DNA from: Nemertoderma westbladi
Taxonomy: Eukaryota; Animalia; Xenacoelomorpha
DNA length: 64,000 nucleotides
Reading direction: 5' to 3'
Assembly: GCA_032718475.1 (NCBI GenBank)
Contig: JAUCBJ010008744.1
Span: 1 to 64,000 of the forward strand
The notes under the pieces were generated by a model. The model did no database searches, was not told the DNA's origin, and saw nothing but the letters and a program-made list of their open reading frames with translations. Both the position numbers and the translations under genes were made by a program. How positions within the stretch are numbered: position 1 is the stretch's first letter; every line of letters starts with the position of its first letter. This document shows positions 1 through 64,000 of the stretch, piece by piece.

Positions 1-366
1 CGCATCCGTTGTTCGGTTCCATCTCTCTTGCAAGCTGTTTTCAGTGCCCGCTGCCCGATCTCACGCAAGCCATGGTGTCTGTTTCTCCATCTTTCTTAAA
101 CAGTCCTCAATGTCCACTCCACCCCCCCCCCCCCCCCCCCCCCCCCCCCTCGCAAACCGTTCACAGTATCAGTTGGCCATCTCTCCGTTCGTGTTGAATA
201 TATCACCACGCCCACACAACTCAGCAATATGCGGTGCCAGCTGCTGGCTGATATTGGAGAGGGGGCGACGAAAGATAGGTTAGTTACTACTGTACTAAAG
301 CAGTTTTAAACTGGTTAACAAGGTTACAAATTCGAGGAACTAAAGGTTAAGTTAAAAGTGTCCTGA

Positions 367-2436
367 ATGTCGGAGCTGCTGGAGCGGTTCACCCCGGTAT
401 CGGAGCTGCTGGAGCGGTTCACCCCAGCGTCGGAGCTGCTGGAGCGGTTCACCCCGGTGTCGGAGCGGTTTACCCGGGTGTCGGAACTGCTGGAGCGGTT
501 CACCCCGGTGTCGGAGCGGCTGGAGCGGTTCACCCCGGTGTCGGAGCTGCTGGAGCGGTTCACCCCAATGTCGGAGCTGTTCGCAGCGGTTCACCCCGGA
601 GTCGGAGCTGTCGGAGTGGTTAACCCTGGTATCGGAGCAGCCCGAGTGGTTCAACCCGGTGTCGGAGCTGCTGGAGCGGTTCACCCCGGTGTCGGAGCTG
701 CTGGAGCGGTTCACCCCGGTGTCGGAGCTGCCGGAGCGGTTCACCCCGGTGTCGGAGCTGCTGGAGCGGTTCACCCCGGTGTTGGAGCTGCTGGAGCGGT
801 TCACCCCTGTGTCGGAGCTGCTGGAGCGGTTCATCCTGGTGTCGCGGGGAGAAGACTCAGCAAATTCGATGAGATAACGGCGGAGGAGGCAGACAAATTA
901 ATACGCGATTCAAGGACAACATCAAGTCCGCGGGATCCGCTACCTACATGGTTGCTGAAACTTTCAATCGCACCGCTACTTCTGGTTATAACGCTAATTA
1001 TAAATATTTCGTTGTCCGCTGCAAAGATGCCAGGGTGTCTGAAAGAGGCTGTCCTCACACCTGTCCTAAAGAAGGCTAGGTTAAACATGGAATTCCTCAA
1101 GAATTTTCGACCAGTATCCAATTTGCTATTCATATCAAAACTAGTAGAGAAAGTAGTGGGAAGTCAATTAATGCGTCACATGAACTTACACAATTTGGAT
1201 GAAGATATGCAAAGCGCTTACAAGAAATATCACGGTACCGAAACTGCATTATTAAATGTCATGGACGACATACTCACTGGCATCGATGGAGGATCAGTGT
1301 GTCTGCTCGTTGCTTTGGATCTTAGTGCGGCGTTCGACACTGTCGAACACAGCAAACTGCTCAATATTCTGGAACGTGAAATAGGGATTGATGGTTTGGC
1401 TCTAGAATGGTTCCGCTCATACCTATCGGAACGTTCGCAGCAGGTGCGCATTGGGGAATCGTATTCGAATAGTTTTGCACTCAAATACGGATTACCGCAG
1501 GGCTCTGTCCTTGGGCCACTACTATTCCGAATATACACCCGGTCTCTATCATCTGTCATTAAGCGGTATGGGTTGTATTACCATTTCTATGCTGATGATA
1601 CGCAATTGTACATTGTTTTTAAACGAGATGAGTTGACAAATGCCGTCGATATCTTGGAAAATTGCCTTAGAGATATACAACAGTGGATGCGTGAGTATTT
1701 CCTAAAGCTAAATACCGATAAAACAGAAATTATTCTACTCCAATCAAGGTTCGGTCCGCAAGTTGATGCACCTGTTATTACAGTTGGTAACGATACTGTG
1801 GGATGCAGCACATCAGCACGAAACATTGGCCTTATAATAGACTCTCATTTAACACTCGTGAAACAAGTGGGGGTGATTGTTAGAGAATCATTTTTCCACC
1901 TTCGGCGCCTATCAAAGATAAAACGTTACATGAGTAAAGAATGTCTACAGATTTTAATACACACGTTTATTTTAAGCAAAATTGACAATAACAACTCACT
2001 GTATTATGGACTACCAGGTACGGTGTTGAAGAGACTACAATATGTACAAAACTCGGCCGCTAGATTAGTTGCAGGGGTTAAGAAACGAGACCACATAACG
2101 CCAACCTTACGTGCACTTCACTGGTTACCTGTATGTCGCCGAATAGAATACAAAATTGCGTTGATAACGTATAAATGTCTACACGGTATGGCGCCTGATT
2201 ATTTGACGAAACGGCTGACCCCATACGCTCCTACTAGAAACTTACGGTCCAGTGAGCTAGAGTTGCTCCAACCCTCGCGCTATAGACTTACCCACTATGG
2301 CAAGAGGGCATTCTCCGTCGCTGCTCCCACCATATGGAACTCACTGCCTGTGGAACTCCGACAAACCGTTACAATCGGAGCATTTAAGAAAAAGTTAAAA
2401 ACGCATTATTTTAAATTGGAATATAACAATGATTAA
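367..2436 (+). CDS. Uninterrupted RT ORF (689 aa) of the L2-type LINE; N-terminal ~160 aa encoded by a 30-bp minisatellite
   Basis: ORF track shows one open frame. RT homology starts at ~850 (RLSKFDEITAEEADKLI...DPLPTWLLK). Expression is unknown. Confidence 0.6.
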   Translation: MSELLERFTPVSELLERFTPASELLERFTPVSERFTRVSELLERFTPVSERLERFTPVSELLERFTPMSELFAAVHPGVGAVGVVNPGIGAARVVQPGVGAAGAVHPGVGAAGAVHPGVGAAGAVHPGVGAAGAVHPGVGAAGAVHPCVGAAGAVHPGVAGRRLSKFDEITAEEADKLIRDSRTTSSPRDPLPTWLLKLSIAPLLLVITLIINISLSAAKMPGCLKEAVLTPVLKKARLNMEFLKNFRPVSNLLFISKLVEKVVGSQLMRHMNLHNLDEDMQSAYKKYHGTETALLNVMDDILTGIDGGSVCLLVALDLSAAFDTVEHSKLLNILEREIGIDGLALEWFRSYLSERSQQVRIGESYSNSFALKYGLPQGSVLGPLLFRIYTRSLSSVIKRYGLYYHFYADDTQLYIVFKRDELTNAVDILENCLRDIQQWMREYFLKLNTDKTEIILLQSRFGPQVDAPVITVGNDTVGCSTSARNIGLIIDSHLTLVKQVGVIVRESFFHLRRLSKIKRYMSKECLQILIHTFILSKIDNNNSLYYGLPGTVLKRLQYVQNSAARLVAGVKKRDHITPTLRALHWLPVCRRIEYKIALITYKCLHGMAPDYLTKRLTPYAPTRNLRSSELELLQPSRYRLTHYGKRAFSVAAPTIWNSLPVELRQTVTIGAFKKKLKTHYFKLEYNND
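368..845 (+). repeat. 30-bp minisatellite (GTCGGAGCTGCTGGAGCGGTTCACCCCGGT), ~16 units
   Basis: Tandem units read directly; they merge into the LINE coding sequence at ~845. Confidence 0.95.
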
Positions 2437-2896
2437 TTTTTTATACGCAATGCATTTTTTAAACTCAATATTCAATTTACTTTCAGTTTTATCACATACG
2501 TCGAATTTGTTTTAGATAACTCCGCCAGCGTTCTTTTTCAATCACCCTTCGCATTCATTAGTTTCAACTCGGCCAGCCCTTATGTTTGTTCTTAACCCAG
2601 ATCTTGTCCGTTTTTTAATTAACGCATATTTTTTTAATTCATTGATTGCTTTAAGTTGAAGCGCCTAGAATATACAGCCCATAGTATTACAGCATCTTGA
2701 ATAGTATCGCCAATAACATTTTAACTTCAATTGATCGTTTTTAATCATGTTTTTAAGTTACAACCCATGTTTTTAGCTAACTGTTTAACGTAATTTAGTA
2801 TTTAGTAAATTTGGTCTGTATATTGTGGTTGTATTGTGCAGTTCTGTTGTACCAAGCGCCTTGATCTACTGCACTTTTGTAAAGGCGCTATATAAA

Positions 2897-2927
<31 letters not shown>

Positions 2928-2932
2928 AATGT

Positions 2933-3700
2933 CAATCAATCTGCCACTACAATCAATGCGCCACTACAATCAATGTGCCACTACAATCAATGTGCCAATA
3001 CAATCAATGTGCCACTACAATCAATGAGCCACTACAATCAATGTGCCACTACAATCAATGTGCCACTACAATCAATGTGCCACTACAATCAATGTGCCAC
3101 TACAATCAATGTGCCACTACAATCAATGTGCCACTACAATCAATGTGCCACTACAATCAATGTGCCACTACAATCAATGTGCCACTACAATCAATGAGCC
3201 ACTACAATCAATGTGCCACTACGATCAATGTGCCACTACAATCAATGTGCCACTACAATCAATGTGCCACTACAATCAATGCGCCACTACAATCAATGAG
3301 CCATTGCAATCAATGTGTCACTACAATCAATGAGCCACTACAATCAATCTGCCACTACAATCAATGTGCCACTACAATCAATGTGCCACTACAATCAATG
3401 TGCCAATACAATCAATGTGTCACTACAATCATTGTGCCACTGCATTCAGTGTGCCACTACAATCAATGTGCCACTACAATCAATGTGCCACTACAATCAA
3501 TGAGCCATTACAATCAATGTGTCACTACAATCAATGAGCCACTACAATCAATCTGCCACTACAATCAATGTGCCACTACAATCAATGTGCCACTACAATC
3601 AATGTGCCAATACAATCAATGTGTCACTACAATCATTGTGCCACTGCATTCAGTGTGCCACTACAATCAATGTGCCACTACAATCAATGTGCCACTACAA
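2933..3700. repeat. 17-bp minisatellite (GCCACTACAATCAATGT), ~45 units, with a 204-bp (12-mer) higher-order duplication
   Basis: Direct reading. The variant block at ~3315-3503 recurs at ~3519-3700 (offset 204). Confidence 0.95.
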
Positions 3701-4080
3701 CATCATTAAGCAAAGCAAACAAACAGATCAACTGGTTGGTACATTCCCTAACATTCATTATCTTGGAATGATAGTAAATATACTAATTATTATATACAAC
3801 ATAAACCTATATGATAGGATATACCGTTATAATTTCTACACCAAATGCTTGAGTTGTTAAAGAAAGCAAATAAAACAGTGTAATTATCCAATTAATTAAT
3901 TAAATTGACGAATACCCCGCCCAATGTAGTAGTACTGCGGCATTAATGTAAATGTCACCATCTGTCGCTGTCCCTGTGATAGAAACTCGAGCTAGTAGAA
4001 AGGTTGAAGGTGTGCTGCTATCCCGTTACCGTTTCGGAGGGCCCTTCCTCGTTCAGCGCTTACCCGAGTGGAACTACCAT

Positions 4081-6241
4081 CACCAATTTACACAGGCACC
4101 CCAACAGAAACACGAACTACTAACAGACATACTAACTATTTAACACCAATTTACACAGGCACCCCAACAGACACACGAACTATTTAACACCAATTTACAC
4201 AGGTACCCCAACAGACACACGAACTATTTAACACCAATTTACACAGGCACCCCAACAGACACACGAACTATTTAACAACAATTTACACAGGTACCCCAAC
4301 AGACACACGAACTATTTAACACCAATTTACACAGGTACCCCAACAGACACACGAACTATTTAACAATTTAACACCAATTTACACAGGCACCCCAACAGAC
4401 ACACAAAACTATTTAACACCAATTTACACAGGTACCCCAACAGACACACGAACTATTTAACACCAATTTACACAGGAACCCCCCCAGACACACAAATTAT
4501 TTAACACCAATTTACACAGGCACCCCAACAGACACACAAAACTATTTAACACCAATTTACACAGGTACCCCAACCGACACACGAACTATTTAACACCAAT
4601 TCACACAGGTACCCCAACAGACACACGAACAATTTAACACCAATTTACACAGGAACCCCCCCAGACACACAAATTATTTAACACCAATTTACACAGGCAC
4701 CCCAACAGACACACAAAACTATTTAACACCAATTTACACAGGTACCCCAACAGACACACGAACTATTTAACAATTTAACACCAATTTACACAGGCACCCC
4801 AACAGACACACAAAACTATTTAACACCAATTTACACAGGTACCCCAACAGACACACGAACTATTTAACAATTTAACACCAATTTACACAGGCACCCCAAC
4901 AGACACACAAAACTATTTAACACCAATTTACACAGGTACCCCAACAGACACACGAACTATTTAACAATTTAACACCAATTTACACAGGCACCCCAACAGA
5001 CACACAAACTATTTAACACCAATTTACACAGGCACCCCAACAGACACACGAACTATTTAACACCAATTTCCACAGGCACCCGAACAGACACACGAACTAT
5101 TTAACACCAATTTACACAGGCACCCCAAGAGACACACTAACTATTTAACACCAATTTACACAGGCACCCCAAAAGAAACACGAACTATTTAACACCAATC
5201 TACACAGGTACCCCAACAGACACACGAACTATTTAACACCAATATACACAGGCACCCCAAAAGAAACACGAACTATTTAACACCAATTTAAACAGGTACC
5301 CCAACAGACACACGAACTATTTAACACCAATTTACACAGGTACCCCAACAGACACACGAACTATTCAACACCAATTTACACAGGTACCCCAACAGACACA
5401 CGAACAATTTAACACCAATTTACACAGGCACCCCAACAGACTCACGAACTATTTAACACTAATTTACACAGGTACCCCAACAGACAAACGAACAATTTAA
5501 CACCAATTTACACAGGCACCCCAACAGACACACGAACTATTTAACACCAATTTACACAGGCACCCCAACAGACACACGAACTATTTAACACCTATTTACA
5601 CAGGCACCCCAACAGACACACAAACTATTTAAAACCATTGATTTACACAGGTACCCCAACAGACACACGAACAATTTAACACCAATTTACACAGGCACCC
5701 CAACAGACACACGAACTATTTAACACCAATTTACACAGGTACCCCAACAGACACACGAACAATTTAACACCAATTTACACAGGCACCCCAACAGACACAC
5801 GAACTATTTAACACCTATTTACACAGGCACCCCAACAGACACACAAACTATTTAAAACCATTGATTTACACAGGTACCCCAACAGACACACGAACAATTT
5901 AACACCAATTTACACAGGTACCCCAACAGACACACGAACAATTTAACACCAATTTACACAGGCACCCCAACAGACACACGAACTATTTAACACCTATTTA
6001 CACAGGCACCCCAACAGACACACAAACTATTTAAAACCAATTTACACAGGTACCCCAACAGACACACGAACTATTTAACACCAATTTACACAGCCACCTG
6101 AACATGAACATACACACGAACTATTTAACACCAATTTACACAGGCACCCCAACAGACACACGAACTATTTAACACCAATTTACACAGGCACCCCAACAGA
6201 AACACTAACTATTTAACACCAATTTACACAGGTACCCCAAC
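4081..6241. repeat. 44-bp minisatellite (CACCAATTTACACAGGYACCCCAACAGACACACGAACTATTTAA), ~48 units
   Basis: Direct reading; some units carry a CAATTTAA insertion. Confidence 0.95.
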
Positions 6242-6247
6242 GGTAAA

Positions 6248-6421
6248 GATTGTGTCTACAGAATAATGGGGCAGATTTTCAAAATTTTGCTGCAATCAAA
6301 AGTTATGACGTTACAAATGAAATTTTATCATAAAATTTTTTTTTTTTTTGAGATTGATGACGTCATAACTTCCGACGGAGGCAAAATTGTGAAAATACGG
6401 CCCATTATTCTGTAGACAATC
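6248..6421. repeat. Imperfect ~175-bp palindrome (MITE-like hairpin)
   Basis: GATTGTGTCTACAGAATAATGGG...AAGTTATGACGT pairs with ACGTCATAACTT...CCCATTATTCTGTAGACAATC; the centre is AAATTTTAT-C-ATAAAATTT. Confidence 0.8.
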
Positions 6422-6587
6422 CTCAGCTACAACCTCCCACATAAAAAATGAAATCCGTTAAGAAATGGCGGAGGAGATAGATTTTTAGTAAAAAATAAGC
6501 ACATCTAAGAAAAATGCAGGTAAACATTTGAGTTTGAATGTCGCACTAAACCTTTAATACCTTAATTATGAAACGGGAAAGGCGGGG

Positions 6588-6810
6588 GGAAATAAACCCT
6601 GCAATCGGGCGTGGTGTTTATTGTCCCCGAGAATAATTGACCTGCCGGTACTACCTTGGGGGGAGAAGAGCGCTGGTTCGATTACCTGCGAATCCGCAAA
6701 CGTACTGTATATTATAACTTGTTAAGACCACCAGGGAGGATACTACTGTACTAGGGCCAGACCGAACAGAAACTATCTGAGAGGTTTAGCAAGCATATAA
6801 GTCGGTCATC
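6588..6810 (+). pseudogene. Degenerate Penelope-like element GIY-YIG endonuclease fragment
   Basis: Manual translation: GNKPCNRAWC...SITCESANVLYIITC*DHQGGYY, then a frameshift to GQTEQKLSERFSKH. This matches the PLE pattern C.S.N(V/L)(I/V)Y.I.C....Y.GqT...L..R...H. Confidence 0.7.
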
Positions 6811-7269
6811 AATGGTTATAGAAGGCAAACCCCTGTCGACTATACCGATGTGCCAGAATTTTTATTGTGTGAATATTTCCGGGGTTGCGATTGGAAATCC
6901 TTTGGGATGACGTCGTTTCGGCAGTTTAGAGATAACAAACATAGAATACATGCGGAGGCTAATTATACATACAGTACGTTATTAGGGGTGTGGGTAAATT
7001 TTTTGGGAAATTTTACATAAATTAACTAAAGGTATATTTTTTCTGAGTCACGATATGGTGCGATGGTTGTACTGAGCGTATACTTGTACTTAACATTGTG
7101 ATATTTATTAAATGGAATAAATGGCCTGCAGCAGAAGCAAATACATGCAAAATTCGAATGCCCATATCTCAGCTATTTCCCAACCAAATTCAAATATTTT
7201 TACATATTTGGAATCCTTGCATGGCCAGCTTTCGACTAGTACCTACAAATCAAAATAAGGTTGAAGAAT

Positions 7270-7482
7270 AACTATGGTGTAACCGGTGAAATATCGACGG
7301 AGACACATTTTTTAAACGTTTGTAGCTAAAGACCGAAAGCAAAAATAAAAATTCTGGCTCACCCAGTAAGGAGGAGGGAGATGAAACTAACTGTTTCAAA
7401 TTTCATGCAATCTAATTAAGATTTGTAGAAAAATTTGGGGGGGGGGGGGGGGGGGGCGTGTACCAGAATAACGACACTATAT
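7270..7482 (+). repeat. Dispersed non-coding repeat containing a poly-G tract (copy 1)
   Basis: Similar to the reverse complement of ~53335-53560 (shared TGTAGCTAAA...CGAAAGCAAAA, CTCACC, GTTTCAAATTT, poly-G, GAATAA.GACACTA). Confidence 0.7.
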
Positions 7483-8309
7483 TCCAGGACATGCTGTATA
7501 TACAAACGGGCGCTAAAGAACTCCTAGTTTTCATACCGTACTGCTGTTTCTGCACTGCCGTACCTCGCTGTATGCTGAAAATACTGAATACTGCAATATG
7601 AATGCCTTGAAGTCAGTGTGTCGATTTTGAAATAAATTCATATTGGATGGCTGCCAGGAAGAAGAAACACGTGACTTCACTTCATATAATACGGCGACAA
7701 AGCATACCTTAACGGAAAGGGATATAAATATAGGCCTACCTCATGATACAACATTCATTCACATTGTTATAATCCTATAACATAAGTACTAGCCTATAAC
7801 ATAAGTACTAGAAGTACAAAGTATAACAGATCACATGCCTACTTATGTGACGTCATTGTTGCATTTGTTCAGCAGATGATGAATACGTTGAGGTGGACAC
7901 CCTCTATACAGTTAAGTAACCGCAATAAAAACTATTAATGTACGTATATAGATAGATATAATAGATATTATGCACTGCCAAGTATTCACAATACGAATCA
8001 TGATAATCATTAGTGTCCATTAAATCAATATATTCAATAAGCAACATAATACAAGAACGCCGCGCATTCCCATATTTATCATATTCGCATGAATGTATTG
8101 AGCATGATTGCCTACTGCAAAAGCAAAATAATACATAATTAATTAATGTACGAGAGTAATGAGTATATAGTAAGTCAGGAAAGAAATGGGGTCACAGTGT
8201 CGAAATAAATCAAGGTAAGGTGTAGGTGGCCTCGTTATGCCCATGTCACGCCCGTGTGTGGGGGTGGGGGGAGAGGGGGGGTGGGGTGGGGGGGGGGGGG
8301 GGGGGGGGT

Positions 8310-8340
<31 letters not shown>

Positions 8341-8399
8341 GGCACTCATTAAAACAAGAGTAAAGCGGATCCCACCAAGATCCCAGAAAGAATGATTAT

Positions 8400-9850
8400 T
8401 CGCTGAGAGATTAGCAGTTGCTGGTTACATAAATATATAAGAAAAATAAATGAATAAAATTCGCGGAATATAAAGAAGGTTAATAAACTTGTATATTTCC
8501 ATAAAGAATTAAAGCGGTCTGAAATTTAAAATGGATATTTATTTTAAAATTACAATTTTCATAAAAAGTATTAGAATGTCAGGAATAATGTATTATTAAT
8601 CTTACAACGGATACCTCAGCTGCCAGGAATTCATTAATGTAAATGTAATCAACAGGTCCGGTTCATTTATTACATAATAAAATAAAATATATCAAATAGG
8701 CAAATTCGCTATATAGATTACGAATATTTGTGTAATTGTTGGTTGTGCAATAAATCAATATACTTCAAATACAATCCGAAACCAACTGGGACCAACTCCC
8801 TATTATCATAGGACATCCCTCACGGGAGCTGCGTGAGTAGTACAACTTATCAGCCACCAAACCAAAGTCAGTTAGAAAACGTGATTCTTTCTGCAAAGTA
8901 AGCATAAATAACAGAAACAAACATTTCATTGTTCAAAAGCAATCAAGGAAAAATTATGGATGCTGAGAAAAATTATTATCGCGAGGTCACTAACCTTTCT
9001 TGAAACATTGGGATGGAAGCTATAACCAGGAGTAGTTAGTGTGAAGGATTCCAAGTACTCTAAGAAACTCCCTGCTGGTTTAAATCCAAGGAATGGATTG
9101 AGCAAGGCTTTTTCAGAGTAGCTCTCCCTCCCCCATGCGCAACAATATGCATAAATAACTCAAGTTATTGTGGAACAATGGTACGATAGCAAGGTTTCTG
9201 TGTATTTCATTCGAATTAACCCAAATAATTCCATGAACGTGTAAGTAATTTCATCTTTTCATTAAATTACTGGTAATTGAGTTATTGTTGCACCAGTTGT
9301 TGAGTTACGTATTAGGATGATAAGGTTCCCCCACGTATTAGGATAATAAGGTTCCCCCTGCCAAACCCCCCGCTATTGTTAAAAACGGATAACGTAATCC
9401 TGGTTGATTTGGGAAATTTAAATACAATGATGGAGACAAATTAACAAATAATGCCATCCTAACAAAAATGGTAAGAAAAACTTCGAAGAAATAATGGAGT
9501 TCAAAAACTAAAGGGTTCGTTGTCCCATCCGAATTAAAACGACGAATCGACACATCGACGAATTAGCATTGTTAATTAACAGTGGCACATTGATATGCAA
9601 AACAATAAACGAAAATCAATAGAAGAGGTTCACTTTAATATTTAATAGTAATCAGTTGTTATTAAATTAGCTTTTCCCTCTTCTTGGAGATAGGATTGAA
9701 TTTAGATACCTTGAAGAGCCCCCCTACCCCCCCCCCCCTTCCTACGTATACATAATCATAATTTTGAAGTTGTTCTAGATGTTATCAATTTTGTGTCCCG
9801 TGTTTCTATTAAACTTCCACCCCTCCTGGGGAGGAGACAAATTAAAGGAG
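8400..9850 (-). mobile_element. Possible very old, degraded LINE remnant
   Basis: Only scattered short peptide traces on the - strand (RGGSL ~9810, CYRTI ~9185, LDLNQQG ~9080); boundaries uncertain. Confidence 0.25.
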
Positions 9851-12800
9851 GCAACTTAAATAAACATTATTTACAACTATCGCTGTCCATCTGTGTTTAT
9901 TTGTCCACACGAATAATATAATATAAGTTATACAAATATAATATACATTATATATAATACCAGTAATTAATAGCAACTAATAGTAACTAGAACACTATCG
10001 TTATCGGTTTAGGTTAGTATGGGTGGGTAAATAGACCAGTCAATCATTTATTAGTTTACGAAAGGTAAAAATATAAAAGATAATAATTGGTAACCGTTTA
10101 GAACTATATTTACTTTATGATCGGATAAAGTAGCACTTTATATGATTACAGTACCTGTGGTTTTCAAATCCGAACGTAATTAGGATTGCAATAAAGTCGA
10201 AATAGGAAACCACACCATACATTACGAAATTTTAGCCGTTAGTTGAAACAGTACGACAAAAGAGGTATATTATTATAATAAGAGAGACCAATGCAATAGA
10301 AATAGTACCGGTATACTATACCTACTGAGGGTAATACGAATATTTCCTGACAACTTGACAAGTTGATTTTGCTAGCTTCCTGCTGGCCAGTCCGGCCTGA
10401 AGCAGTGGTCGCGGTAGATTCACGATGGACTACCGACAATAGTTGTCCGGTTTCCTGACATGGAAACGCTGATATATCATCTATTTTTATACACGCTAAC
10501 ACTCATATGTTCTGGTAGGTAGATGGACTGGCCTCTGTGTGCATTATAAGCACTTCAGACTGAATTCTAATGTAAGGTAATGTATAACGTAAGGTTTCTG
10601 TTTTCAATTAAATTTTGTCTGAAAAAAAATGTCTCGCATTGCGCGTCTATTAATGACTCCGGTCTCAATTAAAGAAAAATAACGCGTAATATATGCTATG
10701 GATGGTACATAAAGTAAGATTAGTTGACTGTACAATTATAACTGTTATATAAAGTGGCCTATACTAAAACCAACTGGGTGAATAAATTTAAAGTTCCAAA
10801 CTTTAATCACAATTATTTATTTAATAGCCTGTATATTAACAACTGTAACTGTATATAATTCGGCTATGTACTGTAATGTAATAAAGTGCTTCACGTAGGA
10901 TAGAGTACCTAATTTTATAATATTTGAAAACATTACTCGCTGGAGAAAAATTGTGTATATCTGTAATATTAATTCGATACTTTTCAACCAACAATAATTT
11001 TTGACAAACCGTCACATAGAAACATTATACTATGATACCTAAGAAAATCTCAAAAGAATATTTGAAACCAACACGAAAAAGAACCATGGCGGAAGCACCT
11101 ATTGCATCAAAATTTAATCAAGTGCCACAAATTAATGAATAAATTACCTTCAACGATGAAAAAATACCATATGAATAAAAAAATTAATATTACAACAAAT
11201 ATAATTTAACATATTATTAATTACTATTTATTATTAATATCGTTATTAAGTAACTAACTTATTATACCGGCGAGCCATAAGTACTATACAATAATAACAG
11301 AAACGAGATAGAATAAAAATACCTTGGTGAATAATTAGTGATATTTTGATTAATACAGGCACGAAAATTTACGATGTAAAATTATTTGATATTTAAACAT
11401 TAGTATTGGTTAAAAAAAATAATAGTTATAATATTGTTATATATTATTAGTATATTTCCGAAGGTTATTGAGTGGCGGGTGGGTGGGGGTGGTTCTGTGG
11501 GAGTTGGAATCTACTGGGTTTGATATTTTTGTGTGGAAGTAAAGCCATCATGGGAAGAAACACCCCCCCCCCCCCCCCCCCCCCCCCCCCCACATATCAA
11601 CAAAATTGGATACCCTGATTTAGTTTTTTTGTATTTGTACATGTATTTTGAATTTTATGAAGATGTTGTAAGTCAAAATTATATACTAATAAACCCTTAA
11701 AATAATAGCTTTGTTAGATATAAATATTAAACGAATTATAAAAAAAAGTAGGCCAACATAAAAATTACCGCTGGCAAAATTCTACAAATTTACATGAACA
11801 TAATATATAACAGCTGAATGACATTGTTAAGTGTTTACACTAAATGATTGATATGTTGATTAAAATGTTACCGGTATGTGATGTTACAATCGCATATTAA
11901 ATTGGGATATTAAGTTAAAACAATAATATTGCATTTCTACAGTAATACAAAAACACATATATACTACGACCTGATAAAGAAAATCATATTGTCTGAAGGT
12001 TTCGCTGATTGAAACTTATATAAGGAAAATCAGAGTATATAACTTGCAGTATTTTTCTCAAGCGAAGAAAATTAACATGAGAAAAATGCTGTTTTTGCCA
12101 CCAATAACGTGAAGATACTTGTTGATCAGTGTTGTCACTTTTTACATCAATCAATTGTAAGGCGAGGCGAGGCGAGGCGAGGCTAAATGAGGACCACTAC
12201 ACAAGGCATGATAATGCCTAGAGAACCCGGGTTTAATCTGCGTGATTAGCAAGTGCAAATTTAGTAAATAGTGCAAGTGGTGCGCCGACCCAAACTCTGG
12301 CTACATACGGTGGGGGGGGGGGGGGGGGGTAGAGCTAGAGTGGCGTCCTCTCTCTGCCTTACAGGAAACAGCCAAGAGAGAGGAACCTCAGGGTTGCGTG
12401 TTTCACGTTAAATTTGAATCAACGATTGGACGCGGACTAAAATATTCCACAACTCACGAGAGCCAAAGAGTTTACGCAGATCTACCTTAATTGTATTAGT
12501 TACCGGGGCAACGCCTGGCCTCTACAATGCATTTGACATAAAAAGTGATTAGCAAGAAATAAATTGGATCGCGATACCGATCGCGATACCGCTCAAACCG
12601 ATTCTGCGATTATAATTGAGATGTTTAACGCGATTACAAATCGCAATAGATGCAAATCCAAAATTATATCGCACATTACGAACAAAATGGTGAGTTTTAT
12701 AGAAGTTGCCTTCAGAGGCAGAACAGTGATAGAATTTAAATGAATTTAAGACTATTTCGTGGAAAAAAAAAGTGATATTATATCGATGGAATTAATTAAT

Positions 12801-13174
12801 TTGATATCTCTGAGATTTGACTTAAAGCATTACTTACTACTAAAACAATCACTGCCGTAACCTATAATATTTAAACTATTACCGACTTTAGAATCAATCT
12901 TACAATTATTTCGCGTCAGTCAGAATGTTGTGCATGGATGTTTTCTGTTCTTCATAACGTATGGATATTAACAATGAATAACTGTATCACTGTAACCTTA
13001 TCCAGAACTTGGGGACACAATGTAAACCATAGATGTTCAAAATTTGAAATTGTTTTAAGTAGCCTATATAGTTCCCCAGATGTAGGATTTAATACAATTC
13101 ATACATACAATACACAAGAATTCATTGCTTACTTCATGAACTAATTTTAACTTAAGCAACTAGGCTAAGTAACT

Positions 13175-13287
13175 ATGGGGGATAGGGAGTTGTGGGGGCG
13201 TAATTTTGTGGACAAGCCGGCACAGCAATCTTAAAAATGCAGCTGCAATGCAGCATGCCGATCCTAGTAGTAATAGTAGTAGTAGTC
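13175..13287 (+). mobile_element. RTE-clade LINE 3' end (~110 bp) with (TAG)n tail
   Basis: Close match to 58894-59007. Confidence 0.85.
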
Positions 13288-13500
13288 GGTTGTCTGCTGT
13301 CGGTTGTCTGCTGTCGGCTGTCTGCTGTCGGTTGTCTGCTGTTGGTCGTCTGCTGTCGGTTGTCTGCTGTCGGTTGTCTGCCGTTGGTCGTCTGTTGTCG
13401 GTTGTCTGCTGTCGGTTGTCTGCTGTCGGTTGTCTGCTGTCGGTTGTTGGTTGTCTGCTGTCGGTTGTCTGCTTGTCGGTTGTTGGTTGTCTGCTGTTGG
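13288..13500. repeat. 14-bp minisatellite (CGGTTGTCTGCTGT)
   Basis: Direct reading; it starts immediately after the RTE (TAG)n tail. Confidence 0.9.
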
Positions 13501-13777
13501 TCTTCTTTTAAGTTAAGTAACTAAGCACTTTTGAAGCTGTAACAAAAACCCAATTAGATCTAACTAGTGCGGTGGCTGGAGCTGCCAATCACCGCCTCCT
13601 AAGAAGAATAGCTATATATTAATAACGAGCGATGCCAATAATTACGTTTATAGCGTTATAACAATTCGATTAAATAAATTTCATACAATATTGAGGCTGG
13701 CAAATTTCTGAAAAAATATTTTTATCATCGTGTGGAGCGAGCCACTACCTTTAGCGTATACACTGTTAGTAGCTAAT

Positions 13778-14040
13778 TGCAGACCATTGCTTTCGCCGTG
13801 AGGACCAGCCAGTGCATAATCTTGTACTTTGGCAGCCTCATGGAGTGAATAAGCATGGTGGACAGCCCATGACTTTCTTGAGACGCATCTTAAAGGACAC
13901 TGGCCTTGAAGATGCGGATGATCTAGCAAATGTCATGGGTGATAGGGAGTTGTGGCGGTGCAATTTTGTCGATAAGCCGGCACAGCATTCTTAAAAATGC
14001 AGCTGCAATGCAGCATGCCGATCCTAGTAGTAGTTAGTAG
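13778..14040 (+). mobile_element. RTE-clade LINE 3' fragment (~260 bp)
   Basis: Near-identical to 58737-59000 (peptide HNLVLWQPHGVNKHGGQPMTFLRRILKDTG...DKPAQHS*), ending in TAG repeats. Confidence 0.92.
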
Positions 14041-14542
14041 ATAGGACAATTAGTTAACCGTCGGTCGTTGTCGTTCTTGTCGTCGAAAAATGTTCGAACG
14101 CAAATAAGTCGGTCAATCTTTGATGAAAAGGAAAACAAACTTGGTACAAATGTAGTCCAAGTCCATAATAAAGGTTATAAATTCTTCTACACACAGACAG
14201 ACTTGTATAGTTGATATATCGACCGCTAGGGGGCGAATAACTAGGTCCACTGGTCCATTGTACCTCTATGGAAAGGCTCATCTATAGCTGTGTGCGCGAA
14301 GGCCCCACGAACGTGTCTAGGTCTACGTGACCTTCTGTAAATATCCGTTTCAGTTATGTGAAATTGTCTCCAAGCCCGAGAGTAAATAACGATATATATA
14401 AATATTGCACTGGAGGTCGCTCATTAAATGTAAAGTTACTTATGTTTAATAAAACAAACCAAATAAAATTGTTATGTAGCGATATAATTTAATTTGCACC
14501 TCAGCAACTTAGAATTGAAAGTAACCTACCTTTATTTATTTC

Positions 14543-15301
14543 CTATGCATTACTGCTCGAATTCTTGTTTGAGTACTTGAGTTTAATGATCTCGGGGTTG
14601 ACACACATAAAGTATCTCGGGTCTACCCCACGTCGTCTAGCAACGGGCCCCTGACTGCCTAGCAACGGGGAAGCCGGGGCGACGCACGCTTTACAGCCGG
14701 GCCGGGGCGTTGTGTGGAGGAAGTGGCGTTGTGGTGGGGGCGTTCTAGTGGGCAGAAAGCGGCGTCGTGGTGCCGTTGGTGAGTCAGTGAGGGGGGTGAT
14801 AAGTCGGCGTGGGAGGGCTGGGGAGTATGTGGTGAGGTGTGGCGAAACGGGGATGGTGGGTGGTGCCGTGTCGATGTGAGGCGACAACCCACTACTGTGT
14901 GACACCGCCCCACTGCTGGGTGACATAGTCTCACTACTGTGTGACACCGCCCCACTACTGTAAGGCGCCATGAGTCTGCGGTGCAGCGGTACGGGATTGA
15001 CTGAGTCGGACTGCGCCGACTGCTTGAGGGACCGACTGAACATCGGCGATGCAAGATGCAGACGGGCGGTGGCGAGGGCACGCCGAGCTGCCACCGGAGT
15101 GGCGGCATTGGAACCAGTTGATATACCGCGCCGCAGTGGAACTGGGGTGGTGATGTTGGAACCAGCTGATATACCACGTCGCAGTGGCACTGGGGTCGCC
15201 ACCCCAGATAGCGAATTGGGTTTGCTGGTCGGCGCTGCAGGAGATTCTTCGCTTTCGTTTGCAGGGTGCGACTTCACATCGGCTTCCATTTCTGTCCACG
15301 C
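14543..15301 (-). CDS. PDE7: PDE7-like gene, coding exon 2 (end of catalytic helix plus Pro/Ser/Arg-rich tail)
   Basis: Acceptor ...TTATTATGTTGATAG|GCG at 15302/15301 (phase 0) is in frame with ORF 15289-14543. Joining gives ...ILANLEVNLQ|AWTEMEADV, which supplies the conserved PDE N..W motif. GC-rich codon-like composition; AATAAA follows the stop. Confidence 0.8.
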   Translation of the reverse strand, partial: AWTEMEADVKSHPANESEESPAAPTSKPNSLSGVATPVPLRRGISAGSNITTPVPLRRGISTGSNAATPVAARRALATARLHLASPMFSRSLKQSAQSDSVNPVPLHRRLMAPYSSGAVSHSSETMSPSSGAVSHSSGLSPHIDTAPPTIPVSPHLTTYSPALPRRLITPLTDSPTAPRRRFLPTRTPPPQRHFLHTTPRPGCKACVAPASPLLGSQGPVARRRGVDPRYFMCVNPEIIKLKYSNKNSSSNA

Positions 15302-15355
15302 CTATCAACATAATAAGTTACCGTAAATATAATTAATTAACCTTACAGCACCGTA

Positions 15356-18300
15356 CACACTACACCAAACAATGAAGGTCCTTGTAGTGTGATTTGTTGC
15401 TACAGGCGTCCTTCATTGTTTGGTGTGGTGTGATTTGTTGCTACATGCGTCCTTCATTGTTTGGTGTAGTGTGATTTGTTGCTACATGCGTCCTTCATTG
15501 TTTGGTGTACTGTGATTTGTTGCTACATGCGTCCTTCATTGTTTGGTGTAGTGTGATTTGTTGCTACATGCGTCCTTAATTGTTTGGTGTAGTGTGATTT
15601 GTTGCTACATGCGTCCTTCATTGTTTGGTGTAGTGTGATTTGTTGCTACATGCGTCCTTAATTGTTTGGTGTAGTGTGATTTGTTGCTACATGCGTCCTT
15701 CATTGTTTGGTGTAGTGTGATTAGTTGCTACATGCGTCCTTCATTGTTTGGTGTAGTGTGATTTGTTGCTACATGCGTCCTTCATTGTTTGGTGTACTGT
15801 GATTTGTTGCTACATGCGTCCTTAATTGTTTGGTGTAGTGTGATTTGTTGCTACATGCGTCCTTAATTGTTTGGTGTAGTGTGATTTGTTGCTACATGCG
15901 TCCTTCATTGTTTGGTGTAGTGTGATTTGTTGCTACATGCGTCTTTCATTGTTTGGTGTAGTACGATTTGTTGCTACATATGACCTTCATTGTTTTATTG
16001 TTTGGTGTAGTGTGATTTGTTGCTACATGCGTCCTTCATTGTTTGGTGTAGTGTGATTTGTTGCTACATGCGTCCTTCATTGTTTGGTGTAGTGTGATTT
16101 GTTGATACATGCGTACTTCATTGTTTGGTGTAGTACGATTTGTTGCTACATATGACCTTCATTGTTTCATTGTTTGGTGTAGTGTGATTTGTTGCTACAT
16201 GCGTCCTTGATTGTTTGGTGTAGTGTGATTTGTTGCTACATGCGTCCTTCATTGTTTGGTGTAGTGTGATTTGTTGCTACATGAGTCCTTCATTGTTTGG
16301 TGTAGTGTGATTTGTTGCTACATGCGTCCTTCATTGTTTGGTGTAGTGTGATTTGTTGCTACATGCGTCCTTCATTGTTTGGTGTAGTGTGATTTGTTGC
16401 TACATGCGTCTTTCATTGTTTGGTGTAGTACGATTTGTTGCTACATGCGTCCTTCATTGATTGGTGTAGTGTGATTTGTTGCTACATGCGTCCTTCATTG
16501 TTTGGTGTAGTGTGATTTGTTGCTACATGCGTCTTTCATTGTTTGGTGTAGTACGATTTGTTGCTACATGCGTCCTTCATTGATTGGTGTAGTGTGATTT
16601 GTTGCTACATGCGTCCTTCATTGTTTGGTGTAGTGTGATTTGTTGCTACATGCGTCTTTCATTGTTTGGTGTAGTACGATTTGTTGCTACATGCGTCCTT
16701 CATTGATTGGTGTAGTGTGATTTGTTGCTACATGCGTCCTTCATTGTTTGGTGTAGTGTGATTTGTTGCTACATGCGTCTTTCATTGTTTGGTGTAGTAC
16801 GATTTGTTGCTACATGCGTCCTTCATTGATTGGTGTAGTGTGATTTGTTGCTACATGCGTCCTTCATTGTTTGGTGTAGTGTGATTTGTTGCTACATGAG
16901 TCCTTCATTGTTTGGTGTAGTGTGATTTGTTGCTACATGCGTCTTTCATTGTTTGGTGTAGTGTGATTTGTTGCTACATGCGTCCTTCATTGTTTGGTGT
17001 AGTGTGATTTGTTGCTACATGCGTCTTTCATTGTTTGGTGTAGTACGATTTGTTGCTACATGCGTCCTTCATTGATTGGTGTAGTGTGATTTGTTGCTAC
17101 ATGCGTCCTTCATTGATTGGTGTAGTGTGATTTGTTGCTACATGCGTCCTTCATTGTTTGGTGTAGTGTGATTTGTTGCTACATGCGTCTTTCATTGTTT
17201 GGTGTAGTACGATTTGTTGCTACATGCGTCCTTCATTGATTGGTGTAGTGTGATTTGTTGCTACATGCGTCCTTCATTGTTTGGTGTAGTGTGATTTGTT
17301 GCTACATGCGTCCTTCATTGTTTGGTGTAGTGTGATTTGTTGCTACATGCGTCCTTCATTGTTTGGTGTAGTGTGATTTGTTGCTACATGCGTCCTTCAT
17401 TGTTTGGTGTAGTGTGATTTGTTGCTACATGCGTCTTTCATTGTTTGGTGTAGTACGATTTGTTGCTACATATGACCTTCATTGTTTTATTGTTTGGTGT
17501 AGTGTGATTTGTTGCTACATGCGTCCTTCATTGTTTGGTGTAGTGTGATTTGTTGCTACATGCGTCCTTCATTGTTTGGTGTAGTGTGATTTGTTGCTAC
17601 ATGCGTCCTTCATTGTTTGGTGTAGTGTGATTTGTTGCTACATGCGTCCTTCATTGTTTGGTGTAGTGTGATTTGTTGCTACATGTGTCCTTCATTGTTT
17701 GGTGTAGTGTGATTTGTTGCTACATGCGTACTTCATTGTTTGGTGTAGTACGATTTGTTGCTACATATGACCTTCATTGTTTCATTGTTTGGTGTAGTGT
17801 GATTTGTTGCTACATGCGTCCTTCATTGTTTGGTGTAGTGTGATTTGTTGCTACATGCGTCCTTCATTGTTTGGTGTAGTGTGATTTGTTGCTACATGCG
17901 TCCTTCATTGTTTGGTGTAGTGTGATTTGTTGCTACATGTGTCCTTCATTGTTTGGTGTAGTGTGATTTGTTGCTACATGCGTCCTTCATTGTTTGGTGT
18001 AGTGTGATTTGTTGCTACATGCGTCCTTCATTGTTTGGTGTAGTGTGATTTGTTGCTACATGCGTCTTTCATTGTTTGGTGTAGTACGATTTGTTGCTAC
18101 ATATGACCTTCATTGTTTTATTGTTTGGTGTAGTGTGATTTGTTGCTACATGCGTCCTTCATTGTTTGGTGTAGTGTGATTTGTTGCTACATGCCTCCTT
18201 AATTGTTTGGTGTAGTGTGATTTGTTGCTACATGCGTCCTTCATTGTTTGGTGTAGTGTGATTTGTTGCTACATGCGTCTTTCATTGTTTGGTGTAGTGT

Positions 18301-21300
18301 GATTTGTTGCTTCATGCGTACTCCATTGTTTGGTGTAGTGCGATTTGTTGCTACATATGACCTTCATTGTTTCATTGTTTGGTGTAGTGTGATTTGTTGC
18401 TACATGCGTCCTTCATTGTTTAGTGTAGTGTGATTTCTTGTTACATGTGTACTTCATTGTTTGGTGTAGTGTGATTTGTTGCTACATGCGTCCTTCATTG
18501 ATTGGTGTAGTGTGATTTGTTGCTACATGCGTCCTTCATTGTTTGGTGTAGTGTGATTTCTTGTTACATGCGTACTTCATTGTTTGGTGTAGTGTGATTT
18601 GTTGCTACATGCGTCCTTCATTGTTTGGTGTAGTGTGATTTGTTGCTACATGCGTCCTTCATTGTTTGGTGTGGTGTGATTTGTTGCTACATGCGTCCTT
18701 CATTGTTTGGTGTAGTGTGATTTGTTGCTACATGCGTCCTTCATTGTTTGGTGTAGTGTGATTTGTTGCTACATGCGTCCTTCATTGTTTGGTGTAGTGT
18801 GATTTGTTGCTACATGCGTCCTTAATTGTTTGGTGTAGTGTGATTTGTTGCTACATGCGTCCTTCATTGTTTGGTGTAGTGTGATTTGTTGCTACATGCG
18901 TCTTTCATTGTTTGGTGTAGTACGATTTGTTGCTACATATGACCTTCATTGTTTTATTGTTTGGTGTAGTGTGATTTGTTGCTACATGCGTCCTTCATTG
19001 TTTGGTGTAGTGTGATTTGTTGCTACATGCGTCCTTCATTGTTTGGTGTAGTGTGATTTGTTGCTACATGCGTACTTCATTGTTTGGTGTAGTACGATTT
19101 GTTGCTACATATGACCTTCATTGTTTCATTGTTTGGTGTAGTGTGATTTGTTGCTACATGCGTCCTTCATTGTTTGGTGTAGTGTGATTTGTTGCTACAT
19201 GCGTCCTTCATTGTTTGGTGTAGTGTGATTTGTTGCTACATGAGTCCTTCATTGTTTGGTGTAGTGTGATTTGTTGCTACATGCGTCCTTCATTGTTTGG
19301 TGTAGTGTGATTTGTTGCTACATGCGTCCTTCATTGTTTGGTGTAGTGTAATTTGTTGCTACATGCGTCCTTCATTGTTTGGTGTAGTGTGATTTGTTGC
19401 TACATGCGTCTTTCATTGTTTGGTGTAGTACGATTTGTTGCTACATATGACCTTCATTGTTTTATTGTTTGGTGTAGTGTGATTTGTTGCTACATGCGTC
19501 CTTCATTGTTTGGTGTAGTGTGATTTGTTGCTACATGCGTCCTTCATTGTTTGGTGTAGTGTGATTTGTTGCTACATGCGTCCTTCATTGTTTGGTGTAG
19601 TGTGATTTGTTGCTACATGCGTCCTTCATTGTTTGGTGTAGTGTGATTTGTTGCTACATGTGTCCTTCATTGTTTGGTGTAGTGTGATTTGTTGCTACAT
19701 GCGTACTTCATTGTTTGGTGTAGTACGATTTGTTGCTACATATGACCTTCATTGTTTCATTGTTTGGTGTAGTGTGATTTGTTGCTACATGCGTCCTTCA
19801 TTGTTTGGTGTAGTGTGATTTGTTGCTACATGCGTCCTTCATTGTTTGGTGTAGTGTGATTTGTTGCTACATGCGTCCTTCATTGTTTGGTGTAGTGTGA
19901 TTTGTTGCTACATGTGTCCTTCATTGTTTGGTGTAGTGTGATTTGTTGCTACATGCGTCCTTCATTGTTTGGTGTAGTGTGATTTGTTGCTACATGCGTC
20001 CTTCATTGTTTGGTGTAGTGTGATTTGTTGCTACATGCGTCTTTCATTGTTTGGTGTAGTACGATTTGTTGCTACATATGACCTTCATTGTTTTATTGTT
20101 TGGTGTAGTGTGATTTGTTGCTACATGCGTCCTTCATTGTTTGGTGTAGTGTGATTTGTTGCTACATGCGTCCTTCATTGTTTGGTGTAGTGTGATTTGT
20201 TGCTACATGCGTACTTCATTGTTTGGTGTAGTACGATTTGTTGCTACATATGACCTTCATTTATTCATTGTTTGGTGTAGTGTGATTTGTTGCTACATGC
20301 GTCCTTCATTGTTTGGTGTAGTGTGATTTCTTGTTACATGCGTACTTCATTGTTTGGTGTAGTGTGATTTGTTGCTACATGCGTCCTTCATTGATTGGTG
20401 TAGTGTGATTTGTTGCTACATGCGTCCTTCATTGTTTGGTGTAGTGTGATTTCTTGTTACATGCGTACTTCATTGTTTGGTGTAGTGTGATTTGTTGCTA
20501 CATGCGTCCTTCATTGTTTGGTGTAGTGTGATTTGTTGCTACATGCGTCATTCATTGTTTGGTGTAGTACGATTTGTTGCTACATATGACCTTCATTGTT
20601 TCATTGTTTGGTGTAGTGTGATTTGTTGCTACATGCGTCCTTCATTGATTGGTGTAGTGTGATTTGTTGCTACATGCGTCCTTCATTGTTTGGTGTAGTG
20701 TGATTTCTTGTTACATGCGTACTTCATTGTTTGGTGTAGTGTGATTTGTTGCTACATGCGTCCTTCATTGTTTGGTGTAGTGTGATTTGTTGCTACATGC
20801 GTCATTCATTGTTTGGTGTAGTACGATTTGTTGCTACATATGACCTTCAGTGTTTCATTGTTTGGTGTAGTGTGGTTTGTTGCTACATGCGTCCTTCATT
20901 GTTTGGTGTAGTGTGATTTGTTGCTACATGCGTCCTTCATTGTTTGGTGTAGTGATTTGTTGCTACATGCGTCCTTCATTGTTTGGTGTAGTGTGATTTG
21001 TTGCTACATGCGTCCTTCATTGTTTGGTGTAGTGTGATTTGTTGCTACATGCGTCCTTCATTGTTTGGTGTAGTGATTTGTTGCTACATGCGTCCTTCAT
21101 TGTTTGGTGTAGTGTGATTTGTTGCTACATGCGTCCTTCATTGTTTGGTGTAGTGTGATTTGTTGCTACATGCATCCTTCATTGTTTGGTGTAGTGTGAT
21201 TTGTTGCTACATGCGTCCTTCATTGTTTGGTGTAGTGTGATTTGTTGCTACATGCGTCCTTCATTGTTTGGTGTAGTGTGATTTGTTGCTACATGCGTCC

Positions 21301-24300
21301 TTCATTGTTTGGTGTAGTACGATTTGTTGCTACATATGACCTTCATTGTTTCATTGTTTGGTGTAGTGTGATTTGTTGCTACATGCGTCCTTCATTGTTT
21401 GGTGTAGTGTGATTTCTTGTTACATGCGTCCTTCATTGTTTGGTGTAGTGTGATTTGTTGCTACATGCGTCCTTCATTGTTTGGTGTAGTGTGATTTGTT
21501 GCTACATGCGTCCTTCATTGTTTGGTGTAGTGTGATTTCTTGTTACATGCGCCCTTCATTGTTTGGTGTAGTGTGATTTGTTGCTACATGCGTCCTTCAT
21601 TGTTTGTTGAAGTACGATTTGTTGCTACATGCGTCCTTCATTGTTTGGTGTAGTGTGATTTGTTGCTACGTGCGTCCTTCATTGTTTGGTGTAGTGTGAT
21701 TTGTTGCTACATGCGTCCTTTATTGTTTGTTGTAGTGCGATTTGTTGCTACATGCGTCCTTCATTGTTTGGTGTAGTGTGATTTGTAGCTACATGCGTCC
21801 TTCATTGTTTGTTGTAGTGTGATTTGTTGCTACATGCGTCCTTCATTGTTTGGTGTAGTGTGATTTGTTGCTACATGCGTCCTTCATTGTTTGGTGTAGT
21901 GTGATTTGTTGCTACATGCGTCCTTCATTGTTTGTTGTAGTGCGATTTGTTGCTACATGCGTCCTTCATTGTTTGGTGTAGTGTGATTTGTTGCTACATG
22001 CGTCCTTCATTGTTTGTTGTAGTGCGATTTGTTGCTACATGCGTCCTTCATTGTTTGGTGTAGTGTGATTTGTTGCTACATGCGTCCCTCATTGTTTGGT
22101 GTAGTGCGATTTGTTGCTACATGCGTCCTTCATTGTTTGTTGTAGTGTGATTTGTTGCTACATGCGTCCTTCGTTGTTTGGTGTAGTGTGATTTGTTGCT
22201 ACATGCGTCCTTCATTGTTTGGTGTAGTGTGATTTCTTGTTACATGCGTACTTCATTGTTTGGTGTAGTGTGATTTGTTGCTACATGCGTCCTTCATTGT
22301 TTGGTGTAGTGTGATTTGTTGCTACATGCGTCATTCATTGTTTGGTGTAGTACGATTTGTTGCTACATATGACCTTCAGTGTTTCATTGTTTGGTGTAGT
22401 GTGATTTCTTTCTACATGCGTCCTTCATTGTTTGGTGTAGTGTGATTTGTTGCTACATGCGTCCTTCATTGTTTGGTGTAGTGATTTGTTGCTACATGCG
22501 TCCTTCATTGTTTGGTGTAGTGTGATTTGTTGCTACATGCGTCCTTCATTGTTTGGTGTAGTGTGATTTGTTGCTACATGCGTCCTTCATTGTTTGGTGT
22601 AGTGATTTGTTGCTACATGCGTCCTTCATTGTTTGGTGTAGTACGATTTGTTGCTACATATGACCTTCATTGTTTCATTGTTTGGTGTAGTGCGATTTGT
22701 TGCTACATGCGTCCTTCATTGATTGGTGTAGTGTGATTTGTTGCTACATGCGTCCTTCATTGTTTGGTGTAGTGTGATTTCTTGTTACATGCGTACTTCA
22801 TTGTTTGGTGTAGTGTGATTTGTTGCTACATGCGTCCTTCATTGTTTGGTGTAGTGTGATTTGTTGCTACATGCGTCATTCATTGTTTGGTGTAGTACGA
22901 TTTGTTGCTACATATGACCTTCATTGTTTCATTGTTTGGTGTAGTGTGATTTGTTGCTACATGCGTCCTTCATTGATTGGTGTAGTGTGATTTGTTGCTA
23001 CATGCATCCTTCATTGTTTGGTGTAGTGTGATTTGTTGCTACATGCGTCCTTCATTGTTTGGTGTAGTGATTTGTTGCTACATGCGTCCTTCATTGTTTG
23101 GTGTAGTGTGATTTGTTGCTACATGCGTCCTTCATTGTTTGGTGTAGTGTGATTTGTTGCTACATGCGTCCTTCATTGTTTGGTGTAGTGATTTGTTGCT
23201 ACATGCGTCCTTCATTGTTTGGTGTAGTACGATTTGTTGCTACATATGACCTTCATTGTTTCATTGTTTAGTGTAGTGCGATTTGTTGCTACATGCGTCC
23301 TTCATTGATTGGTGTAGTGTGATTTGTTGCTACATGCGTCCTTCATTGTTTGGTGTAGTGTGATTTCTTGTTGCATGCGTACTTCATTGTTTGGTGTAGT
23401 GTGATTTGTTGCTACATGCGTCCTTCATTGTTTGGTGTAGTGTGATTTGTTGCTACATGCGTCATTCATTGTTTGGTGTAGTACGATTTGTTGCTACATA
23501 TGACCTTCAGTGTTTCATTGTTTGGTGTAGTGTGATTTCTTTCTACATGCGTCCTTCATTGTTTGGTGTAGTGTGATTTGTTGCTACATGCGTCCTTCAT
23601 TGTTTGGTGTAGTGATTTGTTGCTACATGCGTCCTTCATTGTTTGGTGTAGTGTGATTTGTTGCTACATGCGTCCTTCATTGTTTGGTGTAGTGTGATTT
23701 GTTGCTACATGCGTCCTTCATTGTTTGGTGTAGTGATTTGTTGCTACATGCGTCCTTCATTGTTTGGTGTAGTGTGATTTGTTGCTACATATGACCTTCA
23801 TTGTTTCATTGTTTGGTGTAGTGTGATTTGTTGCTACATGCATCCTTCATTGATTGGTGTAGTGCGATTTGTTGATACATGCGTCCTTCATTGTTTGGTG
23901 TAATGTGATTTGTTGCTACATGCGTCCTTCATTGATTGGTGTAGTGTGATTTGTTGCTACATGCGTCCTTCATTGTTTGGTGTAGTGTGATTTCTTGTTA
24001 CATGCGTACTTCATTGTTTGGTGTAGTGTGATTTGTTGCTACATGCGTCCTTCATTGTTTGGTGTAGTGTGATTTGTTGCTACATGCGTCCTTCATTGTT
24101 TGGTGTAGTGTGATTTGTTGCTACATGCGTCATTCATTGTTTGGTGTAGTACGATTTGTTGCTACATATGATCTTCATTGTTTCATTGTTTGGTGTAGTG
24201 TGATTTGTTGCTACATGCGTCCTTCATTGATTGGTGTAGTGTGATTTGTTGCTACATGCATCCTTCATTGTTTGGTGTAGTGTGATTTGTTGCTACATGC

Positions 24301-27300
24301 GTCCTTCATTGTTTGGTGTAGTGTGATTTGTTGCTACATGCGTCCTTCATTGTTTGGTGTAGTGTGATTTGTTGCTACATGCGTCCTTCATTGTTTGGTG
24401 TAGTACGATTTGTTGCTACATATGACCTTCATTGTTTGGTGTAGTGTGATTTGTTGCTACATGCGTCCTTCATTGTTTGGTGTAGTGTGATTTGTTGCTA
24501 CATGCGTCTTTCATTGTTTGGTGTAGTACGATTTGTTGCTACATATGACCTTCATTGTTTTATTGTTTGGTGTAGTGTGATTTGTTGCTACATGCGTCCT
24601 TCATTGTTTGGTGTACTGTGATTTGTTGCTACATGCGTCCTTCATTGTTTGGTGTAGTGTGATTTGTTGCTACATGCGTCCTTAATTGTTTGGTGTAGTG
24701 TGATTTGTTGCTACATGCGTCCTTCATTGTTTGGTGTACTGTGATTTGTTGCTACATGCGTCCTTCATTGATTGGTGTAGTGTGATTTGTTGCTACATGT
24801 GTACTTCATTGTTTGGTGTAGTGTGATTTCTTGTTACATGCGTACTTCATTGTTTGGTGTAGTGTGATTTGTTGCTACATGCGTCCTTCATTGTTTGGTG
24901 TAGTGTGATTTGTTGCTACATGCGTCCTTCATTGTTTGGTGTGGTGTGATTTGTTGCTACATGCGTCCTTCATTGTTTGGTGTAGTGTGATTTGTTGCTA
25001 CATGCGTCCTTCATTGTTTGGTGTACTGTGATTTGTTGCTACATGCGTCCTTCATTGTTTGGTGTAGTGTGATTTGTTGCTACATGCGTCCTTAATTGTT
25101 TGGTGTAGTGTGATTTGTTGCTACATGCGTCCTTCATTGTTTGGTGTAGTGTGATTTGTTGCTACATGCGTCCTTCATTGTTTGGTGTACTGTGATTTGT
25201 TGCTACATGCGTCCTTCATTGTTTGGTGTAGTGTGATTTGTTGCTACATGCGTCATTCATTATTTGGTGTAGTACGATTTGTTGCTACATATGACCTTCA
25301 TTGTTTCATTGTTTGGTGTAGTGTGATTTGTTGCTACATGCGTCCTTCATTGTTTGGTGTAGTGTGATTTGTTGCTACATGCGTCCTTCATTGTTTGGTG
25401 TAGTGTGATTTGTTGCTACATGAGTCCTTCATTGTTTGGTGTAGTGTGATTTGTTGCTACATGCGTCCTTCATTGTTTGGTGTAGTGTGATTTGTTGCTA
25501 CATGCGTCCTTCATTGTTTGGTGTAGTGTGATTTGTTGCTACATGCGTCCTTCATTGTTTGGTGTAGTGTGATTTGTTGCTACATGCGTCTTTCATTGTT
25601 TGGTGTAGTACGATTTGTTGCTACATATGACCTTCATTGTTTTATTGTTTGGTGTAGTGTGATTTGTTGCTACATGCGTCCTTCATTGTTTGGTGTAGTG
25701 TGATTTGTTGCTACATGCGTCCTTCATTGTTTGGTGTAGTGTGATTTGTTGCTACATGCGTCCTTCATTGTTTGGTGTAGTGTGATTTGTTGCTACATGC
25801 GTCCTTCATTGTTTGGTGTAGTGTGATTTGTTGCTACATGTGTCCTTCATTGTTTGGTGTAGTGTGATTTGTTGCTACATGCGTACTTCATTGTTTGGTG
25901 TAGTACGATTTGTTGCTACATATGACCTTCATTGTTTCATTGTTTGGTGTAGTGTGATTTGTTGCTACATGCGTCCTTCATTGTTTGGTGTAGTGTGATT
26001 TGTTGCTACATGCGTCCTTCATTGTTTGGTGTAGTGTGATTTGTTGCTACATGCGTCCTTCATTGTTTGGTGTAGTGTGATTTGTTGCTACATGTGTCCT
26101 TCATTGTTTGGTGTAGTGTGATTTGTTGCTACATGCGTCCTTCATTGTTTGGTGTAGTGTGATTTGTTGCTACATGCGTCCTTCATTGTTTGGTGTAGTG
26201 TGATTTGTTGCTACATGCGTCTTTCATTGTTTGGTGTAGTACGATTTGTTGCTACATATGACCTTCATTGTTTTATTGTTTGGTGTAGTGTGATTTGTTG
26301 CTACATGCGTCCTTCATTGTTTGGTGTAGTGTGATTTGTTGCTACATGCGTCCTTCATTGTTTGGTGTAGTGTGATTTGTTGCTACATGCGTACTTTATT
26401 GTTTGGTGTAGTACGATTTGTTGCTACATATGACCTTCATTGATTCATTGTTTGGTGTAGTGTGATTTGTTGCTACATGCGTCCTTCATTATTTGGTGTA
26501 GTGTGATTTCTTGTTACATGCGTACTTCATTGTTTGGTGTAGTGTGATTTGTTGCTACATGCGTCCTTCATTGATTGGTGTAGTGTGATTTGTTGCTACA
26601 TGCGTCCTTCATTGTTTGGTGTAGTGTGATTTCTTGTTACATGCGTACTTCATTGTTTGGTGTAGTGTGATTTGTTGCTACATGCGTCCTTCATTGTTTG
26701 GTGTAGTGTGATTTGTTGCTACATGCGTCATTCATTGTTTGGTGTAGTACGATTTGTTGCTACATATGACCTTCATTGTTTCATTGTTTGGTGTAGTGTG
26801 ATTTGTTGCTACATGCGTCCTTCATTGATTGGTGTAGTGTGATTTGTTGCTACATGCGTCCTTCATTGTTTGGTGTAGTGTGATTTCTTGTTACATGCGT
26901 ACTTCATTGTTTGGTGTAGTGTGATTTGTTGCTACATGCGTCCTTCATTGTTTGGTGTAGTGTGATTTGTTGCTACATGCGTCATTCATTGTTTGGTGTA
27001 GTACGATTTGTTGCTACATATGACCTTCAGTGTTTCATTGTTTGGTGTAGTGTGGTTTGTTGCTACATGCGTCCTTCATTGTTTGGTGTAGTGTGATTTG
27101 TTGCTACATGCGTCCTTCATTGTTTGGTGTAGTGATTTGTTGCTACATGCGTCCTTCATTGTTTGGTGTAGTGTGATTTGTTGCTACATGCGTCCTTCAT
27201 TGTTTGGTGTAGTGTGATTTGTTGCTACATATGACCTTCATTGTTTTATTGTTTGGTGTAGTGTGATTTGTTGCTACATGCGTCCTTCATTGTTTGGTGT

Positions 27301-30300
27301 ACTGTGATTTGTTGCTACATGCGTCCTTCATTGTTTGGTGTAGTGTGATTTGTTGCTACATGCGTCATTCATTGTTTGGTGTAGTACGATTTGTTGCTAC
27401 ATATGACCTTCAGTGTTTCATTGTTTGTTGTAGTGTGGTTTGTTGCTACATGCGTCCTTCATTGTTTGGTGTAGTGTGATTTGTTGCTACATGCGTCCTT
27501 CATTGTTTGGTGTAGTGATTTGTTGCTACATGCGTCCTTCATTGTTTGGTGTAGTGTGATTTGTTGCTACATGCGTCCTTCATTGTTTGGTGTAGTGTGA
27601 TTTGTTGCTACATGCGTCCTTCATTGTTTGGTGTAGTGATTTGTTGCTACATGCGTCCTTCATTGTTTGGTGTAGTGTGATTTGTTGCTACATGCGTCCT
27701 TCATTGTTTGGTGTAGTGTGATTTGTTGCTACATGCATCCTTCATTGTTTGGTGTAGTGTGATTTGTTGCTACATGCGTCCTTCATTGTTTGGTGTAGTG
27801 TGATTTGTTGCTACATGCGTCCTTCATTGTTTGGTGTAGTGTGATTTGTTGCTACATGCGTCCTTCATTGTTTGGTGTAGTACGATTTGTTGCTACATAT
27901 GACCTTCATTGTTTCATTGTTTGGTGTAGTGTGATTTGTTGCTACATGCGTCCTTCATTGTTTGGTGTAGTGTGATTTCTTGTTACATGCGTCCTTCATT
28001 GTTTGGTGTAGTGTGATTTGTTGCTACATGCGTCCTTCATTGTTTGGTGTAGTGTGATTTGTTGCTACATGCGTCCTTCATTGTTTGGTGTAGTGTGATT
28101 TCTTGTTACATGCGCCCTTCATTGTTTGGTGTAGTGTGATTTGTTGCTACATGCGTCCTTCATTGTTTGTTGAAGTACGATTTGTTGCTACATGCGTCCT
28201 TCATTGTTTGGTGTAGTGTGATTTGTTGCTACGTGCGTCCTTCATTGTTTGGTGTAGTGTGATTTGTTGCTACATGCGTCCTTTATTGTTTGTTGTAGTG
28301 CGATTTGTTGCTACATGCGTCCTTCATTGTTTGGTGTAGTGTGATTTGTAGCTACATGCGTCCTTCATTGTTTGTTGTAGTGTGATTTGTTGCTACATGC
28401 GTCCTTCATTGTTTGGTGTAGTGTGATTTGTTGCTACATGCGTCCTTCATTGTTTGGTGTAGTGTGATTTGTTGCTACATGCGTCCTTCATTGTTTGTTG
28501 TAGTGCGATTTGTTGCTACATGCGTCCTTCATTGTTTGGTGTAGTGTGATTTGTTGCTACATGCGTCCTTCATTGTTTGTTGTAGTGCGATTTGTTGCTA
28601 CATGCGTCCTTCATTGTTTGGTGTAGTGTGATTTGTTGCTACATGCGTCCCTCATTGTTTGGTGTAGTGCGATTTGTTGCTACATGCGTCCTTCATTGTT
28701 TGTTGTAGTGTGATTTGTTGCTACATGCGTCCTTCGTTGTTTGGTGTAGTGTGATTTGTTGCTACATGCGTCCTTCATTGTTTGGTGTAGTGTGATTTCT
28801 TGTTACATGCGTACTTCATTGTTTGGTGTAGTGTGATTTGTTGCTACATGCGTCCTTCATTGTTTGGTGTAGTGTGATTTGTTGCTACATGCGTCATTCA
28901 TTGTTTGGTGTAGTACGATTTGTTGCTACATATGACCTTCAGTGTTTCATTGTTTGGTGTAGTGTGATTTCTTTCTACATGCGTCCTTCATTGTTTGGTG
29001 TAGTGTGATTTGTTGCTACATGCGTCCTTCATTGTTTGGTGTAGTGATTTGTTGCTACATGCGTCCTTCATTGTTTGGTGTAGTGTGATTTGTTGCTACA
29101 TGCGTCCTTCATTGTTTGGTGTAGTGTGATTTGTTGCTACATGCGTCCTTCATTGTTTGGTGTAGTGATTTGTTGCTACATGCGTCCTTCATTGTTTGGT
29201 GTAGTACGATTTGTTGCTACATATGACCTTCATTGTTTCATTGTTTGGTGTAGTGCGATTTGTTGCTACATGCGTCCTTCATTGATTGGTGTAGTGTGAT
29301 TTGTTGCTACATGCGTCCTTCATTGTTTGGTGTAGTGTGATTTCTTGTTACATGCGTACTTCATTGTTTGGTGTAGTGTGATTTGTTGCTACATGCGTCC
29401 TTCATTGTTTGGTGTAGTGTGATTTGTTGCTACATGCGTCATTCATTGTTTGGTGTAGTACGATTTGTTGCTACATATGACCTTCATTGTTTCATTGTTT
29501 GGTGTAGTGTGATTTGTTGCTACATGCGTCCTTCATTGATTGGTGTAGTGTGATTTGTTGCTACATGCATCCTTCATTGTTTGGTGTAGTGTGATTTGTT
29601 GCTACATGCGTCCTTCATTGTTTGGTGTAGTGATTTGTTGCTACATGCGTCCTTCATTGTTTGGTGTAGTGTGATTTGTTGCTACATGCGTCCTTCATTG
29701 TTTGGTGTAGTGTGATTTGTTGCTACATGCGTCCTTCATTGTTTGGTGTAGTGATTTGTTGCTACATGCGTCCTTCATTGTTTGGTGTAGTACGATTTGT
29801 TGCTACATATGACCTTCATTGTTTCATTGTTTAGTGTAGTGCGATTTGTTGCTACATGCGTCCTTCATTGATTGGTGTAGTGTGATTTGTTGCTACATGC
29901 GTCCTTCATTGTTTGGTGTAGTGTGATTTCTTGTTGCATGCGTACTTCATTGTTTGGTGTAGTGTGATTTGTTGCTACATGCGTCCTTCATTGTTTGGTG
30001 TAGTGTGATTTGTTGCTACATGCGTCATTCATTGTTTGGTGTAGTACGATTTGTTGCTACATATGACCTTCAGTGTTTCATTGTTTGGTGTAGTGTGATT
30101 TCTTTCTACATGCGTCCTTCATTGTTTGGTGTAGTGTGATTTGTTGCTACATGCGTCCTTCATTGTTTGGTGTAGTGATTTGTTGCTACATGCGTCCTTC
30201 ATTGTTTGGTGTAGTGTGATTTGTTGCTACATGCGTCCTTCATTGTTTGGTGTAGTGTGATTTGTTGCTACATGCGTCCTTCATTGTTTGGTGTAGTGAT

Positions 30301-33300
30301 TTGTTGCTACATGCGTCCTTCATTGTTTGGTGTAGTGTGATTTGTTGCTACATATGACCTTCATTGTTTCATTGTTTGGTGTAGTGTGATTTGTTGCTAC
30401 ATGCATCCTTCATTGATTGGTGTAGTGCGATTTGTTGATACATGCGTCCTTCATTGTTTGGTGTAATGTGATTTGTTGCTACATGCGTCCTTCATTGATT
30501 GGTGTAGTGTGATTTGTTGCTACATGCGTCCTTCATTGTTTGGTGTAGTGTGATTTCTTGTTACATGCGTACTTCATTGTTTGGTGTAGTGTGATTTGTT
30601 GCTACATGCGTCCTTCATTGTTTGGTGTAGTGTGATTTGTTGCTACATGCGTCCTTCATTGTTTGGTGTAGTGTGATTTGTTGCTACATGCGTCATTCAT
30701 TGTTTGGTGTAGTACGATTTGTTGCTACATATGATCTTCATTGTTTCATTGTTTGGTGTAGTGTGATTTGTTGCTACATGCGTCCTTCATTGATTGGTGT
30801 AGTGTGATTTGTTGCTACATGCATCCTTCATTGTTTGGTGTAGTGTGATTTGTTGCTACATGCGTCCTTCATTGTTTGGTGTAGTGTGATTTGTTGCTAC
30901 ATGCGTCCTTCATTGTTTGGTGTAGTGTGATTTGTTGCTACATGCGTCCTTCATTGTTTGGTGTAGTACGATTTGTTGCTACATATGACCTTCATTGTTT
31001 CATTGTTTGGTGTAGTGTGATTTGTTGCTACATGCGTCCTTCATTGTTTGGTGTAGTGTGATTTCTTGTTACATGCGTCCTTCATTGTTTGGTGTAGTGT
31101 GATTTGTTGCTACATGCGTCCTTCATTGTTTGGTGTAGTGTGATTTGTTGCTACATGCGTCCTTCATTGTTTGGTGTAGTGTGATTTCTTGTTACATGCG
31201 TCCTTCATTGTTTGGTGTAGTGTGATTTGTTGCTACATGCGTCCTTCATTGTTTGTTGAAGTACGATTTGTTGCTACATGCGTCATTCATTGTTTGGTGT
31301 AGTACGATTTGTTGCTACATATGATCTTCATTGTTTCATTGTTTGGTGTAGTGTGATTTGTTGCTACATGCGTCCTTCATTGATTGGTGTAGTGTGATTT
31401 GTTGCTACATGCGTCATTCATTGTTTGGTGTAGTACGATTTGTTGCTACATATGATCTTCATTGTTTCATTGTTTGGTGTAGTGTGATTTGTTGCTACAT
31501 GCGTCCTTCATTGATTGGTGTAGTGTGATTTGTTGCTACATGCATCCTTCATTGTTTGGTGTAGTGTGATTTGTTGCTACATGCGTCCTTCATTGTTTGG
31601 TGTAGTGTGATTTGTTGCTACATGCGTCCTTCATTGTTTGGTGTAGTGTGATTTGTTGCTACATGCGTCCTTCATTGTTTGGTGTAGTACGATTTGTTGC
31701 TACATATGACCTTCATTGTTTCATTGTTTGGTGTAGTGTGATTTGTTGCTACATGCGTCCTTCATTGTTTGGTGTAGTGTGATTTCTTGTTACATGCGTC
31801 CTTCATTGTTTGGTGTAGTGTGATTTGTTGCTACATGCGTCCTTCATTGTTTGGTGTAGTGTGATTTGTTGCTACATGCGTCCTTCATTGTTTGGTGTAG
31901 TGTGATTTCTTGTTACATGCGTCCTTCATTGTTTGGTGTAGTGTGATTTGTTGCTACATGCGTCCTTCATTGTTTGTTGAAGTACGATTTGTTGCTACAT
32001 GCGTCCTTCATTGTTTGGTGTAGTGTGATTTGTTGCTACTTGCGTCCTTCATTGTTTGGTGTAGTGTGATTTGTTGCTACATGCGTCCTTTATTGTTTGT
32101 TGTAGTGCGATTTGTTGCTACATGCGTCCTTCATTGTTTGGTGTAGTGTGATTTGTAGCTACATGCGTCCTTCATTGTTTGTTGTAGTGTGATTTGTTGC
32201 TACATGCGTCCTTCATTGTTTGGTGTAGTGTGATTTGTTGCTACATGCGTCCTTCATTGTTTGGTGTAGTGTGATTTGTTGCTACATGCGTCCTTCATTG
32301 TTTGTTGTAGTGCGATTTGTTGCTACATGCGCCCTTCATTGTTTGGTGTAGTGTGATTTGTTGCTACATGCGTCCTTCATTGTTTGTTGTAGTGCGATTT
32401 GTTGCTACATGCGTCCTTCATTGTTTGGTGTAGTGTGATTTGTTGCTACATGCGTCCTTCATTGTTTGGTGTAGTGCGATTTGTTGCTACATGCGTCCTT
32501 CATTGTTTGTTGTAGTGTGATTTGTTGCTACATGCGTCCTTCATTGTTTGGTGCAGTGTGATTTGTTGCTACATGCGTCCTTCATTGTTTGTTGTAGTGC
32601 GATTTGTTGCTACATGCGTCCTACATTGTTTGGTGTACTGTGATTTGTTGCTACATGCGTCCTTCATTGTTTGGTGTAGTGTGATTTGTTGCTACATGCG
32701 TCCTTCATTGTTTGGTGAACTGTGATTTGTAGCTACATGCGTCCTTCATTGTTTGTTGTAGTGTGATTTGTTGCTACATGCGTCCTTCATTGTTTGGTGT
32801 AGTGTGATTTGTTGCTACATGCGTCCTTCATTGTTTGGTGTAGTGTGATTTGTTGCTACATGCGTCCTTCATTGTTTGTTGTAGTGCGATTTGTTGCTAC
32901 ATGCGTCCTTCATTGTTTGGTGTACTGTGATTTGTAGCTACATGCGTCCTTCATTGTTTGTTGTAGTGTGATTTGTTGCTACATGCGTTCTTCATTGTTT
33001 GGTGTAGTGTGATTTGTTGCTACATGCGTCCTTCATTGTTTGGTGTAGTGTGATTTGTTGCTACATGCGTCCTTCATTGTTTGTTGTAGTGCGATTTGTT
33101 GCTACATGCGTCCTTCATTGTTTGGTGTAGTGTGATTTGTTGCTACATGCGTCCTTCATTGTTTGGTGTAGTGTGATTTGTTGCTACATGCGTCCTTCAT
33201 TGTTTGGTGTAGTGTAATTTGTTGCTACACGCGTCCTTCATTGTTTGGTGTAGTGTGATTTGTTGCTACATGTGTCCTTCATTGTTTGGTGTAGTGTGAT

Positions 33301-34503
33301 TTGTTGCTACATGCGTCCTTCATTGTTTGTTGTAGTGTGATTTGTTGCTACATGCGTCCTTCATTGTTTGGTGTAGTGTGATTTGTTGCTACATATGACC
33401 TTCATTGTTTCATTGTTTGGTGTAGTGTGATTTGTTGCTACATGCATCCTTCATTGATTGGTGTAGTGCGATTTGTTGATACATGCGTCCTTCATTGTTT
33501 GGTGTAATGTGATTTGTTGCTACATGCATCCTTCATTATTTTGTGTAGTGTGATTTGTTGCTACATGCGTCCTTGTAGTGTGATTTGTTGCTACATGCGT
33601 CCTTCATTGTTTGGTGTAGTGTGATTTGTTGCTACATGCGTCCTTCATTGTTTGGTGTAATGTGATTTGTTGCTACATTCGTCCTTCATTGTTTGGTGTA
33701 GTGTGATTTGTTGCTACATATGACCTTCATTGTTTCATTGTTTGGTGTAGTGTGATTTGTTGCTACATGCGTCCTTCATTGTTTGGTGTAGTGTGATTTG
33801 TTGCTACATGCGTCCTTCATTGTTTGGTGTAGTGTGATTTGTTGCTACATGCGTCCGTAACACCAAAGAATGAAGGACGCATGTAGAAAGAAATCACACT
33901 ACACCAAACAATGAAGGACGCATGTAGCAACAAATCACACTACACCAAACAATGAAACAATGAAGGTCATATGTAGCAACAAATCACACTACACCAAACA
34001 ATGAAGGACGCATGTAGCAACAAATCACACTACACCAAACAATGAAACAATGAAGGTCATATGTAGCAAGAAATCACACTACACCAAACAATGAAGGACG
34101 CATGTAGCAACAAATCACACTACACCAAACAATGAAGGACGCATGTAGCAAGAAATCACACCACACCAAACAATGAAGGATGCATGTAGCAACAAATCAC
34201 ACTACACCAAACAATGAAGGACGCATGTAGAAAGAAATCACACTACACCAAACAATGAAGGATGCATGTAGCAACAAATCACACTACACCAAACAATGAA
34301 GGACGCATGTAGCAAGAAATCACACTACACCAAACAATGAAGGACGCATGTAGCAACAAATCACACTACACCAAACAATGAAGGACGCATGTAGCAAAAA
34401 ATCACACTACACCAAACAATGAAGGTCATATGTAGCAACAAATCACACTACACCAAACAATGAAGGACGCATATAGCAACAAATCGCACTACACCAAACA
34501 ATG
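15356..34503. repeat. 41-bp satellite (GTAGTGTGATTTGTTGCTACATGCGTCCTTCATTGTTTGGT), ~19.1 kb, intronic; orientation flips at ~15381 and ~33857
   Basis: Forward array 15383-33856 (~450 units, with 39- and 49-bp variants), inverted arm 33860-34503, and a short inverted stub 15356-15380. Confidence 0.97.
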
Positions 34504-34698
34504 GAGTAACGATTAACAAAATCTCCTAAGGTTCACTGAACCAGCTACAACCAATATTTAATGGTCTCTCTTAAGGGTTACATATCCACAAAGCACAAAC
34601 ATAACGCAGTTTGTAACTTATTGAACCGAGTTAAACAAAAGAAAACAAGGCAGACGAGAATCAACTACCGGTACCGGTAGTCGGTTTATCGGACTCAC

Positions 34699-36168
34699 CT
34701 GAAGGTTGACTTCCAGATTGGCCAGTATCTCGTTACTCAGATCTGATTTAAAAAGCCGCGCCCATTGCGTGTAGAGCGGCCGGGCGACGAACTTAATGAA
34801 ACCGCTCTGTATCTTCGATATTGTCTGAGCATATCGGTCGCCTATCGTAGACACGGGTAACCCAAGTTTTCGTTCCATATCACCCTGTCGGAAGAACTCC
34901 TCCGTGACCCGTGTGCTCCAGAGTTTGCTAATCTCCCAGGTACGTCCCGTGTTTGCGATATCGGAGCACTTGAGCGCGATCTGCAGCACGAAGTGCCGGT
35001 CACCCTCGACGTCCATCCGGAGTGAGTCGGCGCGGCGTTTCAACTGCTCCGTGAACTCCGACTGCCTCGTCATATCGGTGGCGAGGATAAGCGAGCGGAA
35101 GAGCCGGAAGAACGAGTCCCACTCCTCCTGTGGTAGATGGGCTAGCAATCCGGTCTCCCGGAAGAGAGACAACGACACCCCGCAGTGGTGGTTCTCGAGA
35201 AGAGAACTCGCGTACAGCTCGCAGAGGAAGTTCTTAGTGCTGATGAGGAAGGATTGGTTGGTACCCGGGTGTTCGATGTCGTGGCAATACGCGGCGAGAA
35301 TGGCAGCGAGCAAGTCCAAGTGGGTCGCCTCCTTCCGGATTTCTAACTCATTTACGAAGCAGACCATCGCTTGGGTGACGTCAGCAGCGTGGGTCGCGTT
35401 GTGGTACGGGTTGGTGTCACGGTAACCAGCTGAGACGCGAGTAGCGAACGATAACAGCCGCAGCGGGTCCAACCGGAAGTGACGCGTCAACTGGAAGTGG
35501 TCGAGAAGGTGTACGAGAAGGTTGACGGTGCCCTGACCGCCGAGCATGTGGTTGAGTTGGATGACATCAAACTCCCAACGCAGGGAAGAGATAGCTAGGT
35601 AGGAGGCGGCCCCCGCGCGGCCAGCGTACACCGAGTCCAACAGACAGTCGGCGGCCCGGGATTGGTCCGAGCGGTATCGTTGGCGCGTCGGCGAACGTTT
35701 TGCCAGGGATTTAAACCGGGATTTAACCACCGGAGTCGGGTGTTTCTCCGTATCTTCCGTTCGCAACTCCGGCACCACTGGCTCATCAGTTCCCGGGCCT
35801 ACCGGTAGAGGGTGAAGTAGTTCCTGCACGTCGGTTTCCAACCCCGTCGATTCCTCGGTCAGTTCCGATTCCGAATGGTCGGTGTCGGATTCTACGGAAC
35901 CCGTTTGGTGATACCGAACATCGGCTAACATGCGCACATACAACGCGTCGTTGTCAGATTGGTCGAAGGATACCCCGCCGCGGCGTTGTCTGCGAGGGTG
36001 CGGGATATTTTGGAACATTTCGGTGCTACTAGAGAAGGAGATGGCACAGCGACGGCCCAACACATTCTTTGGTACCGCGCGATCCAATGGAAGCACTGGC
36101 AATCCATTATAAATCTCCGCTGCCATCGTAATAACCTCACTGATATCGGGTTTCCGTCGAAATACCAT
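34699..36168 (-). CDS. PDE7: PDE7-like high-affinity cAMP phosphodiesterase, coding exon 1 (N-terminal region plus PDEase_I domain)
   Basis: N-terminus LPVLPLDRAVPKNVLGRRCAISFSSS...RRGGVSFDQSDNDALYVRMLADVR closely resembles vertebrate PDE7A1. Catalytic motifs YHNATHAADV, HDIEHPG, LLENHH, ILATDM, KCSDIAN, EEFFRQGD and IQSGFI are present. Consensus donor CAG|GTGAGT at 34699/34698 follows 490 codons. The true start may be the Met at 36126. Confidence 0.92.
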
Positions 36169-37584
36169 TTAGGAATATGTCGGGGATATACCGATATGGA
36201 AAAAGACACCATCCGTTCAGAAATTTATTAAACATCGATTCAAGCAGTCTTTTGTGTAATCTGCATATTAGAATATTTTATAGGCCTATACAAAAGCTAT
36301 CGTATTCAAATAAAAATTTAGAAATAACATGAAAAATTGCCTGGCTAGGCTAGCGCTAGCCTAAATCTGTAACAGTGTAAAGCACATGTTACAAATTTAA
36401 TAAAAACTTAATTATAGGGCGTATTTCTTCACGACAAGTGTCTGAATGTCTAAAAAATATTTGGAAACATATTTATATCAGTGCTGCAGAGCCCAACCAA
36501 AGCGGCAACCGGTTTGTTTGTAGCAGTTAAGAGCAGGGGATTAACGTGTTTGGGGACCTCCACCCACATAATATATATAAGTAACACACGTCATAAAACA
36601 ATTGGGGAAAGGAGCAGGTTACAGAGACAGGCTTTTCTAACCAAAACAATAAACCTGTACGGCCACTTTACCAATTGAGGGAAAGGAGCAGGTTACGGGA
36701 GCGTACTACAGTACTATACAGTAACGGTAACCTGGTAACTGTAATGTTATTCCTGTACTCTACCACACTGTAGTGTGTACTGTAACTGCAGTACTGTAGC
36801 ACTGTAGGTCTGCTGCAGGGCAGGTGGAGGTCCTGAAACACGTTATTCCTACTACATAGTACATACATATATACTACTGTATCTACTAGGCCTACTATTT
36901 ATACTTATAATATGTATAGGCCTATATAATAAGACTGGTAGGTAGGTACATCAGACAGTCAGATCTTAGGCCTATAGGACCACTAACGGCTGAACGGGGT
37001 CAATGTTTACTCTACCGGTACGGTCAGACGGTAGGCCTACTTGTATTTTCCTATCTGTCTATGTCAGTACAATGATATCCTACTGTACAAGTGCATTAGG
37101 ATGAGGTTTAAGTGGTAAGCGCCGAAACCTGAGTCCTGAGCCTGACTGAGCTGCTGAGTGATGACAAAAACAACAAATTTATTCTTTTAATAAAAAGTCA
37201 AAATTAATTGTACCCCGCATATTCAGCCATTGTACTCATTGTAATTATAGGGGCCTACCCTCCTGCCCTCTACTGCTCTATGCTCTATGCAGCTATGTCT
37301 TTTTTGCTACTCTATATCCCTGTCAGCCTGTATCCGCCATAGTACGCCATCCAGGGACCAGGATTGATCTGTTGATAAGCAGATAAGAACTCAGTTTTAG
37401 GCCTACCGCCTACCATCTGGTGAGAGAACCTGACTGCCTGAGCTTCTGTGTCACAATATAACAATTCAATGAGAGCAACAAATACTTCAGTACCGGTACT
37501 TCTGGCAGTCTGGACTCTGGTATTCCATTCTGCCACTGCCATAACTGCATAAGGTCTTCGAATTTCCAGCATTTTACCTTTATC

Positions 37585-38350
37585 AGTCTATAATAAATAA
37601 TAATAATAATAAAATAAATTTGTATAGCGCCAAATTTACAATAATTAAACAGTACGCTAAGGCGCTTAAGTCACTATCTAGAGATATTGGTACATAGCGA
37701 TAAAGTACGATAAACGAATATAAGAAACTCAATTAATGCACCAAATACAGACAAATTAGTGATAAAGTAAAATATTTTGGATATTAAAACGGACAAGTAA
37801 GCGATATGTAAAATATATGATAAATATATGTCATAAAAAATATGTAAAATATTTAGAGCATTAAAATAAAACCGGCAAATTTTTTTTTGATAATGTTACA
37901 CAATTGGGGCATTAAAAACAGGCAGATATGTGACACGACAACGATCAGCATAAGTTCAGTGATACAATTACAAATACTTAAATTAATTACTACAAATTGA
38001 CAATGCAGTTTGTAATTTTATTGCGTGGCGAAAAGTATCAAAATAGACAAATTCGTGATCAACTAATATAAGCAAAATAATTAATTAGGGATTTAAAACG
38101 GACAATTAAGTGACAAACGAATATGTAAAATATTTAGAGCATTAAAACCGGCAAATTTTGATAACGTTACACAATTGGGGCATTAAAAAACAGGCAGATA
38201 TGTGACACGACAACGATCAACATAAAGTTCAGTAATACAATTACGAATACTTCAATAAATAAAACGGTTCAATCAACAGTTCAGTTCAAATTTTCAATAT
38301 AAGTAAAATTAATTAGAGCTTGTTAAAATACATGGTTAAAAGAGAGTCTA
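37585..38350 (-). mobile_element. 3' UTR/tail of an L2-type LINE or L2-dependent SINE, with an internal ~200-bp duplication
   Basis: The - strand reads AAGCGCCTT...GGCGCTATACAAAT(TTA)n, the same terminal structure as 2855-2927. ~37790-37985 is repeated at ~38095-38255. Confidence 0.6.
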
Positions 38351-41300
38351 TAGACTGATAGATGGGAGTCGAATGCTTTCTGCTTTCTTGAAGTCCACAA
38401 AACAGCAAAAGTCAAGACTGCAGGGAGATTCTTCGACTTAATTCCCAATTTCCCCAATCAGCTGATCAGTCTACGTTACGTACAGACGTAGCGCAAGGAG
38501 GGCGTGCAGGCGTGGGGGTGGGGCATTAAGGCTGTAAGGAGGCATTAGGCCTACAGCATTAGTCATGACTCATGGACCTTAACAGCTTAACGCCCCTTGT
38601 TTGGTGTTGTTAGGTTCCCTTGCCAATCCTACGGTAGGCCTACCAGTCTAGTCTGCCAGTAGATTTATAAATTTACAGTGTTGGGTGGTGTTTCTTTTAT
38701 CTGTTTATTGCACAAGCCAGCAACTGAGCAAGACATTCGTTGATGCCTTGGTAGTCTGTGGTCTGGTAGTGGTAGGTCTGTAGGTTTGGAATTAGGGAAC
38801 CATTTTTTTTAATTGTTTAAAAGTCGATACCGACCCAGACAGCCAGACCGAGGCCTAACTATCAGACTATTTATTGCCTGTTATCCTGAACAATCCCAAC
38901 AAAAAATATCAGTGTGCCGGTAAGTGCAGAAGTGTAAGTAAACAGGCCTATGCAGCTAGGCCTATCGCCTATCTGCCTATCGCTATCCTATCCTATCACT
39001 TCACCTAATACTGTAATTGGTGTAATACAGGAATATCTTGGTACGTAGGCCTACTAAAAATACTAATCTTACCGTCTGACCGTATACAGTATAGCCGTAA
39101 CAGGTAACAACCGCTGAACCGAGGCTAATTCTGTAATTAACAGATTCTGAGTATACGGCAGGGCAGGCCTACATGACAGCATGATTTAACGTCTCTTCCC
39201 GCCCCTCGCCTCGCCCCATATCTGCCTCTTTAATATTCTGAAATTTATACTACTAGCTGAGAGCTGACTAGAGAGAGGGAAGTTCTGGCTGTCTGGTAGT
39301 GAAGTGATAGGCCTACTAATCTACACGCTACCGGTACAATACAAAGTTAATGAGGAAAATACAATCACCTAACAAACAATAATTCACTCAATGTAATACT
39401 GACCATTGACCAATGCAATTTATAGTAAGCAAGCACCCCAGCCAGGCTAAGCTAGCTGCTAGCTGTGATCAATCTCCAGGATTTGGCATGGGAATTACTG
39501 CTGAAGGAAAGGGTAACATTTTTAGACACCATCATGCGGATGCGATTGAACATATTATTAAAGAATTAGAGCCGCCTTATTACTACAACAGTTACTTCAA
39601 CTATTTAATTTTCTATTATTAGGAACCGAAGGTTACTTTCTGTAAGAATTTGATGTAATAATAGTAATAGTAATAATAATAGTAATATTTTGAAGCGAAA
39701 TAACATAAAAACGGCTCTAACGATTTTGTTAAAATTTTGCATAACGCAATGTTTTGATGACCACTATCGTTTCCCGCTGGTCCCATGTCTGTCCATAGAA
39801 TGTGGGCTCGAATAATAGTCATAAACGAAAAAACGCCATAGGCGCAATGATAAAACACCAGCTGGAGCGCATGAAAAATGTATAGAGGGCCTAGTGATTC
39901 TATTCAATAGAGAAAGGGCCAACTAACAAGGATGTACTTTCTGTGCCAAGTTTTTATTTAATCACTCACTCTTTCAACCCAGACTATAAGCAAACATTAT
40001 CTTGGTTAGTTTGTAATCTACTATTATCCCATCAGCTGAATAACTCTTCCCCGTGCTTCCTAAGGGAATATCTACAAGGTGGTGGTGGGTTGTGGGTCAG
40101 CGGAATGAATTTTAGTTACACACATAGTGCTGGTTACCGTTAATGGTACTATACTCAGCTAATAATAAAATAATAATTGATGTATTTAAAAATCCGAGAG
40201 GGAGGTGAGTTAATGACTTGCTTGGCAAACATTAATTATATTAATCTGTCAAACCAGAGGGAATACAGAGTGGGATCTACAGTACCTGTCTCTGTATAAC
40301 TTTTTACCCAGCTGATAGCTCCTTTAGCTTTAATCCAACACAAACTGTTGCCCTGGATTCAATGAATGCGAATGTCTATTACAGTAGGTTCCTGGGAAAA
40401 GCTGGCCACCTGAATGACTTTTTAGTTATAGAGTAGTGTACACGAGTGAGGCCTAACTCTCTCAGCGAACAATTATAATTATACTATGGCTAGTTATATA
40501 ATATTCTGATATTGGCTTCCGACACACACATACACTGAAACCTACACCTAAGTTCGCTGGTTATTCGCAGTTCTGACTCGCCATATATGAACCTAACTGT
40601 AGGGTACTATTGATAACTATACTAGTTGCAATGTTCAATTAAAATCAGAGTTTGGAGGTCTAATTATGTTTTGGCAACATTAATACTATGAGTGGTGTTT
40701 GGTATTATATATAATTTTGATGTAGACAGGATATATGTTGCCCTAACTGCTTTAATAATTACTAGGAACAGATTATGAGATATATGAGTTTCTTTTCCCT
40801 AAATTGAGAATTAAACATTGAGGCGGTATATTAATTCGCCAAGGTGGGTTTTGCGTCCACTTTCCCCCCTGTCTCCTTTGTTCACTAACTTGGTGAAATT
40901 TTTTATTATAAATTCTGAACATACGTGCAAATTACAGTATTAGTATAGGTAGTGCTGGCTGATACTGGGTGCTCATATTTGCAACCATTTGTAACAAATT
41001 GTAACCAGGGACATCAATTCGTGACAAGGTGCTCATATTTTTAACCAAACACATTGATTCGTAATGCGGAAATACAGATTTATAACCAGGCGCTCAGATT
41101 CGAAACTGGTTTAGAGTTGATATCCTGAAAAAAATAGTTAGCGGCTTATGGCCTGTAAAAATATTAGTTTCGGTTTGGTTTAACTTCGGTTCCTTCACGG
41201 CGTCTCGACGCCGTCTTTATTTTTTCTTTTATTTATTTAGTACAATAATTCAGCTATTTCCATTAATTTTCTTCTATTTATAATTTATTTATTTAACTGC

Positions 41301-41363
41301 GGATTTATAAATTTATTAAATAATAATTTTATCCAATATTGTAACATTAGGATACTCAACGCC

Positions 41364-42780
41364 GTTAGTATTAACAGCGAGTTGTTATTTAGCACTTTAC
41401 AACTTTAGAGGACATTACAGCATTGTATTGGCCTGTACATTTAGTATTGTATTTGGTGTTATTGTTTACGTGGTAACCATGACGGCGTTAGTATTAACAG
41501 CGAGTTATTATTTAGCACTTTACAACTTTAGAGGACATTACAGCATTGTATTGGCCTGTACATTTAGTATTGTATTTGGTGTTATTGTTTACGTGGTAAC
41601 CATGACGGCGTTAGTATTAACAGCGAGTTGTTATTTAGCACTTTACAACTTTAGAGGACATTACAGCATTGTATTGGCCTGTACATTTAGTATTGTATTT
41701 GGTGTTATTGTTTACGTGGTAACCATGACGGCGTTAGTATTAACAGCGAGTTGTTATTTAGCACTTTACAACTTTAGAGGACATTACAGCATTGTATTGG
41801 CCTGTACATTTAGTATTGTATTTGGTGTTATTGTTTACGTGGTAACCATGACGGCGTTAGTATTAACAGCGAGTTGTTATTTAGCACTTTACAACTTTAA
41901 GAGGACATTACAGCATTGTATTGGCCTGTACATTTAGTATTGTATTTGGTGTTATTGTTTACGTGGTAACCATGACGGTGTTAGTATTAACAGCGAGTTG
42001 TTATTTAGCACTTTACAACTTTAGAGGACATTACAGCATTGTATTGGCCTGTACATTTAGTATTGTATTTGGTGTTATTGTTTACGTGGTAACCATGACG
42101 GCGTTAGTATTAACAGCGAGTTGTTATTTAGCACTTTACAACTTTAGAGGACATTACAGCATTGTATTGGCCTGTACATTTAGTATTGTATTTGGTGTTA
42201 TTGTTTACGTGGTAACCATGACGGCGTTAGTATTAACAGCGAGTTGTTATTTAGCACTTTACAACTTTAGAGGACATTACAGCATTGTATTGGCCTGTAC
42301 ATTTAGTATTGTATTTGGTGTTATTGTTTACGTGGTAACCATGACGGTGTTAGTATTAACAGCGAGTTGTTATTTAGCACTTTACAACTTTAGAGGACAT
42401 TACAGCATTGTATTGGCCTGTACATTATTTTAGTATTGTATTTGGTGTTATTGTTTACGTGGTAACCATGACGGCGTTAGTATTAACAGCGAGTTGTTAT
42501 TTAGCACTTTACAACTTTAGAGGACATTACAGCATTGTATTGGCCTGTACATTTAGTATTGTATTTGGTGTTATTGTTTACGTGGTAACCATGACGGTGT
42601 TAGTATTAACAGCGAGTTATTATTTAGCACTTTACAACTTTAGAGGACATTACAGCATTGTATTGGCCTGTACATTTAGTATTGTATTTGGTGTTATTGT
42701 TTACGTGGTAACCATGACGGCGTTAGTATTAACAGCGAGTTGTTATTTAGCACTTTACAACTTTAGAGGACATTACAGCA
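41364..42780. repeat. 123-bp tandem repeat, ~11.5 near-identical units
   Basis: ATTGTTTACG recurs at 41461 and 41584 (period 123); small indels at ~41900 and ~42425. Confidence 0.95.
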
Positions 42781-42879
42781 ACTACTGTAATACTGTATAA
42801 TTTGTGCAGTTTCTATCACTTATAATGTACCTATATGTACAATCATTTCGTAATGTTAAAATTTTGGAATAAAACTACA

Positions 42880-43016
42880 TACATACTTGTTGCAAAGTAC
42901 TTTACAGTGTTCTGATCCTCGTGGCTTTATATTCGCTCACTCACTAACGTTCGTTCGTGTAACAAAGCCACTCGGATCATCACACTGTAAAGTGCTACTT
43001 TACACACAAGTATGTA
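42880..43016. repeat. ~137-bp imperfect palindrome (MITE-like)
   Basis: TACATACTTGT...CTTTACAGTGT...GATCC..GTGGCTTT pairs with AAAGCCAC..GGATC...ACACTGTAAAG...ACAAGTATGTA. Confidence 0.8.
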
Positions 43017-43522
43017 AATAGTTATTAGGCCTACAAATCTATTGTACAGTAAATATCAATTTGCATTAGTGTGGTGCCTACCGGGAAATGTCACAATTGT
43101 GGTAGTACAGTAGTGTAGGGGGAGGGGGGGGGGGGGGGGGGTACATCATTTTTGGACAACTCTTCGATATATCACTCAGCGTTTCAAAATTGTTTGGTTT
43201 TGGCTATAATTTGGAATATAAGTGCCCAAGTACCCAATATGCTATTCTACATGACAGGTCAGAAAAATGTTATTAAAAAAAATCGCTAATTAATAATAGT
43301 TAATACTAGTTAACAATAAAAAATAGTTGGTTGCGCTTAAAACCCTAAGGCTTTTACAGTTTTAAATTTAATCACATGAAAGTTTATTTATGAATTTAAT
43401 TTAATTACGCCTGGTATGGCACAGTAAAATATATATAAACAATAAAACAATATATAAATAAAATTCAAATTCATAATATAAATAAATAAATTAATTAAAA
43501 TGGTATGAGTCTAGCATATTAT

Positions 43523-45873
43523 TCAGTCTGAGGCGGCCCACACGTGTCGTCGATTGTCGGTTTTTGTTGCGACTTCAGCACGGTATTGGCGCAGTGCGTC
43601 GGTGTCAGGGAGTTGGAACTGTGTTGCAATATCTTCTACAAGGTAATTATCCTTGCACATTGCAAAAACAAGACGATTTAAAGTGTTTTTATGGACACCA
43701 AGTGTCTTTTTAAGAAATGACGCCTTAACGCGGTCCAAACTGTGCAGGTTTGCGGTAGAGAGATATTCCCAAAATACAGTAATGTTGTATGTCAAGATGG
43801 GCATTATTTTAATACGAAAAATCGAGACTGCTGTTTTAAGGGACAGTACTCTAGGATTTTTAATGTTGTGTATGGCCATAGTCGCTTTACAACAAACATT
43901 CGTAGTGTGTTTAGTAAAAACCAGTGTTGGTTGCAGTGTAACCCCTAGGTATGTGTAGGATGTTGCCATGGAGACGGATTCACCATTATAGTTGAATTTG
44001 TCTGCTTTGCTGAGCCTACCACCACGGCGGAATTTTATTTCGGCTGTCTTTTTTAAGTTTACTTTTAATCCATTCGCATTGGACCATTTGGAAAGAGAAT
44101 CGAGTGCTGTCTGAATGGCTTCCTTCGAGTGGGAGTATACCAGAAGGTCATCTGCATAAAATAGAATTATCAACAGTACAGACGCCAACTTGAGGGCCCC
44201 AACCAGGGCAGCGATGTATAGTATAAACAGAATGGGGCTAAGGGAATCGCCTTGTAGTAAGCCACGGATTTGTTTGATGGGGTTAGATTTTCGCAGGCCA
44301 TCGTAAACAATAATAAAATTTGGTGCTAGTAGTAATTTAATAAATTTTATAAGGCGACCTTTCAAACCAAATTGAGATTTCAGTTTGCTGATTAGCCGGT
44401 TTCGTGGTACCGAGTCAAATGCCTTGCGGAAATCTACAAAACAGGCATAGACTGGCCTGGTTTGTATATTACCTTGATGTCCTTTATGAGTTGCTCGAGA
44501 GGTTGCCTGGTGCTACGTCCTGGCAGGAATCCATACTGTATTGTTCGATTGGGATTTTTTCTCTTAAGGTTTTGAGTAACCTCTTACCTATTATACCAGT
44601 CAGGATTTTGTACACGTTACATAGCAATGCGATGCCACGATAGTTGTCTGGTAGCGTCCGGTCACCGTTACCCTTGTACAGGACTTTGCATAAACATAGC
44701 GACCAATTGGAGACTAGTTTGAGTGAGAAGAAGCATGCGTTAAACAACATAACCCATAATAACAGTGTCAGTGGTAACGCGGCCTTCAAGAGTTCGTAAG
44801 GTAGACTGTCATATCCACCGGACTTTCTATTAGGTTTCTTCATTACTTCGTCCTGGACTTCTTCAGCAGTGAACGGAGCATTATAGGGGAGTTCATTTCC
44901 ATCATCAGCATCTTGTTCGCTGTCGATATCACTAGATGTATCGTCGACAAATTGTGTTTGGGGATCGGGCTGTTCGGACAGCAGTTTATTGAAGTGTGTC
45001 TCCCACAGAGCTAATGGGACAGGGCAGGGGGGGTCCGGGTGATGTTTCTTCCACCATTTGTAGGGAGTCAATTCTGCCTCGGCAATTAGATCTCTCTTGA
45101 TGTTCAATGAAAGCATCGCGTTTATTATTTAGTATTTCCTTGTAACTGCCTTTCAGTAGACAGGGGTCCTCGCGGAGACTGATGTCGGATTTTGCCCGGT
45201 TGTGCTGCGCGATGACCTTCTGGCGAAAGTTGTTGCATTCGGCATCGAACCAGAGATTATTATGATTGTTGCTGCTGCTAGATACTGTTACAGCTGCGTC
45301 CTTTATGGCCTCCGTGACATACTCATAGGCCGATTCAATGTCGTTGTCCTTCATCAGGTGATCTATCCCCACTTGCAAACGACTGTCTGATAGCAGGTTG
45401 TTTATACTGAGTTTACGCGTCTTCGTTGGTTTATTGTTAGTGGTTTCAGTAGGGGTTACATGATTGTCGTTTCTATGTAAGTTCCAGTGCATCTCTATTG
45501 GTACATGTTTTCTCATACCGTTTACAGGATAGTGTATCTCCGAAACACTAACATTGGCGAAAACCAGATCTATTAGGCTAGAACCATTGTGGCAGTAATA
45601 TGTAGCCTGAGTGCGGTCATTATGAAGTTCAATTCCACGACCATATTCTTCAACAAAGCATTCCATGTTATCTGTTTTTGCATTTCTGCATCTGTCAAAT
45701 CTGACATTGAAGTCCCCTGCCAGAATTATATTCCCGTCGTAGTCAGCATCGATGCAATCGACAGCAGTGCACAGTCCCTCTACCAGTTCATCCTTGCTGG
45801 TGGTCGGTGGGAAGTAGCAGCATATAAATATTCCAACGTTGGTTTTTACAGCCACGCAATTATCGTTATCCAT
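43523..45873 (-). mobile_element. Frameshifted non-LTR retrotransposon ORF2 (APE endonuclease + RT), RTE/RTEX-like
   Basis: APE motifs ILAGDFN and SLIDLVF; RT motifs DNYRGIALL, GLLQGDSLSPILF, LFYADD, FRRGGRL and YTYLGV. Split over three ORFs. Confidence 0.88.
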
Positions 45874-46149
45874 TAAAGTTTAAAGTTTATTTATATGATA
45901 GATCAAGGATGGGGCAACATTAAACTATATATCAGACGTAATTTTGTGAAAATGAACCGGCACCGCTAGATGGCGCTGCTACATAATTTATGCAAATTTT
46001 TGAGTTTGTTATAACATTACATTTTATTAACTCAAAATTTCAAAAAGTTGTCTGATACTTTTATGCAGCGTTGCTATGTAGACACCGGGGGCGGGTGCGG
46101 AGAGGGCGTAGTACATTTGTACATGTTTTGACTGCAAGGCAGAGAGATG

Positions 46150-46265
46150 CGCCCTAGCTGGTCCCTTCAAAGCATTCGTGCCGAAACCTGCCCTGGCCCG
46201 TGTGAGGATCGAACCAACGACCTACGGTAGATGTGAATTCAATGAAACCACTACACCAAGGTGTG
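46150..46265 (-). mobile_element. tRNA-derived SINE head
   Basis: The - strand has A-box-like TGGTGTAGTGG and B-box GGTTCGATCC; it abuts the truncated gypsy integrase. Confidence 0.55.
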
Positions 46266-46269
46266 TAGT

Positions 46270-49200
46270 AGGGACAATATATGCATTGACGAGCACGTTG
46301 AAGTGTGCGGTCTCTTCCTTGATGTGCTATGTGCAGTCCTTGCAGAATTTCCTGTCGTATACATTTTGGAATAACTATGCGACTTCCGTTGAATATGACT
46401 CCTTTGGTCGCGCTCAAGTTTTCTCGGATCGTCCAAAATGGTCGTAGGTCATCGTCTAAACCATGTTTATTGTCAGTAAATGATGCTGAATTCAATAACC
46501 TAAGGAGTTTCTTATAAGATGTGTCGGTCTCACCAGCCTCCTTGATTCTAGTCAAATCCAAATTTGTTCCCGATCCCGTCTGGTGACTTCCACTGCATTG
46601 ATAACTAGGACATTTGCATAGCCCTCAATGTCTTCAGAATCGTCTTCGTCTTATCTGGGGTACCAACTGGATGACGTGATAACGCATCGGCCAATTTGTG
46701 GTCTTTGCCTTTTCTCCATATAGTTTCAATCTGGTTGTGAGCCAGTTTTTCTTTCAAAATCATTAACCTTGGTGTAGCCATTTCGTCTAAGGATTTTTCA
46801 CTGATTATCGGAATCAATGGCTTGTGATCTACTATTAGTTGGAATTCTGCTCCGCCGATAAAAAAAAACGGCATTTACGAACTGCCCACACAACTGCTAG
46901 TAACTCTACTTCTGTAGCTGAATATGGGGTTTCTGCGGGTGTCAATGCCCTTGATCCACACTGAAGCATTTTCCATTCTGGGTTGGTGTAAGGACCTTGA
47001 TGTTGCCACAATACGCACCCCAAGCCTTTGGACTGGGCTGCGTCTGTTTCTAGCCTCATTTGTGCCCCAGGTCTGTAATGTGCCAAAACATCCTTTGATG
47101 TTGTAAGGATATGAATAATTTTCTCAAAGGCAACTTGTTGTGGTTTCTCCCAAATGAAGTGCATTCTGGCAGATAGCAAGGCATTCAATGGCTCCAAGAG
47201 TGATGTTATCTCCTTTGAGAACGTTTGAAATTGCTGCACAAGGCCGCAAAATGAGCGAACATCCGTCTTGTTGGTAGGTACTGGGAATGATGAGAGTGCA
47301 GAGACCAGGCTGTCACAAGGTGTGTAGCCTTCATTCGACAGGTTGTATCCGCACCATTCGACCCTTGGCTGAGCATAGACGAATTTGTTTCGGTTGAGGG
47401 TAATTCCTAGTGCACGACAGCTTTCCAGAATATTCCTCACTCGTTGTTCATGCTCTGTTTTATTGTTGTCACATGCAACTATATCTTCGACTATTTTTCT
47501 TGTGTTTTCAATGCCGTCAATAACCCCATCGCTTCTACTATTGTGCTCATCTCCTGCACTGCTTAATCCCATGACGTTTCGAAGATATCTCATTCTTCCC
47601 CATGGAGTTATGAAAGTTGTTAGCGCCTGAGTTTTATTTGATAATGGCACTTGCCAGTACCCATGTCTGGCATCCAAAGTTGTGAATACCGACATGCCTG
47701 GTTTTATCTGAGCAACTTCCTCTGATGGAATTTTAGTTGGATATCCAGGCCGTTTTAGGTATTTATTTAGTGCTCTAAAATCAACGGTTATCCTTGGCTC
47801 ATCTGATTTCTTTTTCTTTGTAATGACCATTGGGTGAACCCAGTCAGACAGTTCACTTCCTGGGACCCTTTCAATTATCCCCTTGGAAATCATTTTATCC
47901 AGTAGATCCTTGACTTTGTCCTGCCAGTGAATTGGGATGGAGTGGGGTTTGTATTTTTTGACAGGTACAGCCTCTGGAACCAGCTCAATATTCATTTCCG
48001 GCCCTTTCATCTTTGTTAGAATGGTGATGTCATTGACGTCAGGTAGCACATCTGAAAATTCTGCAATTATCTCTTCTCGTGTTGCTAGTTCTTCCTGTGC
48101 CTCATAATGTGTTCCATTATTTCTAGGCTGCCTGCATTTATCTACATTGACTGCATTAATGCCCTTATTTGCAAGATTGCAATTTTCGGCCTCTACTGGT
48201 GTCATTCTGCCGTCCCATCCAAATTTTGCCACTGATGATGGCCATTCCGGTGGTAGTAGTTTTAGTGAAATGCACGCTTTACGGCTTAGTAGTGGGGTGC
48301 GGACCCTATCAACTACATGAACTTTGTCCCTGCACATTCGCCCATATAGCTCTAGTTCGATCTCTAATACTCCCAACGACTCCAATCTTTCATCACCTGG
48401 ACGAATTAGACCGTCGGGGTTTTCATGTAAACAATAATGGTCTACCCCGTTCATCAAGTTGGCCAAGTCGAATCCGAACATTACGCATGCAAATGCACCA
48501 GGATCACATAACCATGATATCGTGGTCGAATTTCCGTTCTTGTACCTGTCCTTAATAGGGACTGCTGCATCTCCTGGTGCTATGTGGCCAATCGTAATAA
48601 AGTTAATCTGTTTCGAGTGACTGGTAGGGGCCCTTTGTGAGCGACACACCCGACTATGTCGGGTGTCCCGCCTTACCACAATTTCGGCACAGCGATTTCA
48701 TTGCGGGACAATCTCGTTTGTCAGCGTTACTATGTGATGTATAACCACAGTTATCACTTGGTTGCATCCGATTACTTACCTCTAAACATTTGGAACTCTT
48801 TGGGACTTTCTTGTAAGTGGACATCGATATGGCATTCAGCCCTTCACCTTCAGAATTGTCGCTGTCAGTTTCATACTCGACGTATGTCGATGCAATTCCC
48901 CTCTCCGACGGGGATGCGAGCTTTGTATCCACTTCTTCCCCCGACTCCATGTTGCGACATAATTCTAGAACGCCTTGTAGACTGAGACTGTCCATGGGTT
49001 TCTCCAGGATTCGCTGATGTATGTGGCTGTCTCTAATTCCGGATACAATGGCCGATAACAATTGCTCCTCCCTATGTTCGGCACTGTTGTGACAGCTAGA
49101 CCACGACCACGCGCGCATGCCCGCTCGAGTGTTTTCAATGCTAAGTAAAAGTCATTAAATTTCTCTCCAGGCTGTTGAATTCTCCTCCTGAATGCACCAC

Positions 49201-49290
49201 GATCTAAGAGTACGTGGCGGCATCCACGTATATATTTTTCCAAGGAATCTAAGATCTGTGCCACATCATCCTGAGTTCCAATGGATATGC
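46270..49290 (-). mobile_element. Ty3/gypsy LTR retrotransposon internal region (gag-PR-RT-RNaseH-truncated IN), frameshifted, no LTRs seen
   Basis: gag FRRRIQQPGEKFNDF and zinc knuckle CRNCGKAGH; PR-like CDPGA; RT VDFRALNK, LDARHGYWQ, FITPWGR; RNaseH TDAA...EVELLAVVWA...DHKPL...ADALSR; IN zinc finger LHIAHQG. Confidence 0.92.
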
Positions 49291-50145
49291 GTTAAAAAAG
49301 GTTTTTTATTCTATCATGTGCCAAATTTAATGGAGATTTCAAATCTGCAAGCAGTTTTCTCATATCTCAGTTTTCTCAAGTTATTACCCAAAACGTAAGA
49401 GCTGGTGTGATTTTTGAAAAGTCTTCGAGCAGCACTATATATTACAATTGTAAGGGTCCCTTTTCATAAAAAAGGCTCTCACGTTACAGATATGAATAAA
49501 ATTGCTAGAAAGTTGTTTTACTAGTTATATGTTTAGCAAGCATGAAAAATTTCATTGAATTTCATTCATTTTTGACAAAGTTATTGTTGAACATAGAAAA
49601 ATGGTATTATCTAAAATAGCGGGAAGGTTTGAATTGTTCCTTAAACTTTAAACACCCATATCTCAGAATGACGTTTGTTCATGAAAAAGGCTATTTCTCC
49701 GCCAGTTTTAAATGAAATGAGTTGAAATTTGGTACACTTGTTAAGATTACCCTTCTCCGTACCTCTTCAGAACAAATTTGGTTGGAAATGCCCGGGAGCC
49801 TTTTTATATCAAAATGCCCAAAAATAGCCCTTTTTTGGGGCCTTTTGTTCTAAAAAGGCTCCAGACCATTTGTGGCAAAATTTGTTCGGAAATAATTGGA
49901 TGCAGGGTTCTTCTGAACCCATATTCCAAACTTCGACAAATTTCAACAAATATTGGTGGAGAAATAATAACCCTTGGCGCAAAAAGGCACTTTTGGCCAT
50001 TACGGAGCCATTTTGGGGCCAATTTTAAAAATATTTGGTTTGGTTATTCTCAAACAGTCCAGACGATGTTTAGTAGCTCAAAAAATAATTTTCACCCAAT
50101 TTTATGGTCCAGAGACTGTGTGTGATGTTCAATTTTGGGGTGCTA
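49291..50145. mobile_element. Probable non-autonomous DNA-transposon sequence
   Basis: Non-coding segment that abruptly truncates the gypsy gag; recurring CCAAATTT/CATATCTCAG-type motifs; termini not defined. Confidence 0.3.
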
Positions 50146-50837
50146 CCCCCCCCCCCCCCCCCCCCTTAATAATCATAATTATTTGGTTTTCGGTTAGATA
50201 TTTATGAGAATGGCCTTAGTGAGAAATAGTTGTTATCTATATATTACTCAGTCTCTATAATATCCTTATGTACTTATTTATTTATTTTTATTTTAACATT
50301 ACATTATACAGTTTTGTCCTCGATCGGTGTTTTCACCTTGGTTTTGTTTACTTATAGTTTAATTAATTATTAACTTGTTATCATATGGGTTGTGCATGCC
50401 TTGATTAAATAATTAATAATAATAATTTCCATCTTCCCATCCACCCACCTTTCCATTCACTGTCCGTCCGACCGACACTCATGACAACCCACACTAACTG
50501 GAGCTAAAAAATATAAGACTTACAGTAGCTTAGCTCATGAATACCAAAATACACTCCCATATGTTATGTTTATAATATATACATTTATATAGAAATTAAT
50601 GAAATTTAAAATGTCTACTGAAAAATTCGAAAAATATGTAATTCGTTTTGTTTTTCTATTATATTTGTGTAATATTGTATTAATTTTAACCATGTAAACA
50701 AATTGGATCTCATTTGTTATTAGGCCTACTAATAAATACGAAATTGAATGCACAATTAATTATCTAACAATAGGATACACCCATCACCGATAACTGAAAT
50801 TTAATTGTAAAACAACTGATTGATTATGTTTTTAAAA

Positions 50838-52016
50838 TCACAAAGGATTTATTTTCTGAGCACCCAAGATATTTTCTGACCCACTAGACATGTATCCTAG
50901 CAACTCGAGATCAATAAATTTACTACAGTCAGAGTAAACGATGTTACCGGTGGTATTGGAAACATGCTCCCGCCAAGCCAAAGCGATATCTTTCGCCGAT
51001 TTCGGAATATCTTTAGTCACACGATTTCCCCACATCTGCAGTTGATATTTCTTGTAAAACGAGTTATTTTTTAGAAATTTCTCAACGTTTTCGTGTCGTG
51101 GAATGGAAAAACGTTTATAGAGCGCCTTGTAGACACCTTCAGGGTCTATAGCAAGGTCTTCGTAACGTACCACAGTGGTTGCCTTGGAAACAACAGGGTC
51201 TGACTGGACTGTGCTGACCATGTTTCCCATCCACTTACAGTAATGATAGACAGTATCTGAGATCCGCTCCGCCGAATACTCATTGAGTTTATTGTGACTC
51301 ATCGACGATCCATGACCTCTGGGATCCCGGAACAAAATCACAACACGGAAATTCTCCTCAAGAATTAGATTCCGCACTGCTGGAGCCAAATCCATCACAC
51401 GGATTGTTTTGGCCACCCGAAATTGATGATTTAAACAGATTTCACTAACCTCGTCCAAAACTCTATTGGCATTACCCCTGTACCCGCCATCTTGCGTCTC
51501 GTTGCAGTATCCATTATCTATTAGCAACTTTGTTTGACAGCCGCGTCCAAACAAAAGAAACTGTTGGGGCCAGTTGCAATTAAATAAAGAACGAAAAGCC
51601 CGTCGTTTGGCTGTTTCTGGGAAATCCCAAAAGGAGGATTTCTTACAAGGAGAATCACAAGTCACGTTGAATTGATTCAGAATACTGCCGCTAGGGTCCT
51701 TGTATAAAGAGTCAGAAATAAATCTCAAAGGTTCAAATAAATAGAAGACATTTGGATTTTGGTTAAATATTTCCCCAAAGAAACTGGAACCAGTTCGCAT
51801 AAATGTAACAAGCAGTATTTTTAAACTGTTTTCTTTGGTGGATATCCAAGGTCTGGCAATATCTTCATTGTCTGATAACCTGGTCGTTTCAAAAATTACG
51901 TGACGTAATGGTTCCCAGCCGTTAGGATTTCTATTATATATAAATAACAATGTTACTATGACGACGAATGCTAATATTACAACACCACGTGAATATCTTA
52001 ATCGTAGTGGTATCAT
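50838..52016 (-). CDS. Golgi type-II membrane carbohydrate sulfotransferase (CHST1/3/4/5/6-like Gal/GlcNAc 6-O-sulfotransferase family), single exon
   Basis: N-terminal TM VVILAFVVIVTLLFIY; 5'-PSB TFMRTGSSFFGEIF; YLFEP; KTIR; 3'-PB FRDPRGHGSS; VRYEDLA. Confidence 0.9.
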   Translation of the reverse strand: MIPLRLRYSRGVVILAFVVIVTLLFIYNRNPNGWEPLRHVIFETTRLSDNEDIARPWISTKENSLKILLVTFMRTGSSFFGEIFNQNPNVFYLFEPLRFISDSLYKDPSGSILNQFNVTCDSPCKKSSFWDFPETAKRRAFRSLFNCNWPQQFLLFGRGCQTKLLIDNGYCNETQDGGYRGNANRVLDEVSEICLNHQFRVAKTIRVMDLAPAVRNLILEENFRVVILFRDPRGHGSSMSHNKLNEYSAERISDTVYHYCKWMGNMVSTVQSDPVVSKATTVVRYEDLAIDPEGVYKALYKRFSIPRHENVEKFLKNNSFYKKYQLQMWGNRVTKDIPKSAKDIALAWREHVSNTTGNIVYSDCSKFIDLELLGYMSSGSENILGAQKINPL

Positions 52017-52412
52017 ATTATATATAAGTTAATTACAGTATAAAATAATATAGAGGACCACCCCGTACAGTACTGTGAAATAACAATTACAATTGTTTTT
52101 ATGCTTTTTAATACTTATTATTATTACAATTACAAATTGTTTGAACAGTAAAATAATAATTACTTGTTTAATGAACATTCCTACAAATTATACTGTCCCA
52201 AATAATTTTCAAACTTAGGTTGACGTTTCACATGGTTCTCTTAACTGTACATCAAAAGTAATAAATAATAGAGCAGTAAATATTGTGCAATACAATTTAA
52301 CAAGGGAACAAAAACCGCTTTTTAATAATATATAATACATAGGCCTACTCAAGACGCAATATACTTTGAGTTATTAATATTTTGCCGTACTTAGACTTAT
52401 ACACGAGAAGAG

Positions 52413-52572
52413 AGAATAAGCATGGTGGACAGCCCATGACTTTCTTGAGAAGCATCTTAAAGGACACTGGCCTTGAAGATGCGAATAATCTCGGGAAATC
52501 ATGGGGAATAGTGAGTTTCGGCGGCGCAATTTTGTTTATAACCAGGCATAGCAATCCATTATCAATGCAGCT
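52413..52572 (+). mobile_element. Diverged RTE 3' fragment
   Basis: NKHGGQPMTFLRSILKDTGLEDA matches 58806 onward, with more substitutions than the other copies. Confidence 0.8.
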
Positions 52573-53334
52573 GCTAGAAATCATTCTGCTCTGGTATTGT
52601 GGTTACTTGTTCTTTTATGTGTGGGGCGAGCCACGAAAGTAAGCGATCCATAAGCTATCCATGACCCAATGTACTGGAAGTCGTAAATACCGATTTTATG
52701 ATAGAATTGTTCAATTTGAATTTGTATCTCATAAATGAGCCTCGTGCGGCGCGAAGGCCCATCAAACTTGTTTTACGTGTTCAACCAAGTACTTCAATAC
52801 ATTAATAATGTTTTGTAATTAATTTTATCCATTTATAAATGCCTGTAGACCGAAATATTCTGTAATAAACTTTATTTTGTAATATAAGTAAATTCCTACC
52901 GTTATTACTGTACTGTACAATATATACAATTAATTTATTTATGATGTACCGGTAATATTTTTATGCATTTATTCAATCATATCTATTTTCATATACTGTG
53001 TACTGTACTTATGATTGCAGTCAGTCATAATCTTCTGTTCTATATAAGCATAAAATAATCGAAATAAATAAGCATATAAGTATATAAGCCTACTGAATTG
53101 ATTACACCAAACAGAGCCTTTTCATCCATTTTATAAGCGTCCCATTCAGGTATACTGTCAATCACTATCAAGTCAATGGGCATCCCAGTTGATGTAATGT
53201 GGAGTACATAGTAGGTTGAATTATCCCCAAGGAAGAAAGCCCAGGACGCCAAAACTCCCCTATTGACTTTTTTATATTAAATTTTGTAAAATAAAAACAT
53301 GTTTGGAAAAAACGTACACGATCCCACAATTGCA

Positions 53335-53560
53335 TTGTAGTGTCTTTATTCATTGACATACCCCCCCCCCCCCCCCCCCCCTACCAATTATCATTTTTCA
53401 ACAAATTTAATAATTGCTTAAATTTGAAACGGAGATTGTTTGACTTCCTCCCGTCACTTCGTCCAGTAGGTGAGTCATAAATGTTGCTTTTGCTTTCGTT
53501 ATTTAGCTACAAGCGTTCAGAATAAAGTGTGTTCATCGATATGTACCAGTCGTGGCCTAC
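53335..53560 (-). repeat. Dispersed non-coding repeat containing a poly-C tract (copy 2, inverted relative to 7270-7482)
   Basis: Reverse-complement similarity to 7270-7482. Confidence 0.7.
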
Positions 53561-54875
53561 TATCAATCCTTTTTAGTTTTAGGTATACTGTTGGTATATG
53601 CCTTCGAGATGGAAAGGCAACGTTGTAATCGGCGTTTTTCGAAAGTTGCATCGTTTAGCATCTGCCGCGCTCGAGGCCGTGAAGTATAAGAAGAAGTCTT
53701 CTACTCTGGGCGGCGATGTCCTTGGCCTGAATTCATTCCTTAACTGTCATTTTAATATCTATATGGACATATGAAGATATTGCTGGTGGAACGGATAGAA
53801 TTTATATTATAAGATACAAATAAAAATGTTCAGCATAATGTTGTAGAGTGCATATACGTAGAGGCGTTGACGTAGTCAATAAAACCCGTTGCATTCAATG
53901 GAAATATCTCCAGATGTCGTAGGTTCGATCCCGGCATGGTTCTGGGTAGCTTTCGTTTCGACATGATTGCTTTAAAGGGACTAGTCCGACTCAATTCTGC
54001 CATGTATCTTAAATATCCGAAAAATGAAAAGTTTTTTCCTCTGAGTAGGTCTACAGTAGTCTATGTTCTAGGGACCGCATGGTAATTATTTTCGGATTTT
54101 GAGATTTGATGCCCAATTTTTAGCCGAACGACCGAAGAAATCTTTAATTTTATGCTGATTGAATGTCAAACCGAAACCAAACTGAAAACACTTAATACAT
54201 TTTTAAGATGATCACATACTATTTTATTAGCACGATAGTAAATGTTTGAAAATCATTACTCTACTGTATTTGTATAGTTAAATAATAATATTGAATTTCT
54301 ATAATTATAATAATTAATTAATAATAGAAAATGAGGTTTATATTTGAATTTACAGTTTATTGTATAATAACGTTTTTAAGATGATCGAGGGTGAAGCACA
54401 ATAAGACTGTGAGGAGCCGTTAATGATACTCAAATTGTTGGAACTGGTAGCTCATGTCAATTCCACAGGATGGATATATTACCACGATCATGGACACGTC
54501 ACGCAGTCAAATCGATACACCCATATTGGTACAGTAGTGCTCCTCTAAGGGATGAAGTATGGGTAAGCACATGAGAATGGCCCCATATTGACAATAATCA
54601 ATATTTGTTTAGACTAGTAATAGGGATGACACATGGCATACTCCATAGCCTCGTTTAACTTTGCCACTAGGCGGCACAAGTGCCGCCCAGTTGAATCAAT
54701 TTGCCGCCCAGTCACAGCCAGAGTGCATTCCTAATATATTAAATATGGACTAGCCTCAGCCAGCGACCAATCTAACATGTATCAATCCCAGTAAAGTACC
54801 TACATAAACTTCTAAAGGAATAAGTGATTGACAGCACAGAGACTTCAATGGGTGATAGCCATAGTACAGTACGAC

Positions 54876-55094
54876 TAAGCACCGAATTGTGATTTTAATG
54901 TTTGTGACACTAATTATTTGGGTATTTTTTTTTGAAAATTAGGTCAATTTTTCAAAAAATAAGCCAAATGTATGAGAAAAATTGAAATTAAAAAAAAATT
55001 GATCTACCAGAAAGCCCATTAAATTCCGGTTGGAATGCAAGAACAATTGGCCTATAAAGTAATCTGATGCGTTCTAAAAGTGTACCGAGGCTTA
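54876..55094 (+). mobile_element. ~220-bp MITE-like repeat, copy 1
   Basis: TAAGCACCG...CCGAGGCTTA (short imperfect TIR); highly similar to 57024-57234. Confidence 0.75.
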
Positions 55095-55163
55095 ATAGTG
55101 GATAGTTCTTTTTACAGAACACATAGGAGGGCTAGTTAGTGAAAGTTTGGTACTCAGGAGATG

Positions 55164-56468
55164 GAGCGCCAGTAGTGAGTCGCTGGTACGTATTATAGAG
55201 CGCCAGTAGTGAGTCGCTGGTACGTATTATAGAGCGCCAGTAGTGAGTCGCTGGTACGTATTATAGAGCGCCAGTAGTGAGTCGCTGGTACGTATTATAT
55301 TGCGCCAGTAGTGAGTCGCTGGTAAGTATTATATTGCGCCAGTAGTGAGTCGCTGGTACGTATTATATTGCGCCAGTAGTGAGTCGCTGGTAAGTATTAT
55401 ATTGCGCCAGTAGTGAGTCGCTGGTACGTATTATATTGCGCCAGTAGTGAGTCGCTGAGTACGTATTATATTGCACCAGTAGTGAGACGCAGATACGTAT
55501 TACGTCCGGCGCCAGTAGTGAGTCGCTGGTACGTAATTTAGGCGCCAGTAGCGAGTCGCTGGTACGTATTATTGAGCGCCAGTAGTGAGTCGCTGGTACG
55601 TATTATAGAGCGCCAGTAGTGAGTCGCTGGTACGTATTATATTGCGCCAGTAGTGAGTCGCTGGTAAGTATTATATTGCGCCAGTAGTGAGTCGCTGGTA
55701 CGTATTATATTGCGCCAGTAGTGAGTCGCTGGTAAGTATTATATTGCGCCAGTAGTGAGTCGCTGGTACGTATTATATTGCGCCAGTAGTGAGTCGCTGA
55801 GTACGTATTATATTGCACCAGTAGTGAGACGCAGATACGTATTACGTCCGGCGCCAGTAGTGAGTCGCTGGTACGTAATTTAGAGCGCCAGTAGTGAGTC
55901 GTTGGTACGTATTATTGAGCGCCAGTAGTGAGTCGCTGGTACGTATTACGTCCGGCGCCAGTAGTGAGTTGCTGGTACGTAATTTAGGCGCCAGTAGCGA
56001 GTCGCTGGTACGTATTATTGAGCGCCAGTAGTGAGTCGCTGGTACGTATTACGTCCGGCGCCAGTAGTGAGTTGCTGGTACGTAATTTAGGCGCCAGTAG
56101 CGAGTCGTTGGTACGTATTATTGAGCGCCAGTAGTGAGTCGCTGGTACGTATTACGTCCGGCGCCAGTAGTGAGTTGCTGGTACGTAATTTAGGCGCCAG
56201 TAGCGAGTCGCTGGTACGTATTATTGAGCGCCAGTAGTGAGTCGCTGGTACGTATTACGTCCGGCGCCAGTAGTGAGTTGCTGGTACGTAATTTAGGCGC
56301 CAGTAGCGAGTCGCTGGTACGTATTATTGAGCGCCAGTAGTGAGTCGCTGGTACGTATTACGTCCGGTGCCAGTAGTGAGTTGCTGGTACGTAATTTAGA
56401 GCGCCAGTAGTGAGTCGCTGGTACGTAATTTAGAGCGCCAGTAGTGAGTCGCTGGTACGTATTACGTC
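55164..56468. repeat. 34-bp minisatellite (GCGCCAGTAGTGAGTCGCTGGTACGTATTATAGA) with a 101-bp trimeric higher-order repeat
   Basis: Direct reading; the ATTGA/ACGTCCG/ATTTAG variants cycle at ~55900-56400. Confidence 0.95.
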
Positions 56469-57023
56469 GGGTACCATTCATATTTTTGGACAATTACGGC
56501 TTGCACGGTTATGGCTTCGGTAACACAGCCTGGTATAATAAATGAATAAACGTTCGCTGGCAGTTGTGACTCGCCCCATACAGTGCAAGTCAAGTACATA
56601 CTACGTTGTTGTACTGTACCATAGGCCTACTGTGTTGAACAGTTGCACTGCAAGATAATTTGCACTTCATGGTGTAAACGTACTGTACAACAACACTTAA
56701 GTAGCGCGACGTGATAATTAAGGAAGGCGGGTAGCTCAGTTGGTTGATCGTTCAATTGGTTGTGGGGTCAATAAAATGAGTCAATAAATTGAGTATCAGT
56801 TAATTTTCTGGGAGCAAAACTGGGGATAGGAGTCGCTCCCATCCTTAGCTTTGGATGGCAGCTATCGAAAAAAGAGGATTCCTCAGGTCGCATCCGGCTT
56901 CGACGACTGTTTGCTTTGCTTTTTTTGCTATTATCATTAAAGTAAACCGAGTACTGAAATCATTGAAATTGCATTGCATTCCATAACATGAAATAAAATA
57001 TACCATAACATAAAATGTACGCA

Positions 57024-57234
57024 TAAGCACCGAATTGTGATTTTAATGTTTGTGACACTAATTATTTGGCAATTTTTTGAAAATTAGGTCCATTTTTCAA
57101 AAAATAAGCTAAAATGTTGAAATTGTAGAAAAAAAATTGGTCTCACAAGAAAGCCCATTAAATTCCGGTTGGAATGCAGAACACTTGGCCTATAAAGTAA
57201 TCTCGATGCGTTCGTAAAAGTGTACCGAGGCTCA
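57024..57234 (+). mobile_element. ~210-bp MITE-like repeat, copy 2
   Basis: Direct-orientation copy of 54876-55094. Confidence 0.75.
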
Positions 57235-57962
57235 ATATTAGTGCCTGTACTGTACTACTGTAGATCTAACTTTGTTGGACGGTAAATTATTTTTACAGGC
57301 GGTCTTCGAGGCGAGGAGTTTGAGGCATTTAGCACACTGAAGTCGGAACAGAATTCGGGTGAATCGTTTCACAGCATTGTTTGATAAAGACAGAAAAATG
57401 ACCGCTGTTAGTTACTGAATATATCGCCGATCGAAATGTACAAAATGTTAGTTGTTAGTAGAATGCCCTGGTGTCATCTGTTCTGTAGAAGAGCATTAAC
57501 TCATATAACAAATGGTAGCCTGTAGCCCGAGCGACATCCATACACACAGCACTTTCCAACCATAACTTTGTAACTGAACTGCTAACTGCGCATACGGATA
57601 ATACAGTAGTAATACGTACCGGTATGTCAATATTTTCCAGACCAAACCAAGATTAGGCCCCCGTCCTGGCAGCCAGGCCCCAGCAGCCCGGTAGAGGTGA
57701 TAATAATTAATAACTAGGCATATAAACATTTATGTGCGGTACGGACGTAATCCTAATCAGGTAATGCAATAATGAAGGCATTGGTGCCTAACAACATAAA
57801 GCAGTCAGCAGTAATGGAATGCCTAACGTACTAGTGGCGCCGTGCAGTGAGCAGTGCACATACGGAATGCATTACCTGCATTACCGGACCAGTACTTAGT
57901 ACTGAAGTAGAAGGAATGGAAATTTTGCTTCTAATCTTGCTTTCGATTACGAAAGCTACTAC

Positions 57963-59007
57963 AGTAGTAGTAGTTGACGGTGACACAGAACCATTTGAAG
58001 TGTTATGGGGCGTACTCCAAGGAGACACGCTTGCACCATTCTTGTTCATTATTGTGGTTGACTATGTTCTACGCATGTCCTTAGATCATCATAATGATGA
58101 TGGGGTGATGATAACTCCACCTACTGGCTCCAGAAGTCGAGGAAATCCTGCCAAGTACCTAACTGATCTAGACTTTGCTGATGACTTAGGAGTACTCTCA
58201 GAATCATTAGAGGGAGCCCAGCGGCTCCTCAGCTCATTAGAACATGCTGCTTCTAGTGTTTGTCTTTTTATTAATTCCAGAAAGACCAAAATTCTGACAG
58301 TTAACTTTGAAAGTCCTCAGCAAGTCTCTGATCGGATGAGCATAAGCTCAAAGGATGGTATGCTTGATCATGTGGACGACTTCTGTTACCTGGGATCATG
58401 GATCCGGAAGTCAGGTGAGGACCTTCGAATACGTAAGGGAAAGGCATGGGCAGCCTTGAATAGGCTTTCCAGGATTTGGAAGTCACCTAGAATTAATCGG
58501 AAACTTAAGGTCCGATTATTTAGAGCAGCAGTAGTTCCAGTACTCCTCTACGGGAGTCCATGCTGGGCTCTAACTGCTGAGGACACCAAATCTCTGGATG
58601 GCACATTCACAAGAATGCTACGCCGGGTACATTGTGTCAAGTACAATGCACACATCTCCAACCAGACACTATATAACATTGGAGGTGTCTCATTGGTTCC
58701 CCCAAGCTTGACACTAGAACAAAATCGCCTCCGCTTTGCAGGACATTGCTTTCGCCGTGAGGACCAGCCAGTGCATAATCTTGTACTTTGGCAGCCTCAT
58801 GGAGTGAATAAGCATGGTGGACAGCCCATGACTTTCTTGAGACGCATCTTAAAGGACACTGGCCTTAAAGATGCGGATGATCTAGCAAATGTCATGGGTG
58901 ATAGGGAGTTGTGGCGGTGCAATTTTGTTGACAAGCCGGCACAGCATTCTTAAAAATGCAGCTGCAATGCAGCATGCCGATCCTAGTAGTAGTAGTAGTA
59001 GTAGTAA
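57963..59007 (+). mobile_element. 5'-truncated RTE-clade LINE (partial RT, uninterrupted) with (TAG)n tail
   Basis: GVLQGDTLAPFLF, DLDFADD, FCYLGS, VLLYGSPCW, RLRFAGHCFR; stop at 58953; tail ~58984-59007. Confidence 0.93.
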
Positions 59008-59101
59008 TGGAGGGATGAGTCAGTGTCCAACCCAATGCGACCTTACTAATGTTAGTAAAGGTCGCGCCTTTGGTCCAATCATTGTGTAGATGTCTATAGA
59101 T

Positions 59102-60335
59102 GGTGTTCGGACACTTCCCCCCCGGACACTTCCCCCCCGGACAGTTCCCCCCCGCTCAAGTAGGACACTTCCCCCCCGGACACTTCCCCCCCAGACACTT
59201 CCCCCCCGCGGACACTTCCCCCCCGACTGTTCTTAACTTCGCACATTTGTATTTTTCATTTTGTAAGGTAAACGGACCGCTTGTATCCAGATAAGTTGTA
59301 TCCAATTTTCCTTACGTAGCTCAGAAAGTGATCTTTTGCATCCCGATTTTACATTTTATATCCAAGTTTTATTTATGGGTTTTATCAATGCAATTACATC
59401 GTATTGTTTGCTAATCTTTAAACAATTAATTATATTAGATGACCTATAAATTCCATCCCCCGAATGATATACTGTTTTTATTAACTATAGAATTATAATA
59501 ATTAATTGTTTTAATTATAGGTATTATTATGTAATAGTCTTCTTCAAATTGTAGCAGATGGGGATGAATATTATTGTTGCAATCAAAATTATACCTCTCC
59601 AGGGTAAAATCGACATGCGTCGACCTGTATTCTGTGTTCAGCATTACATATTGATATATATATTACTACTATACATACTATATAGATATTATACACACTA
59701 CATATTAAATTTCCTGGTTACTTGCAATATTTTTAATAGGATTTTGTTGAATTATATAATATTGTAGTAATTTATATATTAAATTGGTTAACATTCAATA
59801 CAGCTCCTACTTTAGGCTTAGTCAATTTATTATCTGATGATACAAACATGAATTAATTATTTCAAAGTGGTCTTAAGTCTTTCACCACGGGCACTCAGGG
59901 AAATGCCGGGGTCTGGGGGCGATAACCCCCAAGAAAAGAAGCGGGGGTTTGGGGGCGGCAGCCCCCAAGAAAAGAAGCGGGGGTTTGGGGGCGGTAGCCC
60001 CCAACAAAAGAAGCGGGGGTTTGGGGGCGGCAGCCCCCAATTAAAAGAAATTAAAAGAATTAAAGGAATTAAAAGAAAAACAAACAAAATTTGACTATAA
60101 AAATGTTTCTTTTATAATTTTGAAAAAACTTGTCTAGATACAACTTGTCCTGTAACCATCTTTAACTTTTGTTTATTGCTTTGATGCACCCAGATTAATT
60201 TTAACACTTTAACTGGGGGGGAAGTGTCCGGGGGGCAAGTGTCCGGGGGGGAAGTGTCCGGGGGGGAAGTGTCCTACTTGGGCGGGGGGGAAGTGTCCGG
60301 GGGGGAAGTGTCCGGGGGGGAAGTGTCCTAGATCC
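59102..60335. mobile_element. 1.23-kb non-autonomous foldback/MITE DNA transposon with modular TIRs and an 8-bp TSD
   Basis: GG...CC termini; TIRs built of GGACACTTCCCCCCC units (59109-59225 versus 60215-60328); perfect CTATAGAT duplication at 59094-59101 and 60336-60343. Confidence 0.9.
59905..60040. repeat. 36-bp GC-hairpin repeat (GGGGGCGGCAGCCCCCAAGAAAAGAAGCGGGGGTTT) x~4 inside the MITE
   Basis: Direct reading. Confidence 0.85.
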
Positions 60336-60739
60336 CTATAGATTCCTGATAGGCTTACTGCAGTTAATTGGTGCCTCAGATGGATATTGGATAGTTCCAA
60401 CTTCCAAGGCTGCTTGCTATCACCATACTTACCTGTCTGGCACCTTTAACCCCCTACCCCTGTTAGTTAAGAGTAGTCAGTTTTCAGTATATGTTACTAT
60501 TAGTATTCAGGAGAGATTTAGAAGTTTAGTAGTCATTATAAACTACCCCGAGACGGCAGGGCTTACATTGCATCATTGCTTTATTATGTAATAAATTGGT
60601 TTTGAAAATTAAGTGTTTAACTACTTAATTAGGGTTCGTCTATGTACATTTATTATTAGTTTGATATAATTATAATAATACTATTATTATTTTATTAATA
60701 TACTCAACTAAACAGTGGATATAACAGCTCAGATAAAAT

Positions 60740-60879
60740 GTAGAGCTGGAAATACTACGTGATGTCTTGCATAACGCCATCTAGGGGTAGAGCTGGAAAT
60801 ACTACGTGATGTCTTGTATAACGCCATCTAGGGGTAGAGCTGGAAATACTACGTGATGTCTTGTATAACGCCATCTAGG
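60740..60879. repeat. 47-bp tandem triplication
   Basis: GTAGAGCTGG at 60740, 60787 and 60834. Confidence 0.9.
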
Positions 60880-61044
60880 CCTCCTGACCCCGCAGCTACA
60901 GATGCCCGACAGTTTAATCTACTTTGGCAGTATTCTCACCGAAAACACCAGTTAATAATATAATTAAAAATGGTAGCACTTAATGCCAATCGCACATTTT
61001 AGATTTACAACTTACGAACTTACAGTACAGCAGTAGCTCCAATT

Positions 61045-61430
61045 GATCCGAATTTAGTTCCAAAATAAATTATATAAATCGAACCCAGTTCCAATCGAGG
61101 CAAACTCTGTTCCAATCACAGAATATCAAAACGAATTTAGTTCAAATGCATGTGAATTTAATTCCAATGCATTCAAATTTACTTTCAATGCAAGCGAATT
61201 TAGTTCCAATGGACGAGAACTTAGTTCCAATGTTTCAATCGTTAGGCGAAGCCTTTGTAGGAATATAGTATCAGTATTCAGTATGTCTGTGTACCAGTAG
61301 GAAGTAGGCCTACTCAATAGAGCAGTACTCAACAGCAGCACCTGGTTGGTTGGGGTGTGGAGCGAGACGCAGTTTAATTACGTGCAATTAAATTGGAATC
61401 AATTCGTTTCTATTGAAACTAAATTCCCAT
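61045..61430. repeat. 21-bp subrepeats (GAATTTAGTTCCAATG core) with inverted copies at ~61390-61427; probable DNA-transposon subterminal repeats
   Basis: Direct reading. Confidence 0.45.
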
Positions 61431-61759
61431 AATTCTTAAATTGCACCTAAGTAGGGGGAATCTTAAGTGAAATACGAAACACCAGAGGCAAGCTATAAGT
61501 TACAGTAACTCGTGTAATTTCGTTTGCGGCATATCCGTAACGATCAGAAGTAACCCGAGATGTAAAATGTGTCGGGCGAGCGCTGGCGTGGGAGCTGCGA
61601 GGTGCATCAAAAGATAGAGATGTTTTATTTTCAAGTAATACGCTAATAAATTTCCCAAAAAAATCTATTTAGCAGCTAGGGTGCCGGTACTGCGGACACT
61701 GGTGTAAGATGAGTGTTCGCAAACCCTTTTATTTAATTGAATCTTTCAATGATTATTAT

Positions 61760-61880
61760 ACCGTTCGCACAATGGCTCACGGTTCTGATTCACCCGATTT
61801 AATAAAAATACCCCGTTACAACCTAGTATCCTTTGGCTCTCGCTCCTCCTCTTACTCAGCAGCTGTCGTTTTTAATAAAA
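61760..61880 (+). mobile_element. Degenerate CR1/L2 ORF2 C-terminal fragment
   Basis: LIKIPRYNLVSFGSRSSSYSAAVVFN parallels LLQPSRYRLTHYGKRAFSVAAPTIWN of the LINE at ~2260-2340. Confidence 0.5.
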
Positions 61881-62622
61881 ATACCTCATTGCAACCTATG
61901 CAGTATCGTTTGGCGCTCGTTCCTTCTCTTAGTCAGCACCTCATTATTGCCCTGCTCTCATCTTCTCTTCTATACAATTTCTTTATTCCACACTGTATTT
62001 TTCACTGCGCCATGTATGAGTTTATCAGCAACAATATCGCATCGTTATTCTTAAAATTTGCAGTGTTGCACTGTTTGCAGTGTTGCACTGTTTGCAGTGT
62101 TGCACTGTTGGGGTGGGACGGGGTCACGAAAATGACTCAAAAGGAGATAAATTGATAAACACAAATTAAAAGATTAATTAGTTTACTGTTTTTATTTTTG
62201 TTATTTGTTTTGAATAAAAACATTCACTGTAACATGCTCCTTTCCCTTAGTATTTAATCATGTTTTATTTAAATACTGTACATACGTTTTTACCATTTCT
62301 CAAAATAATCATGTCATTGCGTGCTTGGTTTTCCTTCAAGAAACATTGTGGGAAAATAGCAATTTCATTACATGTTTCACATATTTACTGATCTAATAAA
62401 CCAAATCATATTCATTGAATTGACTCAGAAATCTACAAAGCTGTGCAGCTACTGTAACTTGAGGTATTATTTGTAAAATATGGTCGACTTACATGAAAAC
62501 AATTATTTATAAATATTCATTCAAGAAGCAACAAGTAACACATCGCACATTATTATTATTCCCGCATTCAAATATAATTAATAGGGACTCTTTCTATTCC
62601 TATCGGATTCCATATACAAACA

Positions 62623-63123
62623 ATGGCGATTATATTCATGGTAATTTTCTCGGTATGCAGTGTTAGTGTAATTGCATTCCACCGGGCTGAAGAAAGTTGC
62701 AATGGTAACGAAATATACTGCAAGTTGGACGAAGTATCGTATTGCGTGCCGCGTCCGTGGCAGTGCGACTCGATACCTGACTGCGACGACGGCTCGGATG
62801 AGACTGGATGCGACGCGGATTTCTGCACGGCTGAGGAGTTCGTGTGTTACGACCAGGGTTACCCGTGCGTGCCGCAAAAATGGGTCTGCGATGGAATCCA
62901 GGATTGTTACACCAAGGCGACACCCGAGCCATCAGACGAAACCAGTTGTGAGACCTGCAAAGAAGGCGCGTCTAAGTGCGGAGATACAAGCCAGTGTTTT
63001 TACGACAAATTTAAATGCGATGGTTACACAGACTGCATCAATGAATTTGATGAACAGGATTGTCCCCCCTTGGACTTTACATTTGAATTCGAGACGGATT
63101 CTACATTCCAGGACTTTGTGTAA
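62623..63123 (+). CDS. Secreted protein with three LDL-receptor class A modules (166 aa; could be the first exon of a longer gene)
   Basis: Hydrophobic signal peptide, then three 6-Cys modules with acidic motifs CDSIPDCDDGSDE, CDGIQDC...SDE and CDGYTDCINEFDE; GC-rich relative to flanks. Confidence 0.85.
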   Translation: MAIIFMVIFSVCSVSVIAFHRAEESCNGNEIYCKLDEVSYCVPRPWQCDSIPDCDDGSDETGCDADFCTAEEFVCYDQGYPCVPQKWVCDGIQDCYTKATPEPSDETSCETCKEGASKCGDTSQCFYDKFKCDGYTDCINEFDEQDCPPLDFTFEFETDSTFQDFV

Positions 63124-63474
63124 TGTATGGTATTTCAATTCGGTTTAATTGTATCGACTCACGTGGTAATTAATTGGTTTACATATAAAAATTGGTTTAC
63201 ATATAAAAATGCTACATGTTTTCTTTGTAAAATTAGGATTAATTAGAGAAATTAATAAAAGCAGATATTTATGTGATTTGTTTAAATATGATGCACTATT
63301 CTTATTCTTTATTTTATACTCAATCTAGAACAACAATAATTTGCAGATTGTGAGGTGGGGAACAGACATGGTCCATCCAGGGAATGTTGGAATTCTAACA
63401 GATAATATGGAAGACAATAACGGGTAGGGGGGGGGGGGGGGGGTGGTGGGGTTACAACTTAATGAAAATTCAAA

Positions 63475-64000
63475 ACTTATATCGGTGTATACGAGTTGTG
63501 GTGTGAACTTATATCGGTGTATACGAGTTGTGGTGTGAACTTATATCGGTGTATACGAGTTGTGGTGTGAACTTATATCGGTGTATACGAGTTGTGGTGT
63601 GAACTTATATCGGTGTATACGAGTTGTGATGTGAACTTATATCGGTGTATACGAGTTGTGGTGTGAACTTATATCGGTGTATACGAGTTGTGGTGTGAAC
63701 TTATATCGGTGTATACGAGTTGTGGTGTGAACTTATATCGGTGTATACGAGTTGTGGTGTGAACTTATATCGGTGTATACGAGTTGTGGTGTGAACTTAT
63801 ATCGGTGTATACGAGTTGTGGTGTGAACTTATATCGGTGTATACGAGTTGTGGTGTGAACTTATATCGGTGTATACGAGTTGTGGTGTGAACTTATATCG
63901 GTGTATACGAGTTGTGGTGTGAACTTATATCGGTGTATACGAGTTGTGGTGTGAACTTATATCGGTGTATACGAGTTGTGGTGTGAACTTATATCGGTGT
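63475..64000. repeat. 32-bp satellite (AACTTATATCGGTGTATACGAGTTGTGGTGTG), almost invariant, runs off the window end
   Basis: Period 32; only one variant seen (~63629). Confidence 0.95.

What the first reader, a model, noticed from the sequence alone, without database searches (positions are those of the whole stretch)
15302..34698. 19.4-kb satellite intron with an inverted arm next to the 5' splice site: possible fold-back RNA bridge for splicing
Seen: the PDE7 intron (GT at 34698, AG at 15302, phase 0) is ~99% one 41-bp satellite. On the pre-mRNA, ~195 nt after the donor come ~640 nt of satellite in one orientation (34503-33860), then ~18.5 kb in the opposite orientation that ends only ~80 nt before the acceptor. 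Established: complementary repeats at intron ends can aid splicing (e.g. AC/GT repeat pairs in fish introns), and satellite-filled giant introns occur in Drosophila Y fertility genes. Inference: the short arm can pair in any register, including with the acceptor-proximal units, looping out the array and bringing the splice sites within ~300 nt. It would also be a long dsRNA source for ADAR or Dicer. A neutral inversion is equally possible.
Basis: partly seen in the sequence, partly recalled or inferred. Interest (0 to 1): 0.85.

Follow-up and report, generated by a model that had tools for sequence, protein, structure and literature searches.

The report
Inverted satellite block inside PDE7 intron
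A spliced 19.4-kb intron of an animal PDE7 gene is 99% one 41-base repeat whose long middle part lies flipped relative to both ends; its RNA is predicted to fold into a local hairpin of about 600 base pairs, which is likely a harmless by-product of a DNA inversion rather than a bridge between the splice sites.

Summary
The intron (34698-15302, minus strand) is 98.7% one 41-bp satellite. A contig of run X3 joins the two exons at the claimed sites. So the 18.5-kb middle is the inverted piece. Flipping it back restores unit register at both junctions (about 1-3% by chance), the mark of a two-break inversion inside an older array. Contigs of two samples show both flank orientations, so a second switch must exist; its exact place rests on the assembly alone. 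The bridge idea gets no support. The arm has no special affinity for acceptor-proximal units (rank 22 of 89 by alignment, 28 of 119 by energy), and hundreds of registers compete. It likely folds on the units transcribed right after it, shortening the intron by about 1.3 kb. Earlier unchecked notes of this scan report many 10-63 kb satellite introns elsewhere in this genome, none noted as inverted. A side lead: the flip removed acceptor-like AGs from the part that later grew. Verdict: real, likely neutral.

The parts
34699..36168 (-). PDE7 coding exon 1 (490 codons; N-terminal part and whole catalytic domain in one exon)
   Evidence: Pfam PDEase_I E 2.9e-71 at residues 255-477; nearly all named hits among the 120 listed are PDE7A-like, about 40% identity
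34504..34698 (-). 5' splice site (GTGAGT from 34698) and 195-nt unique intron start
   Evidence: flank joined to satellite in arm orientation in X1 and X2 contigs (loose ends)
33860..34503 (-). 644-bp arm, about 15.5 units; G/U-rich on the pre-mRNA; inferred un-inverted remnant; 14 acceptor-like YAG sites
33855..33862 (.). inner inversion junction: 3 filler bases (33857-33859) between two break ends
   Evidence: seen in the assembly only, no bridging contig listed
15383..33856 (-). 18,474-bp long array, about 440 units (41-bp, with 49- and 39-bp variants); A/C-rich on the pre-mRNA; the inverted segment
17875..31000 (.). recent ~6.56-kb tandem duplication inside the long array (3572 bp exactly identical)
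15377..15385 (.). outer inversion junction: 4 filler bases (15379-15382)
   Evidence: spanned by contigs in X1 (0 differences over 1041 nt), X2 (1 difference) and X4
15356..15378 (-).
   Evidence: -39.7 kcal/mol for 15356-15433
15302..15355 (-). 54-nt unique intron end with the acceptor AG
   Evidence: used in X3 contig
14509..15301 (-). PDE7 exon 2: 252 codons (conserved W, low-complexity tail), stop at 14543-14545, start of 3' UTR
   Evidence: no Pfam family
12127..14508 (-). 3' UTR intron with two alternative joins (14509 to 12126; 14460 to 12137)
   Evidence: loose ends of X3 mapped

Best explanation
A locus-specific 41-bp satellite fills this spliced PDE7 intron, and its 18.5-kb middle lies inverted against both ends, likely because two DNA breaks inside an older one-way array were rejoined in flipped order; the resulting fold-back RNA is likely a neutral local hairpin. 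Steps: (1) shown: intron, splice, three-part orientation, in-register reciprocal junctions with 2- and 3-bp overlaps and 4- and 3-bp fillers. (2) inferred: two breaks repaired by end joining. (3) inferred: the inverted part kept growing afterwards, including a recent 6.5-kb duplication. (4) predicted: on the nascent RNA the arm pairs with the units made right after it (about 600 bp, short loop), removing about 1.3 of 19.4 kb. (5) inferred: the spliceosome finds the two sites as in the genome's other giant satellite introns, with no need of a bridge.
For: Flip-back restores register at both junctions: unit phases 27|26 and 13|11; chance 0.0095 for overlaps of 0-3 at both, 0.029 within +-3. Outer junction spanned in X1, X2, X4, and donor-side orientation seen in X1, X2; X1 and X4 are one sample, and X1 and X2 are each flagged as possible sources of this DNA, but they are different samples and X2 differs from the window at 14658. 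Arm vs long array: acceptor-end window ranks 22 of 89 by alignment, 10 of 45 and 28 of 119 by duplex energy plus loop cost; the best registers are interior. MFE of the first 1499 intron nt pairs 602 arm nt with the adjacent array. The 14 full arm units lack 11 variants common in the long array, while 0 of 426 overlapping 14-unit windows of the long array lack them all: separate histories since the flip. About 45 min per 100 kb of transcription (PMC2773006 passage) puts the acceptor-end units roughly 8 min after the local partner.
Against: At equilibrium the local and acceptor-end registers are equal in my calculation (-1053.9 vs -1054.5 kcal/mol), so the preference for the local hairpin rests on folding kinetics (inference, partly recalled knowledge of strand-displacement rates), not on energy. 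PMC4691745 (Discussion) notes that annealing proteins can rearrange RNA structures. The exact place of the inner junction and the arm length rest on the assembly. Neutrality was not tested. The in-register test was noticed first and scored afterwards. The comparison with other introns of the genome rests on unchecked notes.
Confidence: 0.66

Rival explanations
1. Decoy removal: the inversion mattered for splicing by silencing false acceptors. In the old orientation every unit carries a U-rich YAG like the true acceptor; the flip turned most into purine-rich non-acceptors, local hairpins would hide the 15 left, and this would let the flipped part grow to 18.5 kb.
For: 14 of 14 arm YAG sites and the stub's one have at least 7 pyrimidines in the 12 upstream bases (true acceptor: 8); 0 of 424 long-array YAG sites do; 14 of 14 arm sites are paired in the local MFE. 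The flipped part is about 29 times the arm's length and appears to have grown after the flip.
Against: Crude score, one locus. Masking follows automatically from any inversion. Earlier unchecked notes report introns of this genome with 200-780 copies of true acceptors that still splice. The size at the time of inversion is unknown.
Confidence: 0.12
2. Functional dsRNA source: the ~600-bp hairpin would be diced or edited, and small RNAs against this likely locus-private satellite would tune chromatin or expression of the PDE7 gene itself.
For: About 620 pairs in any register. Contig depth of consensus words in X2 (3128, 3471) over unique contigs (12.3, 17.4) gives 180-282 copies against 205 and 244 in the window: a rough hint that the satellite is mostly confined here. 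A satellite contig is present in X3 (depth 905).
Against: No direct sign of a function; the X3 satellite contig has no strand and may be nascent RNA or DNA carry-over; the tool warns that depth is no copy number; introns are normally degraded after splicing (general knowledge).
Confidence: 0.08
3. Assembly error in the interior: both flank orientations are real, but the inner switch lies elsewhere or the array length is wrong (collapsed or doubled blocks, or a fold-back chimera).
For: The 3572-bp exact duplication could be an assembly doubling. Depth ratios in sample S1 suggest far fewer copies: X4 32-50 against 223 in the window, X1 about 58-67.
Against: The inner junction is the in-register reciprocal of an outer junction seen in contigs, which a chimera would not be expected to give. 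An X1 contig starts exactly at 33860 and carries the arm-private base at 33868, as a branch at the junction would give. X2 depth fits the window's length. The S1 shortfall may be a shorter allele or library bias.
Confidence: 0.08
4. One reading: the arm pairs with acceptor-proximal units, loops out the array and brings the splice sites within about 276 nt, helping splicing as in fish (AC)m-(GT)n introns.
For: Geometry allows it (276 nt left unpaired). The acceptor-end register is as stable as the local one. Precedent shown in zebrafish (PMC4691745) and proposed for large vertebrate introns (PMC2773006).
Against: About 425 competing registers; crude Boltzmann share of the 7 of 119 windows near the acceptor is 6e-17; no sequence tailoring; the local partner is made first; fish repeats lie within 50-200 nt of each site, in introns of ordinary size, AC at 5' and GT at 3', the reverse of the base polarity here; the arm is a remnant of the old array.
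Confidence: 0.06

Closest known systems
Macro-dyad symmetries in Tribolium satellite arrays (PMC13081366, passages)
   Same: Monomer orientation switches inside a tandem array, giving kilobase inverted sub-arrays able to form hairpins.
   Different: There: abundant pericentromeric satellites with thousands of conserved inversion sites. Here: one likely locus-private array in a spliced intron, two reciprocal junctions, very unequal arms; the word 'intron' does not occur in that paper's main text.
Staggered-break inversions repaired by end joining (PMC1885836, passages)
   Same: Two breaks, inverted middle, sequence duplicated in inverted orientation at both ends.
   Different: Duplications here are only 2 and 3 bp and could equally be chance microhomology; both breaks lie inside one satellite; filler bases present.
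(AC)m-(GT)n structured introns of fish (PMC4691745, passages and Discussion)
   Same: Complementary repeats within one intron; a long duplex is possible across it.
   Different: Dinucleotide repeats confined to the intron ends, AC at 5' and GT at 3', ordinary intron lengths, function shown. Here a 41-bp unit, the partner fills 18.5 kb, base polarity reversed, function untested.
Satellite-filled giant introns of Drosophila Y genes (PMC6508621, PMC11207136; search listing and abstract starts only)
   Same: Intron almost wholly satellite, yet spliced.
   Different: Hundreds of kb to Mb there (abstract starts); simple repeats (recalled). Here 19 kb with a 41-bp unit and an inversion.
'Mirage' minisatellites built from exon-intron junctions (PMC3087553, listing only; lead from earlier notes)
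   Same: Locus-specific tandem array in an intron; reported by earlier notes as common in this genome.
   Different: The unit shows no similarity to either splice junction.

Membership tests
Bridged (AC)m-(GT)n-type structured intron | Complementary repeats at both intron ends, within about 200 nt of the splice sites | tested here: met
   Arm starts 195 nt after the donor; long array ends 81 nt before the acceptor
Bridged (AC)m-(GT)n-type structured intron | AC dinucleotide repeat at 5', GT repeat at 3' | tested here: not met
   41-bp unit; G/U-rich at 5', A/C-rich at 3'
Bridged (AC)m-(GT)n-type structured intron | End-to-end pairing is the favoured structure | tested here: not met
   Acceptor-end register ranks 28 of 119; best registers interior; prediction only
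Bridged (AC)m-(GT)n-type structured intron | Splicing depends on the pairing | not testable with these tools
   Needs minigene or allele comparison
Two-break inversion inside a tandem array | Both outer ends share one orientation, middle opposite | tested here: met
   flank orientations in contigs
Two-break inversion inside a tandem array | Re-inversion restores continuity at both junctions | tested here: met
   phases 27|26 and 13|11; chance about 0.01-0.03
Two-break inversion inside a tandem array | Both junctions seen in data other than the assembly | tested here: inconclusive
   Outer junction spanned; inner one not bridged by a listed contig
Two-break inversion inside a tandem array | Un-inverted allele or outgroup exists | not testable with these tools
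   No genome held
Fold-back duplication or chimera (arm mirrors the adjacent DNA) | Arm is a near-exact mirror copy of the neighbouring 640 bp | tested here: not met
   Adjacent window ranks 38 of 89; unit variants differ; longest exact arm match to the long array found is 115 bp
Mirage minisatellite | Unit derived from the host exon-intron junction | tested here: not met
   6 of 6 flank regions score no better than shuffled units; 91-298 of 300 shuffles reach the score
Recursively spliced intron | AG|GTRAG ratchet points in the intron | tested here: not met
   0 AGGTRAG; 44 weak AGGT sites
PDE7 | PDEase_I domain, PDE7-type N-terminus, best hits PDE7 | tested here: met
   no other PDE families were included as outgroup in the tree

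The most novel reading that the evidence does not exclude
The orientation of an intronic satellite is under splicing selection: an inversion flipped about 425 acceptor-like units into an inert strand and hid the remaining 15 in local hairpins, which licensed a 30-fold expansion and turned every PDE7 pre-mRNA into a ~600-bp hairpin RNA aimed at a satellite private to its own gene.
Probability: 0.15. Interest if true: 0.7.

Novelty: new member of a known kind. Interest (0 to 1): 0.3.

Why it matters
As a neutral inversion it matters little: arrays invert and introns tolerate repeats. Its value is as a natural test case. Both breakpoints are readable to the base, array length may differ between samples, and the genome seems to hold many giant satellite introns without noted inversions as controls. 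That makes it directly testable whether long intronic dsRNA or repeat orientation affects splicing of giant introns. If the bridge or the decoy reading were true, it would give a general rule for how satellite-filled introns stay spliceable.

Tried and rejected
No whole genome is held, so the survey of inversions in intronic versus intergenic arrays was not possible; within the window 0 of 9 other tandem arrays tested show inverted 13-mers within 1.5 kb, too few to count. No RNA holder listed among 8 runs; no raw or long reads offered, so editing, strand, small RNAs and long-read spanning were untestable. Inner junction: none of the 24 listed pieces bridges 33856-33860 (72 more not shown), and X2, X3, X4 have no cover at about 33860-33884; a hole in contigs proves nothing. 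Read-through of the donor as an intronless 516-codon gene: rejected as the main form (loses the conserved W; spliced contig). Mirage origin rejected. Mirror-image fold-back rejected. Recursive ratchet points not found. Tree of exon 1 with 16 of the 120 listed homologs: very long branch (2.4), no placement, so the clade is not established here. Look-ups of earlier findings: nothing near this place, nothing holding all bridge/inversion words; two searches showed 8 of 66 and 8 of 15 fitting notes. Paper searches listed no description of an inverted satellite block acting as a splice bridge; the library lacks most subscription papers, and I read no supplements. Whether this intron position is shared by other PDE7 genes was not tested.

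Full report
Observation. The window is animal DNA with many tandem arrays. On the minus strand, 36168-34699 encodes 490 residues with a full PDEase_I domain; a homolog search gave 680 hits at E 1e-30 or better among 7994 scored candidates, and nearly all named ones among the 120 listed are PDE7A-like at about 40% identity. The frame meets a GTGAGT donor at 34698. Seven of 7 aligned PDE7s carry N-x-x-x-W at this point; read-through lacks the W. Of 18 AG sites downstream that would restore it, 15301 opens 252 codons and the next best 63. The intron is 19,397 nt, 98.7% one 41-bp satellite.

Splicing. The run search listed 8 runs, 4 of which hold the exon-1 stretch. In X3 a 2443-nt contig covers 14509-15303 and goes on with letters that lie at 34701 onward, which is the claimed junction given two bases that fit either side. 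X3 is labelled DNA by guess. I infer it is RNA because it also shows two alternative joins from GT donors in the 3' UTR; a processed DNA copy is the less likely alternative.

What the inversion is. An orientation map shows three runs, not two: a 23-bp stub at 15356-15378 and the arm at 33860-34503 share one orientation, and 15383-33856 is opposite. The stub ends at unit phase 27 and the far end of the long array, read in reverse, starts at phase 26; the near end stops at phase 13 and the arm starts at phase 11. Flipping the middle back therefore rebuilds a head-to-tail array at both junctions, with overlaps of 2 and 3 bp and fillers of 4 and 3 bp. Chance is about 0.01 to 0.03, scored after I noticed it. 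This is the pattern expected from two breaks rejoined in inverted order (compare PMC1885836, passages; that the fillers point to end joining is general knowledge). The arm is thus a remnant of the older array. It is no mirror copy of its neighbour (rank 38 of 89).

Is it real? Contigs of X1 (0 differences in 1041 nt), X2 (1 difference, at 14658) and X4 span exon 2, the stub and the outer junction. Contigs of X1 and X2 join the donor-side flank to satellite in the arm's orientation. With both exons on one strand, a second switch must lie between. X1 and X4 are one sample; X1 and X2 are each flagged as possible sources of this DNA but are different samples. The exact place of the inner switch rests on the assembly; one X1 contig begins exactly at 33860 and carries the arm-private base at 33868, which fits a branch there but does not prove it. 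Depth ratios, a rough hint only, give 180-282 consensus copies in X2 against 205-244 in the window, but only 32-50 in X4 and about 58-67 in X1: a shorter allele or library bias.

History of the array. The long array has 439 full segments with 1.35 changes per unit from the commonest unit; the arm's 14 have 1.5. The two share several variants, but the arm's full units lack 11 that are common in the long array, and 0 of 426 overlapping 14-unit windows lack them all (one of them does occur in the arm's last partial unit). A 6.56-kb tandem duplication with 3572 identical bp lies inside. I infer that much growth followed the inversion. The unit is not derived from either splice junction.

Does the arm bridge? 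It can pair anywhere: about 620 pairs, mean -1040 kcal/mol, SD 17.5, over 119 windows after a loop penalty. The acceptor-end register (-1054.5, rank 28) and the local one (-1053.9, rank 29) are equal, and interior registers reach -1081 (a coarser run gave ranks 10 and 11 of 45). So energy favours neither the bridge nor the local hairpin. By alignment the acceptor end ranks 22 of 89: no tailoring. The first 1499 nt fold with 602 arm bases paired to the adjacent units. These units are made seconds after the arm, the acceptor-end units about 8 minutes later at the rate quoted in PMC2773006 (passage). Leaving a 600-bp helix without a free toehold is slow (recalled). The likely product is a local hairpin that leaves about 18.1 kb of intron. 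In the fish precedent, repeats sit only near the sites, AC at 5' and GT at 3', in introns of ordinary length (PMC4691745, passages and Discussion); that paper also notes that proteins can rearrange structures, which keeps the bridge possible.

A side lead. In the arm's orientation each unit carries a YAG with 8 pyrimidines in the 12 bases upstream on average, like the true acceptor; 14 of 14 arm sites and the stub's site pass 7 of 12, 0 of 424 long-array sites do, and all 14 arm sites are paired in the local fold. The flip thus removed acceptor look-alikes from the part that is now large. Against this, earlier unchecked notes describe introns of this genome with hundreds of true splice-site copies that still splice.

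Context and novelty. Those notes report satellite introns of about 10-63 kb in several genes of this genome, and one suggests a nemertodermatid worm; my tree shows only a very long branch. A genome paper on that clade (PMC10565955, six passages) reports variable intron sizes and about 60% repeats, and its main text names satellites only in a reference. Orientation switches inside satellite arrays are described in Tribolium (PMC13081366, passages), satellite-filled introns in Drosophila (listing only), and stems from opposed repeats in large introns were proposed in PMC2773006. My eight searches listed no inverted satellite block acting as a splice bridge.

Verdict. Real feature, new member of a known kind. 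Neutral two-break inversion with a local hairpin 0.66; decoy removal 0.12; functional dsRNA 0.08; interior misassembly 0.08; splice bridge 0.06. Interest 0.3.

Noticed in passing
window 12126-14509: 3' UTR intron of PDE7 with two joins in X3: 14460 to 12137 (GT-AG) and 14509 to 12126 (GT, but the acceptor reads TG in the window). The 14459 donor lies about 84 nt past the stop codon, possibly a decay-sensitive form. The intron holds a 14-bp array at 13285-13501.
   Followed up: partly
window 34699-36168: The whole conserved part of PDE7 lies in one exon, whereas vertebrate PDE7A has many introns (recalled): intron loss or a retrocopy that replaced the parent, in which case the satellite intron may be a gained one.
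   Followed up: no
window 15302-15360: A donor-like GTAAG at 15346 lies 45 nt before the true acceptor and 13 nt after the stub's acceptor-like AG: a possible hidden micro-exon or two-step route; the X3 contig shows the direct join.
   Followed up: partly
window 14658: C in the window and X1, T in X2 and X3: a polymorphism in exon 2.
   Followed up: no
window 367-2436, 43523-45879, 46154-49151, 57835-58953: Reverse-transcriptase-like frames by eye: LINE-type pieces and a broken LTR-retrotransposon-like pol; not scanned against families.
   Followed up: no
window 50838-52028 (-): Single-exon sulfotransferase (Pfam Sulfotransfer_1, E 7.2e-09).
   Followed up: partly
window 62578-63123 (+): Open frame with three LDL-receptor class A repeats, followed by a 32-bp array running off the window end.
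   Followed up: partly
window 2933-3700, 4122-6241, 41359-42780, 55164-56464, 63474-64000: Five more sizeable tandem arrays (17, 44, 123, 34, 32 bp), each confined to its place in the window and without inversion.
   Followed up: partly
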